Part shown: positions 1 through 64,000 of the stretch, piece after piece | Layout of the letters: each line of letters begins with the position of its first letter | Numbering within the stretch: the first letter of the stretch is position 1 | Assembly (NCBI RefSeq): GCF_041623545.1 | Contig: NZ_JBFJWS010000002.1 | Coordinates: forward strand, 26,262-90,261 | Direction: 5' to 3' | Length of the DNA: 64,000 bases | DNA from: Zhongshania sp. | Lineage (GTDB): Bacteria > Pseudomonadota > Gammaproteobacteria > Pseudomonadales > Spongiibacteraceae | The notes under the pieces: generated by a model | The model's input: the letters and a program-made list of their open reading frames with translations, nothing else | Told to the model about the DNA's origin: nothing | Database searches by the model: none | Made by a program: the position numbers and the translations under genes

Positions 1-39
1 GTACGACAACGCCATGAAAGCGTCTCGTATACTTTGCGG

Positions 40-774
40 TTAGGCCGTGATTTTGAGGCCATCAATTAAGGCAATAAGCGCGACATTGAATTGCTCTTGG
101 GCTTCAGCACGGTCTTGGGCATGAGCAATCGCCAGCGACGCGTCGTGGAGCGCGCCCATGACGAGGGTCGCCAAAGGTCCGGCAGGCTGTTTGGCAATAA
201 TATTGCGATCCATCAGCATCTCAAAAGTTTCGACAAAGCCATCTAGTAGGTATTCGGAAAGAATTGCGCGCCAACGCTGCCAACCAAGAACTGCGGGGCC
301 GTCAATCAAAAGTATGCGCTGACACTCCTCATTAGACGTAACCATTTTAAGGTGTGCATCAACGGCGACAATAAGCTGCCGCCAAGGATCTCCCGAAAAC
401 GGAGCTGCTGCATTCGCACCAACCTCGTGAAGCTCAGCTGACACAAGGCGAAATACCGCTTCGAATAGTTCTGTTTTACCCGCAAAATGATGGTAGAGCG
501 CGCCGCGTGTTGTAGACGTTTCCGCTAACAGATCACTGATTCCGGTTTGATTGAAACCCGCGCCGGCAAAAAGTTTACGAGCACCTGCCAACAAGCGATT
601 CTGAGTAACTATAGCCCTCGCCTGAACGGTCTTAGAATCTTTAATAACAACGTCTCTTTTATTGCTTGCGACAACCCTTAAGGCGTCCACACTACTGGCT
701 CCTGCTTTTTTCACTTGTCGCACTACCTCACACTCTTGAGCACGCCACGCCCTCGGACTAAGCGTTATATTCAT
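40..774 (-). CDS. TetR/AcrR-family transcriptional regulator (paralogue 1)
   Basis: ORF 40..780 opens with TTG at 780; the first ATG is at 774. TetR N-terminal HTH block: ARKLFAGAGFNQTGISDLLAETSTTRGALYHHFAGKTELF. About 84% aa identity (hand alignment, ~196 positions) to ORF 3517..4194. Confidence 0.85.
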   Translation of the reverse strand: MNITLSPRAWRAQECEVVRQVKKAGASSVDALRVVASNKRDVVIKDSKTVQARAIVTQNRLLAGARKLFAGAGFNQTGISDLLAETSTTRGALYHHFAGKTELFEAVFRLVSAELHEVGANAAAPFSGDPWRQLIVAVDAHLKMVTSNEECQRILLIDGPAVLGWQRWRAILSEYLLDGFVETFEMLMDRNIIAKQPAGPLATLVMGALHDASLAIAHAQDRAEAQEQFNVALIALIDGLKITA

Positions 775-895
775 TCGCAATTCTAACCGGCCACAAAGTA
801 ATCCCGTTTCTGCATCAGCGTAGAAACTGGCCTTTGAAAACTACCGCGCCACTTGCTAATGCCGCACCCATCAACAAAGAAAAAAGTACCTATCC

Positions 896-3253
896 CTACC
901 ACTCATAACCCAGACTTACACCAAACGTTCGATTCGCATCCCGTGGAAAGAAATGCGCCACATCTTCACGACTATTGGTGGCGGTCAGCCCTGTTTTAGA
1001 GACAACATAGAATTCGTCGAAAATATTCTTGACGTAAAACACCGCTTCAAAGCGATTGTCGAATCCGCGCCAACCTAGGTTTAAATCAAATACGGAATAG
1101 GCATCAATAGTTAAATTCGGGTGACGGTTATTTGGTTCAGTTTCACTTTGCCATCTGCCCCCCAATTGCGCGAACCCCATACCGCCATAAAACGGCGTAT
1201 CGTAGCGCGCAACGACGGCAACACTGTGTTCCGGCGCGCCGCCCAAGGGCTCGCCAGTGACATCTTGTTGGTCGCAAGCGCCATCGTCATTCAGGTCTTC
1301 GCCGCCATCTTCTCCGGGTTGCTGGCCGGGAAAGCAGCTCGTTGTGTATTCATTGAACTCGGTGGGGTTATACAAAATCGAACCAAACAATGTGAGCGCT
1401 TCTAAGGGCCTCGCCTGAAAGTCAACTTCTACCCCTCGGGTTTCCAGTTCGCCAGCGCTTTCAATCCGATTTTTGTAGGTAGGCACGCCACCAGATACCT
1501 CAAGCCGTGATATCTGGCTCTGGAAATTACTAAATACGGTTCGGAATACCGTCATATTCAGCTCTAGGCTATTGTCGAACAAGCGTGATTTGATACCGAA
1601 CTCGGTATTAAACGACGTCTCCGGCTCGACCGGGTTGGCAACCGCCTCTTCTAATTCCGTGGCGTTTAGATCAAAGGCTCTACCGCGATACCCTGTTGAC
1701 ACAGTCGTGTACAGGGTAATGTCATCAGACCAATCGTGCGATAAAGACATAGCACCGATCACCGCCTCATCAATCACCGAGGTAGGCGCAATCATCACAT
1801 CGCTTTCAGAAACCGGCGCGCCGGTCGTATCCTGTTGAATCGCCTGCTTTTTCCGGGTTGACACGGTGACTTTTTCATCAATATAGCGCGCGCCACCGGT
1901 CAGGTGCCAAGCGTCGGAAATATTCCAGGTAAGCTGGCCATAGACGCCGAGATTTTCAGTTCCGATATTCGAATTTTGGTCTGCAACTTGATCTAATCCT
2001 TCGCCGGGAACTGCGCCCAGACCCTCTAGGTCAACCAGTAGCGGCACGCCGGGCGCTGTTCCAGTAATGATCACTTCGGTGGGGATATCGGTAACCGCGC
2101 CAAATTCCCGATCGTCTATTTCATTGTCAAACCACAAAATGCCTGCGCTATAGTCGATGGTGCGCGCGCCAGTAGAAGTAATACGAAATTCCTGAGTAAA
2201 GGTGTCGATATCTCTCACGCCGTTAAGGTCAACACTGAGCCTTTCGCCAGTGAATTTTGGAATCCCCAATCGGTTACGGTTTTTAAAATCGCGATAGCCG
2301 GTGACCGAGGTAAGCAAAAGATCGCCTATATCCCAGTTTACGATGAGCCCCATACCGCTGTTTATCAATACAGATTTATTATTACCGAAGGTTTCGGTTC
2401 TGTTGTTTTCATCGTGGAATCGAACACTACTTTTGGATTGTTTTTCCTCGGTAGCGGAGGAAAAAGTAACCGGTGACGATTGTCCGTCAAAATCCTGATG
2501 TTCAAGGGTAAGCCGGACGGAAACGGCGTCGGAAGCATCCCAAACCAGTTTTAAACGCCCGCCTAGACTAGTGTTTACTGGCAGTACCTCGTCATCAAAA
2601 GCGGCGTCGACATAGGGTCCGGCTTCCTTTCGGTAGAAGCCACTAAAACGCACCCCGATATCCTCGGTTACGGGGCCGCTGGCATTGAAGCTCACCTTGC
2701 CGTTATAGCCAGGGAGGTCGCTTGGATTTTCGTAGTTTGCAGCAAGCGATGCTTCAAATTCAGGCGAAGGATCGCGGGAGATGACGTGGATCAAGCCGGC
2801 CGTAGCGTTTTTACCAAAGAGCGTACCCTGTGGGCCGCGAAGTACCTCGATGCGTTCAACATCTGAATATTCAAAGCTGGTCATCTCCGTTCTGGCGATC
2901 GGCACTTCGTCGACCACCACCGCTACCCCAGCCTCAAGAGCAGGGCTGGAAACGAAGGAGCCAACACCGCGAATACTCAAGGATGCGTGGGAAGGCTGAT
3001 CCGCTTCGACGTATTTTAACGATGGCACCAGCTTGGTGAGGTCTTCAATATTGCCGATTTGATAGTTTTCCAGCTGCTCACCAGAAAATGCTGAAATTGC
3101 CATGGGCACATCTTGCAGGTTCTGCTCGCGCTTATTAGCGGTAACGATCACCTCTTCGATCTGTCCGCGCCCCTGAGCTATGGACTGCTGGAACGGCGAA
3201 ATACCGAGTACAACCAGACTAAGGGGCAGAATAACGCCATTTTTATTATTCAT
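896..3253 (-). CDS. TonB-dependent receptor (TBDR-1)
   Basis: 785 aa. Signal peptide, then TonB-box/plug start IEEVIVTANKREQNLQDVPMAISAF. Plug motif RIEVLRGPQGTLFGKNATAG. Long beta-barrel region ending in ...FGVSLGYEW with a terminal aromatic residue. ATG at 3253. Confidence 0.92.
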   Translation of the reverse strand: MNNKNGVILPLSLVVLGISPFQQSIAQGRGQIEEVIVTANKREQNLQDVPMAISAFSGEQLENYQIGNIEDLTKLVPSLKYVEADQPSHASLSIRGVGSFVSSPALEAGVAVVVDEVPIARTEMTSFEYSDVERIEVLRGPQGTLFGKNATAGLIHVISRDPSPEFEASLAANYENPSDLPGYNGKVSFNASGPVTEDIGVRFSGFYRKEAGPYVDAAFDDEVLPVNTSLGGRLKLVWDASDAVSVRLTLEHQDFDGQSSPVTFSSATEEKQSKSSVRFHDENNRTETFGNNKSVLINSGMGLIVNWDIGDLLLTSVTGYRDFKNRNRLGIPKFTGERLSVDLNGVRDIDTFTQEFRITSTGARTIDYSAGILWFDNEIDDREFGAVTDIPTEVIITGTAPGVPLLVDLEGLGAVPGEGLDQVADQNSNIGTENLGVYGQLTWNISDAWHLTGGARYIDEKVTVSTRKKQAIQQDTTGAPVSESDVMIAPTSVIDEAVIGAMSLSHDWSDDITLYTTVSTGYRGRAFDLNATELEEAVANPVEPETSFNTEFGIKSRLFDNSLELNMTVFRTVFSNFQSQISRLEVSGGVPTYKNRIESAGELETRGVEVDFQARPLEALTLFGSILYNPTEFNEYTTSCFPGQQPGEDGGEDLNDDGACDQQDVTGEPLGGAPEHSVAVVARYDTPFYGGMGFAQLGGRWQSETEPNNRHPNLTIDAYSVFDLNLGWRGFDNRFEAVFYVKNIFDEFYVVSKTGLTATNSREDVAHFFPRDANRTFGVSLGYEW

Positions 3254-3516
3254 CAGGAAACCTACTTTAAATATTTTTATTAGATTATTAGCAATGTACT
3301 TAAAACGTTTTTTATAAAATCTGGCGTCGCTAGGAAAACGGGCTTACTCAGCGAGTAATTGACCCACAACCAATGCAACACACATACCCATTTACAAAAG
3401 AGACCAACAGTTGGTTTTTTTAAGAATGGCTATCTTCAGACAAAATGTCAAGTGTATAGGCTATGGCAAACCGATATTATCTGGCGTTCCCTAGTAAACC
3501 CAAGGCGCGGCTAGTC

Positions 3517-4194
3517 CTAAACCCTAAGCCCCTCAATCAGGGAAATAAGCGCCGCCTTAAATTGCACTTGGGCCTCAACATGGTCTTCGGCATGCGCAAT
3601 CGCCAATGACGCATCATGGAGTGCTCCCATGACCAGCGTTGCCAATGGCCCTGCGGGCTGCTCAGCGATAATTTTACGAGCCATTAACATCTCAAACGTC
3701 ACGACAAAGCCGTCCAATAAGTATTCAGACAGAATTTCGCGCCAGCGCTGCCAGCCCAGTACTGCAGGTCCGTCGATCAGCAGAATGCGCTGACACTCCT
3801 CATTTGAAGTGACCATTTTAAGGTGTGCGTCAATGGCAACAAGTAGCTGTTTCCAAGGATCGCCAGAAAAAGGTGCCGCAGCCTTGGCACCAATATCGTG
3901 CAGGTCGGCCGCAACAAGACGAAACACCGCTTCAAATAGCTCAGTCTTGCCCGCGAAATGATGGTACAGCGCCCCGCGTGTAGTGGCCGTTTCTAGCAAT
4001 AAATCACTGATGCCGGTTTGATTAAAACCTGAGCGGGCAAACAGCGTGCGCGCCCCTGCTAAAAGGCGATTCTGAGTAATAACTGCCCTAGCCTGAACAG
4101 CTTTTGGGTCTTTAACAGCGGTATTTTTTTTGCCCTTCGCGGTGCGACTTGACGCTTCTGCACGTATGGATCCTAATTTAATCTCTTGCCCCAC
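3517..4194 (-). CDS. TetR/AcrR-family transcriptional regulator (paralogue 2)
   Basis: 225 aa with a GTG start at 4194; AAGGG lies about 12 nt upstream. HTH block ARTLFARSGFNQTGISDLLLETATTRGALYHHFAGKTELF. Paralogue of 40..774. Confidence 0.85.
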   Translation of the reverse strand: MGQEIKLGSIRAEASSRTAKGKKNTAVKDPKAVQARAVITQNRLLAGARTLFARSGFNQTGISDLLLETATTRGALYHHFAGKTELFEAVFRLVAADLHDIGAKAAAPFSGDPWKQLLVAIDAHLKMVTSNEECQRILLIDGPAVLGWQRWREILSEYLLDGFVVTFEMLMARKIIAEQPAGPLATLVMGALHDASLAIAHAEDHVEAQVQFKAALISLIEGLRV

Positions 4195-4562
4195 TAGCTC
4201 ACACCCTTATATACATTTAAACGCTGAATTAACCTCAGCAGTATATCTTTGCTGCACCCGGTCGTCGAAATTAGTTTGCAGCTACCCGAATTTATGCGTA
4301 CGGAGCCACCGAGACGGCCTCGGCCATCGCGCCAGTTGATGGCACAATGGATCTATTGAAAATACAAATGGATTTGGGTACTAATCCACGACACATTGAA
4401 TCTGCTTAATTAGTTTTTAAACTTGAATTTTTCCTCATACGGCATAGATTGATTTCAAATATAGTATTGGACTTGTCGAATTGCGATGCATACTGTCTCT
4501 AGTATAAGAATATCTATCGCAAACCTATCCTAGATTACAGCGCCGATTGCCAAGGAGAAAAT

Positions 4563-6107
4563 ATGGGAATAATAATAAAGACTTACAAACCTTATAGGCT
4601 TAAATCTGATTGGTTTCAACGCATGGAATTTAAGCCGTACCTAAAAACGGTTTCAGCCTTAGTACTTTGCAATATATTTTTGACTGGCTGTGGCGGCAGT
4701 TCAGCCACGAATGATCAAAGGACCATAAATGTTGAGCCCGATGCGACCTACACCTCGCAAGTTGTTCAGCCCTACTCCGTTGCAACGTCGACATCCGTGC
4801 CAAGAGCAATTTGTGGTGCCGGATCCGAGCCAGAAACTGGTCTCCAGGGCCAATTGCCGTCGGAAGATTACGACAGCGGTCGTGCAGCTCGCGGTTATAC
4901 CTGTAATACAGAGTTGATCAGTCAATTAAACTACGAGTATATGGGAAGCTCAGGAAGCTTCAACGTAATGCGTTACGTCGATACAAAAGGCCACGAATGC
5001 GCGTATTTTGATACTTCTAATTTATCCCCCATAAATTTGTTCGGTGATACCGCAGGCGTCGCTGTAGTCGATATGTCTGATCTTGCTAATCCGGTGTTAG
5101 TAGACAGCCTAAAAACTCCTGCGATGTTGTCGCCGCACGAGTCACTAATACTTAATGAGAAACGGGGGCTGCTAATCGCTGTATTGGGCAACCCAGCGAC
5201 CTACCCAGGGATCATCGACATATATGACCTAAGCGAAGATTGTCGAGAACCAAAACTCAGATCTAGCCAACTCATTGCCGGTGTATTAGGTCACGAAAGT
5301 GGCATCTCCCCCGACGGCAACACCTTCTATACGGCATCCGCACTGGCACCCACAGTGTCCGCTGTTGACATCAAGAACCCTGACGAGCCCAAATTCCTAA
5401 GTGTTTTTCCACTAAATGGTCACGGAATTTCCATTAGTGATGATGGCAATACTGCTTATGTTACAAGTCTTGGCATAGTGCCATACGGTCCCCCGCCAGA
5501 ACTGACGGGCAAGGGTGTTGAAATTTTCGATGTTTCCGAAGTGCAAGCACGATTAGCGAATCCGATGATGCACCGTATTTCTAATATAGTCTGGGACGGT
5601 AACGGTGCACCTCAATACGCTGCACCCTTTCGCAACAGAGGGCGCTGGTATCTATTTGAGACAGACGAATTTGGCGCAGCGTCATCGCCAGGCCCTGGGT
5701 CGGCCCGGATAATTGATGTGACCGACAACACAGCACCCGAAATAATTGCTGATGTACGCTTAGAAGTACATCAGGAAGAGCACCTCACGGCGATTGAAAA
5801 TGACCCTGACGCCGCTAGCACCCCGGGTTACTCCGCTCATTATTGCGATGTCGAGCGCAAGGAAAGCCCGACAATTGCAGCATGTAGTATGGGAATCTCC
5901 GGTTTACGCGTATTTGACATTCGCAACCCGTATCGGCCTCGTGAAATTGCCTACTTCAATCCACCAAGCGATTTACGTGAGAATCGAGAAACAATATCTA
6001 CAATCTCTAGGCCAATTTTTGTTCGCGAGCGCAAAGAAATTTGGTATGCGGATTCTGCCAATTTTTACGTTGTAAGACTTACTAATAACGCTTGGCCAGA
6101 GCAATAA
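4563..6107 (+). CDS. LVIVD-repeat (beta-propeller-like) lipoprotein, paralogue A
   Basis: ATG at 4563 preceded by AAGGAG; an alternative ATG is at 4623. Lipobox LTGC followed by GGSS. Repeated units of the form hydrophobic-x-(V/I)-x-D-(V/I/M)-(S/T/R)-(D/N)-x-x-x-P: VAVVDMSDLANP, IIDIYDLSEDCREP, VSAVDIKNPDEP, ARIIDVTDNTAP, LRVFDIRNPYRP. Paralogue of 48294..49706. Confidence 0.75.
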   Translation: MGIIIKTYKPYRLKSDWFQRMEFKPYLKTVSALVLCNIFLTGCGGSSATNDQRTINVEPDATYTSQVVQPYSVATSTSVPRAICGAGSEPETGLQGQLPSEDYDSGRAARGYTCNTELISQLNYEYMGSSGSFNVMRYVDTKGHECAYFDTSNLSPINLFGDTAGVAVVDMSDLANPVLVDSLKTPAMLSPHESLILNEKRGLLIAVLGNPATYPGIIDIYDLSEDCREPKLRSSQLIAGVLGHESGISPDGNTFYTASALAPTVSAVDIKNPDEPKFLSVFPLNGHGISISDDGNTAYVTSLGIVPYGPPPELTGKGVEIFDVSEVQARLANPMMHRISNIVWDGNGAPQYAAPFRNRGRWYLFETDEFGAASSPGPGSARIIDVTDNTAPEIIADVRLEVHQEEHLTAIENDPDAASTPGYSAHYCDVERKESPTIAACSMGISGLRVFDIRNPYRPREIAYFNPPSDLRENRETISTISRPIFVRERKEIWYADSANFYVVRLTNNAWPEQ

Positions 6108-6136
6108 TTAAGCTATTGAGGACTGTACCCCCTACC

Positions 6137-6177
6137 ATGTTGATTAAGCTAACCTCTATATTCAGCTTGATCAACAT
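6137..6177. terminator. Imperfect 14-bp inverted repeat between convergent genes (candidate bidirectional terminator)
   Basis: ATGTTGATTAAGCT (6137-6150) pairs with AGCTTGATCAACAT (6164-6177), 13 of 14 complementary with a 13-nt loop. Lies between the stop of 4563..6107 (+) and the stop of 6245..6904 (-). No clear U-tract. Confidence 0.35.
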
Positions 6178-6244
6178 AGTTAGCACCTCAATCAACGGGG
6201 GCATTCAAGACACTTCTTACCCTAAGTTTTAATATTCAAAATTA

Positions 6245-6904
6245 CTATTTTGTGATCGCATTCAATGCCCTACGCATCATCATAAGCTCTTTCGTTTGTT
6301 CAATAATCATCCTTTGGGCGAGATTCCGGACGACTGGAAGCCTAGCAAACTCAGCGGCAAATTTTGCCATTGGAATTCCGCCTTCATGGTGTCGCAACAT
6401 CAATTCTAGGAAACGAGCGTCCCGTGCGTCTCGATCCATCTTCCGCAGCTCCTCAAGCTCCGAATTCTTCACTAATCCGGGCATACCTAGCTCAGAGTCA
6501 CGACAGTCTAATAAATATTGCTGAAGTTCCTCGCTTGGCAGTTTAGGCGCCAGTAGCATCCAATTCATGTCCATTGTAGCGGGATAAGTTTCCACCCCCC
6601 ACAATTGTAACCAACCGCGCATTGTCCCGATTTCTATCAGCTGCGCGGTGGATATTGAAAGCGCAAAATTACGCAGCTTAGATGGTCGCTTATCTGTAAC
6701 CACACGATCATCAAGCAATAATTGGGAAAGCAATACTGCTTGATCGTGATGGACACTCATGTATTGCGCAAACCCTATATCGATAGGACTAGCAGTCAAA
6801 GTATCACTATTTCTATTGGTATTAGCGAAGGGACTAAAATAACAAAATGCGAAGCCAGCACAAATAATAAGCATCGGTATGATTAATAATCGTTTAGCCA
6901 CCAT
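6245..6904 (-). CDS. DUF305-family protein (exported four-helix-bundle type)
   Basis: Two copies of the DUF305 HH signature: YMSVHHDQAVLLSQ and LMLRHHEGGIPMAKF. The start is most likely the internal ATG at 6904 (MVAKRLLIIPMLIICAG, signal anchor), because the longer ORF to 6973 would overlap the upstream gene by 50 nt. Confidence 0.7.
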   Translation of the reverse strand: MVAKRLLIIPMLIICAGFAFCYFSPFANTNRNSDTLTASPIDIGFAQYMSVHHDQAVLLSQLLLDDRVVTDKRPSKLRNFALSISTAQLIEIGTMRGWLQLWGVETYPATMDMNWMLLAPKLPSEELQQYLLDCRDSELGMPGLVKNSELEELRKMDRDARDARFLELMLRHHEGGIPMAKFAAEFARLPVVRNLAQRMIIEQTKELMMMRRALNAITK

Positions 6905-6923
6905 ATAATCTAGGACCAATAAT

Positions 6924-7580
6924 TTAGAGTTGAAATCCTGCCGCGACCCACCACGCCACGAAAACCGCGACAATAGTCACACACCCAATACGCCACCATG
7001 ACGCAAACGTAATTGGCTGAGCGTCATTTGAAATGCCTGATCCGGTAATCATTGATCGAATTAAATTAGAGCGTTTGTAGACCAGATAGAAAAGCACTGC
7101 CGCGATGTGTACCACAATCAATACCTGCAGGACGATAAAGCTGGTTTCATGCCAGTTCGCAAATTGGCGGGCTAGATCAAAATCGACGCGATAAGACAGT
7201 GGCCCAGACTCCAATCCATCAACATCGACTGCGAACAAACCGCTCACTAGCTGGCTTAGCAGAGCAAAAAGTAGAACCAGGCTACTCCAGCCTCCGAGGG
7301 GGTTATGCCCAGTGAATTGACTACGCTCCCGCGTCAATAAGCTAGGCAGGTAGCCCAAAACCTCTCCCGGCGCCCGAACAAAGTGGGTAAAGCGCGCTGT
7401 CGTCGACCCTACAAACCCCCATAAGAGCCGAAATATAAGCAGGCCAAGAACCGCATAGCCACTCATCAGATGCCAATCCATATGGTCATCGTGGGTCCAC
7501 CAGGAAAACGGGATTAACACTACCAAGGCCCAGTGCACGAGCCGTGTTGGTGCATCCCAAATTTTTCGTACTTGGTTCAT
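6924..7580 (-). CDS. Cytochrome b561-family membrane protein (CybB / Ni-Fe-hydrogenase b-type cytochrome-like)
   Basis: N-terminus IWDAPTRLVHWALVVLIPFSWWTHD. Four predicted TM helices with conserved His residues (HW..., HLMSGY, NWHETSF..VVHIAAV). The ATG at 7580 overlaps the upstream stop as ATGA (7577-7580). Confidence 0.8.
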   Translation of the reverse strand: MNQVRKIWDAPTRLVHWALVVLIPFSWWTHDDHMDWHLMSGYAVLGLLIFRLLWGFVGSTTARFTHFVRAPGEVLGYLPSLLTRERSQFTGHNPLGGWSSLVLLFALLSQLVSGLFAVDVDGLESGPLSYRVDFDLARQFANWHETSFIVLQVLIVVHIAAVLFYLVYKRSNLIRSMITGSGISNDAQPITFASWWRIGCVTIVAVFVAWWVAAGFQL

Positions 7581-8044
7581 TCGTCGAACCGGAATTTGTC
7601 GTGACAGCCTTTGCACTCACGGCCTAAAGACTTAAGTTGTGCCCGTGTTTTTTTCATGTCTTTTTGTTTCGCTACCAACACTAACTTATCGGCTTGTTCT
7701 ATGGCTTTGGTATAGCGACTTTCAAACTCCGCCTTATTCTTCCAAATACTTTCCAGCGCCTTGGTTTCTATTCCCGCCTCGGGACCGCTGCCCTCTGGAA
7801 ACATGGGTTGGACTTCGCGAAGCCCTGACGCAATCCGCTTTACCGAACTTTTTATCACAAAATTCATCGGCGCAGACTTGCGCGTCTCGTCACGAATGGC
7901 TTTCACTGCTGTACCAATTTCCCGGTACAAGGCCTGCCGTTGTTCAATAATTTCGGTATATTCAGCGCTTTGGCATATAGCGGCAATGGGGATAAACGCA
8001 AGGAATACGCCGAGCAAAAGTCGTTTATGTTTAACTAATCCCAT
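7577..8044 (-). CDS. Class II cytochrome c (cytochrome c-prime / c-556 family)
   Basis: 155 aa with a signal peptide and a four-helix-bundle-like sequence. The single heme motif CKGCH lies close to the C-terminus (GRECKGCHDKFRFDE), which is diagnostic for class II c-type cytochromes. Confidence 0.85.
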   Translation of the reverse strand: MGLVKHKRLLLGVFLAFIPIAAICQSAEYTEIIEQRQALYREIGTAVKAIRDETRKSAPMNFVIKSSVKRIASGLREVQPMFPEGSGPEAGIETKALESIWKNKAEFESRYTKAIEQADKLVLVAKQKDMKKTRAQLKSLGRECKGCHDKFRFDE

Positions 8045-8113
8045 GGTGAAAATCCGATATAGTTATTTTCTGTTAATGTAAATTTTGGAATACCAGTGCC
8101 GTAAAGCCTAAAC

Positions 8114-8416
8114 TTAGGCCTTCGCCACCCAAGAATCACACAGGCTTTCAGCGGCCACGCCACCACCGCTGAACATCATGCAAGTGCCGCACGACGCGGT
8201 TTGAGTTGCCTTAAAAAAAGCACAGCCACCGCAGCTTTTCTGTGAGTCAGTTGACACCGCAATAAAGTTAAGTGATTTACGTAGATTGCGGTCACTCATT
8301 GGTAGCTTTGCCATATCAAAGCAGCTTTCTGCCAGAGCCGTGTTGCCCAAAACAATACCGGCACCACCGACGAGTAAATTCACAAAGGATCGCCGTGTGC
8401 ATTTAGCCTCAAGCAT
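8114..8416 (-). CDS. High-potential iron-sulfur protein (HiPIP) with Tat signal
   Basis: Twin-arginine leader TRRSFVNLLVGGAGIVLGNTALA. C-terminal cluster motif C-GG-C-x13-C-MMFSGGGVAAESL-C-DSW matches the HiPIP pattern CxxC...C(x)F(P/S)G...C(x)SW. Confidence 0.85.
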   Translation of the reverse strand: MLEAKCTRRSFVNLLVGGAGIVLGNTALAESCFDMAKLPMSDRNLRKSLNFIAVSTDSQKSCGGCAFFKATQTASCGTCMMFSGGGVAAESLCDSWVAKA

Positions 8417-8452
8417 AATTTACCCTCATTCTTACAAGTTTGCTTTTCTGCG

Positions 8453-9667
8453 TCACTGCGCGGCAGCTGATTCTAGCGTTTTAGCTCGCTGCGAAAACGT
8501 CGGAATCGGTGTGAGATCTGGGCGAACAATAAAAGCCGGAACCGCTTCAATACGAAACGCGGTGGACAATGTACTGCATTTACCCGTCACCGGATCGCGA
8601 TCGCCATCAGCGTAGGTGTGCACCGCGTAATACATCGCGTGACAGTCTAAGCCGGTGAATAACTCGCCCTCGGCGTCAGCGCTTGACGGCGCAATATACT
8701 GATTCTGGGATATATAGCCGCCAAGAAAGCCCGTAGCAGTTCCATCTTCAAGCAATTTAAGCTCTAAGCGCGGCCGCTCGATTTTAAACGCGGGCCGACG
8801 GTTAGTCATAATATCGGGAACAAACAAGTCGGCGATGACGTCAGTTTCCAAAACCCCATTAACAATCCGCCCTGCAAATTGCCGATGTAAATGCGGGTCT
8901 ATTTTGGGCGACAGACTCGCGCCGGCCATCACTTCACCACTGGGATTTTTCACCATGTTTTCGTTGCCAGCGTAAATATCAACACGGACACTTGAATCAT
9001 TTTTGACGTTATCCACGTCGCTAATTTCAATTAGCATCGACCACATACCATTGCGCATTGCCTGGGTAAAATAAGGTACCAGCGTCCCTTTCTCCCGCAA
9101 GCCGTTCACACAAGCCAGCACCCGGCCAAGTTGATTGTCGATGCCCTTCCGGCCTTGGGAGTCGGTGTACTGCTTATGTGGGCACGTGTAATCGGTGATT
9201 GCGGAATCCTTGGTTTTGCCATCGAGATCAAGGCCGTCATTTCGATCCCCCGCCAGTGTATACATTTGCGGGTCTGGCGCTGAAAGCGGCTCGGCACAAA
9301 CGTTCTCGCCATTGGGGCCGCGCTCTATCATTCTGCGGAATAACTCTTTGCGATTTTCTGCTTGCAGTAAACGCTGTTGCTCAGCGGGCGGCTTGGTCGC
9401 CAAGAACTCCTTGGTCGAGGTGATCGGCCAAACACCCTTAGGACACGCGGTTTCACCTTGCTCCATGGCATAGTAAAAATAGGTAACGACGAAGCCGAGT
9501 TTCTTGCCTTCGGCCGCGGTCCTTTTAAGGCCCGCAGCGGCTACATCTGTACTCGCCGCCGTCGCAAATATAGCTGTGCTTGCCACGGTAGTCAGGGACG
9601 CTACCAACAAAAACTTACGCACCGAAAGAAGTAAAAAATCGCTCATTGCGACTATTATCGTTTTCAT
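8453..9667 (-). CDS. Secreted protein of unknown function (orphan, six Cys)
   Basis: 404 aa with an N-terminal hydrophobic signal (LLVASLTTVASTAIFATAAS). I recognise no motif. The ATG at 9667 overlaps the upstream stop as ATGA. Coding is supported by length, composition and operon context. Confidence 0.6.
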   Translation of the reverse strand: MKTIIVAMSDFLLLSVRKFLLVASLTTVASTAIFATAASTDVAAAGLKRTAAEGKKLGFVVTYFYYAMEQGETACPKGVWPITSTKEFLATKPPAEQQRLLQAENRKELFRRMIERGPNGENVCAEPLSAPDPQMYTLAGDRNDGLDLDGKTKDSAITDYTCPHKQYTDSQGRKGIDNQLGRVLACVNGLREKGTLVPYFTQAMRNGMWSMLIEISDVDNVKNDSSVRVDIYAGNENMVKNPSGEVMAGASLSPKIDPHLHRQFAGRIVNGVLETDVIADLFVPDIMTNRRPAFKIERPRLELKLLEDGTATGFLGGYISQNQYIAPSSADAEGELFTGLDCHAMYYAVHTYADGDRDPVTGKCSTLSTAFRIEAVPAFIVRPDLTPIPTFSQRAKTLESAAAQ

Positions 9668-10446
9668 TGTTCGATCACCTTGCTAGCGCCACTATTACCA
9701 ACGGTCAAACTTCCAATGGCGGCTGCGGGCGAGCTTTCAACCCGCACGATCTGCCAGACGCCTCCGGCATTGGCGCCACGCATATCCTGTGCCCCAGTAT
9801 CACCGCTATAAGTGTAAACAAGCCGTCCGCTATAGGCCCACTGGCGGATGCCATCGGGTCGGTCTACCGGTGTCCAGTCACCTAGCTTGGTCGCCAGCGC
9901 CGCTGCACGTACCGGCGGCCATACTTCGAGACATTCGGCATTACAGGCCGGCATCTCACCATCTTCCGCAAAGGTATACAGGGTCTGGCCACGGTAGTCC
10001 GTCAGTACAAAACCAACACTTCGGCGCTTAACCGCAACCGCAGGCGGCGCAGTCAATTTTGGCGCAATGCCCTCGTACACCAGGGCGTGCCAAACCCCGC
10101 CACTGCCTCCGCCATTAGCAACCCCAGGGCTTGAATCCCCCGTAAAATGGTAAACTGGGCGGCCCTTATAACTCCATTGCCAGCGCAAATCGCGGCGCAG
10201 TACCGGTTTCCAGTCACCAACCGCAACATCATCTGCTGCCGCCGCCAATGGCGGCCATACGTCCAAGCAAGTATCGACACAATCATCGCCACCCATATTG
10301 CCTAAATCACCGTCGTAGACGTAGAGCGTGCGCCCGCTATCTCCGGCGACAAACTGTTCCGGCTGTTCACCCTGCACCGTAATAAACTGCGGCCATAATC
10401 CGGCGCTAACCAAAACGGCTGTTGCTACTGCTATTGAAATTCCCAT
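9664..10446 (-). CDS. Secreted repeat protein, COG4315 / Yx(FWY)xxD-motif family
   Basis: Two internal repeats: GRTLYVYDGD...CVDTCLDVWPPL...GDWKPV...WQWSYKGRPVYHFTGD and GQTLYTFAEDG...CNAECLEVWPPV...GDWTPV...RQWAYSGRLVYTYSGD. N-terminal signal sequence. Confidence 0.75.
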   Translation of the reverse strand: MGISIAVATAVLVSAGLWPQFITVQGEQPEQFVAGDSGRTLYVYDGDLGNMGGDDCVDTCLDVWPPLAAAADDVAVGDWKPVLRRDLRWQWSYKGRPVYHFTGDSSPGVANGGGSGGVWHALVYEGIAPKLTAPPAVAVKRRSVGFVLTDYRGQTLYTFAEDGEMPACNAECLEVWPPVRAAALATKLGDWTPVDRPDGIRQWAYSGRLVYTYSGDTGAQDMRGANAGGVWQIVRVESSPAAAIGSLTVGNSGASKVIEQ

Positions 10447-10456
10447 ATAAACGCCC

Positions 10457-11800
10457 TTAAGCCAAAACGTCGCTAATAGACTGACTCACTTCTAGGGAGC
10501 CCTTGCCGAACGAGCCCGCGCGTACATTCATTGCGTGCATAGCGGTAAGTGCCGTTTTGGTTACCGGAGCGCCCTCCTCACGGATGTGCAGCCCGGTCTT
10601 GAATCGACCACCCGCACGCCCCGCGATAATCACCGGCAACTCATCGAGGGAATGCATTTTTGCAAAGGAAGTATCTGAGTGTGCGTAGACCAAGGTATTG
10701 TCGAGTAAAGTACTATCGCCCTCCTTGGCCGCCGCAAGCTGCTTCATCAAATAAGCAAAACCCTCCAGACTTTTTTGCGCGAACCACGTCGACTCGGGTT
10801 GATAACCGAGATTGGCATCCACCGCCTCTTGGTGGGTCAATATATGATGGGTATCGGCTGAACCGGGCTTTCGCAGCGTAGAAGCAGAGGGCGAAAACAC
10901 CATATTAAAGACTTTAGTCTGGTGGCAAAGCAGCGCCATCACGGTAAGGTCGACCATTAACTTATGACTTTCGGTGACCACTTCGATGTCGGTACTGGGC
11001 CTTGACTCTGCCGGGGCACCGCTCGGTACTGTGCAGGCAAGCGCTGGCGCCGGTTCCTTCAACTGCAGCGCGAGCTGATTTTCCATCTCCCTCACCGAGG
11101 TAAAATAAGCATCTAGCTTTTGGCGATCTGCGGCGCCAACTTGGCGCATTAGTGCAGCGCGCTCGTCGCCAAACGCTGACAACACACTGTGCCTAAGTAT
11201 GATATCTGGGCCGGGCTCAAATGTTGCCGAGTTTGGATCGCGAAACCCAGGACCGAACAACCGCGTATAAAGGCTCAAAGGCGTGAGTTCAGGTACCGCA
11301 ACGGCGCCCGCACCCGCCGAACTATAGCTATCGGTGTGGCCGCCGGTAGCTGCCATATCGAGACTGCGAAACCGAACACCACCGCCCACCGCGCGGGCGA
11401 TTAAGGCGTCAAAAGACGGGTCTGGCAGATCTTCTTTATTGGTCGGCGCGTAGCCGGTGCGTAACGACCATACGGCTGAGATATGCGGCTCATTTGCCCG
11501 GCCATCAAGCGGTGCCGTGTAACCAGAAAACAGTGAGAAGTGTTGTCGATAAGCGGCCAGCACCTCTAGTTCCGGCGTCATTTCCCAGTTTGCGCCGGTC
11601 GATTCCGGCACCCAGCGATCGGGATTCATACCGCACCCCCAGTGCCAAGTACCAAACCGCACTGGAATTTCCAAACCGGTATCGGCAAAGGCTTTGCCAT
11701 TATCGTTTAGCAATATATCCAATAACGGCATACTCAAGCTAACCGCTGCGCCCTTAAACGTCGAACGAAGTAGACGACGCCGAGTAATATCACGAGTCAT
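10457..11800 (-). CDS. DUF1552-family protein with Tat signal
   Basis: 447 aa. Twin-arginine leader MTRDITRRRLLRSTFKGAAV. Contains HHILTHQ, which resembles the HxxSHH signature of this family. Start overlaps the DUF1592 stop as ATGA (11797-11800). The DUF1552 plus DUF1592 pairing is typical. Confidence 0.75.
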   Translation of the reverse strand: MTRDITRRRLLRSTFKGAAVSLSMPLLDILLNDNGKAFADTGLEIPVRFGTWHWGCGMNPDRWVPESTGANWEMTPELEVLAAYRQHFSLFSGYTAPLDGRANEPHISAVWSLRTGYAPTNKEDLPDPSFDALIARAVGGGVRFRSLDMAATGGHTDSYSSAGAGAVAVPELTPLSLYTRLFGPGFRDPNSATFEPGPDIILRHSVLSAFGDERAALMRQVGAADRQKLDAYFTSVREMENQLALQLKEPAPALACTVPSGAPAESRPSTDIEVVTESHKLMVDLTVMALLCHQTKVFNMVFSPSASTLRKPGSADTHHILTHQEAVDANLGYQPESTWFAQKSLEGFAYLMKQLAAAKEGDSTLLDNTLVYAHSDTSFAKMHSLDELPVIIAGRAGGRFKTGLHIREEGAPVTKTALTAMHAMNVRAGSFGKGSLEVSQSISDVLA

Positions 11801-13476
11801 GACTTGTCCCCTTGTTGTATAGCCACTTGATCAGCACTGATCTCTACCGGTGGCGGCGAATAAAATTCGCGGCTAAGTGCGATCGTGCGAAGGAGCTTAG
11901 TTAAATTAAAGCCGCGCTCTGCATACTGCTCGTAAATGGCGTCAATTCGCTCGGAATCCTGTTGCTCAGGCGCGCGACCGGCACCGTAACTGTATAGGCG
12001 ATTGATAAGACATGACGCAGCGGCGCCATCTTTGGCAAGTGTTGCACCAAGACCCGCGGCACCAATAAAGCTTTGATTGTGCAAACTACCGCTTAAATCA
12101 ATTTCCGCACCGTTCTCGGTCATTCGCATCCCGGCAGCGCCGTCGAAACTTTCCAAGGGCAGACCGAGGGGATCCATTAGCTTGTGGCAGGCCACACACA
12201 TTGGCTCGGTATTATGCGCAGTCAGCCGCTGGCGCGCTGTGGCGAAATTCGGATCAGAGACATTTTGTACCAAGGCGAAATCAACATTTGGTGGCGGTGC
12301 CGGAACCGATTGACACAGAATCAGCTCGCGCAAAGCCTTGCCCCGTAAAGTCGGTGAACTACGGCCGGGATGAGAATGCGCCATTAGGAACGCTGGTTGC
12401 GCTAAAATTCCCGCACGGGGATCGCCGGCCGCTAACTCACGCGCTTCCCAGCCACTGGGCGAGGTTACCGGTTCGCTATAGAGAAAACCGAGGGCGCGCG
12501 AGAAAAAAGTGTGCCTCGTCGTAAACACAGCGCGGTAATCTTGATCGCGACGCAATAAGGTGTCTACGATCGTGCGCAGTGTCTGCTCGCGCGCGTCACT
12601 AGCCAGCTTGGCGCTATACCGTGGGTAAATAGTGGGATCTTTTTGCAGTGCTAGTAAATCGTCCAAAGCCAGCATATCGTTGAAAAATGCCCGCACGCCT
12701 TTCTCATAACGCGGTGACGCCAATAAGCGATCTATCTCACGATGCAAGCCATTATCTGTGCGTAAACTGCCATTCTCAGCGGCGCTGAGTAATGCCTCAT
12801 CCGGCGGCGCATTCCAAATTAGAAAACTAATACGCGAAGCCGTCGAGTAATCATCAAGTCGGTAGCCATCGCCCTGCCAGGTCGCACGCTCAACTCGGAA
12901 TAAAAAGGGCGCGGTTTCCAACATCGCGCTAAGCGACAAAGAGAGTCCCCAGTAAAAATCTTTACCGACTTTAGCACCCTTGCGCGCAATGCCAACAAAG
13001 CGTTCTAACTCAGCCTCATTCAAGGCGCGACGATACAGAAAGCGACCCGCACGGGAAAAAAAAGTACGCGCGCAACGATCATCCGCTGCTTGGGTATTTA
13101 CAGGTTTACAGCCGATTAGCAGTTCGCGATGTGCAAGGTCCGTTACCTGTTCAGCAATCTGGCGCGCTGCAGCATCATATTGTTCGAACCCTGAGGCGCT
13201 AACTGAGGCTTGCGCTGTGCCAATCGCGATTAACCCTTCTCTGCGGGGATCTGGCTCTAAGCGCGCGGAGATTTCGATATCGTCACCAAAAATATCGGCG
13301 ATGGTTTGACGATATTGTTCTTGCGTCAGGCGCCTTAAGGAAACGATATCATCATGACCAGTACTTGCCATCGCCGCTTGGTTGCCAAGAAAAACTACAA
13401 CAACTAACAGCAAATAGGCAAACCAAGCTCGCGGTGTAGTGGCGCTTTTGCACTCAAGTATTTTGAACGTAGCCAT
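11797..13476 (-). CDS. DUF1592/DUF1588/DUF1595-type protein with a CxxCH motif
   Basis: 559 aa with a signal anchor. The heme-type motif CVACHKLMDPLGLPLESFD is characteristic of the DUF1588 region. Usual upstream partner of DUF1552. Confidence 0.75.
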   Translation of the reverse strand: MATFKILECKSATTPRAWFAYLLLVVVVFLGNQAAMASTGHDDIVSLRRLTQEQYRQTIADIFGDDIEISARLEPDPRREGLIAIGTAQASVSASGFEQYDAAARQIAEQVTDLAHRELLIGCKPVNTQAADDRCARTFFSRAGRFLYRRALNEAELERFVGIARKGAKVGKDFYWGLSLSLSAMLETAPFLFRVERATWQGDGYRLDDYSTASRISFLIWNAPPDEALLSAAENGSLRTDNGLHREIDRLLASPRYEKGVRAFFNDMLALDDLLALQKDPTIYPRYSAKLASDAREQTLRTIVDTLLRRDQDYRAVFTTRHTFFSRALGFLYSEPVTSPSGWEARELAAGDPRAGILAQPAFLMAHSHPGRSSPTLRGKALRELILCQSVPAPPPNVDFALVQNVSDPNFATARQRLTAHNTEPMCVACHKLMDPLGLPLESFDGAAGMRMTENGAEIDLSGSLHNQSFIGAAGLGATLAKDGAAASCLINRLYSYGAGRAPEQQDSERIDAIYEQYAERGFNLTKLLRTIALSREFYSPPPVEISADQVAIQQGDKS

Positions 13477-13583
13477 TCGGACCTCCTCACCAGCGCCAAG
13501 CCCCTATAGAGGCCGCGACTGTTATTTTTATTGATGCAGAGTATGATTCCAGTATTCGCAAGTCCAATGCTAAATTTACCCAT

Positions 13584-13598
13584 ATCTATGTCATAGAT
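13584..13598. promoter_or_regulatory. LysR-type (LTTR) box, ATC-N9-GAT / T-N11-A palindrome
   Basis: ATCTATG-T-CATAGAT, with perfect 7-bp arms. Lies in the 183-nt divergent intergenic region between the DUF1592 operon (start 13476) and the LysR gene (start 13660). Confidence 0.55.
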
Positions 13599-13659
13599 GT
13601 ATAGATGGAAAATAAAGCGACATATCGAAGCCAAATACCATTCAGAATGGAATACCGCC

Positions 13660-14544
13660 ATGATCGAAATCACATTACTAGAGCATTTTATCGCCGTCGC
13701 TAACGCCAGTAGCTTTACCCGCGCGGCAGTGCAACTGCATATTAGTCAGCCGGTACTCAGTAGGTCGATAAAACGCCTTGAAGAAAAAGTAGGCACGGCG
13801 CTGCTAGAGCGGACGAGTCGCAAGGTAGCCTTGACCGCCGCCGGGGAGGCCTTTCTTTCCGAAGCTTATTTTATTATTGAACGTTTAAAAATTGCCGCCA
13901 ACGACGCGCGCCGCATAGGCAATGGCTTCACCGAAAAATTACGCATACGGGTTTGCCCATCAGTCAACTGGCACGCACAAGAGATTAGCCACGCGATTCG
14001 TCGGTTCCAAGGCAAGTGGCCTGACGTTCAGGTAGAAATAAGTCCGTTAATGAGTGTCAATCAAGCGGCCGCACTGCTCGCAGCGGATATTGATATTGGT
14101 TTTATTAACTTAGAAGAGGTTGACTGCACTGACCTAGAACACAAACACATTACCTCAGTGGTACCATGCGTGGCTGTTCCAAGCAGTTGGAAACTGCCAA
14201 AATCGGGTGTGACCCTATTCGAATTACGCGACCGGCCTTGGATGATTCCAGATCCAAAACTCGCCCCATCCGCGTATGACAAATTTTCTAAGGTCTGCCG
14301 CTCTACTGGCTTTGAGCCTCAAATTGCGGTTTTTGCCGAGGATGGTGCCACCGGTGCAATCCAAGTCGCCTGCGGCCTTGGCGCTGCGTTTGTGGAGCAG
14401 CCAGTGAATAATCCAACTGTTTTCGAGGGCATGGAGTTCATTCCCTTAAAAGACCTGCCCGATTCATTAATTGTGCATTACGCAATTGCGTGGTCGGCTA
14501 CCGCACCGTCCTCTCAAATTGGCAACTTCCTATCAGTCTATTGA
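13660..14544 (+). CDS. LysR-family transcriptional regulator
   Basis: Start taken at the internal ATG 13660 (MIEITLLEHFIAVANASSFTRAAVQLHISQPVLSRSIKRLEEKVGTALLERTSR, the LTTR wHTH). A C-terminal substrate-binding domain follows. Confidence 0.88.
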   Translation: MIEITLLEHFIAVANASSFTRAAVQLHISQPVLSRSIKRLEEKVGTALLERTSRKVALTAAGEAFLSEAYFIIERLKIAANDARRIGNGFTEKLRIRVCPSVNWHAQEISHAIRRFQGKWPDVQVEISPLMSVNQAAALLAADIDIGFINLEEVDCTDLEHKHITSVVPCVAVPSSWKLPKSGVTLFELRDRPWMIPDPKLAPSAYDKFSKVCRSTGFEPQIAVFAEDGATGAIQVACGLGAAFVEQPVNNPTVFEGMEFIPLKDLPDSLIVHYAIAWSATAPSSQIGNFLSVY

Positions 14545-14697
14545 CCAAGTTGGCAAAGCGACGGTTTGGCTGCTAAAAGTCATACTGGCAACGAGCAATT
14601 AACAACTTAATTTGCTTCCTCGTAGTATGGCCTCGACCAGTCAAAGACCCCGATTTTAATTCATCAGGGCTCTGCAGCGTTTATGGATCCGAACGAG

Positions 14698-16221
14698 TTA
14701 AGCAAGCAAAGCCTTAAACGTTTCGCGAAGCACATTCTTTTGTACTTTACCCATGGTATTTCTTGGCAACTCATCAAGGAATACGGCTTTTTTAGGCACT
14801 TTAAAGTTGGCCACCGACGTTTTCATTGCGCTAATAATAGCCTCTTCGCTTAACTCAGTTGCGCCATCCGCTACAATAACCGCCACGATGGCTTCGCCAA
14901 AATCTTTGTGGGGCACACCGATCACCGCAGATTCTTTAACCCCTGGCAAATCATCAATGATCAATTCAAGTTCTTTGGGGTAAACATTTAAACCGCCAGT
15001 AATAATTAGGTCTTTGGCCCGGCCGACAATGGATACATAGCCGTCTTCAGAAATAACGCCTTTATCGCCGGTATTAAAAAAACCGTCGGCGGTGAAATCT
15101 TCAGCTGTTTTCTCTGGCATTTTCCAATACCCCTTGAAGACATTGGCGCCTTTCACTTGTAAATCACCGATTTCGCCAGGCGCTAATACCTCGCCACTTT
15201 CGCCGACGACACGAACGTCAACACCTGGCAGAGCAAAGCCTACTGTCCCCGCTTTTCTTAGACCTGATAAGGGATTAGAAGTATTCATATTGGTTTCGGT
15301 CATACCATAGCGTTCTAAAATACGGTGGCCGGTGCGCTGCTCAAATTCATTAAATGTTTCCGCCAATAGCGGCGCCGAACCAGAAACAAACAAGCGAATA
15401 TTTTTCACTACGGCTTTATCGAATTTATTTGAATCAAGCAAACGTGTGTAGAACGTGGGGACGCCCATCATTACCGTACACTTAGGGAGTAGTTCAATCA
15501 CCGCATCAGTGTTAAACCCTGGTAGCCAGCGCATACTGGCGCCACTGAGCAATACGCAACCCAAAGCAACGAACAAACCATGCACATGGAAGATCGGTAA
15601 AGCGTGCAATAAAACATCATCTTCATTAAATGCCCAGGCCTCATTTAAGGACTGAGCATTGGTTAACAAATTATTATGCGTCAACATTATGCCTTTAGGC
15701 ACACCGGTGGTGCCCGAGGAATACAGCAGCGCTGCCAAATCATCCTTGTCGCGATGAACTACGGCAAATTCTTCGCCACAGCTTCGCGAGTCGGCAATCA
15801 GGCTACCGCTGCCATCGGCGTTCAATGTGAGTAAATTTGCAATGCCATGCTTTTTAAGCAACGGCCCCATTAGCTCAACGCTCTCGCTATCACATACCAC
15901 AACTGCTGGAGCGGCATTGCTTAAGAAATAATCTAACTCGGAGCTTTGATAACCGGTATTCAGTGGATGAAACACAAAGCCGCCACGTAAACAGGCCAAA
16001 TACAGGCTCAGCGCCTCCGGCGACTTATGGACCTGCACCGACACGCGATCACCAATCTGCACGCCGAGATTAGACAGGTAGTTAGCAAGACGAGCTGACT
16101 CTTTATCAATATCGGCGTAGCTATACTTTATGTTAGCCCCCGTCACCAATAAGGGTTTGGCAGCGTGCGACTTAAATTGTTTTTGAAAGTGGAAGAATAG
16201 ATTGAAGTTTGAATCTGTCAT
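14698..16221 (-). CDS. matB: Malonyl-CoA synthetase (AMP-forming)
   Basis: 507 aa. AMP-binding motif LLYSSGTTGVPKGIMLTH. The N-terminal block RVSVQVHKSPEALSLYLACLRGGFVFHPLNTGYQSSELDYFLSNAAP closely resembles my recollection of rhizobial MatB (VAVQVEKS.EAL.LYLACLR.G.V.LPLNTAYT..ELDYF). Directly downstream of madLM. Confidence 0.8.
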   Translation of the reverse strand: MTDSNFNLFFHFQKQFKSHAAKPLLVTGANIKYSYADIDKESARLANYLSNLGVQIGDRVSVQVHKSPEALSLYLACLRGGFVFHPLNTGYQSSELDYFLSNAAPAVVVCDSESVELMGPLLKKHGIANLLTLNADGSGSLIADSRSCGEEFAVVHRDKDDLAALLYSSGTTGVPKGIMLTHNNLLTNAQSLNEAWAFNEDDVLLHALPIFHVHGLFVALGCVLLSGASMRWLPGFNTDAVIELLPKCTVMMGVPTFYTRLLDSNKFDKAVVKNIRLFVSGSAPLLAETFNEFEQRTGHRILERYGMTETNMNTSNPLSGLRKAGTVGFALPGVDVRVVGESGEVLAPGEIGDLQVKGANVFKGYWKMPEKTAEDFTADGFFNTGDKGVISEDGYVSIVGRAKDLIITGGLNVYPKELELIIDDLPGVKESAVIGVPHKDFGEAIVAVIVADGATELSEEAIISAMKTSVANFKVPKKAVFLDELPRNTMGKVQKNVLRETFKALLA

Positions 16222-16295
16222 TGTAAATTCTCTACTAATTCTTTGAATGTGAAACTATTTCATAAGCGCTGCTTTTAAGAAGCACGGTTCCGGCG

Positions 16296-17063
16296 TCAAT
16301 CTGGAAACAGCACCCTAACAATCAGGAATAGAACCGAGGGCGCTAACAAACAACCTACCCCAGTATAGAATGTAGCCGTCATAGCTCCGTAGGGAACCAA
16401 CTTCGGATCAGTAGCAGCAAGCCCACCCGCAACACCACTGGTGGTACCCATTAAACCGCCATAAACCATCGCTGATTGAGGGTTGTTTAAACCAATACTT
16501 GAAGCGACAAAGGGTGTTCCCACCATCACCAATACCGATTTCACTAAGCCAGCTGCGACGCTGAGCGCGATAACCTCTGAACTTGCGCCCAAGGCCGTGC
16601 CAGTCACAGGCCCAACAATATAGGTAGCGGCACCCGCGCCGATAGTGCTAATGGATACTGCGTCAGTATAACCAAAGCCAACGGCGACCACGGCGCCAAC
16701 GACAAATGATAAAACTACGCCGAGGATAATCGAAACCACACCGGCTAGGCCTGCATGTTTTATCTCGTCGATATCAGCGCCGTAGGCTGTCGCCACAATA
16801 GCGAAATCGCGGAACATGGCACCACCCAAAACCGCAACACCGGCGAACAGCGGGAAGTCGGCAATGCCTTTACTGCCATCTGTTATTAGACCGCTAAAAT
16901 AGGCAATGACAAGCCCTAAGGTAATTGCTATAGCCGAGCCATGAAGATGGCCACGGGTAAACTTATTAGAAAACCAATAAGAAAACCAAACAAGCACACC
17001 AACAAATAAAAATGCCGTGAGAATGCCATTTTTTATTAATACCGCCTCAAGAGAATCTATCAT
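16296..17063 (-). CDS. madM: Malonate transporter subunit MadM
   Basis: 255 aa, polytopic membrane protein. Size, N-terminus (MIDSLEAVLIKNGILTAF...) and the 1-nt overlap with a 127-aa membrane partner (TAATG at 17061-17065) match the MadL/MadM two-component malonate carrier. Confidence 0.75.
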   Translation of the reverse strand: MIDSLEAVLIKNGILTAFLFVGVLVWFSYWFSNKFTRGHLHGSAIAITLGLVIAYFSGLITDGSKGIADFPLFAGVAVLGGAMFRDFAIVATAYGADIDEIKHAGLAGVVSIILGVVLSFVVGAVVAVGFGYTDAVSISTIGAGAATYIVGPVTGTALGASSEVIALSVAAGLVKSVLVMVGTPFVASSIGLNNPQSAMVYGGLMGTTSGVAGGLAATDPKLVPYGAMTATFYTGVGCLLAPSVLFLIVRVLFPD

Positions 17064-17446
17064 TATGATTTATCTCCCGTGAGGGGTTTCTTGCCATTAC
17101 CGATTTTTGATAATACCGGCACCATCAAAAAACCAACAACAACCGCTAGCACACCAGCTACCACCGCCATCCAGCCACTCGATAACGCTACCACCATATT
17201 TTGCTTGGCCGCCATTGCCACAATAATCGGAATATACATGGCGCTCCAAAACTTGATCCCAGACTCTGACATCGGCGATAAATGGAACTTTTTACTGGAT
17301 ATATTTGACATGATAATAAGAAACATCATGGCAATACCAACCCCGCCAACGTTCGCCTGAACACCGATAGCGATACCTAGCATATCACCTAGATAGCCAC
17401 CCAAAAGTGTACAGAACGCAAGTAAAGCAACACCGTATACAATCAT
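17063..17446 (-). CDS. madL: Malonate transporter subunit MadL
   Basis: 127 aa with four predicted TM helices (MIVYGVALLAFCTLLGGYLGDMLG...). Paired with madM and followed by matB. Confidence 0.72.
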   Translation of the reverse strand: MIVYGVALLAFCTLLGGYLGDMLGIAIGVQANVGGVGIAMMFLIIMSNISSKKFHLSPMSESGIKFWSAMYIPIIVAMAAKQNMVVALSSGWMAVVAGVLAVVVGFLMVPVLSKIGNGKKPLTGDKS

Positions 17447-17522
17447 TTCTTATTAACCTTTATTATTAATATCAAGTGTATTTGAGGGTTGGTAAACTGA
17501 AGATATCAACATAAACTATAAT

Positions 17523-17557
17523 TTCTAAGAAAAACCGTTACCAAATTTTTCTTAGAA
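17523..17557. promoter_or_regulatory. Perfect 12-bp inverted repeat upstream of madL
   Basis: TTCTAAGAAAAA (17523-17534), an 11-nt spacer, then TTTTTCTTAGAA (17546-17557). Lies 77-111 nt upstream of the madL start. Could be an operator, or a terminator for the upstream gene. Confidence 0.4.
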
Positions 17558-17815
17558 GGGGGTAGCGCTAAAATTAGATGCGAACAAGTTATCCTTTCTT
17601 TACGACCGCTGGTCTTGCGTAATTTATTCGCACTGCACTACAGGGTAATAATACGATCACTTTCATTTAAATGTCGGTAAAAACCTGCCATCAATACCGT
17701 AATTTAAATTACAAGCGACCGTATCAGAGCTTCCGCTAAAGCTAATCTCTGTATCAATAAAGCATTTTTAAAGCGAATATCAATTTATCTAGCTTCAGCA
17801 TAAAACCATTCGCCA

Positions 17816-18970
17816 TTAAACAAAGGTCACAGACGGCCAGTTACCAATAACAATACTCTCAACATCCGCAAAACCGTGGTTGTCACCCTCACGAATACGC
17901 AGTGGCCGATCGCGAATTTCCCAGCGGCGATTCCCTGCTAACTTTTCTGGGTCATTCACGTCATCAACACACTCACCGTCGAGAAATTCTTCGCCCATAT
18001 AAGCGCCGTGAATCTGGCCCTTCCAAGGACCGTACATTGCAGGGTTTAAGCGGAAGCCCATATCACTGTCGATTGCTTCAATTTCAAACACACGCTCGGT
18101 TGTGCTGCGACCTTCGCCACGCAATAGACAATATATCTTACCGCCCATGACCGCGTGATCACTTTCACGGTAAGTGATCTCCGGATACAACTGCAGGATT
18201 TGCGTTTGCTTACCATTTTCCTCATTGATAAAACCAGTAAACCACTCTAGCCCACGGGGCTCTTTGAATTCGCGGAAATAATAAGCAAGTTCATACTTGC
18301 TGCCATCTGGGCGAGTCAGTTGCGACACAAACCAGTTGAATTGGTAATCATTGTCAATTTTGCCAGATTTACTCGGCGGCAAATCTGTAGGGTCGGCACC
18401 AACATGCTCCCGCACACCCCAGCTGTGATCGCGGAAACCAAACCACTCATCGGGGTTGACCTCATGACGCACGCCGTCAATTTCAATCCAACCCGACACG
18501 GTTCCACTCTGGTGGTAACGCACTACGTCAGAGGTTTTGCGGCCACTATGAATCGCCAGATCGCGACCTTCAAAAAATGCGGGCATGGTGCTAGTCCACA
18601 CCAAATCGTATTTGATCGGCTGCGCAGAATTTTCAGCAACACTAATCCGAAGCTTTTTATAAGGTTCAATCACTTCGTATTTCAGCGGGCCAACTGCCGT
18701 CTCGTCGATACGGGGGTTAAGTACCCGGCTGGCGCGAATAGTACGCTGCTGCGTGCCGCACTGTACGCCGGCAAAGCCATCAATGACATTACGATTGGTG
18801 TACTTACCCAAACCAAAACTGGCTTGCAGCTGACCATCTTTACGCGCCAACATAAACCACACTTTTTCAGTCCAGCCGTGGTCAACCTCACCAACCGACG
18901 CAAAGGTATTTGCGGTTTGGTGATTAAGGAACTCGTCCGCGCCGATCAAAGGCGAAATTGTTGGAACCAT
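17816..18970 (-). CDS. Conserved hypothetical protein (384 aa) co-transcribed with an APH-family kinase
   Basis: Full-length ORF with ordinary soluble-protein composition. ATG at 18970, 52 nt downstream of the kinase gene stop. No motif I can name. The antisense 222-aa ORF is compositionally implausible. Confidence 0.65.
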   Translation of the reverse strand: MVPTISPLIGADEFLNHQTANTFASVGEVDHGWTEKVWFMLARKDGQLQASFGLGKYTNRNVIDGFAGVQCGTQQRTIRASRVLNPRIDETAVGPLKYEVIEPYKKLRISVAENSAQPIKYDLVWTSTMPAFFEGRDLAIHSGRKTSDVVRYHQSGTVSGWIEIDGVRHEVNPDEWFGFRDHSWGVREHVGADPTDLPPSKSGKIDNDYQFNWFVSQLTRPDGSKYELAYYFREFKEPRGLEWFTGFINEENGKQTQILQLYPEITYRESDHAVMGGKIYCLLRGEGRSTTERVFEIEAIDSDMGFRLNPAMYGPWKGQIHGAYMGEEFLDGECVDDVNDPEKLAGNRRWEIRDRPLRIREGDNHGFADVESIVIGNWPSVTFV

Positions 18971-19022
18971 TTTTATAACCCTTTTTAAGTAATGCGCGTC
19001 TTTACGTTAACGCAACGACTAT

Positions 19023-20009
19023 TCACCCTTGCTGTGTTTTATCAAGCATGGCATTTGCAATTGAAATATTTTCGCTCACCTTGGCGGCGAACAAACCAAA
19101 GCGCTCGTCGTCAGACTCACCGGCGGCAAATTGGTTAGCGGCCGTGACAATCATCGCGCTGAGCCGCGCTATTTGCGCCACCTCATGCCAGGCAACATTA
19201 GCGGCTGACCGCCCAGATGCCTTCTCCCATGCCGATATCACTTGATCTCGCGTCCACATACCCGATAGGCGCGTGGGCCGTGTCGGGCCGTGAAATTCAC
19301 TTTCAAAGAAATACAATAAATAGCCCAGATCAGAAAGTGGCTCGCCGTTATAGGCAAACTCCCAATCCAACACCGCTGAAATGTGGCAATCCAAAAACAT
19401 CATGTTCGTAATTTTACAGTCGCCGTGTACCACTGAGATATCACCGGAGCGCGGCGCCGGCGTCAGCAGCAACCGGTCAAACAATGCCACTAATTCTGCA
19501 GCATTGGCATCAGCGGATATTTTCCGCCAATGATCCATTTCTGCTTCAGGCGAGTGCGGGGCGCCAAGTGAATTGATTGCGGGCACTTTGGCGATACTGC
19601 CTACTGCAGAAATCCAATGCTGACAAAGCGTCCCTCTTTGCTCGGCTGCTAATGAGGTGAACCATTCTGGTAGGTCGTAATCGTCGAGCGCCAGGCCCTC
19701 GACTTTCTCCATAATGAAAAACGGCGCGCCAAGAAGCTCAGAACCTTCCTCGATGACGTGAATTTTAGGCACCTTCGGTCCACCGCTAACCTTACTTAGC
19801 TCATCGTAAATTCGCGCTTGCGTAAGGATACCGTGGGATTCAAACGAGTGCGTGGTAGATGCCAAGCGCAGAATCAAATCCAAGCCCTCAATGACATAAG
19901 TCTCGTTTGAATGACCTGCCGTAAGCGGGCGCAACTCCCGAATCTGATTACCATTGGGCAAGAAGGTCGCTAGGCGCTCGCGGAGCATGTCTGTATCACG
20001 GTAATTCAT
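19023..20009 (-). CDS. Phosphotransferase (APH / ACAD10-11-N-terminal-like kinase family)
   Basis: Nucleotide-binding region LTAGHSNETYVIEG, catalytic loop VVHGDCKITNMMF and metal-binding DWEF. Confidence 0.8.
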   Translation of the reverse strand: MNYRDTDMLRERLATFLPNGNQIRELRPLTAGHSNETYVIEGLDLILRLASTTHSFESHGILTQARIYDELSKVSGGPKVPKIHVIEEGSELLGAPFFIMEKVEGLALDDYDLPEWFTSLAAEQRGTLCQHWISAVGSIAKVPAINSLGAPHSPEAEMDHWRKISADANAAELVALFDRLLLTPAPRSGDISVVHGDCKITNMMFLDCHISAVLDWEFAYNGEPLSDLGYLLYFFESEFHGPTRPTRLSGMWTRDQVISAWEKASGRSAANVAWHEVAQIARLSAMIVTAANQFAAGESDDERFGLFAAKVSENISIANAMLDKTQQG

Positions 20010-20194
20010 ATTAATCCGCTAATTCCTTAGTTATAAGTTCTTCGGGAACTGAGTAGCCGGCAAATGAAATAATCCGCCGACACTCTATATTCACTCCGTT
20101 TTTTAAATTAGTGCTGGGCGCATGGGCAGTCGCAAACCTATGCTTTTAGCAACAAAAACTGTAGCGCTGTTCAAAGTGACGCGCATTCATAACA

Positions 20195-20240
20195 CTATGC
20201 ATTACACACACTCTATTGCATTAATTGACAAAGAGTCAAG
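20195..20240. promoter_or_regulatory. Conserved promoter/operator module (shared with 26201-26249), ending in a TTGAC-N5-GTCAA palindrome
   Basis: CTATGCATTACACACACTCTATTGCATTAATTGACAAAGAGTCAAG. Shares the ordered blocks ATG(C/T)ATT(A/G)CAC, ACTCTAT, GCATTA and TTGACAA with 26201-26249. Lies 186-231 nt upstream of the kinase gene start (20009). Confidence 0.45.
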
Positions 20241-20266
20241 AATGTTCAGCAACGGCGACGGAGGGA

Positions 20267-20692
20267 TCATTCTGCCGGTATATCTCCAGAAGCACCCATT
20301 TTGATAATGGCCTTTTCAATTGAATCCATGCATGTTTGCAGTGCATCAGCTGGATTAATCTCTAAACACCGCGTTTTATCAGTTTCATACACTAGCACAT
20401 GCCCAGACGGAATAAAGTAGGCTTCGCCGGCCTCAATCACCTCGTCAGGCCAATCAGAGCCGGGAAACTTAGCGCGAATACGGCCTTCAAACAAATAACC
20501 ATAATGTGGACACGGGCATACCCCGCCCGGCAAACCGCCAAACACATATTGGTGAGTGCAGTCGAGGGGCTGATCTAGCGTGGTTAAACCCACCTCCATA
20601 TCACCCCACTTCACCGTTTTAAAACCCTCGCGGCCAAGCGCGGGCCAACGGTCGCCAGCGTTTGGAAGATCGTCAAGTTTGCTGCTAGGCAT
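20267..20692 (-). CDS. Cupin-domain protein
   Basis: The ORF opens with TTG at 20743. The ATG at 20692 has a strong SD (ACAGGAGAGGGGCA ATG). Cupin-like core HYGYLFEGRIRAKF...GEAYFIPSGHVLVYE. Confidence 0.6.
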   Translation of the reverse strand: MPSSKLDDLPNAGDRWPALGREGFKTVKWGDMEVGLTTLDQPLDCTHQYVFGGLPGGVCPCPHYGYLFEGRIRAKFPGSDWPDEVIEAGEAYFIPSGHVLVYETDKTRCLEINPADALQTCMDSIEKAIIKMGASGDIPAE

Positions 20693-21004
20693 TGCCCCTC
20701 TCCTGTTCACCGCCTCAATATTTTCTGCTAAGTATGTAAGCAAGTCTTTTACTGGGCTTTGTGCTTTGCCAATCTATTAAGGTTTCGAATTATCGAATAG
20801 CAAGCACAAGGTTTTAGAAAAACAGTAACGCAGGCTAGCGCCAACAATCCCTATAGGGTTTGTGTTAACCCTAGCTTGGTTAATCTGCGAATAATCATAT
20901 TGAATACAAACAGATAAAGCTCACCACTTTTATACTCAATAAAACCCTATTTAGAATTATTAAAAATAAACTCAAAAATTCCCGATCACTTTCTGCATTT
21001 TTTA

Positions 21005-21034
21005 AGTCGGCCAACGAATATTTCTTGGCCGACT
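21005..21034 (-). terminator. Perfect 10-bp hairpin downstream of TBDR-2 (terminator-like, no U-tract)
   Basis: AGTCGGCCAA, a 10-nt loop, then TTGGCCGACT. Lies 32 nt beyond the stop at 21066. Flanked by a T6 run on the plus strand (A-run on the minus strand), so it is not a canonical intrinsic terminator for the minus strand. Confidence 0.3.
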
Positions 21035-21065
21035 AAATTTCAGGCACTAAGCTATTTACTGTGCG

Positions 21066-23453
21066 CTACCAACTGTAGCCCGCCGAAATGCCAAACTGCC
21101 GATTGGCATCACTAGATATAAAATGGGCGATGTCGCGACGATCATTGACGACACTCAAATTGACCATCGACTGCACAGAAAACTGGTCAAGTAAATTTTT
21201 AACGTAGGCCGAAAGCTCTAAGCGATCATCAAGCCCTACCCACCCCAGCCTAAGATCCCAAATGCCGTAGGCTTCTTGAATGGTGAGTGGGTCTTGAGTG
21301 GTATTGAACTGCACATCATCTTGCCAGCGGCCAGAAAGCTGGGCATAACCGCTACTCGTATCGCTTAGCGGCACCGAATAGCGGGTAGAAAGCGACAACG
21401 ACAGTTTAGGAGCATTGGCCAAGGTCTTACCTGAGGCATCTTGCGTATCGCAAGTGCCATTGCCATCGACATCTTCACCGCCAGCCTCACCCGGCTGCTG
21501 TCCGGTAAAACATTGTGGGTTAAAATCATTAAATATGGCCTCGTTGTAGAGTAAGGAGGCAGCAACAAATAATGACTCTGTCGGCTGGGCCTGAAGGTCA
21601 ATTTCTACGCCCTGAGTTTGCAGCTCACCCGCATTTTGCACAGTGAAGCGAATAACCCCACCCGGGTCGGTCGCGCTCGGCGGCACAAATACCTGCGCCT
21701 GAAAGTCTGAAAACACGGTTCTGAACAGTGCAATATTCAATTGCAGGGCATTGTCGAAAAACCGCGACTTGCTACCGACTTCAATATTGAACGCTGTTTC
21801 GGCATTCACGGGATTAGCAAAGCTTTTTTCGAAATCGCTGGGTGGCGTCTGCACATCTATCGCGCCGCCGCGGTAGCCCGTCGACACGGTGCCATACAGG
21901 TTTGAATCCTCCGCGATGTCGAACTGGAGCGACAGAGTGCCAACAAAATCTTCATCCTCGATCGTGGCGGATACCGGTCCAGATATGGTTTCAATCGGCG
22001 GCCCACCGACACCGGTGGCTGTCATATCATCCTTATTATAGGCGTAGGCATCCTGCTGTTCCCAAATATGCCTTACCCCCCCAGTGAGATGCAAAACATC
22101 AGACATATGCCAGGTAGCCTGGGCGAACGTTCCGAAATTTTGGGTATACGCCGCCGTAATTTTATTTGTATAGATATCCACCGACCCCACGAATGGCGGC
22201 AGTCCGAGTAATACCGGTACTAATGGGTCGGCGGGCGAACCGACGAGCGCTAAACTGGCAGCAGGCACATTATCTAAATGACCATAAATATGCTGATCAG
22301 TTTTGTTATCAAACCACAAAGTCCCCACAGTCCAGTCCAGCGCCCCCGGCTCTGATGGCGCCAAACGCAGCTCTTGGGTGAATGTTGTAGTCGTACGGAA
22401 TTCATTGAGGTCAGTGACGTCGACAGTATCACCCTCAAGATCAGGAAGGCTGATTAGATTGCGTAAGCTATAATCACGCCACCCCGTTACCGACGTTAAA
22501 ACCACCTGGCCTAGCGTCCAATCTGCACTCAGCGTGTAGCCGTCGCTGCGGGTATCGGAACGATCATTGCCGAAAGTTTTAGTGGTGCGATTCTCCGGGC
22601 CATAGGGAATTTCAGGACTTTCGGCCGCTTTATCAGGGTTTGCCGAACGAAATGCAATCGGTGTTGTGGCGCCGTGAAGTCTGTTTGTTTCGTAACTTAG
22701 CCTTACGACCAAGTCCTCGGATGGCGTCCACATCAGTTTGCCACGCGCGCCCCAAGAATCATTGTTTGGCCCCGTTCTATTGTCATTTAGGGCATCTATA
22801 TAAAAGCCCTCGGTTCTCTTGACAAAACCTGTTAAACGTCCGCTAAGGGTGTCTGTTAGCGGACCGCTAACCCCGTAATGTGAAGCAACCGAACCACCGG
22901 CATAGGTTTCGTAGGTTTCTACACTCCCGTTAACAAAGGCTTCAAACTCAGGCGCAGGGTCACGACTGATGACATGTATTAGACCAGCTGTAGAGTTTTT
23001 ACCAAATAAGGTGCCCTGCGGTCCACGCAATACTTCTATGCGTTCTAAGTCCGCAAATTCAAAATTTGTCATCTCGGTGCGGGCCAATGGAACATTGTCG
23101 ATCACCACCGACACATTGGACTCCACCGAAATACCCAATACTGCGGTGCCAACACCCCGCACACGGATAACCGAAGTGGACGGATCAGAAGTTGTACTGA
23201 ACTGCACCGACGGTACCATCTTGGCGAGATCCTCGACATTGCCAATGCCGTTGTCCTCTAGAAAAGTTCGCGACATAGCGGTAATCGCCATCGGCACATC
23301 TTGCACGTTTTGTTCGCGTTTATTGGCCGTAACGATCACCTCTTCTAGCTGGCCAGTGCGTACTTTTTCCTGCGCAAAGGCATTACCCTGGATAGCCAAT
23401 CCCACGCATAGCGCCAAGCTGGATAACTTGGCTAATGGTTTATGCTTTTCCAT
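21066..23453 (-). CDS. TonB-dependent receptor (TBDR-2, distal tandem copy)
   Basis: 795 aa. Signal peptide ...AIQGNAFA; TonB box/plug LEEVIVTANKREQNVQDVPMAITAM; RIEVLRGPQGTLFGKNSTAG; C-terminus FGISAGYSW. Confidence 0.92.
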   Translation of the reverse strand: MEKHKPLAKLSSLALCVGLAIQGNAFAQEKVRTGQLEEVIVTANKREQNVQDVPMAITAMSRTFLEDNGIGNVEDLAKMVPSVQFSTTSDPSTSVIRVRGVGTAVLGISVESNVSVVIDNVPLARTEMTNFEFADLERIEVLRGPQGTLFGKNSTAGLIHVISRDPAPEFEAFVNGSVETYETYAGGSVASHYGVSGPLTDTLSGRLTGFVKRTEGFYIDALNDNRTGPNNDSWGARGKLMWTPSEDLVVRLSYETNRLHGATTPIAFRSANPDKAAESPEIPYGPENRTTKTFGNDRSDTRSDGYTLSADWTLGQVVLTSVTGWRDYSLRNLISLPDLEGDTVDVTDLNEFRTTTTFTQELRLAPSEPGALDWTVGTLWFDNKTDQHIYGHLDNVPAASLALVGSPADPLVPVLLGLPPFVGSVDIYTNKITAAYTQNFGTFAQATWHMSDVLHLTGGVRHIWEQQDAYAYNKDDMTATGVGGPPIETISGPVSATIEDEDFVGTLSLQFDIAEDSNLYGTVSTGYRGGAIDVQTPPSDFEKSFANPVNAETAFNIEVGSKSRFFDNALQLNIALFRTVFSDFQAQVFVPPSATDPGGVIRFTVQNAGELQTQGVEIDLQAQPTESLFVAASLLYNEAIFNDFNPQCFTGQQPGEAGGEDVDGNGTCDTQDASGKTLANAPKLSLSLSTRYSVPLSDTSSGYAQLSGRWQDDVQFNTTQDPLTIQEAYGIWDLRLGWVGLDDRLELSAYVKNLLDQFSVQSMVNLSVVNDRRDIAHFISSDANRQFGISAGYSW

Positions 23454-23582
23454 CCAATGATCCCTATTCTTATCCCATTAACTTTTTTACTTTCAACACC
23501 AAATTGCAGCAAGTAATGCATCCGTGCGTTATCACCACTGCCCTCTAGCCTCGGAGCCAAAAGCTGCTCCATGCTCGCAACA

Positions 23583-25970
23583 TCACCAACTGTAGCCGGC
23601 CGAGATGCCAAACTGGCGATCGGCATCATTAGAGATAAAGTGGGCAATATCACGACGATCGTTGACAACACTCAAATTAACCATCGCTTGCGTAGAGAAC
23701 TGGTCGAACAGGTTCTTCACATAGGCCGAAAGCTCTAAGCGATCATCATGCCCTACCCAACCCATACGCAAATCCCAAATCCCGTAAGCTTCTTGAATGG
23801 TCAATGGATCCTGGGTGGTATTCATTTGTACATCATCTTGCCAGCGACCCGAAAGCTGGGCATAGCCCCTACTGGTATCACTTAAGGGCACTTCATAGCG
23901 CGTGGACAATGAGAATGATAGTTTCGGTGCGTTGGCCAAGGGCTTACCTGAGGCATCTTGCGTATCGCAAGTTCCGTTGCCGTCAGTGTCTTCACCGCCT
24001 GCCTCGCCGACATTCTGGCCAGTAAAACATTGTGGGTGAAAATCATTAAATATGGCTTCGTTATAAAGGAACGAGCCCGCAATAAATAGAGATTCTGTCG
24101 GCTGGGCCTGAAGGTCAATTTCTATGCCTTGAGTTTGTAATTCACCCGCATTTTGTACCGTAAAGCGAATGACGCCGCCGATATCTGACGAGCTCGGTGG
24201 TACAAATACTTGCGCTTGAAAATCTGAAAACACTGTCCTGAAAAGCGCTATATTCAGCTGTAGCATATTATCAAAAAAGCGTGATTTGCTCCCCACTTCA
24301 AAGTTGAGCGCGGTCTCTGCCTTCACGGGGTTCGCAAAGGTTTCTTCGTATTCACTAGGTGGCGTTTGCAAATCAATAGCGCCACCACGGTAGCCCGTCG
24401 ACACTGTGCCATAAAGATTTGAATCTTCAGCAACATCGAATTGAACCGATAAAGTACCAACAAAATCTTGATCCTTAATCCCACCCGATATCGGCCCGGA
24501 CACGGTTTCAACAGGAACCGCACTTACGCCAGTAGCGGTCATAATATCTTTATTATAGGCGTAAGCTTCCTGCTCCTCTGATATGTGGCGAACGCCCGCA
24601 GTCAGGTGCCAAAGATCAGTAATATGCCAGGTGCCTTGTGCAAAAATCCCAAGATTTTTTGTGTAAGCCGCAGTCGTTTTATCGGTTTCAATATCAACCG
24701 AGTCGGCCATAACGGGAGAGGTTAATAATACTGGAACAAGGGGATCAGCTGGCGAACCGACGAGTGCTAAGCTACCTGCGGGAACATTATCAACATGGCC
24801 AAAGACATGTTCATCGGTCTTATTATCAAACCACAAAGCACCGATAGTCCAGTCCAGCGCCCCTGGCTCAGATGGCGCGATACGCAGCTCTTGGGTAAAT
24901 GTCGTGGTATCTCGACGAGTAAAGATATCCCTGACATCTAGACTATCGCCCTCTAAGTCTGGAAGGCTAATATTATTGTTGAGCCCATAGTCGCGCCAGC
25001 CGGTGACCGAGGTTAAAACAACCGGCCCCAAGGTCCAATCCGCGCTAAGGGTATAGCCATCACTGCGGTTATTCGAACGGTCTAGGCCAAAGGTTTTGGT
25101 GGTGCGATTCTCCGGCCCATAAGGAATCTCTGGCGTCTCAGCCTCTTTATCAGGATTGGCCGAGCGAAAGGTGATCGGCGTTGTGGCGCCATGAGCTCGA
25201 TTGGTTTCGTAGTTGAGCTTTACAATCAAGTCCTCAGTTGGCGTCCACATTAATTTGGCGCGACCACCCCAAACGTCATTATTTGGGCCTGTTCTATTGT
25301 CATTCAGGACATCGATATAAAATCCTTCAGATCTTTTGACAAAACCAGTTACACGCCCGCTGAGCGTATCGGTCAATGGACCACTCACACCCATGTGGGA
25401 CGTCACCGTACTACCGGGAAAAGTTTCGTAGGTCACTGCATCTATTTTGGTGAAGGCTTCAAATTCTGATGCAGGATCTCGGCTGATCACATGGATTAAG
25501 CCCGCCGTGGAGTTTTTGCCAAACAATGTACCCTGTGGCCCACGTAATACCTCAATGCGCTCCAGATCCGCAAACTCGAAATTAGTCATCTCGGTGCGCG
25601 CTAAGGGAACATTATCGACCACCACAGACACATTAGATTCTACTGCAATCCCCAATACTGCCGTACCAACACCACGTACGCGAATAACGCTGGTCGAAGG
25701 GTCAGATCGCGTTTCAAACTGCACAGACGGCACCATCTTGGCAAGATCTTCGACGCTACCAATGCCATTATCTTCGAGGAATGTCCGTGACATAGCGGTA
25801 ATCGCCATCGGCACATCTTGCACGTTTTGTTCACGTTTATTGGCCGTCACGATCACTTCTTCGAGCTGGCCGGTGCGCACTTTCTCTTGCGCGTACGCGC
25901 TACCCGACGTAGCTAAGCCTACACAGAATGCCAGCGTGGATAATTTGACTAGTGTTTGATTTCTCAGCAT
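23583..25970 (-). CDS. TonB-dependent receptor (TBDR-3, promoter-proximal tandem copy)
   Basis: 795 aa. Same motifs as TBDR-2 and the same C-terminus FGISAGYSW. Confidence 0.92.
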   Translation of the reverse strand: MLRNQTLVKLSTLAFCVGLATSGSAYAQEKVRTGQLEEVIVTANKREQNVQDVPMAITAMSRTFLEDNGIGSVEDLAKMVPSVQFETRSDPSTSVIRVRGVGTAVLGIAVESNVSVVVDNVPLARTEMTNFEFADLERIEVLRGPQGTLFGKNSTAGLIHVISRDPASEFEAFTKIDAVTYETFPGSTVTSHMGVSGPLTDTLSGRVTGFVKRSEGFYIDVLNDNRTGPNNDVWGGRAKLMWTPTEDLIVKLNYETNRAHGATTPITFRSANPDKEAETPEIPYGPENRTTKTFGLDRSNNRSDGYTLSADWTLGPVVLTSVTGWRDYGLNNNISLPDLEGDSLDVRDIFTRRDTTTFTQELRIAPSEPGALDWTIGALWFDNKTDEHVFGHVDNVPAGSLALVGSPADPLVPVLLTSPVMADSVDIETDKTTAAYTKNLGIFAQGTWHITDLWHLTAGVRHISEEQEAYAYNKDIMTATGVSAVPVETVSGPISGGIKDQDFVGTLSVQFDVAEDSNLYGTVSTGYRGGAIDLQTPPSEYEETFANPVKAETALNFEVGSKSRFFDNMLQLNIALFRTVFSDFQAQVFVPPSSSDIGGVIRFTVQNAGELQTQGIEIDLQAQPTESLFIAGSFLYNEAIFNDFHPQCFTGQNVGEAGGEDTDGNGTCDTQDASGKPLANAPKLSFSLSTRYEVPLSDTSRGYAQLSGRWQDDVQMNTTQDPLTIQEAYGIWDLRMGWVGHDDRLELSAYVKNLFDQFSTQAMVNLSVVNDRRDIAHFISNDADRQFGISAGYSW

Positions 25971-26200
25971 ATTCTGACCCTTATCAGTATTTTGACGCGA
26001 GGAAAAAAGTCCTCACGCATAGGGAAATTCGCCACTTAGAGCATACTCATTGGCACGCATGGGCATATCTAATCTTTACTTGTTATATGTCTTTAATTTT
26101 GTCGATTAAATACGCTTCAGACTAGTCATATTTCCCGCCTGGCCCGACCTCGCTAAAACTTAGCAGCTGCCCCAGCTAAACGCCTTTAATCTTTATAAAA

Positions 26201-26249
26201 TTATGTATTGCACCATACTCTATGCATTATTTATTTGACAATAATCTAG
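26201..26249. promoter_or_regulatory. Conserved promoter/operator module (shared with 20195-20240)
   Basis: TTATGTATTGCACCATACTCTATGCATTATTTATTTGACAATAATCTAG. Lies in the divergent region between TBDR-3 (start 25970) and the TetR gene (start 26466). Confidence 0.45.
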
Positions 26250-26257
26250 CATTAAAT

Positions 26258-26294
26258 ATTGACCGTCAAGTTAATTTTGACTACCGTCTAATTT
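26258..26294. promoter_or_regulatory. Dual-box candidate TetR operator (TTGAC-C-GTCAA, then TTTGAC-N4-GTCTAA)
   Basis: ATTGACCGTCAAGTTAATTTTGACTACCGTCTAATTT. About 31 of 37 positions align, with four 1-nt gaps, to 34632-34671 upstream of TBDR-4. The orientation relative to the receptor gene is the same. Confidence 0.5.
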
Positions 26295-26465
26295 TTGCTG
26301 GCGCGGCCACAATCAATTGTTGCTAACCTCGCCACCCTTACCAGCCTATAGAACATCTCAACTGCGAGCATAGAAAACCCAAATAACCGCACACGCACAG
26401 GTGGCCAGTCAAACCGCTGGCGGAAAATACATTTAATTCCTTAAACCGATGGATAAACAAGACGC

Positions 26466-27080
26466 ATGGCCACAACCCGCCGCAGAGGAAAAAAAGACTC
26501 TAAAACCAGAATTAGGCTAATAGATGAAGCGTTAATATTGCTATCAGAAGACGGCATCAGCGCCCTCTCAGCACGAAATTTAGCGCAGCGCTTAGACCTT
26601 AGCTTTCAGATAGTGCATTACTACTTCAAATCAATGGACGACCTACTGATAGCCGTGATTGACCACTGCATGACTGGCTTGCTTACTATTCTGGAGGGTG
26701 CGATCGATTCCGATAACCCGCTGGAGACCTTGATTGAGCTCCATAAAGGGCAAGCGGCAGCGGCATTGAGCTTAGAATTTGAGATTTATGCTGGACGTAG
26801 ACCAGCCCTTCGTGAGCCAATCAAGCGTTATACAGACCTATTTCGGCAGGCCGAGTATGAGGCAGTATCGTGCCATTTAAAGAAACATAATATCGACAAG
26901 AACTTACCCCCACTCGCCGTAACGGTAATGCTTACAAGCGCATTCCGTGTCTTGGCGATAGAAAATGCCATAGGGGTCACCATGGGGCATAAAGAAACAC
27001 TGGCCTGGTTGAGTTCCCTGCTTAGCTTCCCAATTACGCATCCCGCAGAGCTGACGACAAATCCAGCGACAACGTCTTAA
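26466..27080 (+). CDS. TetR-family transcriptional regulator
   Basis: 204 aa. HTH region RLIDEALILLSEDGISALSARNLAQRLDLSFQIVHYYFKSMDDLL. Divergent from the tandem TBDRs. Confidence 0.85.
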   Translation: MATTRRRGKKDSKTRIRLIDEALILLSEDGISALSARNLAQRLDLSFQIVHYYFKSMDDLLIAVIDHCMTGLLTILEGAIDSDNPLETLIELHKGQAAAALSLEFEIYAGRRPALREPIKRYTDLFRQAEYEAVSCHLKKHNIDKNLPPLAVTVMLTSAFRVLAIENAIGVTMGHKETLAWLSSLLSFPITHPAELTTNPATTS

Positions 27081-27106
27081 ATCACTACTTTAAGGAACAT
27101 AGGAAC

Positions 27107-28048
27107 ATGCCAATACTCCCCCCACTCAAACCCATGTTTGATGCAATGAATTCGGCAGATATGGCTGACACAAATCAAACAATTGCAGAACGACGCGTCA
27201 TGATGGATACCATGGTTGAGCAGAGCTTTACTCAGCTGCAAATACCGCAAGCACCTTTAGCAGAAGAAAGGGACGTTCAAATCCCAGTGGCTGGAGGTGA
27301 GATTGCCCTACGTATTTACCGCGCAGCACCAAACGGTAAATCCAAGCCCTGCCATCTTTATTTTCATGGCGGCGGTTTTTGGATGGGCACCCTCGCACAG
27401 GGCGACTCGGCTTGCCGAGCCATTGCCCATGGCGCCGATTGCGTGGTGGTTTCGGTTGATTACCGGCTCGCTCCTGAATATAAATTCCCAACTGCGGCGG
27501 AAGACGCCTATGCAGCATTATTGTGGGTTACGGAGCACAGCGCCGCACTGAATATTGATGCGAGTAAAATTTCCGTGGGTGGTGGCAGCGCTGGCGGCAA
27601 TCTCGCCGCCGCTGTCGCACTTATGGCAAGGGATCGCTCAGGCCCGAAAATTGTTTCGCAGCTACTCGAAATTCCCGTAACGGACTTAAGCTCGGACAAG
27701 CTACTTGAATTCCCCGAGGAGGATTTAACGGTCGCTTCCGGAAAAACTCAGTACGGCGGCTTGTACTTAAGCACCAGCGTCGACGCCAGCAACCCCTACG
27801 CCTCGCCGCTGCTAGCCGACGATCTCAGCAATTTGCCGCCAGCGCTGATCATGACTGCGGAATACGACCCACTGCAGCCTGAAGGTGAGAAATATGCGCA
27901 GCGACTACAGCAGGCGGGTGTAGAAGTGGAATACAAATGCTGGGAAGGACAGTTTCATGGCTCGCAAGCCTTGTCTGCGCTGATCCCAGCAGAAGCAGCA
28001 GAGTACAGTGCGAAAATTATACAAGTGCTTCGTAAATACCAGAATTAA
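27107..28048 (+). CDS. Alpha/beta hydrolase, hormone-sensitive-lipase (family IV) type esterase
   Basis: Oxyanion motif HGGGFWMG and nucleophile elbow GGSAGGNLAA (a GxSxG variant). SD AGGAAC lies before the ATG. Confidence 0.85.
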   Translation: MPILPPLKPMFDAMNSADMADTNQTIAERRVMMDTMVEQSFTQLQIPQAPLAEERDVQIPVAGGEIALRIYRAAPNGKSKPCHLYFHGGGFWMGTLAQGDSACRAIAHGADCVVVSVDYRLAPEYKFPTAAEDAYAALLWVTEHSAALNIDASKISVGGGSAGGNLAAAVALMARDRSGPKIVSQLLEIPVTDLSSDKLLEFPEEDLTVASGKTQYGGLYLSTSVDASNPYASPLLADDLSNLPPALIMTAEYDPLQPEGEKYAQRLQQAGVEVEYKCWEGQFHGSQALSALIPAEAAEYSAKIIQVLRKYQN

Positions 28049-28161
28049 TATCAAACTGTTTGAGAGGAAATACACACCGCCTGCAAAACAGTGGGCGGTT
28101 TAGACAAAGTGAAAAGGCGTTCCGAGAGGCTGAAATTAGTCATTAGGACCGCTGATTTTAT

Positions 28162-29025
28162 TTAGTCTCTTCTGCGCCTCGCCCAATTCATCGCCTTGCT
28201 GATCAATAATTGGTATTCGGGATTACCGTAGGTCGCCGCCTGATGGCCAATAGCAGAATAAAACACGCGGCCTCGACCTAAGCTATGTCGCCATACTATA
28301 GGATGTTCGCCGTCCATGTGATCGTTTATGCCCATCCAATTTTCACCCTTGGTGATATAGGAGCTTTCATCCAGCGCTAACAAAATTTCATAGCCTTTAT
28401 CACGCGGGTTACTCGCAAAGGCGTACCATTCTTCGTTAGCTATCCGCCATGGACTACTTAAATGGGCGGTAATCGGCGACTCACTATCAGCAATATACAC
28501 ATCTGCATCCTGAAATTGCGGATTCAAGGTATGGCCAATAAATTGAGTACCGATTAGCGTATTTACAAACCAGGCCCAGTCATAGCTAAAATCGCCGCCA
28601 CTGGCATGTAAACCGACCCAGCCACCACCTTGCTCTAGCCAAATTTTAAGGGCCCTGCGCTGCGCAATAGTTAAAACATCGCCAGAGACATTATTCCAGA
28701 CCACAAGGTCGAACTGTTTCAGCATGTCCGCATTGTGAGATGCGGCGTTATTAGTAATAAACACATCCCAGCCCTGAGATTTGGCTATGCGCTTTAGCAT
28801 AGCGTCGGCAGCAGGAATGCCGTCCCTATGAATAAACCCATTAGTTTTATTCAATACCAGCACAGCAGGTCGACTCATAACAGAAAAAACCGGCGTAAGA
28901 GTTTCGTAGTCTTTGCGTGGAATTAGACCAGTTTCTTTTAGCTTTAAATAGCCAAAACTGAGCAAACCAAGTGTTACTAACAAGAATCCTAAGCCACCTA
29001 TTTTTAAATTTCTTTTCCAATTCAT
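28162..29025 (-). CDS. ThuA-domain protein with N-terminal signal anchor
   Basis: ThuA-like blocks GFIHRDGIPA, FDLVVWNN, GGGWVGLHASG, HPIVWRH..GRGRVFYSAIGH. Confidence 0.8.
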   Translation of the reverse strand: MNWKRNLKIGGLGFLLVTLGLLSFGYLKLKETGLIPRKDYETLTPVFSVMSRPAVLVLNKTNGFIHRDGIPAADAMLKRIAKSQGWDVFITNNAASHNADMLKQFDLVVWNNVSGDVLTIAQRRALKIWLEQGGGWVGLHASGGDFSYDWAWFVNTLIGTQFIGHTLNPQFQDADVYIADSESPITAHLSSPWRIANEEWYAFASNPRDKGYEILLALDESSYITKGENWMGINDHMDGEHPIVWRHSLGRGRVFYSAIGHQAATYGNPEYQLLISKAMNWARRRRD

Positions 29026-29037
29026 GGCAATTAACTC

Positions 29038-30750
29038 CTAAATTTTCCCTGCGCGCATTTGCTGCACAGCGTAATCACAGGCACGAGCTGTAAAGGCCAT
29101 GTAAGTAAGCGAAGGATTAACACAGGACGACGAGGCCATAAAAGAGCCGTCAGTAACAAATAAATTAGCGACATCATGGGCTTGATTATGTTTATTAAGG
29201 ACGGCCTGAGCCGGGTCATCACCCATTCTTGCCGTTCCCATTTCGTGAATACCAGAGCCCGGCACCGACAGTGTCTCGGTGTCACCAAATGGCATTGAAT
29301 ACGCCGCACCTGCGGCCTTCATTATTCGCTCGCCTTGTGTTTTGAGGTCTCTCGCCATCGCCTTTTCATTGTCACCCCAAGTGAAATCGAACACTACCTG
29401 GGGAATACCAAAACGATCTTTTTTAGTTTTGCTCAGATACACTCGGTTGCGCTTTTGCGGCAGACATTCACCGAACCCAGCTGCATAAAAAGTCCACGTG
29501 GGCGGAATACTGCTAAGTTGCATTTTTAAATCTGCGCCAAAGCCCTTATTGTTATAGCTCTCCATCCAATTACCGCTCATAAGTGCAGTCTGAAAGCCGT
29601 ATCCGCGAACAAAATTTGCGTCGTCATCCTGTTTTGCGACATTCCGAAAACGCGGTATATACAGTCCTGTGGGTCGATTTCCGTAATAATAGGAACCAGT
29701 GTTCTCACTAAAAATACCAGCGGCGCCAATACCCAGAAAATGATCCATTAAATAATTACCCAAAACGCCGCTGCTGTTAGCCAAGCCATTTGGAAATGCC
29801 TCGCTAGAAGAATTCATCAGCAGCTGAGTGGTCCCGACCGTAGATGCGCAAAGGAAAAATACTCGAGCGCTGTAGGCGCTACGCTTGCCGGTTTTTGCAT
29901 CGATCACATGTACTTTGCTAATTTTTCCAGTGTTCGCATCGTATGCAAGACGCTCAACGACGGAATCAGCCTTAAGCGTCAGATTTCCTGTCGCGCGCGC
30001 TGCCGGTAAGGTCGAGCTTTGGGAGCTAAAATAGCTGCCAGTAGAACAGCCATTCTCGCAGGGTCCGCAGTAATGGCAGGCGGATCGACCCGGCAGATTC
30101 TCTGTGAGAATGGCGGTTCGGGCGTTCGTTAGCGTAAGTTCAGGGGTATTTCTCTTTAACCGCTTAGCAATAGTTTTCTCAATTTCGAACCATTCCATTG
30201 GTTTCTGGAATTCGCCATCAGGCAATTGCGGCAAGCCTTCCTTACGACCATTTACTCCAATGAACTTCTCTACGTAACTATACCAGGGTGCGATATCACT
30301 GTAGTTAACAGGCCAAGGCGAGCCGTGACCATCCTTGGCATTAGCCAGAAAGTCCTGCTCACTCCAGCGGTAGGTTTGACGACCCCACATTAAGGAGCGC
30401 CCGCCCACTGCGCCACCTCGGTGCCAATCGAAGGGCTTTCCCTCCGTCATTGAGTAGGGATTCTCTTTGTCGTTGTTCCAAAACTGGGTATTAGCATTAC
30501 TAAAGGCATAGAGCTTACTTTGCACTTCGAACTGTTCGGCATCAGTCTTTCGGTCGGGCTTACCATTAAAGGGTAATTTCCAGCTCGGTGCATGTTCACC
30601 GAAATAGCCGGTACCGTGCTGTAAATCACGACCACGCTCTAGCACCAAAACTTTAAGGCCTTTTTCCGTTAGCTCTTTTGCCGCCCAGCCGCCAGTGATG
30701 CCAGAGCCTACGACAATGGCATCAAAATCATATTCTGTTACTGGAATCAT
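29038..30750 (-). CDS. GMC-family FAD-dependent oxidoreductase (large subunit)
   Basis: Rossmann motif FDAIVVGSGITGGWAAKEL. The ORF opens with TTG at 30783. ATGs are at 30756 and 30750; 30750 has the best GAGG spacing, so the start is uncertain by about 6-33 nt. Confidence 0.85.
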   Translation of the reverse strand: MIPVTEYDFDAIVVGSGITGGWAAKELTEKGLKVLVLERGRDLQHGTGYFGEHAPSWKLPFNGKPDRKTDAEQFEVQSKLYAFSNANTQFWNNDKENPYSMTEGKPFDWHRGGAVGGRSLMWGRQTYRWSEQDFLANAKDGHGSPWPVNYSDIAPWYSYVEKFIGVNGRKEGLPQLPDGEFQKPMEWFEIEKTIAKRLKRNTPELTLTNARTAILTENLPGRSACHYCGPCENGCSTGSYFSSQSSTLPAARATGNLTLKADSVVERLAYDANTGKISKVHVIDAKTGKRSAYSARVFFLCASTVGTTQLLMNSSSEAFPNGLANSSGVLGNYLMDHFLGIGAAGIFSENTGSYYYGNRPTGLYIPRFRNVAKQDDDANFVRGYGFQTALMSGNWMESYNNKGFGADLKMQLSSIPPTWTFYAAGFGECLPQKRNRVYLSKTKKDRFGIPQVVFDFTWGDNEKAMARDLKTQGERIMKAAGAAYSMPFGDTETLSVPGSGIHEMGTARMGDDPAQAVLNKHNQAHDVANLFVTDGSFMASSSCVNPSLTYMAFTARACDYAVQQMRAGKI

Positions 30751-30785
30751 TTTCATTTCCTCTATTTTCCTTGTCGCTGGCAAAC

Positions 30786-31412
30786 TTAACGATAGAAATT
30801 AAACGGTGCCCATGTGGCATCTTTTGCAGTACGGCGGTAATTACCGTCGAACTTCATTGGCATAGCGTTATAGCGCAAGACCTGAGTCGCGCCTACCTCA
30901 GACGTAAAGAACCCCCAAATGGTCAGCTCTTTGAGCTGACAAATAAACGGCGCGTCACTGATGAAGGCTCTTCGTACATTACCAGCTACATACCACGAGC
31001 TATCGGCCGCCTGTGCTTCTAGTGTTTCCAGTACCTGTAGCTGCTGTGCTTTTGACAAGCGTTCATAGGGCTTACCTAATTCTGTTGAAACTCGCGTGTC
31101 TAGGTCCCGCAAACCAGCCAGGAAAATGCCACGCTCCTGCTCGTTAAACCAATCTTGCACCATTAATTCAATGAATTGGCTAACATTGGCATCACTGGCG
31201 CCCGGTGTGTCAGTGCGGGGTATTATTATATCCGCTGCTGCGGTAATTATTTCGCGCTGCCTCTTACTAAATAGCTTCGCAGGACCTTTAGCGTAATCAT
31301 CCGCTGTCGCTAAATATTGCATCTGTACTGAGTTCAATCCCAATGCATTAGCAGAGGTCATAACTCCACCCACTAAAATAGCGGCACACTGCATTAATTC
31401 TCGTCGATTCAT
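30786..31412 (-). CDS. Gluconate 2-dehydrogenase subunit 3-family protein (Tat signal)
   Basis: 208 aa. Leader MNRRELMQCAAILVGGVMTSANALG. Sits directly upstream of the GMC gene, the standard small-subunit/large-subunit arrangement. Confidence 0.75.
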   Translation of the reverse strand: MNRRELMQCAAILVGGVMTSANALGLNSVQMQYLATADDYAKGPAKLFSKRQREIITAAADIIIPRTDTPGASDANVSQFIELMVQDWFNEQERGIFLAGLRDLDTRVSTELGKPYERLSKAQQLQVLETLEAQAADSSWYVAGNVRRAFISDAPFICQLKELTIWGFFTSEVGATQVLRYNAMPMKFDGNYRRTAKDATWAPFNFYR

Positions 31413-31496
31413 AGCATTAACCCCGTCACTAGCAAGACGCTGCGATATGCGCCACGCTAAAAAATTATTTATAAAGCTCTTTGCAAAAGCAAATTC

Positions 31497-32107
31497 CTAG
31501 GCCTTGACTATATCGCGAATGGCATTGCGACAAATAAAGTAGCCTTCGCCCAGCAAATGGAGCTCGTCATCACTAAAACCCATCGCGAATTGAGTCATCC
31601 GCTTTATCTAAAAATAGTGGGTAGCGATTTACCCAAGCGGCCTCGCCTGCTATATTTTTTTCAATCATCTCATTTAGCATTTCAATCTCAACTCCATAAC
31701 TCCCGCGCGAGGAAGCACACTTTGAACATAGATTTTCGTACTGGGCGATGTTGAATTAATTTTCATTACAATTTTATTAATATTTTCGACTGAGCTCCCT
31801 ATCATTAGTACCGATCAGTAAAAAATATTTTTAGGCATACCAGCAGCCACATCACCGGAAATGCCACGATTGCGCACTTCACTCCTAGGAAAGAGTTCTC
31901 CCCGTCAATGATTGAATCACCTAAAAATACAATATCCACATTACCAATGGCTAACAGTTCGAATTGCGAAGCCCAATGATCATAGCCAGGTTGAATCAAT
32001 TTCGCTAAGATCAATTTTTGGCCGCCCACTGCAGTTACTAACACAGTTAATAAAACCAATACCTTGGTGAAAACTGACAGCCCAATAAATAACCTATTAG
32101 TTTCCAT
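31497..32107 (-). pseudogene. SGNH/GDSL hydrolase pseudogene with multiple frameshifts
   Basis: All conserved SGNH blocks are present but lie in different frames of the minus strand. Block I: VDIVFLGDSIIDG (ORF 31805..32107). Block II: ELFPRSEVRNRGISGDVAAGMPKNIFY*. Block III: LLIGTNDRELSRKY*. Then VENINKIV..STKIYVQSVLPR...*, then EIEMLNEMIEKNIAGEAAWVNRYPLFLDKADDSIRDGF*. Block V: FSDDELHLLGEGYFICRNAIRDIVKA* (stop 31497-31499). Confidence 0.8.
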
Positions 32108-32176
32108 AACGCACGCACCATCATAATGTCTAGTTTCTTATGCTTTTAAACTTGCAGTTTTATACACTAAGGTTAC

Positions 32177-34540
32177 TTAAAAGCGCGCTTCCAAACTCAC
32201 ACCAAGTACTCGCGGCGGCAGTGGACTAAAATATGTTAGTGTGGGAGTTTCAGCACCTACCACAATAGGTGATAGCGAGCCGAAGAATACATCAGTATGG
32301 TTTTCTATATTTTCTGCAAAAGCATCTACCTTCCATGTCTGTAGTGGACTCGCCCAAGTCAAACGAATGTCGCTACTGACATAGCCTTCAATAAGGTCTT
32401 CTGGATTACCATAGCCGCGACGATATTGTTCCCCCCGCCACGATGTTTTGAGCTGCGGTGTAAGTGTGCCGTAGCCCTCAAATGAAAAGGTGTAACTTGC
32501 CAATATCGCAGCTGACGTTTTTGGCGCAGCTTGTAAATAAGCACCGGAAAAATCACCACGGGCGTCGTCGGTACACCCTAGGTCGGCTTGCTCTCTTGGC
32601 GCGCTAATATCGGTTCCACAAAATTCCCTATATCGAGAATCCAACCAACCTACACTTGCTTGCATATAGAACTCTGCACTTGGTGACCAGCGCATTTCTA
32701 GGTCGAGGCCTTTAATAATTGCGCTAGCGGCATTCTCGTCGATGTAGGCGGTTCCGGTTACTTGAGTAACTTGCAAATTAGTGTAGTCATAGTAATAAGC
32801 AGACATATTGAGCAAAAATTGGCTGTCAAAATACTCTCCTTTCCAACCTAGTTCCAGTGCGTCAATATGTTCAGCCTCCACCGGTTTTTGCGTTGTATTA
32901 CCATTCAGATCAGTGATTCGCTGTGCAAATCCTGGCCGGTATCCGCGGCCCCATTTTGCATACACTAAACGATCTTCGTCATAAAACCATCTTGCAGCTA
33001 TTTCACCCGTCGTTGCAGAAAACTTAGCAAGGCCATCAACTACATTACTATCGTTAGCCAACTCCAGGCTAAATGGCACATTTTGAACATGGGAGATGGT
33101 GGCAATATTTTGCCGGTTTTTGAGGGTCGGCTTGTCCCAGTTTTGTCTTATGCCAGCGGTAATTTCAACACCGCTCAAACCCAGCAGTTGATTCATATCA
33201 AAATCGAAGCTAGCGTAAGTCGCTAGGCTTTCATCTTCTCGATACGCTCCGATAAATTCAACCGCTAAACCCGTTAATACTGAGGGATTATTTGGCACCG
33301 TCGGCAGACCGAGATTATCCTGAGTCAAGTACACGCTAACGTTATAATTTGTATCAGTCTCTAAATAGCTGTTATACCAAAAAACGCCTGCTAACCAGTC
33401 TATTGCCTGTTCACTGGCCGATACAAAACGCAGCTCTGCGTTGCTGCGCTTGTCTAAGTTACTGTCGATTGAACCTTCTAATATCGCCGCTTCGGTGCCA
33501 TCAATGTCGATAATGGTTCGGAAATTTCGCCGTTGTTCCCCGCCGATGAGTACGACATCGACATCGCTAAGCAATGGAAGGTCTGTCAATGACCAAGTAA
33601 TGTCAGCTTCAAGCCGAGTGTATTTGTCGTAGGCGTCACCTAATCGCGAGGTGGGATTGGAGCGAACAATCTGGATGTCATCTGGTAAAGGTGCTGGGGA
33701 CCCCGCCTTTTCAAGTTCACCACCGCGTCGCGTCAGCAAACTCGGACTACCATAAGTAATACCTTGTCCGTTCATGCTTTCAAAGCGAACAGCTCGCAAT
33801 GACAGTTGCAGTGAGTCACTTGGCATACTTGATAAATACAGACGTACAAATTGGTCGTCAACCGAATAGGGATCGCTTTCATTGCTAGTGAAAAGATCAT
33901 CCAGACGACCGTCACTACGCCGTTTCATACCTGCCATTCGCCCTAGCAAACGTTCATCGCCCTCGCCGAAGAAGGGTATATTCACATAAAACTGAAATTG
34001 CTCTTCGGTCAGCGAAGACTGGCGGTAGTTACCGCCGACTCCCCACTCAGAAGCCGGCCTGGCCCATTTAACATTGATCGCACCACCGGTCGCGTTGCGG
34101 CCATATACTGTACCTGACGGGCCCCGTGTTATTTCAATATTGGCTAAGTCGTAAAAGGGTTCGCCGCGACTATCAATAAACACCCCATTGACATGCATCG
34201 CTACGGGCGAGGAGCCTGCAGCGCTAGTCTTGCTGAGTCCTCGAATCGAAATGGAATTTTCATCCTGCACTGTCATACTCGGAACAAGGTCTGCAAGATC
34301 TTGAAATTCTTGAATATTATTGTTCTGTAGATCGGTGCCCATGACAGCGGTGACGGCGCCAGAAACATCCTGAATAGATTCATCTCGCTTTGTAGCGGTG
34401 ACGATAACCTCTTCTAACGCATGATTGCTACGCTTTTTTGGAGTTACGTCGCTAGCGATGATCTGGGCCTGCACGCGCCCACCAATAAGTACGACAACGC
34501 ACGCAGCAGTGATGAGAATACCCGCATTTCTTTTAATCAT
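32177..34540 (-). CDS. TonB-dependent receptor (TBDR-4)
   Basis: 787 aa. Signal peptide; LEEVIVTATKRDESIQDVSGAVTAV; IEITRGPSGTVYGRNATGG; C-terminus VLGVSLEARF. Confidence 0.9.
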   Translation of the reverse strand: MIKRNAGILITAACVVVLIGGRVQAQIIASDVTPKKRSNHALEEVIVTATKRDESIQDVSGAVTAVMGTDLQNNNIQEFQDLADLVPSMTVQDENSISIRGLSKTSAAGSSPVAMHVNGVFIDSRGEPFYDLANIEITRGPSGTVYGRNATGGAINVKWARPASEWGVGGNYRQSSLTEEQFQFYVNIPFFGEGDERLLGRMAGMKRRSDGRLDDLFTSNESDPYSVDDQFVRLYLSSMPSDSLQLSLRAVRFESMNGQGITYGSPSLLTRRGGELEKAGSPAPLPDDIQIVRSNPTSRLGDAYDKYTRLEADITWSLTDLPLLSDVDVVLIGGEQRRNFRTIIDIDGTEAAILEGSIDSNLDKRSNAELRFVSASEQAIDWLAGVFWYNSYLETDTNYNVSVYLTQDNLGLPTVPNNPSVLTGLAVEFIGAYREDESLATYASFDFDMNQLLGLSGVEITAGIRQNWDKPTLKNRQNIATISHVQNVPFSLELANDSNVVDGLAKFSATTGEIAARWFYDEDRLVYAKWGRGYRPGFAQRITDLNGNTTQKPVEAEHIDALELGWKGEYFDSQFLLNMSAYYYDYTNLQVTQVTGTAYIDENAASAIIKGLDLEMRWSPSAEFYMQASVGWLDSRYREFCGTDISAPREQADLGCTDDARGDFSGAYLQAAPKTSAAILASYTFSFEGYGTLTPQLKTSWRGEQYRRGYGNPEDLIEGYVSSDIRLTWASPLQTWKVDAFAENIENHTDVFFGSLSPIVVGAETPTLTYFSPLPPRVLGVSLEARF

Positions 34541-34631
34541 TATTACCTCTGCTAGAGAGAAAGCTTTATTATTTTTAATGCATTAACTTAGAGCCAATAC
34601 ATTACTGCTTAGACTACTATCTCTTATTTAA

Positions 34632-34671
34632 TTTGAGTCGTCAATTAAATATTTGACAGCTGTCTAATATT
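34632..34671. promoter_or_regulatory. Dual-box candidate operator (homologous to 26258-26294)
   Basis: TTTGAGTCGTCAATTAAATATTTGACAGCTGTCTAATATT, 92-131 nt upstream of the TBDR-4 start. A perfect 12-bp palindrome, TTAATGCATTAA, lies at 34575-34586. Confidence 0.5.
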
Positions 34672-35016
34672 ATTTCGCGCGACGAAAATAAGTCTTATTT
34701 TGCGGGTATACATCGGATTGAGCCCACCACAAAAGCAGAACCGTCAAAAGCTTTGACAATAAAGTTAGTTGTAAGTACCTAGCAGTAGACGAGATTGGAG
34801 ATTTTCAATCAAAAACGCTAACCGCTCTATACTTCTTAGTACTCCGAGCACAAACCAGTTACCTTATAATGATTATTATGAACTGAAGTGTCACCTAGGC
34901 AGATAATAGTAGGTCAAAGCGAAGCAGCGCTTTCTCAGAGATCTCACATCGCGATTGGCAAGCGATTTTGCAAATCACCACCGCCACTAGAATGCAGTTT
35001 TAACTTTCAAAACTAC

Positions 35017-36240
35017 TTACCTTAGCGGAGCCAACCCAAATTCAATGAGAAGCTGTAAACTTGCGCCGCGCATTAATTGACTACCTATGCCGCCATTAAG
35101 TTGATCAAACGAATGCTCACCGTATGGGAATCCAATTACTCGGGCATCAACGCCTGCCGCGATCGCTTTTTTAGCGAAAGCATACACCGGCTCGGGGTGC
35201 AGAAGATGATCGGTCAAGCCGGGCAACAAAAGCGTGGCCGGCGCAGATGAATTGATATGTGTCTCAGAAGATATAGCCTTGTAGCGGCCTGGAAACGCCT
35301 CGGGCGTGCCACCGGTATATTGAACTCCCATCATACGAGCGAACCGTCCAACGATAACGTCGTCGTTTTCATACATCTGCCGAGCATCAATAATTGGATA
35401 AGCAGCAATACTAGCAACTATATTTGGCACCTGCCCTTCACACATGGGTTTTATTAGTCCGGCATTGGCCTGATAAGAGACATTCAATACGAGATTACCA
35501 CCTGCCGATTCGCCAAACATCGCTAGACGCGAGCCATCACCGCCATAGCGCTCAGCGTTGCGGCCAATCCAAGCTAAAGCGCATGCAACCTGTCGCTCAG
35601 CAACGCCCCAAGTGTGGCGATCTTCCGCCGACAAGCTGTATTCAACGGAAAAAACAAGGTAGCCTTGGTCCGCAAACCAGCGCATATCTGCCGCCCGATC
35701 ATGAACCGTGCCAGCTCCCCAGCCACCGCCATGCACATACACAAGGACAGGCTTTGGCGATTTCTCCTTGCTATTGGCCTGGGAGTATATCGCCACAGCC
35801 AAATCGTGGTCTTCATAACGTGTGTAGGTCTCAATAACAGCCGTCACACTCCCATGCCGCTCCCCACCTAGCCACAAGGTTCGAAGCAAGTTTATGTCAA
35901 CGCCATTTTGCTCAGCCACCGCAATTTGCTGTATTTGAATAAAAGCAGTTCCGGCGAATACAAAACTGGTAAAGGAAGTTAAAACCAGAATTCCGCGCTT
36001 ACCAAATTTGCGCCAACGAAAAAAAAATAACAACGCAGCAAGCAACGATAAGATCGATACCCACGGGCCAAATGGAAAAACTATTAGCGGTCCAATCACG
36101 CCAAATACAGGTACTTGGGGTAAAAAGCAGGCAAGTGTTGCGATTGCGAGAATAGCGGAAAAAGTATAAACGATGAATATCATCGCCTTTTCTGAAATCA
36201 ACTTTATTGTAGACATTATATTATTGCTAGTATTGCTCAT
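35017..36240 (-). CDS. Membrane-anchored alpha/beta hydrolase (family IV esterase catalytic domain)
   Basis: 407 aa. The first ~110 residues form 3-4 hydrophobic helices. The catalytic domain has VYVHGGGWGAG and GESAGGNLV. Confidence 0.8.
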   Translation of the reverse strand: MSNTSNNIMSTIKLISEKAMIFIVYTFSAILAIATLACFLPQVPVFGVIGPLIVFPFGPWVSILSLLAALLFFFRWRKFGKRGILVLTSFTSFVFAGTAFIQIQQIAVAEQNGVDINLLRTLWLGGERHGSVTAVIETYTRYEDHDLAVAIYSQANSKEKSPKPVLVYVHGGGWGAGTVHDRAADMRWFADQGYLVFSVEYSLSAEDRHTWGVAERQVACALAWIGRNAERYGGDGSRLAMFGESAGGNLVLNVSYQANAGLIKPMCEGQVPNIVASIAAYPIIDARQMYENDDVIVGRFARMMGVQYTGGTPEAFPGRYKAISSETHINSSAPATLLLPGLTDHLLHPEPVYAFAKKAIAAGVDARVIGFPYGEHSFDQLNGGIGSQLMRGASLQLLIEFGLAPLR

Positions 36241-36282
36241 TAGTCAGTGTTCCACTATACGGCCCGCACGGCGGGCCGTACT

Positions 36283-36675
36283 TTACTTAGATGTAATCGA
36301 CTTCTGTAACTTCACCTTGGTATGAGATATTTTCCAACCCTGCTCAGTGCGCACTAGCGTTCGATAATACCAACCATTATTTGAGTACTGGCTGTCGTTG
36401 CCGGTGAACATATAGCTCTGTATGGTTTCAGCTGAGTCCCCGTCGAGGGTAATGCGAGCCGGGCCGCCGATATGCACGCCGTGCGGCGCCTGCGACAGCA
36501 TCGCCGCAACTTCATCGTGACCACGCAGCGTTTGACGAAACACTTCGTACACAGTATCAGCGGTAAAAAGATCCAGCCATTCGTCAAAGGTATTCACTTC
36601 AAGACGAAGGCAATATTCGTCAAGCACCTCTTTAATAGCTTGTTTATCAATTACGGTCTGTAGGTCCATATTCAC
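36283..36675 (-). CDS. SnoaL-like / NTF2-fold protein
   Basis: ~130 aa. Pattern DKQAIKEVLDEYCLRLEVNTFDEWLDLFTADTVY....GWKISHTKV is typical of NTF2-like (SnoaL_4) proteins. GTG at 36675 or ATG at 36669. Confidence 0.6.
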   Translation of the reverse strand: MNMDLQTVIDKQAIKEVLDEYCLRLEVNTFDEWLDLFTADTVYEVFRQTLRGHDEVAAMLSQAPHGVHIGGPARITLDGDSAETIQSYMFTGNDSQYSNNGWYYRTLVRTEQGWKISHTKVKLQKSITSK

Positions 36676-36695
36676 TGCCCCGAGTTTCTTATTTT

Positions 36696-38234
36696 TTAAC
36701 TTTCTTCACTGCGGCCAATCCGCTCAATCATCATGTTCGCTATTTCACGCCGCGCCACCTTATTACTCGGCAACATTGGCACCTCATCTCGACTGATAGC
36801 AATATATTCTCGAGGCACTTTAAAACCCGAAAGTTTTTGACGCAGCTCTTTTTGAACTAATTCAAAATCGAGCTCGACACCATCGCGAGGCACCACCGCC
36901 GCAACCACCAACTGCCCCCGCTCTTGGTCAGGAATACCCACAACGTAGGCCGAATGCACGCCATCAATTTGTTGCAGCTCCAGCTCGACTTCAGCGGGCG
37001 AAACATTGGAGCTTGCCGACTTAATCATATCGCCGTTGCGGCCCACAAAATGAATGCGCTTACCCTCTCGCACCCCCATATCACCGGTGTGATAAAAGCC
37101 ATCGGCCGCAAAATAAACGTCGCGCTCAACCTTGTGCAAACCGGGTGTTAGCGGATAGCCGCGCACTTGGATCTCGCCGGGAACTCCCTCTGGAACAGGC
37201 ATATTATTTTCATCAACCACACGCACTTCATAACCGTCGGCAATATGATCTAAGGGCGCGCTTAGCGGATAACCCTCAGCCCTCAGCTCGTCTCCATAGG
37301 AGTATGGCCCAAGGGTCTCGGTCATTCCTAAGGCCCACAACGTAGTGCCCTCTGGGAATTTCGGCATATCTTCTTTCGCTAAAACCGAACCCATCGCGGC
37401 GCGACTATTGGTCGAGGTTCCCTCGGTACACATAACCACAGCGCCAACTTCCCATGCTGACAGGAGAAACAGCATCAAACCGCCCACCCAAAACATGGGC
37501 AAGGATGCGGGAATTGGCATGCCACGGCCCAGCATACTCTTAGAGCAAAGATAGTGAGTACGGAACATTGTCGGGCCGTGATTGTGTTTTACGCCTTTGG
37601 GCAAGGCCATGGATCCGGAGGTATATATTTCTATTAGCTGATCGGTCGGATGAATTTCCGCCTCGACTTCCGCTAATAACTCCTCGCTAACACTCGCCGC
37701 AGCAGACTTGATCCAGTCTAAATCGTGAAAAGATTCTGGTAGTGAGTCACCAGTCGATACCAGCCAGCGCAAAAACGGTGCCTCAGGCAAGCGTAAATCC
37801 GCGCTACCAGCCTCCGACAAGCTTGGAAATGCATCGCAAAACCGCTCAACATAATCTTTGCCAAGCAGCGTTCGCTGTACAATCACACCGGTCACATCAG
37901 ATTGACGTAACACTCGAACTAATTCATTACTTTTAATCAAGGTACTGATCGGAATGGCGATAGCGCCGGCTCTGGCAATCGCCGCAAACATCAAAGCAAA
38001 TGACGGGCCATTACCGTATATAAAGCCAACGCGAGTACCCTTGCCCACACCGCGCGCCAACAAGCCCCGCGCTAGCTCAGCGGATTGGCGATCTAGCTCA
38101 GCAAACGAGATCGACTGGTTCTCGATGGCGTCACCTGCGAGATTAAGTGCCACATCATCGCCGTATGCCGCCGCTGCAGCACGGATAAACTGCGGAAAGG
38201 TTTTGGCTAGCCGAATGTCGTCGATACCACTCAC
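36696..38234 (-). CDS. AMP-dependent acyl-CoA synthetase/ligase
   Basis: 512 aa. GTG start at 38234 with a strong SD (TTAAGGAGTTTTTC GTG). AMP-binding core IYTSGSMALPKGVKHNH and C-terminal FYHTGDMG...GRNGDMIK. Confidence 0.85.
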   Translation of the reverse strand: MSGIDDIRLAKTFPQFIRAAAAAYGDDVALNLAGDAIENQSISFAELDRQSAELARGLLARGVGKGTRVGFIYGNGPSFALMFAAIARAGAIAIPISTLIKSNELVRVLRQSDVTGVIVQRTLLGKDYVERFCDAFPSLSEAGSADLRLPEAPFLRWLVSTGDSLPESFHDLDWIKSAAASVSEELLAEVEAEIHPTDQLIEIYTSGSMALPKGVKHNHGPTMFRTHYLCSKSMLGRGMPIPASLPMFWVGGLMLFLLSAWEVGAVVMCTEGTSTNSRAAMGSVLAKEDMPKFPEGTTLWALGMTETLGPYSYGDELRAEGYPLSAPLDHIADGYEVRVVDENNMPVPEGVPGEIQVRGYPLTPGLHKVERDVYFAADGFYHTGDMGVREGKRIHFVGRNGDMIKSASSNVSPAEVELELQQIDGVHSAYVVGIPDQERGQLVVAAVVPRDGVELDFELVQKELRQKLSGFKVPREYIAISRDEVPMLPSNKVARREIANMMIERIGRSEES

Positions 38235-38572
38235 GAAAAACTCCTTAAGCGTGCAATTTAGTAAAGCATTCCAAATTATGGACCAGCCTTAGCGGCATGA
38301 ACTTGGGATTCACAAAATTAGGCCTGAATTATTTATTAAATGTTATGCGGCGCTGAGGCTGACTTCAGCCACCAACAGCCCCTCTGGCAGGAGGCTAGAA
38401 TCACGCAAAATAACACAATGCACATGGATCATAGCATTAATATAAATAGCGACACAATTGCAAGAACGAGCCTCAAAAGTAATCTACGCAGAGGCATCAA
38501 CACTAGAGGGCAGTATAATGAACGCTGAAAATAGCCCACACTACGGCATTCTAAGTGCGACGACATAAACAG

Positions 38573-38609
38573 TTGCAATACATATAGGTCATTGCATTAT
38601 AATGAAATG
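38573..38609 (+). promoter_or_regulatory. Conserved promoter/operator module A (palindromic core CATTATAATG)
   Basis: TTGCAATACATATAGGTCATTGCATTATAATGAAATG. 27 of 37 positions are identical to the reverse complement of 60303-60339, including a 15-nt exact block ATTGCATTATAATGA. Contains TATAAT inside the near-palindrome TCATTGCATTA/TAATGAAATGA. Confidence 0.5.
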
Positions 38610-38791
38610 AGCTATGGTGCCGTAAGAGTCGCCAATTCGCGCCGGCTAAACGCTAATCACACCAAGCGTAAGGCTCCCGCGACTCACGTCAAAGATCGCA
38701 CTATCTCTTTGATTCAAAAGAACTAATTAATACATAACAGTAAATATAAAGACATTTTTCGCTCATTTTCAGAGCCACACAGGAGTCTACC

Positions 38792-40999
38792 ATGCAGCTC
38801 AGCTTGCCAAATGACAGCGTACCGGTAAAAGAAATGTTCGAGCGCTTCTTCGCGACCGAATCCACCTCAGAACGCATTCGAGCTGCAGAACCAATAGGTT
38901 TCGACCCCGCACTATGGCGCGAGCTCATCGCCCTAGACCTCCCTTTCATGCGGATGTCAGAGAAGGCCGGTGGCAGCGCTATGAGTCTGTTTGACGCCTG
39001 TTTAATGATGGAACAAGCCGGTCGCCGGCTGGCATCTGTGCCCCTTGCCGAGTCGGTGGTTGCCCTGCGTATTCTGGGCGAGCTAGGCGGCGATGTCGCG
39101 ACTCAGTGGATTGAACAAGTTCGCGACGGCGAAAGCGTACTAACGATTGCGCTACACCCTACGGTTACCGGCAAGCCGCAATTGGTGACCGGCGGCGCGG
39201 TTGCCAAAGGCATACTGAGCTTTAACGGCACTGAAGTAACAATCGAAGTGCCATCGCAAGCTTTAGAAGCACCTGCGACCTTGGGTGGCTCTGCCATTGG
39301 TGTATTTGTACCTGGCCAAGGCAAGCGCCTCGTCGTGGCCAGTGGTGAGCAGGCCAAAAAAGTTTGGGCGGCTGGAATTGAAGAATGGAAGATTCTCACC
39401 GCAGCGGCCTTAGTTGGTCTGTCCCGCGAGGCACTGACCATGGCCGCGGAATACGCCTGCGAGCGGATCGCCTTCGGCCAGCCAATCGGCGCTAATCAGG
39501 GCATTGCACACCCCCTCGCCGTGGATGTGATAGACGCCGACGGCGGCGCAATGTTGCTGTGGTGGACCCTCGACGCCATTGCAAACAAACGCGATGATGC
39601 TGGCGCCAATATTTCCGGCCTATACTGGTGGGCTAGCCGCACCGCGAGAAATTCCGTCGCTCACGCCATTCAAACCTTTGGCGGCTATGGACTCACAATT
39701 GAATATGACATCCAGCTCTATCATCGCCGCGCCAAATCCTGGGCGCAGGTTTACGGTGACCCAAATACCGAACTCACCCGCGCCGGTCGGCGCCTATTAT
39801 TAAACGAGCCTGTTACCTTACCGGATGTCGGTTTGCTCGAAGTCAATTTCGAGGCCCCGACATTCACTCACCCGCTTGGCGACGAGGCACGGGCGATCTA
39901 CTCTGCCCTTCTCGACCCAGAGCGCGAAGATTTTGGTGAGCAAAACTTTGAAGCCCACAACTGGGACGTTCATCGCGCCCTAGGCAAAGCCGGACTACTC
40001 TACCCCGACTGGCCGTCGAAATGGGGTGGCCGCGACGCAGACTCCGACGCAAGTAAAGCCTGTATGGCGGCGGCGGCGGAAGCGGGTTATGCCGGGCTCG
40101 CCCGGGGCGTAACTAGTATGGCCGGTGTTCTAACGCAAAAATTTGGCCAAGCGGAATTGCAAGAAGAAGTCCTGCGCGCCTTCGCCAGCGGAGAAAAAAC
40201 CTCCTGCCTCGGTTTTACCGAGCCCTCTGGCGGTTCCGACGTCTTTGCTGCCAAAACTCGTGCAGTGCGCGATGGCGATGAGTGGGTAATCAATGGCCAG
40301 AAGATGTTCACCTCCGGCGCGGAACTGGCTAGCTACGTACTCCTGCTGACCCGAACAGACCCCGACGTGCCCAAGCACAAAGGCTTAACCCTTTTCCTTG
40401 TGCCTCTTGATCATCCCGGCATTGAAATTCAGCCTATACATACCTTTATGGATGAGCTGACCAACGCGACATTCTATGCCGATGTTCGCATACCTGACCG
40501 CTACCGCTTAGGCGAAGTGAACAGCGGTGTGAAAACCATGAGCGCGGCGCTCTCAATGGAGCAAGGCGGTAGTTATTACCACTTCCAAATGCGCGACATG
40601 CTCGATGCGGTAGCCGAATGGGCCAAAAGTGAAGAGCGCGACGGTGCAACAGTCATCGAGCACCCAGATACACTCAGCCGCCTCGCCCGAGTATTCACCC
40701 AGGCCAATGTCAGCGAGTCGTTAAACGCACGCGCACAATGGACTCAAGTTGCCGGTGAAACCGATTTTGCCTACGGCCCAGCATCAAAAGTATTCTCGAC
40801 TCAGGCATTTATCGATAACTCTGCAGATCTACTCGACCTCGCCGCGCCGGCGTCGATGATACGCAGCCACAAGGGTCTAGGCGTGGTTGAAAAAGGCTAC
40901 CGTCACTCATCGGCGACATCGGTGTACGGCGGCACCAGTGAAGTGCTGCGCAGTATGGTTGCCGAGCGCCGCCTTGGTCTGCCGCGCAGCCGTTCCTAG
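38792..40999 (+). CDS. Fused two-domain acyl-CoA dehydrogenase (beta-like N-half, alpha-like C-half)
   Basis: 735 aa, SD AGGAG at 38781. The C-half has canonical ACAD motifs (GFTEPSGGSDV, WVINGQKMFTSGA, YGGTSEVLRSMVAER). The N-half has ACAD C-terminal-domain-like sequence (ERIAFGQPIGANQGIAHPLA, QTFGGYGLTIEYDIQLYHRRAK) but no TEPxxGSD motif. Confidence 0.85.
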   Translation: MQLSLPNDSVPVKEMFERFFATESTSERIRAAEPIGFDPALWRELIALDLPFMRMSEKAGGSAMSLFDACLMMEQAGRRLASVPLAESVVALRILGELGGDVATQWIEQVRDGESVLTIALHPTVTGKPQLVTGGAVAKGILSFNGTEVTIEVPSQALEAPATLGGSAIGVFVPGQGKRLVVASGEQAKKVWAAGIEEWKILTAAALVGLSREALTMAAEYACERIAFGQPIGANQGIAHPLAVDVIDADGGAMLLWWTLDAIANKRDDAGANISGLYWWASRTARNSVAHAIQTFGGYGLTIEYDIQLYHRRAKSWAQVYGDPNTELTRAGRRLLLNEPVTLPDVGLLEVNFEAPTFTHPLGDEARAIYSALLDPEREDFGEQNFEAHNWDVHRALGKAGLLYPDWPSKWGGRDADSDASKACMAAAAEAGYAGLARGVTSMAGVLTQKFGQAELQEEVLRAFASGEKTSCLGFTEPSGGSDVFAAKTRAVRDGDEWVINGQKMFTSGAELASYVLLLTRTDPDVPKHKGLTLFLVPLDHPGIEIQPIHTFMDELTNATFYADVRIPDRYRLGEVNSGVKTMSAALSMEQGGSYYHFQMRDMLDAVAEWAKSEERDGATVIEHPDTLSRLARVFTQANVSESLNARAQWTQVAGETDFAYGPASKVFSTQAFIDNSADLLDLAAPASMIRSHKGLGVVEKGYRHSSATSVYGGTSEVLRSMVAERRLGLPRSRS

Positions 41000-41125
41000 C
41001 GTATTAAGAGGCTAGTTTGTAGCGATATCGGCAATTATTGTCGACATCGCTACACTGGCAAAATAGCGCCCCTTAATAGCCAAAATAGCACAACGCTAAC
41101 GTTTTAAATTTAAGGATGACTGTCT

Positions 41126-42676
41126 ATGAATCCGGGAGTTTACGCAAAAACACAGGGTCACAAACCCGCGGTTATCCAACCGGCCACTGGGAAAATGCTT
41201 AGCTATAGCGAGCTGAATGCACGCTCAAATCAGCTCGCCCATTTACTGCATGACGAAGGCTTACGCGCTGGCGATCACACTGCTATCTTTCTAGAAAACC
41301 ATCTCGCCTATTTCGAAGCGATATGGGCCTGCCTGCGCTCCGGCCTGTACTTCACCCCGATCAATAGCCACCTCTCAGCGACAGAAGCGGCCTACATTGT
41401 CGACGATTGCGATGCAAAAGTATTGATCGGTTCCGCGGCGCTAGAGCAGACCGCTGAGCTGGGAAAACTCGCCCCCCGCTGCAGTTTGAAACTCTCCGTT
41501 GGCGGTGCCATTGACGGGTTTGCGGACTACGAAATGGCACTGAAGGGAAAGCCCGCCACGAATCTCGCCGAGGAACGCCTCGGCACCATGATGCTGTACT
41601 CCTCAGGTACCACGGGCAGACCCAAGGGCATATTGCGACCACTGTCCGACGCCCCTGCAGAAAAAGGCAGCCCCAGCGTGCAGTTTCTTGCCGACCTGTT
41701 CGGTTACGACAAAAACACCGTTTACCTCTGTCCTGCACCGCTCTACCACGGCGCGCCAATTGGTTCTGCTGCTGCAGTCATTCAAAACGGCGGCACCGTC
41801 GTGGTCATGAATAAATTTGACCCAGAGACCGCGCTTAAATTAATTCAAGAACACAAGGTCACCCACAGCCAGTGGGTGCCGGCTATGTTTATCAAAATGC
41901 TGAAACTGCCGGAGGCAATACGCAAGCAATACGATGTATCCAGCCTCAAGCACGCAACACACGCTGCGGCTCCCTGCCCCGTCGACGTAAAACGCCAGAT
42001 GATCGAATGGTGGGGCCCAGTCATTGACGAATACTACTCCTCCACTGAAAGCGCTGGCATGGCGTTTATCAGCAGCGAGGAATGGCTGGAACGACCAGGC
42101 TCAGTGGGTAGAGCAAAGGGCAAGGCCTTTCATATTTGTGACGACGACGGCAATGAATTACCCGCCGGGAAAGAAGGTGTCATTTACGGCGAAGTACCAG
42201 CTGGCCCGCAGTTCATCTATCATAAAGACCCTGAAAAAACCAAATCTGTCACCCATCCCACTAATCCATCATGGATCAACGTCGGCGATATTGGCTACCT
42301 CGACGACGAAGGCTATCTCTATATCACCGATCGCAAGTCGTTCATGATTATTTCTGGTGGCGTCAATATCTATCCCCAACAAATTGAAGACGCACTGGCG
42401 CTGCATCCAAAACTCACCGACGTTGCCGTCATCGGGGTGCCAAATGATGATCTCGGCGAAGAAGCCAAGGCCGTAGTGCAGCTCGCACCGGGCGTTACGC
42501 CGTCTGAGGAATTGACCGAAGAATTAAAAGAATTTGTTCGCGCCAAACTCGGCAAGCAGTTAGTCCCCCGCTCGGTGAGCTATATCGACGTGCTCCCACG
42601 GATGCCCACTGGCAAGCTCAATAAAAAAGAATTGCAGGCCAGATACAAGGCCGCCGCAGCGTCTGCTGCCAACTAA
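41126..42676 (+). CDS. Acyl-CoA synthetase (AMP-forming)
   Basis: 516 aa. MLYSSGTTGRPKGI, YSSTES, GDIGYLDDEGYLYITDRKSFMIISGGVNIYP, PTGKLNKKEL. Confidence 0.88.
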   Translation: MNPGVYAKTQGHKPAVIQPATGKMLSYSELNARSNQLAHLLHDEGLRAGDHTAIFLENHLAYFEAIWACLRSGLYFTPINSHLSATEAAYIVDDCDAKVLIGSAALEQTAELGKLAPRCSLKLSVGGAIDGFADYEMALKGKPATNLAEERLGTMMLYSSGTTGRPKGILRPLSDAPAEKGSPSVQFLADLFGYDKNTVYLCPAPLYHGAPIGSAAAVIQNGGTVVVMNKFDPETALKLIQEHKVTHSQWVPAMFIKMLKLPEAIRKQYDVSSLKHATHAAAPCPVDVKRQMIEWWGPVIDEYYSSTESAGMAFISSEEWLERPGSVGRAKGKAFHICDDDGNELPAGKEGVIYGEVPAGPQFIYHKDPEKTKSVTHPTNPSWINVGDIGYLDDEGYLYITDRKSFMIISGGVNIYPQQIEDALALHPKLTDVAVIGVPNDDLGEEAKAVVQLAPGVTPSEELTEELKEFVRAKLGKQLVPRSVSYIDVLPRMPTGKLNKKELQARYKAAAASAAN

Positions 42677-42696
42677 GCATTTGAGAAGGGGTACCC

Positions 42697-43554
42697 ATGC
42701 CATTTAAATATGAAGAACTGATAAACAAAAGTTCTGATGACATTGCCTTTAGCTATACTGACACGCAAATGCTGCTGTACAACTTGAGCATTGGGATGGG
42801 CCGCGACCCACTCAATGGGCAGGAATTGCCTTTCGTTTTTGAGCGCCCTGCACTGCAAGTCATGCCAAGCGCGGCGGCAGTACTCGGCGGTGGTCGCGCC
42901 AACCTTCTTGGCAAGGTGAATTTAAACTGGACAAAGATTCTTCACGGCGAGCAGCGCCTGACCTGCCATAGCACTATTCCACCCGCTGCCAATCTCATTG
43001 GCAAAACACGGGTTTCTGAAATTGTCGACAAGGGCGCAGATAAAGGCGCGCTTATCACCTTGCAAATGGACGTGCGTCTCGCCAGTGGCGAGCCACTGTA
43101 CACAATAGAAAATGTTACCTTTGCCCGAGGTGACGGTGGCTGCGGCGGACCAAACTCTGCGGCACAAGCGCCCCACGCCATCCCCGAGCGCGCGCCAGAT
43201 ATTATTCATATTAGCGAAACCCGCATCGATCAAGCCCTGCTTTATCGCTTAAATGGCGATCGAAACCCACTGCATGCCGATCCGGCGCTAGCGACCAAAG
43301 CTGGATTTGAACGCCCTATTCTGCACGGTCTATGTACCTACGGAATCGCCTGCCGAGCGGTATTGGCCAGTGTTTGCGGCTATCAAACAACACGAATGAA
43401 AAGCTTTGATGTGCGCTTCACGTCACCTGTTTTCCCCGGCGACACCATCCATACCGACATATGGATTGACGCCAATGTGGTGTCTTTCCGCTGCCGAGTC
43501 GAAGCGCGAAATATCATTGCCCTGAATAACGGCCGCTGCGAAGTTAGCGCCTAA
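42697..43554 (+). CDS. MaoC-type (R)-specific enoyl-CoA hydratase, double hot-dog (MFE-2 hydratase-2 domain-like)
   Basis: 285 aa. Hydratase-2 signature YRLNGDRNPLHADPALATKAGFERPILHG. Confidence 0.85.
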   Translation: MPFKYEELINKSSDDIAFSYTDTQMLLYNLSIGMGRDPLNGQELPFVFERPALQVMPSAAAVLGGGRANLLGKVNLNWTKILHGEQRLTCHSTIPPAANLIGKTRVSEIVDKGADKGALITLQMDVRLASGEPLYTIENVTFARGDGGCGGPNSAAQAPHAIPERAPDIIHISETRIDQALLYRLNGDRNPLHADPALATKAGFERPILHGLCTYGIACRAVLASVCGYQTTRMKSFDVRFTSPVFPGDTIHTDIWIDANVVSFRCRVEARNIIALNNGRCEVSA

Positions 43555-43577
43555 CAACAATGTTTTTGGAGAATATT

Positions 43578-44513
43578 ATGTCCTCGAATATCAGTGAATC
43601 GCCGGTTGCCATTGTGACTGGCGCCGGACGCGGTCTCGGTCGTGAACACGCCTTGGCATTGGCCCGCGCTGGCTACAACCTTGTCGTTAATGATCTCGGT
43701 GGTGCTGGCAATGGCATTGGCGCCGACGCCACGCCAGCACAGCAAGTCGTCGCCGAAATTGAAGCCATCGGACGTAAGGCCGTGGTCGATGGCGCTGATG
43801 TGTCGAACTGGCAAGCCGCGGGCGAACTCATTCAAAAAGCCATCGACACCTTTGGCAGGCTGGATGGGCTTGTTAACAATGCGGGCATCCTCCGCGACCG
43901 CACCATCGTCAATATGACCGAGGAAGACTGGGACCTTTCCATCGCCGTTAACCTGAAAGGCACCGCCGCCCCCCTGCACCACGCCGCAGCCTACTGGCGC
44001 AATTTAAGCAAAGCGACTGGAGCACCAGTGCGCGGCGCCGTCGTTAATACGACTTCAGCTTCCGGCCTGTATTCTGGCACTGGTCAGGCGAACTATGCCG
44101 CAGCAAAAGCCGGCGTGGCGTCAATGAGCCTAGTCGCAGCTCGGGAGTTAGAACGCTATGGCGTGCGGGTGAACTGCCTTGCCCCCGCGGCTACAACTCG
44201 GCTAACCGAGGCGGTAATGGGCGACGAGATGAAGGCAAAATTAAACCCCGCGCTGGTATCCGCCTTAGTGGTTTACCTGCTCGGACCGGAAGCGGTCGAG
44301 GTCAACGGCAGAGTATTTGAAATGGGCGGTGGCGCCTACGTTCCTGTCAATATGCCCAGCCCCGGTGCTGGATTGCGGGCCCAGGACGGCGTATGGACGG
44401 CGGAACGCATAGCCCAAGTCACGCCAGGCCTGTTAGCGCAGATGCCCGCCTCAACCACACCAGTTGATGCAATTAAATACATGTTCAACGCCCCCGTCGA
44501 CGGCGCTGAATAA
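43578..44513 (+). CDS. Short-chain dehydrogenase, MFE-2 N-terminal (3-hydroxyacyl-CoA dehydrogenase)-like
   Basis: The ATG at 43578 has GGAG 7 nt upstream. VAIVTGAGRGLGREHALALARAGYNLVVNDLGG; catalytic YAAAKAG; NNAGILRD. Confidence 0.85.
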   Translation: MSSNISESPVAIVTGAGRGLGREHALALARAGYNLVVNDLGGAGNGIGADATPAQQVVAEIEAIGRKAVVDGADVSNWQAAGELIQKAIDTFGRLDGLVNNAGILRDRTIVNMTEEDWDLSIAVNLKGTAAPLHHAAAYWRNLSKATGAPVRGAVVNTTSASGLYSGTGQANYAAAKAGVASMSLVAARELERYGVRVNCLAPAATTRLTEAVMGDEMKAKLNPALVSALVVYLLGPEAVEVNGRVFEMGGGAYVPVNMPSPGAGLRAQDGVWTAERIAQVTPGLLAQMPASTTPVDAIKYMFNAPVDGAE

Positions 44514-44623
44514 GTTAGTGTACAGCCACTCGCCATCGACCAAGAGCTTGCACAGTCGTTGGCGAGAAATTAAAAGATATTCCTTAAAGCGAAGCTTCAA
44601 TAATCATAAAATGGAAGTAATGT

Positions 44624-45331
44624 ATGCGTAAACAATTTCAAAATCGTGCCCTGTATCTTCACGAGACGACCAAACTCGGCATCGGCGATATCGAACGCTA
44701 TAACACCGCTTTTAGCGAACACTATTTACCAACCATGCAGGCGCTAGGCGCCCGTTTATTTGGCCACTGGAAAGGCAGCCCCTATAATTCACACTGGCCG
44801 CAAACCACCACAATCTGGGAAATTGACGGCTACGCTCACCTAAGTCAGATTGGCGCCGCCCGCGCCGGTCAAGGCGAGTATGTGCAAGCCTTTACAGCCT
44901 GGGACAAAGCCCTGGCGGAATTGCAGGCAACAGGCGAAGGCGCGCTGTGCTACGCAAATAGCCAAATCAAATTAGTCAGTGAATTAATTGCTGACAATTA
45001 CGATGCCACCGTGGTTATTCAAGAGTTCATGACCACCAAACCCGGCAAACAAGAAGATTATATTGAGCAATTGGAATACGCCTATGTACCATGGTCAGAA
45101 CGCACCGGCAAGAAGTGGTTGGCGTCTTTTGTGCCGATTTTCAACAATGAACAAGTAATCCACTACTGGGCACTCGACGGGGGCTGGGACGGCTTCGGCA
45201 AATGGTTCCCAAGTTGGAAGGGCGATATCCCCGACGATATTAAAAGCTGGATGAAACTCGCGCCGGCATTGCGCGAAAGCTGGGACGACTCCTTTTTGTC
45301 GGCGCTACCCACGCACCCATTAATGAAGTAA
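44624..45331 (+). CDS. NIPSNAP-like / dimeric alpha-beta-barrel protein (two repeats)
   Basis: 235 aa. Two repeats with the NIPSNAP-like pattern (...YLPTMQALGARLFGHWKGS...TTIWEIDGYAHL and ...YVPWSERTGKKWLASFVPIF..VIHYWALDG). Assigned by pattern only. Confidence 0.45.
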   Translation: MRKQFQNRALYLHETTKLGIGDIERYNTAFSEHYLPTMQALGARLFGHWKGSPYNSHWPQTTTIWEIDGYAHLSQIGAARAGQGEYVQAFTAWDKALAELQATGEGALCYANSQIKLVSELIADNYDATVVIQEFMTTKPGKQEDYIEQLEYAYVPWSERTGKKWLASFVPIFNNEQVIHYWALDGGWDGFGKWFPSWKGDIPDDIKSWMKLAPALRESWDDSFLSALPTHPLMK

Positions 45332-45382
45332 CGATGACTTTAAACGCCAAAACTCGCACTAAATACTCAGAAGGATTCGGCC

Positions 45383-46654
45383 ATGAGCACTAAAATACCA
45401 TCAGAATACGCCGCGAAACTGGTCGACCCCGCTGTCTACGCGACGGATGAATTGTATGAAATTTACGCGACCTTACGAGCGAATACACCGCTTGCGATAG
45501 CTGAAGTCGAGGGCTTTGATCCCTTTTGGGTGGTCAGTAAACACTGCGACGTTATGACTATCAGCCGAGACAATAAGCTGTTCCCCTACGGCGACAGGGC
45601 CACAACCCTGCTGAGCAAGGCCAGCCTCAAGATGTCGATGCAAACGGAAGAAAATCGCACAGTCGTCTCCTTGGTCCAAATGGATCAACCCGAGCACATG
45701 AAATATCGTTTGCTGACCCAGTCTTGGTTTATGCCGGTGAACATCAAAAAGCGGGAAGCGCAAATTCGCGAGATTGCCCTCAAGGGCGTAGCACGGTTGC
45801 ACGCTATGAATGGCAACGGCGACTTTGTCACCAATGTCGCGCTCAAATTCCCCCTCGAAGTGATCATGAATATTCTCGGTGTGCCAGAAGAGGATTTTCC
45901 CTTCATGCTGCGTATCACCCAGGAGATTTTTGGTCCTCTCGATCCAGACACCAAAAAAGCCATGGCCAAGATGTCGCCGGACGAAATAACCAAAATTCAA
46001 CGCGCGACAACCAATGAGCTGGTCGCATACTTCAATAAGATCACCGCCGATCGCAAAAATAACCCCACCGATGACTTGGCGACGGTGATTGCCAATGCCA
46101 AGGTCGATGGCGAGCCTATCAGCGAAGCCGCTATCAATGGCTATTACATGGTCATCGCAACAGCAGGCCACGACACGACGTCGTCTACAACATCGGTCGC
46201 GATGTGGGCCTTGGCGACCCAAGCGGGCCTATTGCAAAGACTTAAATCCGACCTCTCACTGATTCCCGCTTTTATCGACGAATGTATTCGCTGGGCAACA
46301 CCAGTGAAGCACTTTATGCGCTCGGCCGCAGAAGATACCGAAGTCAGCGGCCAAAAAATTAAAAAGGGCGACTGGTTAATGCTCTGCTACGCCTCTGCCA
46401 ATCGCGACGAAGACATCTTTGAAAACCCCACTGAATTTAATATCGATCGTTCGCCTAATAAGCATATCGCATTTGGTTTTGGTGCCCATCTCTGCCTTGG
46501 GCAACACCTTGCCAAAATGGAAATTCGCGTTTTACTCGAAGAGATACTGCCACGCCTAAAATCAGTAAAACTCGCCGGCGAACCACGTATGGTTGAAAGC
46601 TTCTTTGCCAATGGCCTGAAAAATCTGCCCATCGAATTTGAAATGGAGGCCTAA
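45383..46654 (+). CDS. Cytochrome P450 monooxygenase
   Basis: 423 aa. I-helix ATAGHDTTSS, ExxR region, heme-thiolate loop FGFGAHLCLGQHLA. Confidence 0.92.
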   Translation: MSTKIPSEYAAKLVDPAVYATDELYEIYATLRANTPLAIAEVEGFDPFWVVSKHCDVMTISRDNKLFPYGDRATTLLSKASLKMSMQTEENRTVVSLVQMDQPEHMKYRLLTQSWFMPVNIKKREAQIREIALKGVARLHAMNGNGDFVTNVALKFPLEVIMNILGVPEEDFPFMLRITQEIFGPLDPDTKKAMAKMSPDEITKIQRATTNELVAYFNKITADRKNNPTDDLATVIANAKVDGEPISEAAINGYYMVIATAGHDTTSSTTSVAMWALATQAGLLQRLKSDLSLIPAFIDECIRWATPVKHFMRSAAEDTEVSGQKIKKGDWLMLCYASANRDEDIFENPTEFNIDRSPNKHIAFGFGAHLCLGQHLAKMEIRVLLEEILPRLKSVKLAGEPRMVESFFANGLKNLPIEFEMEA

Positions 46655-46815
46655 GTTACTTTAAATCATCGGATTAGCAGGCTATAAAAAGCGGTTGCCG
46701 TACTTTAAATCTAATCCCGTATACGGAATTACGAAATAGATCATATTTACTTTGCGAAACGTCCTTTTCCCTTTACGGTTTAGGTTTATCAAATAATAAG
46801 CTAAGAGTGTTAGTA

Positions 46816-48165
46816 ATGAGCGAGCCCACCCAAGCCAACCCAGCGTCTGACGATATTATTCACGAAAGCCTAATCACGCTCCGGCAAGCACTCGTGCTTC
46901 TCGTTTGTTACTTTGCCTATATTCTCGACGGCTTTGATATTGTCGTCATCTCCTATACTGCTCCGGCTATATCCGCTGATTGGGGTATTCAATCTCAGGA
47001 GCTCGGGCTGGTATTCAGTTCGAGCTTACTGGGTATGACCTTAGGTGCAATGTTTCTTGCCTCGCTGGCAGACCTCTACGGCCGCAAACTGGTCGTCGGC
47101 GGCATGCTGCTCGTGGTGGGCCTAACAACAATCGCCGTGGTCTATGCCGACACCGTTTGGCAGCTGGTGGCATTACGCTTCATCACCGGTCTTGGCCTTG
47201 GCACCATTATGGCGGCGCTCGCGCCGCTAGCAGGTGAATTTAGCCCTAGTCGCTATCGCACTCTGATTCTTGCCCTACTTGTCTCTGGCGCGTCGCTAGG
47301 CCCCATTCTGGGCGGCTTAGTCACCAGCTCCGCTATCGACACCTACGGTTGGCAATCGGTCTTTATGGCTGCGGGTGTACTTACACTCATTGCCGCGGCT
47401 TTGATGTTTGTCCTTGTGCCCGAGTCGATGGTCTTCATCATCCGACGCAAACCGCAAGGCGCCCTAGAACGAGTAAACAAAACCCTCACTTACCTCGGCC
47501 ATGCATCGCTTGAACAATTGCCCCCTGTTAATGAAGCAGCGGCCAAGGAGTCAGCCTCAGTGAAGTCACTGGTCATGCGTTCGCGCTGGATAGTCACACT
47601 AAAAGTATGGGGGGCGTTTTTCTGCGCCTATTCGGCGAGCTACTTTCTATCGAGCTGGCTGCCCCAAATACTCGTCCAAGCGGGCTTCGATCAGGAGCGT
47701 GCTATTCAAGCGGTCGTGCTCGCATCTCTGGGCTCACTGGTTGGTGCAGTAATATTTGGTTGGCTCGGCCGGTGGTGGGCCCTAAATCGGCTAATCGCCA
47801 GCTCCTTCGTGATTGGCGCATTGTCATATTTGATTGTCGGTGGCCTTATCGACGACATCGACGCGGTGAACCCGGGCTGGTTCTTTTGGACGCTCCTGTT
47901 TGTATCCGGCTTCACCACTTCCGGCGCATTTTCTAATTTGTACACCGTTGCAATGAAGATCTATCCCGCGCAAATCCGCAGCACCGGTATTGGCTGGGCG
48001 ACGGGTATCGGTCGCTGCGGCGCGGTTGTGAGCCCTGCACTAGCGGGTTTTCTCCTCGCGGCTGGGGTATCACTAACAAGCTTACTCGGCGTATTCGGTA
48101 TCTTTTTCTTGGTTGCGGCGACCTGCGTGTTCCTACTCACCATGCGGGAGTTACCATCAGGATAA
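46816..48165 (+). CDS. MFS transporter (aromatic/organic acid:H+ symporter-like)
   Basis: The ORF opens with GTG at 46807; the first ATG is at 46816. 12-TM pattern. MFS motif GRKLVVGGMLL between TM2 and TM3. Confidence 0.85.
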   Translation: MSEPTQANPASDDIIHESLITLRQALVLLVCYFAYILDGFDIVVISYTAPAISADWGIQSQELGLVFSSSLLGMTLGAMFLASLADLYGRKLVVGGMLLVVGLTTIAVVYADTVWQLVALRFITGLGLGTIMAALAPLAGEFSPSRYRTLILALLVSGASLGPILGGLVTSSAIDTYGWQSVFMAAGVLTLIAAALMFVLVPESMVFIIRRKPQGALERVNKTLTYLGHASLEQLPPVNEAAAKESASVKSLVMRSRWIVTLKVWGAFFCAYSASYFLSSWLPQILVQAGFDQERAIQAVVLASLGSLVGAVIFGWLGRWWALNRLIASSFVIGALSYLIVGGLIDDIDAVNPGWFFWTLLFVSGFTTSGAFSNLYTVAMKIYPAQIRSTGIGWATGIGRCGAVVSPALAGFLLAAGVSLTSLLGVFGIFFLVAATCVFLLTMRELPSG

Positions 48166-48235
48166 ATGCCTGAATAGTGACGCCTTTCTTTCATTTACCG
48201 CAACTGATGACCGTAAGTTGACTAAGGTTATACAA

Positions 48236-48273
48236 GTCGATAATAAAACATTTAGTCACGTTTTATTATCGAC
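48236..48273. terminator. Perfect 14-bp hairpin between convergent genes (candidate bidirectional terminator)
   Basis: GTCGATAATAAAAC (48236-48249), a 10-nt loop, then GTTTTATTATCGAC (48260-48273), followed by ACCGGTTTTAT. Lies between the stops at 48165 (+) and 48294 (-). Confidence 0.5.
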
Positions 48274-48293
48274 ACCGGTTTTATGCTAATCAG

Positions 48294-49706
48294 CTACCAC
48301 ACTCCATTTGTCACTCGAACCACATAAAAACCACTATAGCTGTCGGTATACCAAATCTCTTTGCGCTCGGGTACAAACGCCGGCTTTGACATCGCCCGGC
48401 TACTTGCTGGCGCGGGTGCAGGAACAATTCTGGATTGAACAGGCGGATTAAAATATGCGACTTCGCGGGGGTTTTCTGGGTCGCGAATATCGAAGATTCG
48501 CAGTCCAGATATAATCATACTGCAAGCCGCTATATCGGGGTTCACTCTAGTCGGCACATCACAGTAATGGCCTGCGTAGCCGCCGGTGGTATTGGATGCA
48601 CCCGGATCGTCAGCAATTTCGGCGCGATTCTCCGGCTCATGCACGGCAAGCCGCAAGTCAGAAACAATTCTAGGTTTAGTCTCATCACTAATATCAATGA
48701 TGCGCCCGGCACCAACGAACTCACCGTTAGCTGCAAGCGCAGCCGAATTGCCCGGTTCGCTGACAGAGTATTCATCAATTTCTAGAAGATAGGCTTTGCC
48801 GTCGCGGCTAAAGGGCATGGCATTTTGGGGAATACTTTGGTTTTCCCAAGAAATAGTAGAAATTTCACGAACCTGGGGGTCCGCCTTTCGTGACTGTATT
48901 TCAGAAACATCGAGTATTAGAACACCGTGGCCATTACCCGCCGCGACATAGGCGCGATTACCGTCATCACTCAAAGACAGCCCGTGCGAGGAGTAATCCC
49001 CAGTCCATAATTGCTGCGGAAACGAGGGGTCAGATATGTCAACTGCGGTCAGCGTTGGGGCGCTCGGTGTGGCCGAATAGAAGGTCTTCCCATCGGGTGC
49101 CATGCCGCTTTCGTGGCCGAGTACACCCACCAAAGCCGAGGAGCGCAACTGGGGATCGCGGCAGTCCTCTGCCAGATCATAGACGTCGACCAATCCGGGA
49201 TAAGTTACCGAGTTACCTAATACCGCAGCGAGTAAACCCGCTTCTTGCGACACCACCAATGACTCGTGTGGCGATAGCATAGCCGGGGTGACCAAACGAT
49301 TTGCCAACATCGGCGCGGTTGGATCACTCAAGTCCAAGACATTCACACCAACTTCCATGTCGAGGACACTGGTCGGAAATATCAGGGTGCTATCGTAATA
49401 GGCACACTCTCGACCTTCTTTATCGACATACCTTTCGACTTTATAGCCACCCACTGTGCCAACCGCATTGGGCACGATGTACGAACCAACAAGCTCGGTA
49501 TTGCAGGTGTAGCCCTCCATCGCGCGGCCACTATCGTGTTCAGCTTTCGACACCCGTCCCTGCATACCGATTTCTGGATTGGATCCGGCGCCGCATTGGC
49601 TTACCTTGGCTTCGCTGACACCTGCGGGATCTTTGCTGCCACCGCCACAGGCGACCAAGCTCGTGGCGACGCATGTAACTAAGAGTCGATAAAGCGAGTG
49701 TTTCAT
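48294..49706 (-). CDS. LVIVD-repeat (beta-propeller-like) lipoprotein, paralogue B
   Basis: 470 aa with lipobox LVAC followed by GGGS. Shares long blocks with 4563..6107: GYTCNTEL, TPAMLSPHESL, GHESGxxPDGxTFY, HYCDV, IAACSMxISGLRxFDIRxP, REIAYFNPP/REVAYFNPP, ERKEIWYxDS. Confidence 0.75.
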   Translation of the reverse strand: MKHSLYRLLVTCVATSLVACGGGSKDPAGVSEAKVSQCGAGSNPEIGMQGRVSKAEHDSGRAMEGYTCNTELVGSYIVPNAVGTVGGYKVERYVDKEGRECAYYDSTLIFPTSVLDMEVGVNVLDLSDPTAPMLANRLVTPAMLSPHESLVVSQEAGLLAAVLGNSVTYPGLVDVYDLAEDCRDPQLRSSALVGVLGHESGMAPDGKTFYSATPSAPTLTAVDISDPSFPQQLWTGDYSSHGLSLSDDGNRAYVAAGNGHGVLILDVSEIQSRKADPQVREISTISWENQSIPQNAMPFSRDGKAYLLEIDEYSVSEPGNSAALAANGEFVGAGRIIDISDETKPRIVSDLRLAVHEPENRAEIADDPGASNTTGGYAGHYCDVPTRVNPDIAACSMIISGLRIFDIRDPENPREVAYFNPPVQSRIVPAPAPASSRAMSKPAFVPERKEIWYTDSYSGFYVVRVTNGVW

Positions 49707-49725
49707 ATTTACTCCTCAGGAACGT

Positions 49726-51039
49726 TTAAACAGCCACAGGGTCTCGATTCAAACGATTCGCAGCAATGAAATAAAACGAAGCGGCAATCAGCATAATCGC
49801 GACCGTCGACACCAATGCCCAGCGTAAAGGGTCGGCCAAGCCCATTGAGCGATACAAATCACTTACTACACCGGTTATCTGCGGCCCAAAGCCATAACCG
49901 CCCAAATTCAGCGCAATCGACACGTAGGTGATAATTGAGCCGCGCATGTTTAGCGGTGACAGATTCAAAATGATGGATAGACTCGCTGCATAGAAGCAGG
50001 TGCCAAGCACTTGAAATATAAATAGGCAAGGAATGGCAACGGCAAGTACCGGAGTACTAAAACCAATCATGCCAAAGGGTACTGCGAGCATCGTCACAAT
50101 AGCGATAAAGCGGCAGCCACCGCCCGCCGATGTTTTTGCCATTTTATCGGCCATAAAACCACCGGTGATCGTGCCTATCGCAAAGCCTAAGCCTAAAATT
50201 AGCCCTGTAATTAGGCCGGCTTTCCCCAACTCAAGATCGTGAACGCGAACAAAAAATGTCGCGCTGAAGGAGCCACTGCCGGCCTGCCCCATAATGACTA
50301 ATATGGCGCCGCCCGTTACCCACAATAGCGTTTTATCAGCGAATATCGTTTTGAAAATGTCTTTTAGGCCTGCGGGGTGGTCGTCGCCTGACCGTTTCGG
50401 CGCTGGATCAAAGCCACCGCGCACGGGCTCCTTCAGAGTCAGCAGCACCAGCAAGGCTAATAACATCCCCGGCATAAAGGCGAGTACAAACGCCATGCGC
50501 CAACCGTATTCGGCGGCAATAAAGCCCGACACAGAGAACACCAAGATAGTCGCTATAGAGCTATTAACACTAAATATACCAACCGCGCGACCGCGCTCAT
50601 GCTTTGGGAAATAATCGCTAATTAGCGCGAGCGTCGTCGGGTTACCACCAGATTCAGCGGCCGCGACCCCCACACGGCACAACGCTAAGCCGAGAAAACT
50701 AGACGTCTTCGCTGTTAATAGCGTTAACAAACTCCAGGCCACCAACAAGCCCGCTAACAGTCGGGTGCGGTTGACCCGATCGATCAACAGGCCAATCGGT
50801 ATCGACGCCACGCCGTAGGCTACCGAAAAAACCAAGCCGACCAATAATCCCAGCTCGGAATCACTGAGATCAAACTCAAGCCGAATCGGCTCCGCCAGCG
50901 CCGGTATCAAGGATTTATCTATGGTGTTTAACACCGACACCAGAAAAAGCACAGCGAGTGCATACCAACGATAGGCCGTCGGCTGCTGCATTTTCTCAGC
51001 ACTTTCATCTGCTATATCTGACGGCGTAACCAAGCGCAT
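49726..51039 (-). CDS. MFS transporter (Spinster-like)
   Basis: 437 aa. Strong SD (AAAGGAGTA ATG). 12-TM pattern. LIDRVNRTRLL loop motif. Confidence 0.85.
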   Translation of the reverse strand: MRLVTPSDIADESAEKMQQPTAYRWYALAVLFLVSVLNTIDKSLIPALAEPIRLEFDLSDSELGLLVGLVFSVAYGVASIPIGLLIDRVNRTRLLAGLLVAWSLLTLLTAKTSSFLGLALCRVGVAAAESGGNPTTLALISDYFPKHERGRAVGIFSVNSSIATILVFSVSGFIAAEYGWRMAFVLAFMPGMLLALLVLLTLKEPVRGGFDPAPKRSGDDHPAGLKDIFKTIFADKTLLWVTGGAILVIMGQAGSGSFSATFFVRVHDLELGKAGLITGLILGLGFAIGTITGGFMADKMAKTSAGGGCRFIAIVTMLAVPFGMIGFSTPVLAVAIPCLFIFQVLGTCFYAASLSIILNLSPLNMRGSIITYVSIALNLGGYGFGPQITGVVSDLYRSMGLADPLRWALVSTVAIMLIAASFYFIAANRLNRDPVAV

Positions 51040-51074
51040 TACTCCTTTTATAATTTTTTTCTGTTGCGCGAGAT

Positions 51075-52484
51075 TTAACCTGCTTTAGTAACGTTAACTA
51101 CCCGCGCTTGGGTGTATTCATGCAAACCTTCTTGCCCCAACTCAACCCCCATACCGGACTGTTTCGCGCCCCGGAATGGAATAAGCGGGTCTAGGCCGAG
51201 ATGACTATTCACCCACACGGTGCCGGACTCAATACGCTGAGCAACGTGTTGCGCGCGTTCAAGATCATCGCCCCACACTGATCCAGCCAAGCCGTACACA
51301 GAATTATTTATTCTGGCGATAGCATCATCCAAATCCCCATAACTTAAAACGGGCAAAATTGGACTAAATTGTTCCTCAGCGACAATACTGGCGCTATCTA
51401 AAACATCGCGAATAATCGTCGGCGGTACAAAATAGCCGGGGCGATCCAGCGCTTGGCCACCCGCAATGACCTTCCCGCTCGCTCCTGCCTCAAGCAATAG
51501 TTGTTTTACTTTCTCGAATTGCGCGCGATTTTGAATCGGGCCGATTTGGGTAGCCTCCTCGACGCCGTCACCGACGATAGCCGCCGAAGCCAAGCGCGCC
51601 AGCTCTTCGCAAAATTCATCGTATTTTGCCGCAGGCACGTAAACACGCTTAACCGCCACACAGATTTGACCAGCATTGTATGTCGCCGCGTTATAAATTT
51701 TAGCGGCGACCGACTTCACATCAACATCATCTAAAATCAATGCTGCATCGTTGCCGCCCAATTCCAGCGTCACCCGTTTCAATGAAGGTGACACGCTGGA
51801 AAGCACTTTTTTACCCGTCGCGGTTGAACCAGTAAACGACACTTTTGCAACATCGGGGTGCGCGGTTAATGCCGCCCCGAGATCGTTCTCGTCAGTAATC
51901 ACGTTCACCACCCCTGCGGGGAATATGTCCGCGCAGAGTTCACCAAGCAGCAGCGTTGTTAAAGGCGTGGTGGGCGCTGGCTTTATAACAATAGTATTAC
52001 CTGCCAGCAGTGCCGGAGCCATTTTATTCACCAGCAGCATCACCGGGAAATTCCATGGCGTAATCGCAGCAACGACGCCAAGGGGGGTGCGGTACTCGAC
52101 GATACTTGAGCTCTCGTCCTCGCGCAAAACCCTAGGTGACAGCGCCATGCTGGCGAAGGTTTTAATGCTATAAACAGCCGTCATCATCTCAACCCGCGCC
52201 TGGGCCAAGGGTTTACCCTGTTCTCTGGTAAGCGTTTCTGAAAATTCTGGCAATCGCGCTTCGATGGCCACGGCCAGCGCCCGCAACTTTTCGGCCCGCG
52301 CATCCGCCGAGCATCCAGCCCATGCCGGATAGGCCGATTTTGCTGCCGCTACTGCTTCATTAAGTTGGCTCTCATTCGCACGAGGTGCTGTTTGAAATGA
52401 TTCACCTGTGGCAGGGTTAACAACCGCCATTTCGGCGGCGCCGTCAACCAATTTCCCGTCAATTAACAATTTAAAGTGTTTCAT
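51075..52484 (-). CDS. NAD(P)-dependent aldehyde dehydrogenase
   Basis: 469 aa. FTGSTATGKK, catalytic-Glu block LELGGNDA, catalytic-Cys block NAGQICVAVKRVYV. Confidence 0.92.
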   Translation of the reverse strand: MKHFKLLIDGKLVDGAAEMAVVNPATGESFQTAPRANESQLNEAVAAAKSAYPAWAGCSADARAEKLRALAVAIEARLPEFSETLTREQGKPLAQARVEMMTAVYSIKTFASMALSPRVLREDESSSIVEYRTPLGVVAAITPWNFPVMLLVNKMAPALLAGNTIVIKPAPTTPLTTLLLGELCADIFPAGVVNVITDENDLGAALTAHPDVAKVSFTGSTATGKKVLSSVSPSLKRVTLELGGNDAALILDDVDVKSVAAKIYNAATYNAGQICVAVKRVYVPAAKYDEFCEELARLASAAIVGDGVEEATQIGPIQNRAQFEKVKQLLLEAGASGKVIAGGQALDRPGYFVPPTIIRDVLDSASIVAEEQFSPILPVLSYGDLDDAIARINNSVYGLAGSVWGDDLERAQHVAQRIESGTVWVNSHLGLDPLIPFRGAKQSGMGVELGQEGLHEYTQARVVNVTKAG

Positions 52485-52541
52485 ATTTTCTTCCTATCAC
52501 GCGGTGATGAAACCCTGCGTTATCGCTAGTGAATTGGCCAT

Positions 52542-53648
52542 TTAGGCGGGCATTTTAATAATTGCTTTAATCGTGGCACCGCACTCGGCATCTTCAATTG
52601 CTTGATTGATATCAACTAAATCATAGTACTTAATGATACGGTCTACGGGGAATTGCCCCTGCTTATAGTATTCGAGTAAACGCGGAATAAATTCTTTAAT
52701 ATCAGAATCACCTTCCATCACACCCTGAATTTTTTTACCGCTAGTCATGAACATCGACGCGTCGAAACTCACCTTCGCGTTCAGTGCGTAGCCAGCGACC
52801 AAGGCTAAGGTACCCTGACTCACCAATAAATTTACGCAGCGTTCCACTAGCGGCAAGTAAGCGGTGGTGTCGATAATGTAATCGACACCAGCTGGGCAAA
52901 TTGACTTTATTTCACTATCAAACTCGTTGCTTGCACCATGCACACAGTGCGTCGCACCAACCGACCGTGCCAGCTCCAAACGACTGTCATGTATATCTAC
53001 CGCAATCACCGTTTCCGCTGCCGCAATATGTGCCGCCGCCATGACGGCGGAAAGCCCTACCGCGCCAGCCCCTAATACCATCACTGACGCGCCTTTAGGC
53101 ACTTGTAATGAATTCAGCACCGCGCCGGCTCCAGTCTGAAACCCACAACCAAAAGGACCGACGATTTCTAAGGGGATGGCGTCGTCCACTTTAACCAAAT
53201 TATTCTCAGAGCAAATCGCATGCGTGGCGAAAGACGACTGACCAAAGATATGCGAGGTAATAGGCTCGCTGCCTTTTGCCAAACTGGTTGAGCCGTCGGC
53301 GCGGCGACCAAGGATATTCAATGGAAAAAATTGCGTGCAATAGCCCGGCACATGCTTTGCGCATGACGGGCATACACCACAGGAAGAAAAGCTCATTGCC
53401 ACGCGATCGCCAGGCTTAAATGCAATGACGTCACTGCCAACTTGTTCTACGATACCGGCGCCTTCATGCCCTAGCACGACGGGACGCTTAGTGACGCTGG
53501 CATCACGGAGCACCATATCGGTATGACAGATACCCGTGGCAATGATTTTTACCAATACCTCATTTTCGCGTGGTGCTTCCAGCTCAATGTTTTCGAGGAC
53601 TAGCGTATTGCTGTCAGGCCGCAGTACGGCCGCTTGTATTTGTGTCAT
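52542..53648 (-). CDS. Zinc-dependent alcohol dehydrogenase (MDR family)
   Basis: Start taken at ATG 53648 (MTQIQAAVLRP). GICHTDM, GHEGAGIVEQVG, structural-zinc Cys cluster CGVCPSCAKHVPGYC, Rossmann VLGAGAVGLS. Confidence 0.9.
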   Translation of the reverse strand: MTQIQAAVLRPDSNTLVLENIELEAPRENEVLVKIIATGICHTDMVLRDASVTKRPVVLGHEGAGIVEQVGSDVIAFKPGDRVAMSFSSCGVCPSCAKHVPGYCTQFFPLNILGRRADGSTSLAKGSEPITSHIFGQSSFATHAICSENNLVKVDDAIPLEIVGPFGCGFQTGAGAVLNSLQVPKGASVMVLGAGAVGLSAVMAAAHIAAAETVIAVDIHDSRLELARSVGATHCVHGASNEFDSEIKSICPAGVDYIIDTTAYLPLVERCVNLLVSQGTLALVAGYALNAKVSFDASMFMTSGKKIQGVMEGDSDIKEFIPRLLEYYKQGQFPVDRIIKYYDLVDINQAIEDAECGATIKAIIKMPA

Positions 53649-53707
53649 AAAATTCTCTGCTGCATTTCCAATACGGTTGGTATTCAAAGCTAAACGCCGA
53701 GGCCGCA

Positions 53708-53980
53708 CTACGCGCCATAGGAACACACTGCCAAGCAATAAGGCTCATCGAGGCCAATGTGCACTTGCGCCAAGACGCCATAACCAATCTCGTCACCGCA
53801 GCGTGCACTCCAAAACCCTGAGATCCTGGTAGCGCCCATGGCAACACCAAAATACAGCGCGCCGCCTTTACTATGGCCGTTATACCAATAGCGGCCATAG
53901 CAAAAGCGATCACTGGTGGCCGTCTGGACTATAGGTTCCGGGATTTGGTAAATCGGAAAACCGTCAAGTTTGGTAATCAT
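53708..53980 (-). pseudogene. Possible truncated remnant of a paralogue of the 384-aa protein (17816..18970)
   Basis: 90-aa ORF immediately downstream of the second APH-type kinase, in the position the 384-aa gene occupies beside the first kinase. Weak N-terminal resemblance: QTA..., W(F/Y), FG(L/V)xxG. After a frame change (ORF 53614..53913) comes LPGSQGFGVHAAV, compare NRNVIDGFAGV. Only ~460 nt is available before the next gene. Confidence 0.3.
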
Positions 53981-54108
53981 ATCGCTAATCCAATTTTGCT
54001 TCGGTGGTTGCCGATCGCAACAACGTTACAGAGCAAATCCAGAGCTTCCATATTTTAAGCATCGCGCCCTGCTTGCGGAATCTGCATCACTCGGCACTGA
54101 CGCCGCGA

Positions 54109-55158
54109 TTACAGCAATTCCAGTGAGCCCAAGTCGCGAATCGCAGCGCAGGAGCGCTTTGCCATTGCCAAAAACATGCTGTCAGATTCTTCAGAGCGCT
54201 CTCCAGTCGCATAGATACAACCGATAGCGGCAATCATTGGCCCCTGCAATTGCCCTATGCGGTAAGCGTTAAAACACTGTTCAAAGTCATAATTTTTTAC
54301 GCCCAGTGCTACTAACTCATCAAAATACAAGCCAACAAGCGCTTTTTCATGTTCACGGCGCAGACCCGTGTGCAGACAGGTTCCTAAAAAATAGGCCAAA
54401 TCACGGGTCGGCGGGCCGATCTCAGACGTTTGCCAATCGAGCGCGACGACGTCACTGTCCTCGCTGCCAAACATAAAATTATCTAAACGATAATCACCGT
54501 GTACCAGTGCAAACGGCTCTGCGACTGCACAGGCCCATACTGGAATTGCATCGGCTACCGCAAGCATAGTCGCAAGGTCTTCCGCACCTAATTCCTCGCG
54601 ATAGCGATCAACAAACTTCACGAAGGTCGCTTGGCTTAAATCACTCATGAATTTTGCCCGCACCGGATCGCAGGATCGCGTTAAAAAATCGAATTCAAAT
54701 AGTGATTTATCATTCCAGGTCGGCGCATGTAAGCCGGCCAAATTACGGATGACAGCATCGGCGCGGGCAAGACTACAACCTTCGGCTTGAACACCAGCCA
54801 CTCGCGGCGCTAAATCTTCAAAGATCAGCGTGAATTTCTGGCCATCGCCTGATATCGCTGAATGCCAAAATTTTGGAATGCGTATATCGACTCGTTCTGC
54901 TAGATGAGAGTAGAAGCCCACTTCGCGCCGATAACCGCTAGCAACCTTTTTACGGGCTTCCAGCTCACCGCCAGCGACTTTTAAAATTAGCGTTTCCGGC
55001 CCTTGATCAGCATCGACGCTGATGCGGTAAGTAGCACCTGTTTGGCCAGTGCCAAACTGCTTAAGTGAGATGGATCGAATCTCATAGCCCAGTATTGCCG
55101 ACAGCCACTCTGCTGACACATCCTCAACATCAATCGCTTGTTTAATGCTGTTTTTCAT
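54109..55158 (-). CDS. Phosphotransferase (APH/choline-kinase-like fold)
   Basis: 349 aa. Catalytic loop LVHGDYRLDNFMF and ALDWQT. Overlaps the upstream LLM gene by 4 nt. Confidence 0.8.
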   Translation of the reverse strand: MKNSIKQAIDVEDVSAEWLSAILGYEIRSISLKQFGTGQTGATYRISVDADQGPETLILKVAGGELEARKKVASGYRREVGFYSHLAERVDIRIPKFWHSAISGDGQKFTLIFEDLAPRVAGVQAEGCSLARADAVIRNLAGLHAPTWNDKSLFEFDFLTRSCDPVRAKFMSDLSQATFVKFVDRYREELGAEDLATMLAVADAIPVWACAVAEPFALVHGDYRLDNFMFGSEDSDVVALDWQTSEIGPPTRDLAYFLGTCLHTGLRREHEKALVGLYFDELVALGVKNYDFEQCFNAYRIGQLQGPMIAAIGCIYATGERSEESDSMFLAMAKRSCAAIRDLGSLELL

Positions 55159-56255
55159 AGTGATACTTTCCCTGGATTTGCTGGCAGAGACGCAATATCA
55201 GACTTTCGAATAGCCCGATAGGCAGGCAGTATCGGCGCTAATTCTGCGGGCGTGGCACCGTGCAAAATGACACTATGGGCACCTAGATCAAGTTGATGCT
55301 GAATTGCCTTCGCGCACTGCGCAGGCGTACCAACAGCGGCCGTGGCCAGCCATTCATCCGGTATGAGTGTTGCAACATGTTCCAACTCGCTGGTGGTAGC
55401 GGCAGCGTCGATAGCACCTTTAAAATTTTTCACGAAATCATCTTCACGAAATCGCGTCAAAACCGCTGGGTCCCAATCATTTGCCTTGACCATCATGTCG
55501 CCATAGCCACGAAGGTACGATGCCAGGCGGCCAACTGTTTTTTTCAAGCGCTGGTCTTCGGGAATATGATCACCCACCGTTGCGAGTATTGACCATATCC
55601 GCACGCTGTCAGGATCACGGCCCGCTTGTTCGGCGCCACGCCGCACGGCTGCGATGGCTTTCTCAACTGCGGGATCATCAAAAAACGTATGCAAAATAAC
55701 GGCATCCATGCAGCGGCCAGCCAACTCTTGGGTTTTCTCACCCATCGCGACCAATGACAGGGGAATGTCAGCTTTCATGGGTCCGTGCAATTGTAAATTA
55801 GGAAATTGCCCTAAAGGGCCATCATAACCCTTGATACTTTCTCCCTGCCAAAGGCGACGAAACATATCGGCGGCATCTTCAAACTGTTTGCCGGTAATCG
55901 GCTTTAGTCCCATCGACTTAAACAAGCCGTCAAATCCACGACCTAGACCAAGCGAGAATCGTCCACCAGTCAGTTTATCCATTGTCATCGCAAAAGTAGC
56001 GGTAACCATCGGGTGGCGGGTATTGTGGTTCGTCGCTCCCGTCGCCAAGCCTAAACTGTTACTCACTGCTCCTGCAGCGCCACTTATTGTGCAGGCGTCT
56101 TTGTAATTAAATCGCTCAGAGATAAATCCACTGCCGAGCCCCAAAGCCTCAGCCTCGCGAACATCCTCGACAATAGCGCGTGGATTATCAGAGTGCCCCG
56201 CCAGCATATAAAAACCCAGCTCGGTCAATTGTGGTGTCGATCCGCTTTGATTCAT
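55155..56255 (-). CDS. Luciferase-like (LLM-class) flavin-dependent oxidoreductase
   Basis: 366 aa. Strong SD (ATCAAGGAGTAATTA ATG). TIM-barrel LLM pattern GFYMLAGH...EALGLGSGFISERF...FSLGLGRG. Confidence 0.8.
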   Translation of the reverse strand: MNQSGSTPQLTELGFYMLAGHSDNPRAIVEDVREAEALGLGSGFISERFNYKDACTISGAAGAVSNSLGLATGATNHNTRHPMVTATFAMTMDKLTGGRFSLGLGRGFDGLFKSMGLKPITGKQFEDAADMFRRLWQGESIKGYDGPLGQFPNLQLHGPMKADIPLSLVAMGEKTQELAGRCMDAVILHTFFDDPAVEKAIAAVRRGAEQAGRDPDSVRIWSILATVGDHIPEDQRLKKTVGRLASYLRGYGDMMVKANDWDPAVLTRFREDDFVKNFKGAIDAAATTSELEHVATLIPDEWLATAAVGTPAQCAKAIQHQLDLGAHSVILHGATPAELAPILPAYRAIRKSDIASLPANPGKVSL

Positions 56256-56526
56256 TAATTACTCCTTGATCGCGTAAGCAGGCTCATATGATGGCAAGCA
56301 CTACGCATTTATATTATGCAGCTCGTATTTTTGAGGGATACAATTAATTTCGCAAAGCTGCTCATGCTCGTGCTCCGAGTTTAATGACGCGCGCAGACAT
56401 AGGTATGAACCAATTTATCGCTTCAAAGGCCCACAGTAATTATTTGGTCTTGCTCAATCACTGTCGCCATCGCGTAAATAAATGGCAAAACAGTATTTCA
56501 CACGCAATCAGAGTTATTTTTATTCA

Positions 56527-56562
56527 CTCAAACGCCACCGCCGTTTCGCCGCGGCGTTTGAG
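56527..56562 (-). terminator. 10-bp GC-rich hairpin downstream of the FadH-like gene (terminator-like, no U-tract)
   Basis: CTCAAACGCC (56527-56536), a 16-nt loop, then GGCGTTTGAG (56553-56562). Lies 15 nt beyond the stop at 56577. Confidence 0.3.
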
Positions 56563-56576
56563 GTCAAGCTATTGTT

Positions 56577-58595
56577 CTAGATCCGACGAGACAAATAAGC
56601 CGCTTCGTGGATTGAGTTCCCATAGGAGCGCGGCTTGCGGGAGTCGCCAACTACCTGCACGGCAATACCAGTGCCGAACAGCTCCGTTGACAGCGGATCG
56701 TAGGCAACGCGGCTCGGTGCAACAACCAAGGTGCCACACTCGATAGTTTCGCTCTTACCGTCACGAGTGACAGTAATGCAACCCGGCTCAACACCTTCAA
56801 CTTGGACGCCTGACTCCACTTTCAAGCCAACTTTTTCCATCCACATTTGCACATACTTATAACGTGAACCGATATAGCTCGCGGGCACAAAGGTGGCCGG
56901 ACTGTCCAGCAAGCGAACGTCGCGCCCCTGTTGGGCAAGATCAAGCGCCAGCTCAACACCATCGGTAGCACCCAAGACCACAACCGGGCCATCAGCAAGA
57001 TTCTTCTGCTCAGCTTTCAGCACGTCATCGAGCAGCACCGCCGCGCCAGATTCAAGCGCGGAAGACAAGCCACTGATATCGGGCAAAGCGTGGGTAGCCC
57101 CCATTGCGACGACCAGCACATCGGGCTTTTCTGCCAAGATAATGTCGCGAGTAACTTCCACGCCGGTGCGAACCTTGATGCCTTCTTTCTCAACCATCAG
57201 CCGGTGCCACTCGGGCTGGTAGCGAATCTGTTCCATATTCGGCAAGGTCTTGTAGTTACCAGCCCACCACATTACACCGCCCAGCTCACTGTCCTTTTCC
57301 CAGATGGTGACATCGTGACCAACCTGATGAGCAGTAATCGCGTACTCCATACCACCGGAGCCACCCCCGACGACCATCACCTTTTTGGGAGATACTGCGC
57401 GCTGTAAACGGAACTCACGATCACGCCCTATGACAGCATTCTGCGCTGATCCAGCAATACCCTTGTTAAAAATATTACCCTGTAATAGTGATGCGCCAGT
57501 GCGAGTCGACTTGCGAATTTCTTCCTCGCGGCCTTCAGCTATCTTGCGGGGAAAATCTGGGTCATCGAGCGACAAGCGGCATGATGCAAAGAAATCGGCC
57601 GCGCCGTCTTTAATCATAGTGCGCATCTGTTCGGTGGTATTAATATTACAAGAACCCATCAACGGCATATCGATACCTTTGCTCTGTAGGCCAGCGCGCA
57701 AACGCTCCACATAAGGCAGCGCAACCAAGTTAGGCACATAGAAACCACCACCAATCACGTCGCCGGAGGGCAGTTCGGGGTTACGGCTTTTTGCCGGCAA
57801 CATCGAGCCAAAGGTACAGTCAATCGCGTCGACACCCAAGGCATGCAGGCGCGGCGCGTAATGCTCTACAAAGTAATCGACGTCGTAACCACCTTCGTAG
57901 TTTTCGTCACAGCACATGCGAGGAATTTGTGGATAGTCTTTGCCACACAACTCTTGAGCGCGCTTAATGATCTGCTCACAGAAAAGAAAGTGATCGGCAT
58001 ACTCGTCGTCGCGACCACTGTTCTCTAAATGTGACAGAGTGACATGGGGTAATGAACCATGGCAGAAATGATAAGAGATATAATCGTAACCCGCTTCCTT
58101 AGCCCGGCGTGCTGCCTGACCATAGGCTTCAACCAAATCACGGTAGTCTTGGGTCGTTAGAACGCCGGGCTCTTTATTGCCGATAGGGTATTTTCCGCTT
58201 GGCCCCCAAGAAACAGTACCCGGAATCCAGCCCTTGCCTGGCTCCAGTGGCACGGTGGACCCCAAACCAGGAATCAAACCGCCGTAAAATAATTGGATGC
58301 CAGCCAACGCACCATTTTTGTGAATGACATCGACCATCTGGCGGTGGCTGATAATATAAGTATCGTCGTAGAGACCGAACATGCGCTCGTTAATTAGTCC
58401 GTCCCAACGCACGCAGGTTGCACCCACACAGACTGCACCAAAGCCGCCCGCTGCCAATGCCTCATAAGTGCCTATACCCGCTTCAGTAGCATAGCCTTTG
58501 TCATCTGACATGTTCATGGTGGTCGGCGCGTGAACCATGCGATTTTTGAAGGTTAGGCCTTTGGTTTTAAACGGCGTTAATAATTTATCTTTCAT
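56577..58595 (-). CDS. Two-domain OYE-type flavin oxidoreductase with a C-terminal FAD/NAD(P) domain (2,4-dienoyl-CoA reductase FadH-like architecture)
   Basis: 672 aa. OYE TIM-barrel N-domain (FKNRMVHAPT, HFCHGSL, LDDPDFPRKI). Rossmann KKVMVVGGGSGGMEYA and a second dinucleotide fold. There are no cysteines in the inter-domain linker, where family members carry the 4Fe-4S motif. Confidence 0.8.
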   Translation of the reverse strand: MKDKLLTPFKTKGLTFKNRMVHAPTTMNMSDDKGYATEAGIGTYEALAAGGFGAVCVGATCVRWDGLINERMFGLYDDTYIISHRQMVDVIHKNGALAGIQLFYGGLIPGLGSTVPLEPGKGWIPGTVSWGPSGKYPIGNKEPGVLTTQDYRDLVEAYGQAARRAKEAGYDYISYHFCHGSLPHVTLSHLENSGRDDEYADHFLFCEQIIKRAQELCGKDYPQIPRMCCDENYEGGYDVDYFVEHYAPRLHALGVDAIDCTFGSMLPAKSRNPELPSGDVIGGGFYVPNLVALPYVERLRAGLQSKGIDMPLMGSCNINTTEQMRTMIKDGAADFFASCRLSLDDPDFPRKIAEGREEEIRKSTRTGASLLQGNIFNKGIAGSAQNAVIGRDREFRLQRAVSPKKVMVVGGGSGGMEYAITAHQVGHDVTIWEKDSELGGVMWWAGNYKTLPNMEQIRYQPEWHRLMVEKEGIKVRTGVEVTRDIILAEKPDVLVVAMGATHALPDISGLSSALESGAAVLLDDVLKAEQKNLADGPVVVLGATDGVELALDLAQQGRDVRLLDSPATFVPASYIGSRYKYVQMWMEKVGLKVESGVQVEGVEPGCITVTRDGKSETIECGTLVVAPSRVAYDPLSTELFGTGIAVQVVGDSRKPRSYGNSIHEAAYLSRRI

Positions 58596-58682
58596 TTCAA
58601 AACTCCAAATATACTAAAGCTTATATAAGTTGACCGGCACTTCAGAACAACATAGTGCGGTATAAACCAAATCTACTAGGCC

Positions 58683-59828
58683 TTATGCCTTTTCCAGTAT
58701 GTGTACGCCAGCGGCGCCAACACCTACGCCGAAGCCCAGCACGTGGGCAAGACCTAAACGGGCGCCCGCGACCTGCCGCGCTCCAGCTTCGCCACGAAGG
58801 TGCATCACGATCTCGACAATATTGGCTACGCCGGTGGCACCAATCGGGTGGCCTTTCGACAATAGACCGCCAGATACATTGACCGGAATTCGGCCACCTA
58901 AGGCGGTGTCGCCACTGTCAATCAGGGCACCGGCCTCACCTTCTCCGCACAGGCCAAGGTTTTCATAGTGCAGTAGCTCTGCTGTTGCAAAGCAGTCGTG
59001 TAGCTCGACAAGATTAAGATCTTCTGGACCAACACCTGCCATTTCGTAAGCCGTAGCCACCGCCAAACGGGTAACTGAATTGGTGTTCATCAACACACCA
59101 TTGCGGGACTCCCAAGGATCAGACGCCAGCGCCGAACCGCGAACGCGAACGGCTCGACCAAGGCCCAGCTCTTTCGCTTTGCGCGCAGAAACCAATACCG
59201 TTGCTGCCGCGCCGTCGACGTTAACAGAGCACATTAGCTTGGTGAGGGGCCACGCGATCATTTCACTAGCCATAACCTCGTCCAGCGGCGTCTCTTTCTG
59301 ATACATCGCTTTGGGGTTCATGGTCGAATGATGGTGATTCTTCACCGACACTTTAGCGAACTGCTCCATCGTCGTCCCGTATTTGGCGCTGTGGATCACC
59401 CCAGCCTCGGCGAACAATGCTGGCATGGTGCCTGAACCAAACAAGCCTTCTGGCGGTGGCCCTTCGGAATTACCCGCCGACAGCATACCCGCGGGATTTT
59501 TCTCAGCACCAACCGCAACCACAACATCATAAAGCCCGCTTTTTACGGCAATAAACGCTTCACGGAAGGCGGTCGCACCCGCAGCGCAGGCGTTGGAAAC
59601 GTTAACGCAGGGAATACCGGTCTGGCCGATTTGAAATAAGATCTGCTGGGCGATCATCGAAGCGGCATTAAAGGTCGATGCCGCATACAGGGCGCCAACG
59701 TCGCCGATATTCAGACCAGCATCATCTAGCGCCAATAGTGTCGCCTCGGCGCCAAGCTGGGCTGGTGTACGATCGGGATAGCGGCCAAATTTAATCAGGT
59801 CCGCCCCAACTACATATACATCACTCAT
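58683..59828 (-). CDS. SCP-x / lipid-transfer-protein-type thiolase
   Basis: 381 aa. Nucleophile region VNVSNACAAGATAF and C-terminal GGLLSKGHPIGATG. The 4-nt overlap with the upstream DUF35 gene is the usual arrangement for this thiolase subfamily. Confidence 0.85.
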   Translation of the reverse strand: MSDVYVVGADLIKFGRYPDRTPAQLGAEATLLALDDAGLNIGDVGALYAASTFNAASMIAQQILFQIGQTGIPCVNVSNACAAGATAFREAFIAVKSGLYDVVVAVGAEKNPAGMLSAGNSEGPPPEGLFGSGTMPALFAEAGVIHSAKYGTTMEQFAKVSVKNHHHSTMNPKAMYQKETPLDEVMASEMIAWPLTKLMCSVNVDGAAATVLVSARKAKELGLGRAVRVRGSALASDPWESRNGVLMNTNSVTRLAVATAYEMAGVGPEDLNLVELHDCFATAELLHYENLGLCGEGEAGALIDSGDTALGGRIPVNVSGGLLSKGHPIGATGVANIVEIVMHLRGEAGARQVAGARLGLAHVLGFGVGVGAAGVHILEKA

Positions 59829-60259
59829 TGTTCAGCTCCTGACAACGGCAGAAAGTGGTAACCCACATAAGGATTGCCTTTTGCATCACTCGCGCCACCC
59901 GCATCATCGAAAATCATTTGCACCCGCATACCCGCTTTAACGGTATCCAGACTCGCTTCACACAATGTGCCTTTTAAGCACAGGCCATCATCGAGATCGA
60001 CAACGACTGAGAGAAAAGGCACGGCGACACCGGGGTAACTGCGGCGAACTTCGGTGAAAGTGTGCACACGGCCGGTCTCAGAGGCGCGGAATTCAATAGC
60101 TGCGTTGCGGCTAAAACACTGGCGACATGCCATAGTTTGATCAATGGCAACGCTAGCGCAGTCTGGGCAGCGAAAACCCGTTATCCAGGGCTGATTATCT
60201 TCCCCAATACGGATATAGCGCTTAGCTGGGCTTAGCGACGTAGCTGAACTAGCTGACAT
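59825..60259 (-). CDS. DUF35 OB-fold / zinc-ribbon protein (thiolase partner)
   Basis: 144 aa. Zinc ribbon CPDCASV...CRQC followed by an OB-fold-like C-terminus. SD GAGGGAG. Confidence 0.8.
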   Translation of the reverse strand: MSASSATSLSPAKRYIRIGEDNQPWITGFRCPDCASVAIDQTMACRQCFSRNAAIEFRASETGRVHTFTEVRRSYPGVAVPFLSVVVDLDDGLCLKGTLCEASLDTVKAGMRVQMIFDDAGGASDAKGNPYVGYHFLPLSGAEQ

Positions 60260-60302
60260 TGTGTGTCTCCCTCATCGAGCCAAATGTAAAATCGTAGAGC
60301 AG

Positions 60303-60339
60303 TTTATCATTATAATGCAATACGCCATGTGCAATGCAA
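60303..60339 (-). promoter_or_regulatory. Conserved promoter/operator module B (reverse complement matches module A)
   Basis: Minus strand reads TTGCATTGCACATGGCGTATTGCATTATAATGATAAA. TATAAT lies 48 nt upstream of the DUF35 ATG (60259). TTGCAT lies 19 nt upstream of the -10 element. Confidence 0.55.
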
Positions 60340-60383
60340 GTTAATCCGCTTTCGTTCAGCCGTAAATTACCAACAAACTAGAC

Positions 60384-61172
60384 TCAGCCCGCTTCGCGCT
60401 TTCGCCGCGCCACTTGCTTTGGCACATTTGGCTGCCCAGAATGCGCCGTAATACCACCGTCGGCGACCACGATAGAGCCAGTCATATAAGAGGCTTCATC
60501 AGAAGCAAGAAATGTCACTACATTAGCCATTTCTGCTGGACTACCATAACGAGACAATGGAATTGCATCGGTCCACGCCCGTCGATCTTCGTCAGAACCG
60601 TGAGCGCCCACACCCATCGCTGTATCAGCAATCGCGCCAGGACACAGCGCGTTTACGCGGATATTGTCGCGGGCGCAATCTACCGCCAGCGATCGCGTGT
60701 AGTTAATCACGGCGCCCTTCGAGGCATTGTAAGCACTAAAGCCGTAGTCGCCAGCCAAGCCGGAAATCGACGCGATATTGACAATGGCACCACCCGCTCC
60801 CGTCGCGCGCATTTGCGGAATTGCGACGCGGCAGGCGTAGTAGACAGATGAAACATTCACAGCGAATAAGCGCTGCCAGTCTTCCTCGGCAAGCTCTGGT
60901 GTCTCCGCAAGAATACCAATGCCAGCATTATTGACCAGAACATCTAAGCGACCGAAACGCTCAACCGTTGCCGCGACCATGGCCTCAACTTCAGCGGCGA
61001 CCGTTACGTCGGTGCGCTGAAATACAATTGCGTCAGTCAAGCTAGCCGGAGGGTTTAAATCGGCAACCATTACTCGCGCACCTTCAGCTACCAGCCGCGC
61101 CACCACAGCCGCGCCGATGCCAGAGGCACCACCAGTGACGATGGCGACCTTGCCTTCAAACCTGAAACTCAT
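60384..61172 (-). CDS. Short-chain dehydrogenase/reductase (classical SDR)
   Basis: Start at ATG 61172 with SD GGAGG. KVAIVTGGASGIGAA, NNAG, YNASKGA. Confidence 0.9.
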   Translation of the reverse strand: MSFRFEGKVAIVTGGASGIGAAVVARLVAEGARVMVADLNPPASLTDAIVFQRTDVTVAAEVEAMVAATVERFGRLDVLVNNAGIGILAETPELAEEDWQRLFAVNVSSVYYACRVAIPQMRATGAGGAIVNIASISGLAGDYGFSAYNASKGAVINYTRSLAVDCARDNIRVNALCPGAIADTAMGVGAHGSDEDRRAWTDAIPLSRYGSPAEMANVVTFLASDEASYMTGSIVVADGGITAHSGQPNVPKQVARRKREAG

Positions 61173-61486
61173 AAAACCTCCAATCGTGATAGCGCTTCTT
61201 GTATATTTAGTTTTTGTTAGCGCCCGAGCCCGCAAGGGACGCCTACCGCGCAGCCTTTTACGGCAGGACCAGCGTCAAACATGCGTCTAAACGTCAGCTA
61301 TACTGAATTTCAGCGCGAGTTTGCCACCGCCACAACAATAGAATACCATCGTTGCATTGTATATTATAGAGTGCCACAAAACGCCGCAAGGTTTAGCCGG
61401 GGAAATGCTATTACACGCTCAAATTAGCTGAGCAGGGACCGCTATTTTCTCACCCCAAATGGCATCACACAGGACAAATAGCAATA

Positions 61487-62248
61487 ATGACTGACGAAAC
61501 ACTCGCATTTTATCGCCGCGAGGGAGATGCCTATAAAGCCACTGGGCTCGGTATCAGCCCCTGGAACGAACAGGCACAAATGGGCGTAGCGCTTGCCGGA
61601 CTTGCCGCCCACTGCCTAGAAGCAATCCCCTGCCCCGCACCGATGCTTACTACCCGGCTGACCATCGATATTTTGGGTACCGTACCGCCGATAGCGCTGA
61701 CCCCCGTTACCCGGATTGTGCGCGACGGCCGTCGCATACAAACAGTTGAAGTCACCCTGGAGGCCGACGGACGCAGCTGGGTACGCGCGACCGCCTTGCG
61801 CATTCGTACAGAACAAAGCCCCGAAGTTTCTAACCCCGCCACCCGTTCGTTCCCACCAGAGGGACGTGACCCAAACCTGCCCCGAGCGACAAAATGGGCT
61901 GAAACCATTCTCCTCGCTGGTGGCTTCCATCAAGCCGGACCGGGCGCCCAATGGGTGCGATTTACCAGCTGCGTCGTTGCAGGAGAACCCCTAAGGCCAC
62001 TGGAACGACTCGCAATGCTTGCCGATTTTGGCTCTGGAGTAGCACCTGTGCTGCCCGTAAAAGAATGGACCCAAGCCAATACCGATATAAGCCTACATAT
62101 CAGCAGGACATCGGAAGATGAGTGGCTGCTCATTGATGCTGGCAGCGAAAGCGCTGGCAACGGCATTGCCCTGGTTCACAGCCGGATCAGCGATCGCGAC
62201 GGCGCAATTGGCATGGCCCATCAATCGCTATTTCTCAATCAGCGCTGA
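61487..62248 (+). CDS. Acyl-CoA thioesterase-like (double hot-dog) protein
   Basis: 253 aa. Pattern ...ISPWNEQAQMGVALAGLAAH... with a second hot-dog half. Assigned by pattern only. Confidence 0.5.
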   Translation: MTDETLAFYRREGDAYKATGLGISPWNEQAQMGVALAGLAAHCLEAIPCPAPMLTTRLTIDILGTVPPIALTPVTRIVRDGRRIQTVEVTLEADGRSWVRATALRIRTEQSPEVSNPATRSFPPEGRDPNLPRATKWAETILLAGGFHQAGPGAQWVRFTSCVVAGEPLRPLERLAMLADFGSGVAPVLPVKEWTQANTDISLHISRTSEDEWLLIDAGSESAGNGIALVHSRISDRDGAIGMAHQSLFLNQR

Positions 62249-62276
62249 TAATAACCCGCAGTGAGAAGGTAAAATA

Positions 62277-62981
62277 ATGCAAAGTAATCCTCCTTGGCGC
62301 CTAGCCTTTATGTTCGACGCACCCAACGGCGCATACGGCGATTTAGAAGAGGGCTTAAAACGGATCACAAGCCAAGTTCAGGCACTTGCGGGCGCTGCGC
62401 ATGTGCGCTTGGGTGTCGCTGATCGACACCCAGACCTTGCCGTAATTTTCGACGCAGAAACGAGCAATAGCCGATCGGTTGATGGCGCCATCGAAATCAG
62501 TGTCGATGACACTCGCAAAGCCGAACTCGCCGCGATCTCAATTGCTGTCTCTAAATTGCTGACTGACATCGCCGCGCCGAGAACGCTGGAAATCATGGCC
62601 GGCCCTTACTACTCCATGGTGCCTGTACGCGACGGCAATGTCTTTTTATCCCTGGCCTTTCGTCGCGACCCTGACATCAGCTCGGCGCAGTTTCAAGACT
62701 GGTGGCTTAATCAGCACGCGGGCATCGCTATTCCGGTGCTAGGCGGAGGCCTTCTCGCCTACGATCAGGTTCACCTTGACCACTCTGCCAATGAAAACTT
62801 AGGCCAGGCAGTGAAAATTTCACCCGTTTACTACGACGCCTACGACAATCTGACCTGGACTGACCGCCATGCCTTTCTGCAGTCAATCAGCAATGAAGAC
62901 GACATGATACGCGTGTATGCCGATGAAGTTGGTAAGATCGATAAACACTCTCAGCGCAGCGCGCTGATGCGTAAACTATAA
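62277..62981 (+). CDS. EthD-domain-like protein
   Basis: 234 aa. The C-terminal half (RRDPDISSAQFQDWWLNQHAGIAIPVLGG) resembles the EthD / dimeric alpha-beta-barrel pattern. Low-information call. Confidence 0.4.
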   Translation: MQSNPPWRLAFMFDAPNGAYGDLEEGLKRITSQVQALAGAAHVRLGVADRHPDLAVIFDAETSNSRSVDGAIEISVDDTRKAELAAISIAVSKLLTDIAAPRTLEIMAGPYYSMVPVRDGNVFLSLAFRRDPDISSAQFQDWWLNQHAGIAIPVLGGGLLAYDQVHLDHSANENLGQAVKISPVYYDAYDNLTWTDRHAFLQSISNEDDMIRVYADEVGKIDKHSQRSALMRKL

Positions 62982-63048
62982 GCGTACACCGCAGCCAAAC
63001 GCCAATAAGTTCGCGGTAAATATAAGCAAAATAATAAGGAACGTTTTC

Positions 63049-64000
63049 ATGGCGCCGCACCGCTACTCTCGAGGAGCAATAGCTCTTTTAAAAACCATTA
63101 TCTTTACAACTATTTTTTTAGCCTTCGTTGCCGCACTAACCATCTATATCACGTCACGAAGGGATACGCCTCCCGTCAGCCAGGTGTTTACTAACGGCAA
63201 TATAATCACCATGGATTCAGACAATTCCGTTGTGCAAGCCATTGCCCTTCAAAACGACAAAATCATTGCCGCCGGCAGCAACGAAGACATACAGGAGTAC
63301 ATCAGTAAAGATACCCTTGTGCACAATTTGCAGGGCAAAACTCTGATGCCAGGTATTGTTGATGCCCATAGTCACTTCCCTGGTGTTGGCATGTATGTCA
63401 CGACCGCAGACCTGAGCAGTCCGCCGGTCGGTAGCATTAGCAATATTGCAGAACTACAAGCCCGTTTGCGGGAACGACTCCAAGGCAAGTCAGCAGGTAA
63501 GTGGCTTACCGGACTTGGCTATGATGACACCCTGCTTACCGAACACCGCCACCCTACAAAAGAAGAGCTGGACGCTGTATCTACCGAGCACCCCATTTTT
63601 ATCACCCATGTATCAGGACACGTTGGCGTCGCCAACAGCTTAGCCCTTGCAATAGCCGGCTACGACCACTCCACCCCCGACCCCGAAGGCGGCCATATCG
63701 TTAGAGATGATAAAGGTGAATTAACGGGCTTATTAGAAGAAACCGCCGCTGCACCACTCACGCTTAAAATGCTCGATATTTCACCCACGCAAGTCTACGA
63801 GATGATCCGCGAAGCCGCCCAAATCTATGCTGCGGCTGGCGTCACCACCGCACAAAGTGGCGGCCTAGACGGCGCAATGTTGAAGGGACTTTACTATGGA
63901 TCTGAGCTGGGCTTAATCCCACAGAGGCTAGAACTGTGGTCATCGTTATTAATCGGGGAAGAGCTAATTTCCGGCGAGTTTAATTTAGACGATTACAATA
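63049..64000 (+). CDS. Amidohydrolase-family (YtcJ-like metal-dependent hydrolase), 5' partial, runs off the window
   Basis: ATG at 63049 with AAGGAA 8 nt upstream. Not in the ORF track because no stop falls inside the window. My translation: MAPHRYSRGAIALLKTIIFTTIFLAFVAALTIYITS (signal anchor) ...GKTLMPGIVDAHSHF... (metal-binding HxH region) ...ITHVSGHVGVANSLAL. Confidence 0.75.
   Translation, partial: MAPHRYSRGAIALLKTIIFTTIFLAFVAALTIYITSRRDTPPVSQVFTNGNIITMDSDNSVVQAIALQNDKIIAAGSNEDIQEYISKDTLVHNLQGKTLMPGIVDAHSHFPGVGMYVTTADLSSPPVGSISNIAELQARLRERLQGKSAGKWLTGLGYDDTLLTEHRHPTKEELDAVSTEHPIFITHVSGHVGVANSLALAIAGYDHSTPDPEGGHIVRDDKGELTGLLEETAAAPLTLKMLDISPTQVYEMIREAAQIYAAAGVTTAQSGGLDGAMLKGLYYGSELGLIPQRLELWSSLLIGEELISGEFNLDDYN

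Follow-up and report, generated by a model that had tools for sequence, protein, structure and literature searches.

What reaction might be carried out by eight exported or membrane-embedded proteins that are encoded together around a DUF1592/DUF1552 pair in Zhongshania? We found no published characterization of this system in the literature, and approached the question through the domains, predicted folds and gene neighbourhoods of the encoded proteins.

Organization of the operon

All eight co-directional open reading frames are located on the minus strand at 6245-13476 of the window, the 64,000-nucleotide stretch of Zhongshania DNA analysed here (Table 1). A first-pass annotation, made from the letters alone, had described packed genes with three ATGA overlaps and gaps of 69 nt or less. 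The open reading frame calls and the direct reading of the junctions agree with this description, with start/stop overlaps at 11797-11800, 9664-9667 and 7577-7580, and remaining gaps of 10, 36, 69 and 19 nt. This tight spacing suggests that the eight genes are co-transcribed. One promoter-like site, identified by consensus match, precedes the first gene (DUF1592) at minus-strand positions 13594-13567, and a scan for internal terminator-like sites gave no excess over shuffled sequence.

Table 1 Features of the Zhongshania locus (positions in the window)
Feature	Position	Strand	Length or remark
DUF1592-family protein gene	11797-13476	minus	559 aa
DUF1552 gene	10457-11800	minus	447 aa
Lipoprotein_15 (COG4315) gene	9664-10446	minus	260 aa
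404-aa protein gene	8453-9667	minus	404 aa
HiPIP gene	8114-8416	minus	100 aa
Cytochrome c' gene (class II)	7577-8044	minus	155 aa
Cytochrome b561 gene	6924-7580	minus	218 aa; ATG start shared with public gene calls
DUF305 gene	6245-6904	minus	219 aa
Divergent intergenic/promoter region	13477-13659	.	sigma-70-like site inside, minus strand
LysR-family regulator	13660-14544	plus	divergent from operon; start per public gene calls, longest ORF from 13597
TonB-dependent receptor	896-3253	minus	homologues near module in other loci
TetR-family regulator	3517-4194	minus	adjoins TonB-dependent receptor

The domain assignments of the first-pass annotation are all above the Pfam gathering score, with matches for seven of the products and none for the 404-aa protein. 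The motifs that it had named (CVACH, CKGCH, RRRLL, the HiPIP RR, HHILTHQ and Yx(FWY)xxD) were all located by motif scan. Its proposal that every product is exported or membrane-embedded is likewise supported by an N-terminal hydrophobic stretch in each soluble product and by the hydrophobic segments of the b561. The export signal of the Lipoprotein_15 protein is the weakest of the eight, because both a lipobox cysteine and a basic n-region are missing from it.

A predicted heme protein and its candidate catalytic partner

The DUF1592-family protein contains five Pfam domains above threshold, in the order PSD3-PSD5-PSD4-PSCyt3-PSD2, and is predicted to have a Sec signal or N-terminal anchor. 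Its CVACH heme-type motif occupies residues 427-431. C427, C430, H431, H421 and H369 are invariant among 10 homologues, and all of these except H369 are also invariant in a 15-sequence set that includes distant homologues; the CxxCH is kept unchanged even in weakly matching ones. No sequence relative of this protein was found in the PDB.

An ATGA overlap joins this gene to that of DUF1552, which indicates translational coupling of the two. The DUF1552 protein matches the Pfam HXXSHH family above the gathering score (158 bits) and has a Tat leader, RRRLL at residue 7, whose RR is invariant among homologues. The HHILTHQ motif covers residues 318-324, and H319, H323, D367, S375 and H383 do not vary across 16 sequences, some of which are only 23-27% identical. 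A Foldseek search of the PDB with the AF2 model (pLDDT 83) gave, as its top 50 matches (E 3e-5 to 3e-3), nothing but alkaline phosphatases, sulfatases, phosphonate monoester hydrolases and LtaS. The match is remote, with TM values of 0.31-0.41 and a large rmsd, and no sequence-level link to the alkaline-phosphatase superfamily was found in Pfam or the PDB. We assign DUF1552 a predicted alkaline-phosphatase/sulfatase-superfamily fold, into which a large helical segment is inserted at about residues 174-292. The operon had been thought to contain no known catalytic enzyme; this fold, combined with the invariant His and Asp residues, therefore provides a catalytic candidate, and DUF1552 may be the metal-binding subunit. 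The metal would probably be held by H319, H323, D367 and H383, with H106 and D131.

The same fold could instead belong to a sulfatase- or phosphatase-like hydrolase that frees sulfate or phosphate from imported esters, with a structural or sensor role for the DUF1592 heme and carriers that merely poise or report the redox state. To our knowledge, all known members of the superfamily are hydrolases or transferases, and we know of no redox enzyme within it. Alpha/beta-hydrolases recur adjoining the module, and in Verrucomicrobia PSCyt genes are often neighboured by sulfatase genes (PMC5615132), both of which agree with such an activity. However, DUF1552 lacks the canonical C/S-x-P-x-R nucleophile motif, and neither the alignment nor the model has a conserved acidic residue at the end of the first beta-strand, where the Asp ligand would be expected. 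Up to three conserved dedicated carriers would also be superfluous for a simple hydrolase, and we consider this function quite improbable.

The Lipoprotein_15 and 404-aa proteins

The Lipoprotein_15 protein comprises four Pfam repeats (132 bits), four Yx(FWY)xxD repeats found by motif scan, and two CxxxC-WPP motifs, in which C56, C60, C168 and C172 are invariant. Its gene is tied by an ATGA overlap to that of the 404-aa protein, which is predicted to be exported and beta-rich and has a DxDxDG-like motif. The latter protein has no match in Pfam or NCBIfam, and its AF2 model (pLDDT 88.7) has no fold match in the PDB (best E 0.1, TM 0.16). Rather than being an orphan, as initially described, it belongs to a large unmodelled family with 2009 cluster representatives (50%-identity clusters, E<=1e-3). 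Members adjoin DUF1592/DUF1552 in loci L010, L024 and L025, and in other bacteria the 404-aa domain and Lipoprotein_15 repeats are joined in a single polypeptide (P0245, P0246, P0254, P0261, P0323 and P0343). The two proteins may thus form an accessory pair, probably binding or presenting the substrate.

Electron carriers and the DUF305 protein

The HiPIP scores 31.4 bits in Pfam against a cut-off of 22 and has a Tat leader, TRRSFV, with RRSFV at residue 8; R8, R9, C62, C65, C76, C79 and C93 are invariant in seven sequences. The cytochrome c' (Cytochrom_C_2, 89 bits) has a signal peptide and a C-terminal CKGCH at residue 144, and its stop codon overlaps the start of the b561 gene in the third ATGA. 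The b561 is polytopic, with four strongly hydrophobic segments and invariant His16, 37, 92, 144 and 158, and it matches PF01292 (Ni_hydr_CYTB) with 81.5 bits, whereas it reaches only 28 bits with the NCBIfam hydrogenase cytochrome b model (model level 121.5). The last product is a DUF305 protein (Pfam, 116 bits), which is Met-rich (15 Met in 219 aa) and weakly resembles CopM, with an NCBIfam score of 64 bits that stays below the cut-off of 90.

Conservation of the gene set

We compared 21 loci, the window and 20 others, and kinship among many of them means that the following counts overstate independence. DUF1592 and DUF1552 occur together in 18 of the 21, the 404-aa family in 16 and Lipoprotein_15 in 12, and this four-gene core extends well outside Proteobacteria. 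DUF305 is absent from all 20 other loci, and it appears to be a lineage-specific addition to the operon. Among the 14 informative proteobacterial loci, c' accompanies the core in 13, HiPIP in nine and b561 in seven, in at least five distinct gene arrangements. No dedicated carriers are present in the distant DUF1592/DUF1552 loci L010 and L022-L025, and none were found in the proteobacterial locus L011 within the 16 kb of available sequence.

The gene set is widespread in Alpha- and Gammaproteobacteria: the core together with c', HiPIP and b561 recurs in genomes and MAGs of Novosphingobium, Sphingobium, Phenylobacterium, Caulobacteraceae and Sphingomonadaceae and in metagenomic contigs, in the same or a rearranged order. 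The metagenomic locus L027 has the identical seven-gene order of the window, so that the gene order is conserved in relatives. This recurrence of core and carriers, across several arrangements, is in line with the single functional unit envisaged in the first-pass annotation.

The carriers might alternatively be a separate NO or oxidative-stress module, c'-b561 with or without HiPIP, placed beside an unrelated DUF1592/DUF1552 locus for nutrient acquisition. Cytochrome c' is widely seen as an NO-binding stress protein, c'-b561 gene pairs exist elsewhere, and in the operon these two genes form their own ATGA-coupled pair. Against this, c' stays with the module in 13 of the 14 loci despite rearrangement and is sometimes apart from b561, either upstream (L008, L019) or divergent (L016, L017). 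In PLSDB, the 13 best c' matches are all on records that carry DUF1552, and all 13 plasmids with a 404-aa homologue also carry DUF1552, in both cases nearly always within a few kb. Two unrelated cassettes are thus very unlikely.

Regulators, receptor and neighbouring genes

In L007, L008, L011, L012, L015 and L028, DUF1592 has a divergent LysR homologue as its neighbour, and in L027 the homologue is downstream; the divergent LysR of the window probably regulates the operon. The TetR regulator may also be associated with it, as in L011 and L012 the module has close homologues (177-190 bits) as neighbours, and in L018 and L024 TetR genes are annotated upstream. In L008, L011, L016 and L018-L021, no more than about 6 kb separates the module from a homologue of the TonB-dependent receptor, and in the distant loci L010 and L024 such a homologue is found immediately upstream. 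The receptor is a candidate for import of the substrate, judging from this gene neighbourhood. No specific subfamily was matched in the profile search, and its best NCBIfam matches, all below threshold, are siderophore and heme types.

These matches would suit a module that oxidizes or reduces a receptor-imported metal ion or chelate (copper, iron or manganese), with DUF305 and Lipoprotein_15 as metal-binding proteins. The Met-rich, weakly CopM-like DUF305, the CxxxC motifs of Lipoprotein_15 and the His-rich site of DUF1552 point the same way, and HiPIPs participate in Fe(II) oxidation pathways, e.g. PioC and Iro. However, DUF305, on which an earlier suggestion of a metal or metalloid was based, is confined to the window among the 21 loci, and the neighbours elsewhere are organic-catabolism rather than metal-resistance genes: the module is found in islands of catabolic genes that include P450s, Rieske oxygenases and esterases. 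The recurrent regulators are of LysR, TetR or AraC type, not MerR, CopRS, Fur or ECF, and we regard a metal substrate as extremely unlikely.

Proposed function

We propose, with slightly better than even confidence, that the operon encodes a periplasmic metallo-heme oxidoreductase, which acts on an imported substrate, is wired to the respiratory chain and is controlled by LysR. Its catalytic core would be the coupled pair of Sec-exported DUF1592, with one c-type heme, and Tat-exported DUF1552, which may form a complex. Cytochrome c' and HiPIP would carry electrons between the DUF1592 heme and the membrane, where b561 would link them to the quinone pool, and the substrate is most likely a compound entering via the neighbouring TonB-dependent receptor. 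As to the direction of electron flow, we slightly favour the view that electrons from oxidation of the substrate enter the respiratory chain, because the architecture resembles that of Tat-exported periplasmic dehydrogenases with a PF01292 cytochrome b anchor.

HiPIP potentials are usually too high for ubiquinone reduction through b561, and therefore the three carriers do not all fit one linear oxidative chain. A reductive or oxygenase mode would give a role to all three, since the usual potentials run downhill from ubiquinol to b561 and c', and then to HiPIP. Electrons would pass from quinol through b561 to c' and HiPIP, the DUF1592 heme and the DUF1552 metal site, which would reduce a high-potential oxidant, or activate O2 or peroxide to oxidize the imported substrate, with a logic like that of MsrPQ or of an LPMO with a cytochrome donor. 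The catabolic islands described above would be consistent with this mode, as would the enrichment of PSCyt genes, some with CBMs, in oxic lake layers, inverse to glycoside hydrolases (PMC5615132), and the occurrence, in the protein list of a lignocellulose-degrading community, of a DUF1592 protein from Cellvibrio that was assigned to CBM2 (PMC6004670). Nevertheless, neither a motif nor a fold of oxygenase type was detected in the operon proteins and b561 is present in just half of the informative loci, and we consider this mode unlikely, though credible.

Comparison with known systems

The oxidative arrangement that we favour recalls HyaABC ([NiFe]-hydrogenase-1) and FdnGHI (formate dehydrogenase-N), in which a Tat-exported catalytic protein and an iron-sulfur carrier are combined with a quinone-linked PF01292 membrane cytochrome b. 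In contrast to these, the catalytic subunit of the operon is unrelated, a soluble HiPIP replaces the ferredoxin-type subunit, c' and a heme c subunit are additional, and the b561 is far below the hydrogenase model. MsrPQ (YedYZ), the quinol-driven template for the reductive mode, also has a membrane heme b protein that feeds a Tat-exported periplasmic enzyme, but its two components, MsrQ and MsrP, are not of the b561 and DUF1552 families, and soluble carriers are absent from it.

DUF1552 shares its predicted core fold with the type I sulfatases, LtaS and phosphonate monoester hydrolases of the alkaline-phosphatase superfamily. The HxxxH...D...H pattern in its C-terminal half is reminiscent of the metal ligands that AP, NPP and iPGM have as DxxxH...DH...H, whereas the nucleophile motif, first-strand acidic residue and sequence similarity are missing and the helical insertion is added. 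HiPIP-linked oxidation systems (Sox, TsdA, arsenite oxidase, PioABC) similarly combine a periplasmic enzyme, small binding proteins and HiPIP, and in Sox the hydrolase SoxB works with a heme c enzyme and the carrier pair SoxYZ. Profile and PDB searches found no homology of the operon proteins to Sox, Tsd, Aio or Pio components.

For a module of unknown function in PVC bacteria, DUF1501 with PSCyt1/PSCyt2/PSD1, Kamneva et al. (2012, PMC3542564) suggested a role in electron transport. This module likewise places a Tat-exported protein beside one that combines several domains and has a cytochrome c motif, but consists of other Pfam families, with no accessory carriers reported and no sequence link detected between DUF1552 and DUF1501. 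Close counterparts are the PSCyt3/DUF1552 pairs of Planctomycetes and Verrucomicrobia (He et al. 2017, PMC5615132), with domains originally reported from Rhodopirellula baltica. The pairs share both Pfam architectures, the adjacency, the DUF1552 Tat leader and the PSCyt3 CxxCH. Whereas the Planctomycetes sets are massively expanded, the Zhongshania pair is single-copy within the 64-kb window, and its operon adds two conserved exported partners, the carriers c', HiPIP and b561, and a divergent LysR, all of which are undescribed for the PVC pairs, themselves functionally uncharacterized. After twenty years in which no function was assigned to DUF1592/DUF1552, the operon offers a tractable way into this pair, because the same genes are found together in many other Alpha- and Gammaproteobacteria.

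Organization of the operon

As the first-pass annotation had proposed, ORF calling filled the operon interval with eight minus-strand genes, and the junctions, read directly, contain its three ATGA overlaps and gaps of at most 69 nt (10, 36, 69 and 19 nt). All of its Pfam assignments scored above the gathering threshold in our HMM annotation, and each of its motifs was found: CVACH, CKGCH, RRRLL, TRRSF, HHILTHQ and four Yx(FWY)xxD repeats. For cytochrome b561 and DUF305 we adopted the ATG starts of the public gene calls rather than the longer GTG/TTG ORFs. Internal terminator-like sites are not in excess over shuffled sequence within the cluster, and its first gene is preceded by a promoter-like site, so that co-transcription of the eight genes as a single transcript is plausible from the sequence. 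An Rfam scan of 5900-14700 revealed no riboswitch or leader RNA. Horizontal transfer was also considered on the basis of GC content, and was not convincing, with a GC3 of 0.44-0.57 across the eight genes and about 0.5 around them.

Coordinates of the features discussed (positions in the window, or in the comparison locus named)
Feature	Locus	Coordinates	Strand	Remark
Eight-gene operon	window	6245-13476	-	
ATGA overlaps	window	11797-11800; 9664-9667; 7577-7580	-	
404-aa protein gene	window	8453-9667	-	
Cytochrome b561 start	window	7580	-	ATG
DUF305 start	window	6904	-	ATG
LysR gene	window	13660-14544	+	divergent from operon
TonB-dependent receptor	window	896-3253	-	
TetR gene	window	3517-4194	-	
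514-aa exported protein	window	4563-6107	+	convergent with operon
Malonate-type cluster	window	14698-17500	-	directly beyond LysR
ORFs of ~790 aa	window	21066-23453; 23583-25970	-	homologous to the TonB-dependent receptor
ORF of ~790 aa	window	32177-34540	-	judged by size only
HiPIP gene	L007	11214-11621		absent from public predictions
HiPIP gene	L008	11204-11527		absent from public predictions
404-aa family, long form P0057	L010	10001-11671		
404-aa family, long form P0088	L024	8001-9692		
404-aa homologue, split	L018	8986-9609; 9570-10331		two overlapping hypothetical CDSs
Abhydrolase_3/BD-FAE	L010	14946-16097; 19569-20705		
Abhydrolase_3/BD-FAE	L011	~14367 onward		
Abhydrolase_3/BD-FAE	L027	2966-3913; 14466-15566		
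Abhydrolase_3/BD-FAE	L028	12296-13267		
Abhydrolase_3/BD-FAE	L007	13485-14426		
Abhydrolase_3/BD-FAE	L017	12251-13303		

The DUF1592/DUF1552 pair

The DUF1592-family protein contains five Pfam domains in the order PSD3-PSD5-PSD4-PSCyt3-PSD2 (models PF07626, PF07637, PF07631, PF07627 and PF07624), which score 51.6, 47, 102, 92 and 50.1 bits against cut-offs of 23-34. The CVACH sequence, a predicted haem-attachment motif of the CxxCH type, occupies residues 427-431 within PSCyt3 and is invariant in sets of 15 and 10 homologues. Its C427, C430 and H431 are invariant in all homologues examined, as is H421, a possible sixth haem ligand. The SHPGR sequence of this protein was considered as a sulfatase motif and rejected as a chance match, with S368 and P370 not conserved. 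A PDB sequence search with the DUF1592 profile gave no significant match.

The DUF1552 gene is co-oriented with its PSCyt3 partner, through an ATGA overlap in the window, and the two are adjacent in the 16 comparison loci that have both genes. The protein matches Pfam HXXSHH (PF07586) with 158.5 bits (cut-off 30), as do all 37 aligned relatives. The Tat RR pair is invariant. In the window the HxxSHH region reads S-A-D-T-H-H-I-L-T-H, where distant members keep only H319 and H323 invariant.

The predicted structure of DUF1552 (pLDDT 83) was compared with the PDB using Foldseek, and the top 50 matches belong exclusively to the alkaline-phosphatase superfamily (E from 2.9e-5, probability ~1), with moderate TM scores of 0.31-0.41. 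They include steroid, choline and glycan sulfatases, LtaS/LtaP, phosphonate monoester hydrolases, alkaline phosphatase and one phosphodiesterase. The core α/β fold of DUF1552 is thus predicted to be that of this superfamily. At the sequence level there is no such link: a PDB search with the DUF1552 profile gave no significant match, and a Pfam search of the 37 relatives at E≤10 gave no link to Sulfatase or DUF1501. Across the proteobacterial DUF1552 proteins and homologues at 23-27% identity, H319, H323, D367, S375 and H383 are invariant and H106 and D131 nearly so. The C-terminal half has an HxxxH...D...H pattern that may correspond to the metal-binding DxxxH...DH...H arrangement found in alkaline phosphatase, NPP and iPGM.

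These matches raise the possibility that DUF1552 is purely a hydrolase. The C/S-x-P-x-R formylglycine motif of type I (S1) sulfatases is absent from DUF1552, and so is the Asp pair after the first strand, where the sequence closes with WHWGCG and lacks a conserved acidic residue. On this basis DUF1552 does not qualify as a canonical sulfatase or phosphatase, and we consider a pure hydrolase less likely than a redox role. The predicted fold, the conserved residues and the Tat RR pair make DUF1552 the best catalytic candidate of the operon, and thereby correct the initial description of the operon as having no known catalytic enzyme.

Lipoprotein_15 and the 404-aa family

The Lipoprotein_15 protein (PF03640) has four repeats and scores 131.6 bits, above the gathering score, and stays below the SCO0930 equivalog cut-off (122.8 bits vs 275). 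It has no lipobox Cys, its first 55 residues being devoid of Cys, and a PDB sequence search gave no significant match.

The 404-aa protein has no Pfam or NCBIfam match and had been called an orphan, a description that no longer holds: a profile of 41 homologues retrieves 471 cluster representatives at E≤1e-30 and 2009 at E≤1e-3 among 1.84 billion. In the distant lineages of loci L010, L024 and L025 a member of this family directly precedes DUF1592/DUF1552, and in L010 and L024 the family gene is itself immediately preceded by a TonB-dependent receptor. In six of ten long family members the polypeptide also includes Lipoprotein_15 repeats, placed either before or after the family domain. This Rosetta-stone fusion, together with the ATGA coupling in the window, argues that the 404-aa protein and Lipoprotein_15 function jointly as a single unit.

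The 404-aa protein was modelled confidently with AlphaFold (pLDDT 88.7) and is predicted to be mostly β, and comparison with PDB folds gave no assignment (best E 0.1, TM 0.16), nor did a PDB sequence search with the family profile give a significant match. The family invariants include two cysteines and the acidic glycine-rich loops NDGLDLDG, GIDNQ and ADGDRDP, which are probably akin to DxDxDG calcium loops. Since the alignment contains no conserved His or Met that would suggest a redox centre, we regard the protein as a probable binding or scaffold domain.

The long forms of the family (among them P0243, P0057 and P0088) reach ~550 aa through an N-terminal extension of ~150-200 aa. The P0243 extension gives a borderline match to Hcp (PF05638; 23.4 bits vs 23.5), and one JGI record names a family member 'Hcp'. 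On the Sphingobium herbicidovorans plasmid pMSHV (L018) the homologue is split into two coding sequences, both matching the family profile, which could reflect a frameshift or pseudogene in that strain.

Electron carriers and DUF305

HiPIP (PF01355) scores 31.4 bits against 22, and its Tat RR is kept. Its C62, C65, C79 and C93, which by comparison with Allochromatium HiPIP we take to be the four cluster-binding cysteines, are invariant, together with an additional invariant C76. In L007 and L008 the HiPIP gene was missed by public gene predictions but is clearly detected by phmmer (E of 3e-12 and 2e-31, respectively), so that annotation-based neighbourhood surveys will undercount HiPIP.

Cytochrome c' scores 88.9 bits against 26.5 with the four-helix-bundle model PF01322, and C144, C147 and H148 of its C-terminal CxxCH are invariant. 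As to a Met sixth ligand, which would set low-spin c-556 types apart from a five-coordinate haem, no Met is invariant among 11 homologues. Cytochrome b561 (PF01292; 81.5 bits vs 30.1) has four hydrophobic segments and five invariant His, and falls well below the Ni/Fe-hydrogenase b-type cytochrome model TIGR02125 (28.2 bits vs 121.5).

The last protein belongs to DUF305 (PF03713; 115.6 bits), and scores below the CopM metallochaperone model NF049983 (64 bits vs 90). Among 21 loci, the window and 20 others, DUF305 was seen only in the window, which makes it the sole member of the operon with no counterpart elsewhere among them, and GC3 is lower in its gene (0.44) than in the other seven (0.48-0.57); both observations fit a later, lineage-specific addition.

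Conservation across loci

The 20 further loci were collected by looking up contigs that encode homologues of the 404-aa protein and DUF1552, by scanning public genome and metagenome contigs with patterns, and from annotated plasmids, and their six-frame ORFs were searched with the window's proteins. Scans with patterns from the 404-aa alignment contributed two genome-contig and three metagenome-contig loci, a low yield explained by the narrowness of degenerate patterns.

The first-pass annotation had asked whether DUF1592-DUF1552 recurs with the three carriers, and such recurrence was found in the proteobacterial loci. In the closest clade, with DUF1552 64-74% identical, a divergent LysR is followed by DUF1592, DUF1552, Lipoprotein_15 and the 404-aa gene, an order shared by Novosphingobium sp. 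G106, one MAG each of Caulobacteraceae and Sphingomonadaceae, and several metagenomic contigs. HiPIP and cytochrome c' usually come after the 404-aa gene, and one contig (L027) repeats exactly the window's seven-gene order through b561. The second clade (47-50% identity), from Phenylobacterium, Novosphingobium bradum and RL4, and Sphingobium plasmids, has the same components rearranged: L016 and L017 have c' and HiPIP transcribed divergently from DUF1592, in L018, L020 and L021 DUF1552 is immediately followed by c' and b561, and in L019 c' is upstream and HiPIP downstream with b561. Flanking sequence was sufficient at 14 proteobacterial loci, of which 13 have c', nine HiPIP and seven b561.

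In PLSDB, all plasmids with a 404-aa homologue are DUF1552 plasmids, as are the 13 that gave the best c' matches, the linked genes lying within a few kb of each other in nearly every case; many of these plasmids are close relatives, and they represent about four lineages. The five distant loci with the DUF1592/DUF1552 pair (L010, L022-L025) have no carriers. In the proteobacterial loci gene content is kept despite changes in order and orientation, which argues for selection on linkage rather than inherited synteny alone, and we consider two unrelated cassettes a less likely explanation. All-against-all clustering for extra conserved neighbours gave only antisense ORF artefacts or scattered generic SDRs.

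Genomic context

TonB-dependent receptors occur within a few kb of the module in the window and nine other loci, and LysR or AraC regulators are divergent from its first gene. Homologues of the window's TetR adjoin the module in L011 and L012. NCBIfam and PDB searches gave only generic sub-threshold matches for the subfamily of the window's receptor. The surrounding genes encode P450, SDR, SnoaL-like proteins, Rieske oxygenase, acyl-CoA dehydrogenases and RND efflux, and, repeatedly, Abhydrolase_3/BD-FAE esterases, a neighbourhood typical of organic-compound catabolism. The first-pass annotation had named a metal or metalloid as a possible substrate, with DUF305 as one of its reasons. Since DUF305 is unique to the window we downgrade this proposal; no metal-resistance context was found outside the window among the compared loci, and a metal system is less likely.

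The Abhydrolase_3/BD-FAE proteins are α/β-hydrolases (HSL-type esterases) found within a few kb of DUF1592/DUF1552 in several clades, and the copies of L011 and L027 are close homologues (510 bits). Their recurrence may hint at an ester-containing organic substrate.

Several other genes of the window were noted. The 514-aa exported protein has no Pfam family in public gene calls, a weak 'choice-of-anchor B' NCBIfam match (19.6 bits vs 100), and no homologue at any other compared locus. The malonate-type cluster, in which the gene for an AMP-binding acyl-CoA synthetase comes before those for the transporters MadM and MadL, occurs in the identical public contigs as well, and does not accompany the redox module at the other loci. 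Of three further ORFs of ~790 aa, the first two are homologues of the window's receptor, which makes the region unusually rich in TonB-dependent receptors; the third was assigned by size only.

Proposed mechanism

Taken together, the evidence supports a periplasmic multi-protein redox system, in which the passage of electrons between components and its direction, the bound metal and the substrate are inferred. The core would be formed by coupled DUF1592, carrying haem c, and DUF1552, holding a metal on an alkaline-phosphatase scaffold, with Lipoprotein_15 and the new domain of the 404-aa protein coupled as an accessory unit. Cytochrome c' and HiPIP would act as soluble carriers and b561 as the link to the quinone pool, while the TonB-dependent receptor would supply the substrate and LysR would mediate induction.

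HiPIPs usually act as acceptors from periplasmic dehydrogenases. This role, the analogy with Tat-exported dehydrogenases that have a PF01292 anchor, and the catabolic context make us lean slightly towards substrate oxidation. The main rival is a quinol-driven mode, in which the system would be reductive or oxygen-activating; potentials normally run from ubiquinol through b561 and c' to HiPIP, an order that fits this mode at least as well. In the boldest reading, DUF1592/DUF1552 would be the first redox enzyme on an alkaline-phosphatase scaffold, a periplasmic metallo-haem oxidoreductase that processes substrates imported by TonB-dependent receptors oxidatively, aided by a new two-domain binding module made up of Lipoprotein_15 and the β-rich domain. 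We put this forward as a speculation that is rather improbable in full.

Comparison with known systems

A full-text literature search revealed no functional study of DUF1592, DUF1552, PSCyt3, COG4315, SCO0930 or the c'-b561 pairing. Four features seem to be new: a conserved variant in Proteobacteria that has c', HiPIP and b561 of its own, two additional partner families together with their fusion, the predicted DUF1552 fold assignment, and a context of receptors and regulators that recurs between loci. Two families are thereby added as third and fourth partners, one of them with no database model or PDB fold match, and a known structural superfamily for DUF1552, if the predicted fold holds, narrows the chemistry to test.

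The PSCyt/PSD and DUF1552/DUF1501 pairs have been repeatedly flagged as probable electron-transfer modules of unassigned function (PMC3542564, PMC5615132), and an electron-transport role was proposed for the DUF1501/PSCyt module, which parallels DUF1592/DUF1552 (PMC3542564). In Planctomycetes and Verrucomicrobia, organisms that are difficult to manipulate and have dozens of paralogues, these pairs rank with the largest protein expansions that are still uncharacterised. The proteobacterial version comes as one operon, equipped with a regulator and electron carriers of its own, in culturable hosts such as Sphingobium herbicidovorans, Novosphingobium, Phenylobacterium and Zhongshania, so that a long-standing enigma becomes a testable system in tractable bacteria. 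If the oxidoreductase proposal were true, the same chemistry would lie behind hundreds of PSCyt/DUF1552 pairs of Planctomycetes and Verrucomicrobia and, by analogy, behind the PSCyt/DUF1501 pairs, and both would stand beside glycoside hydrolases and sulfatases as their oxidative counterpart in the turnover of organic matter.
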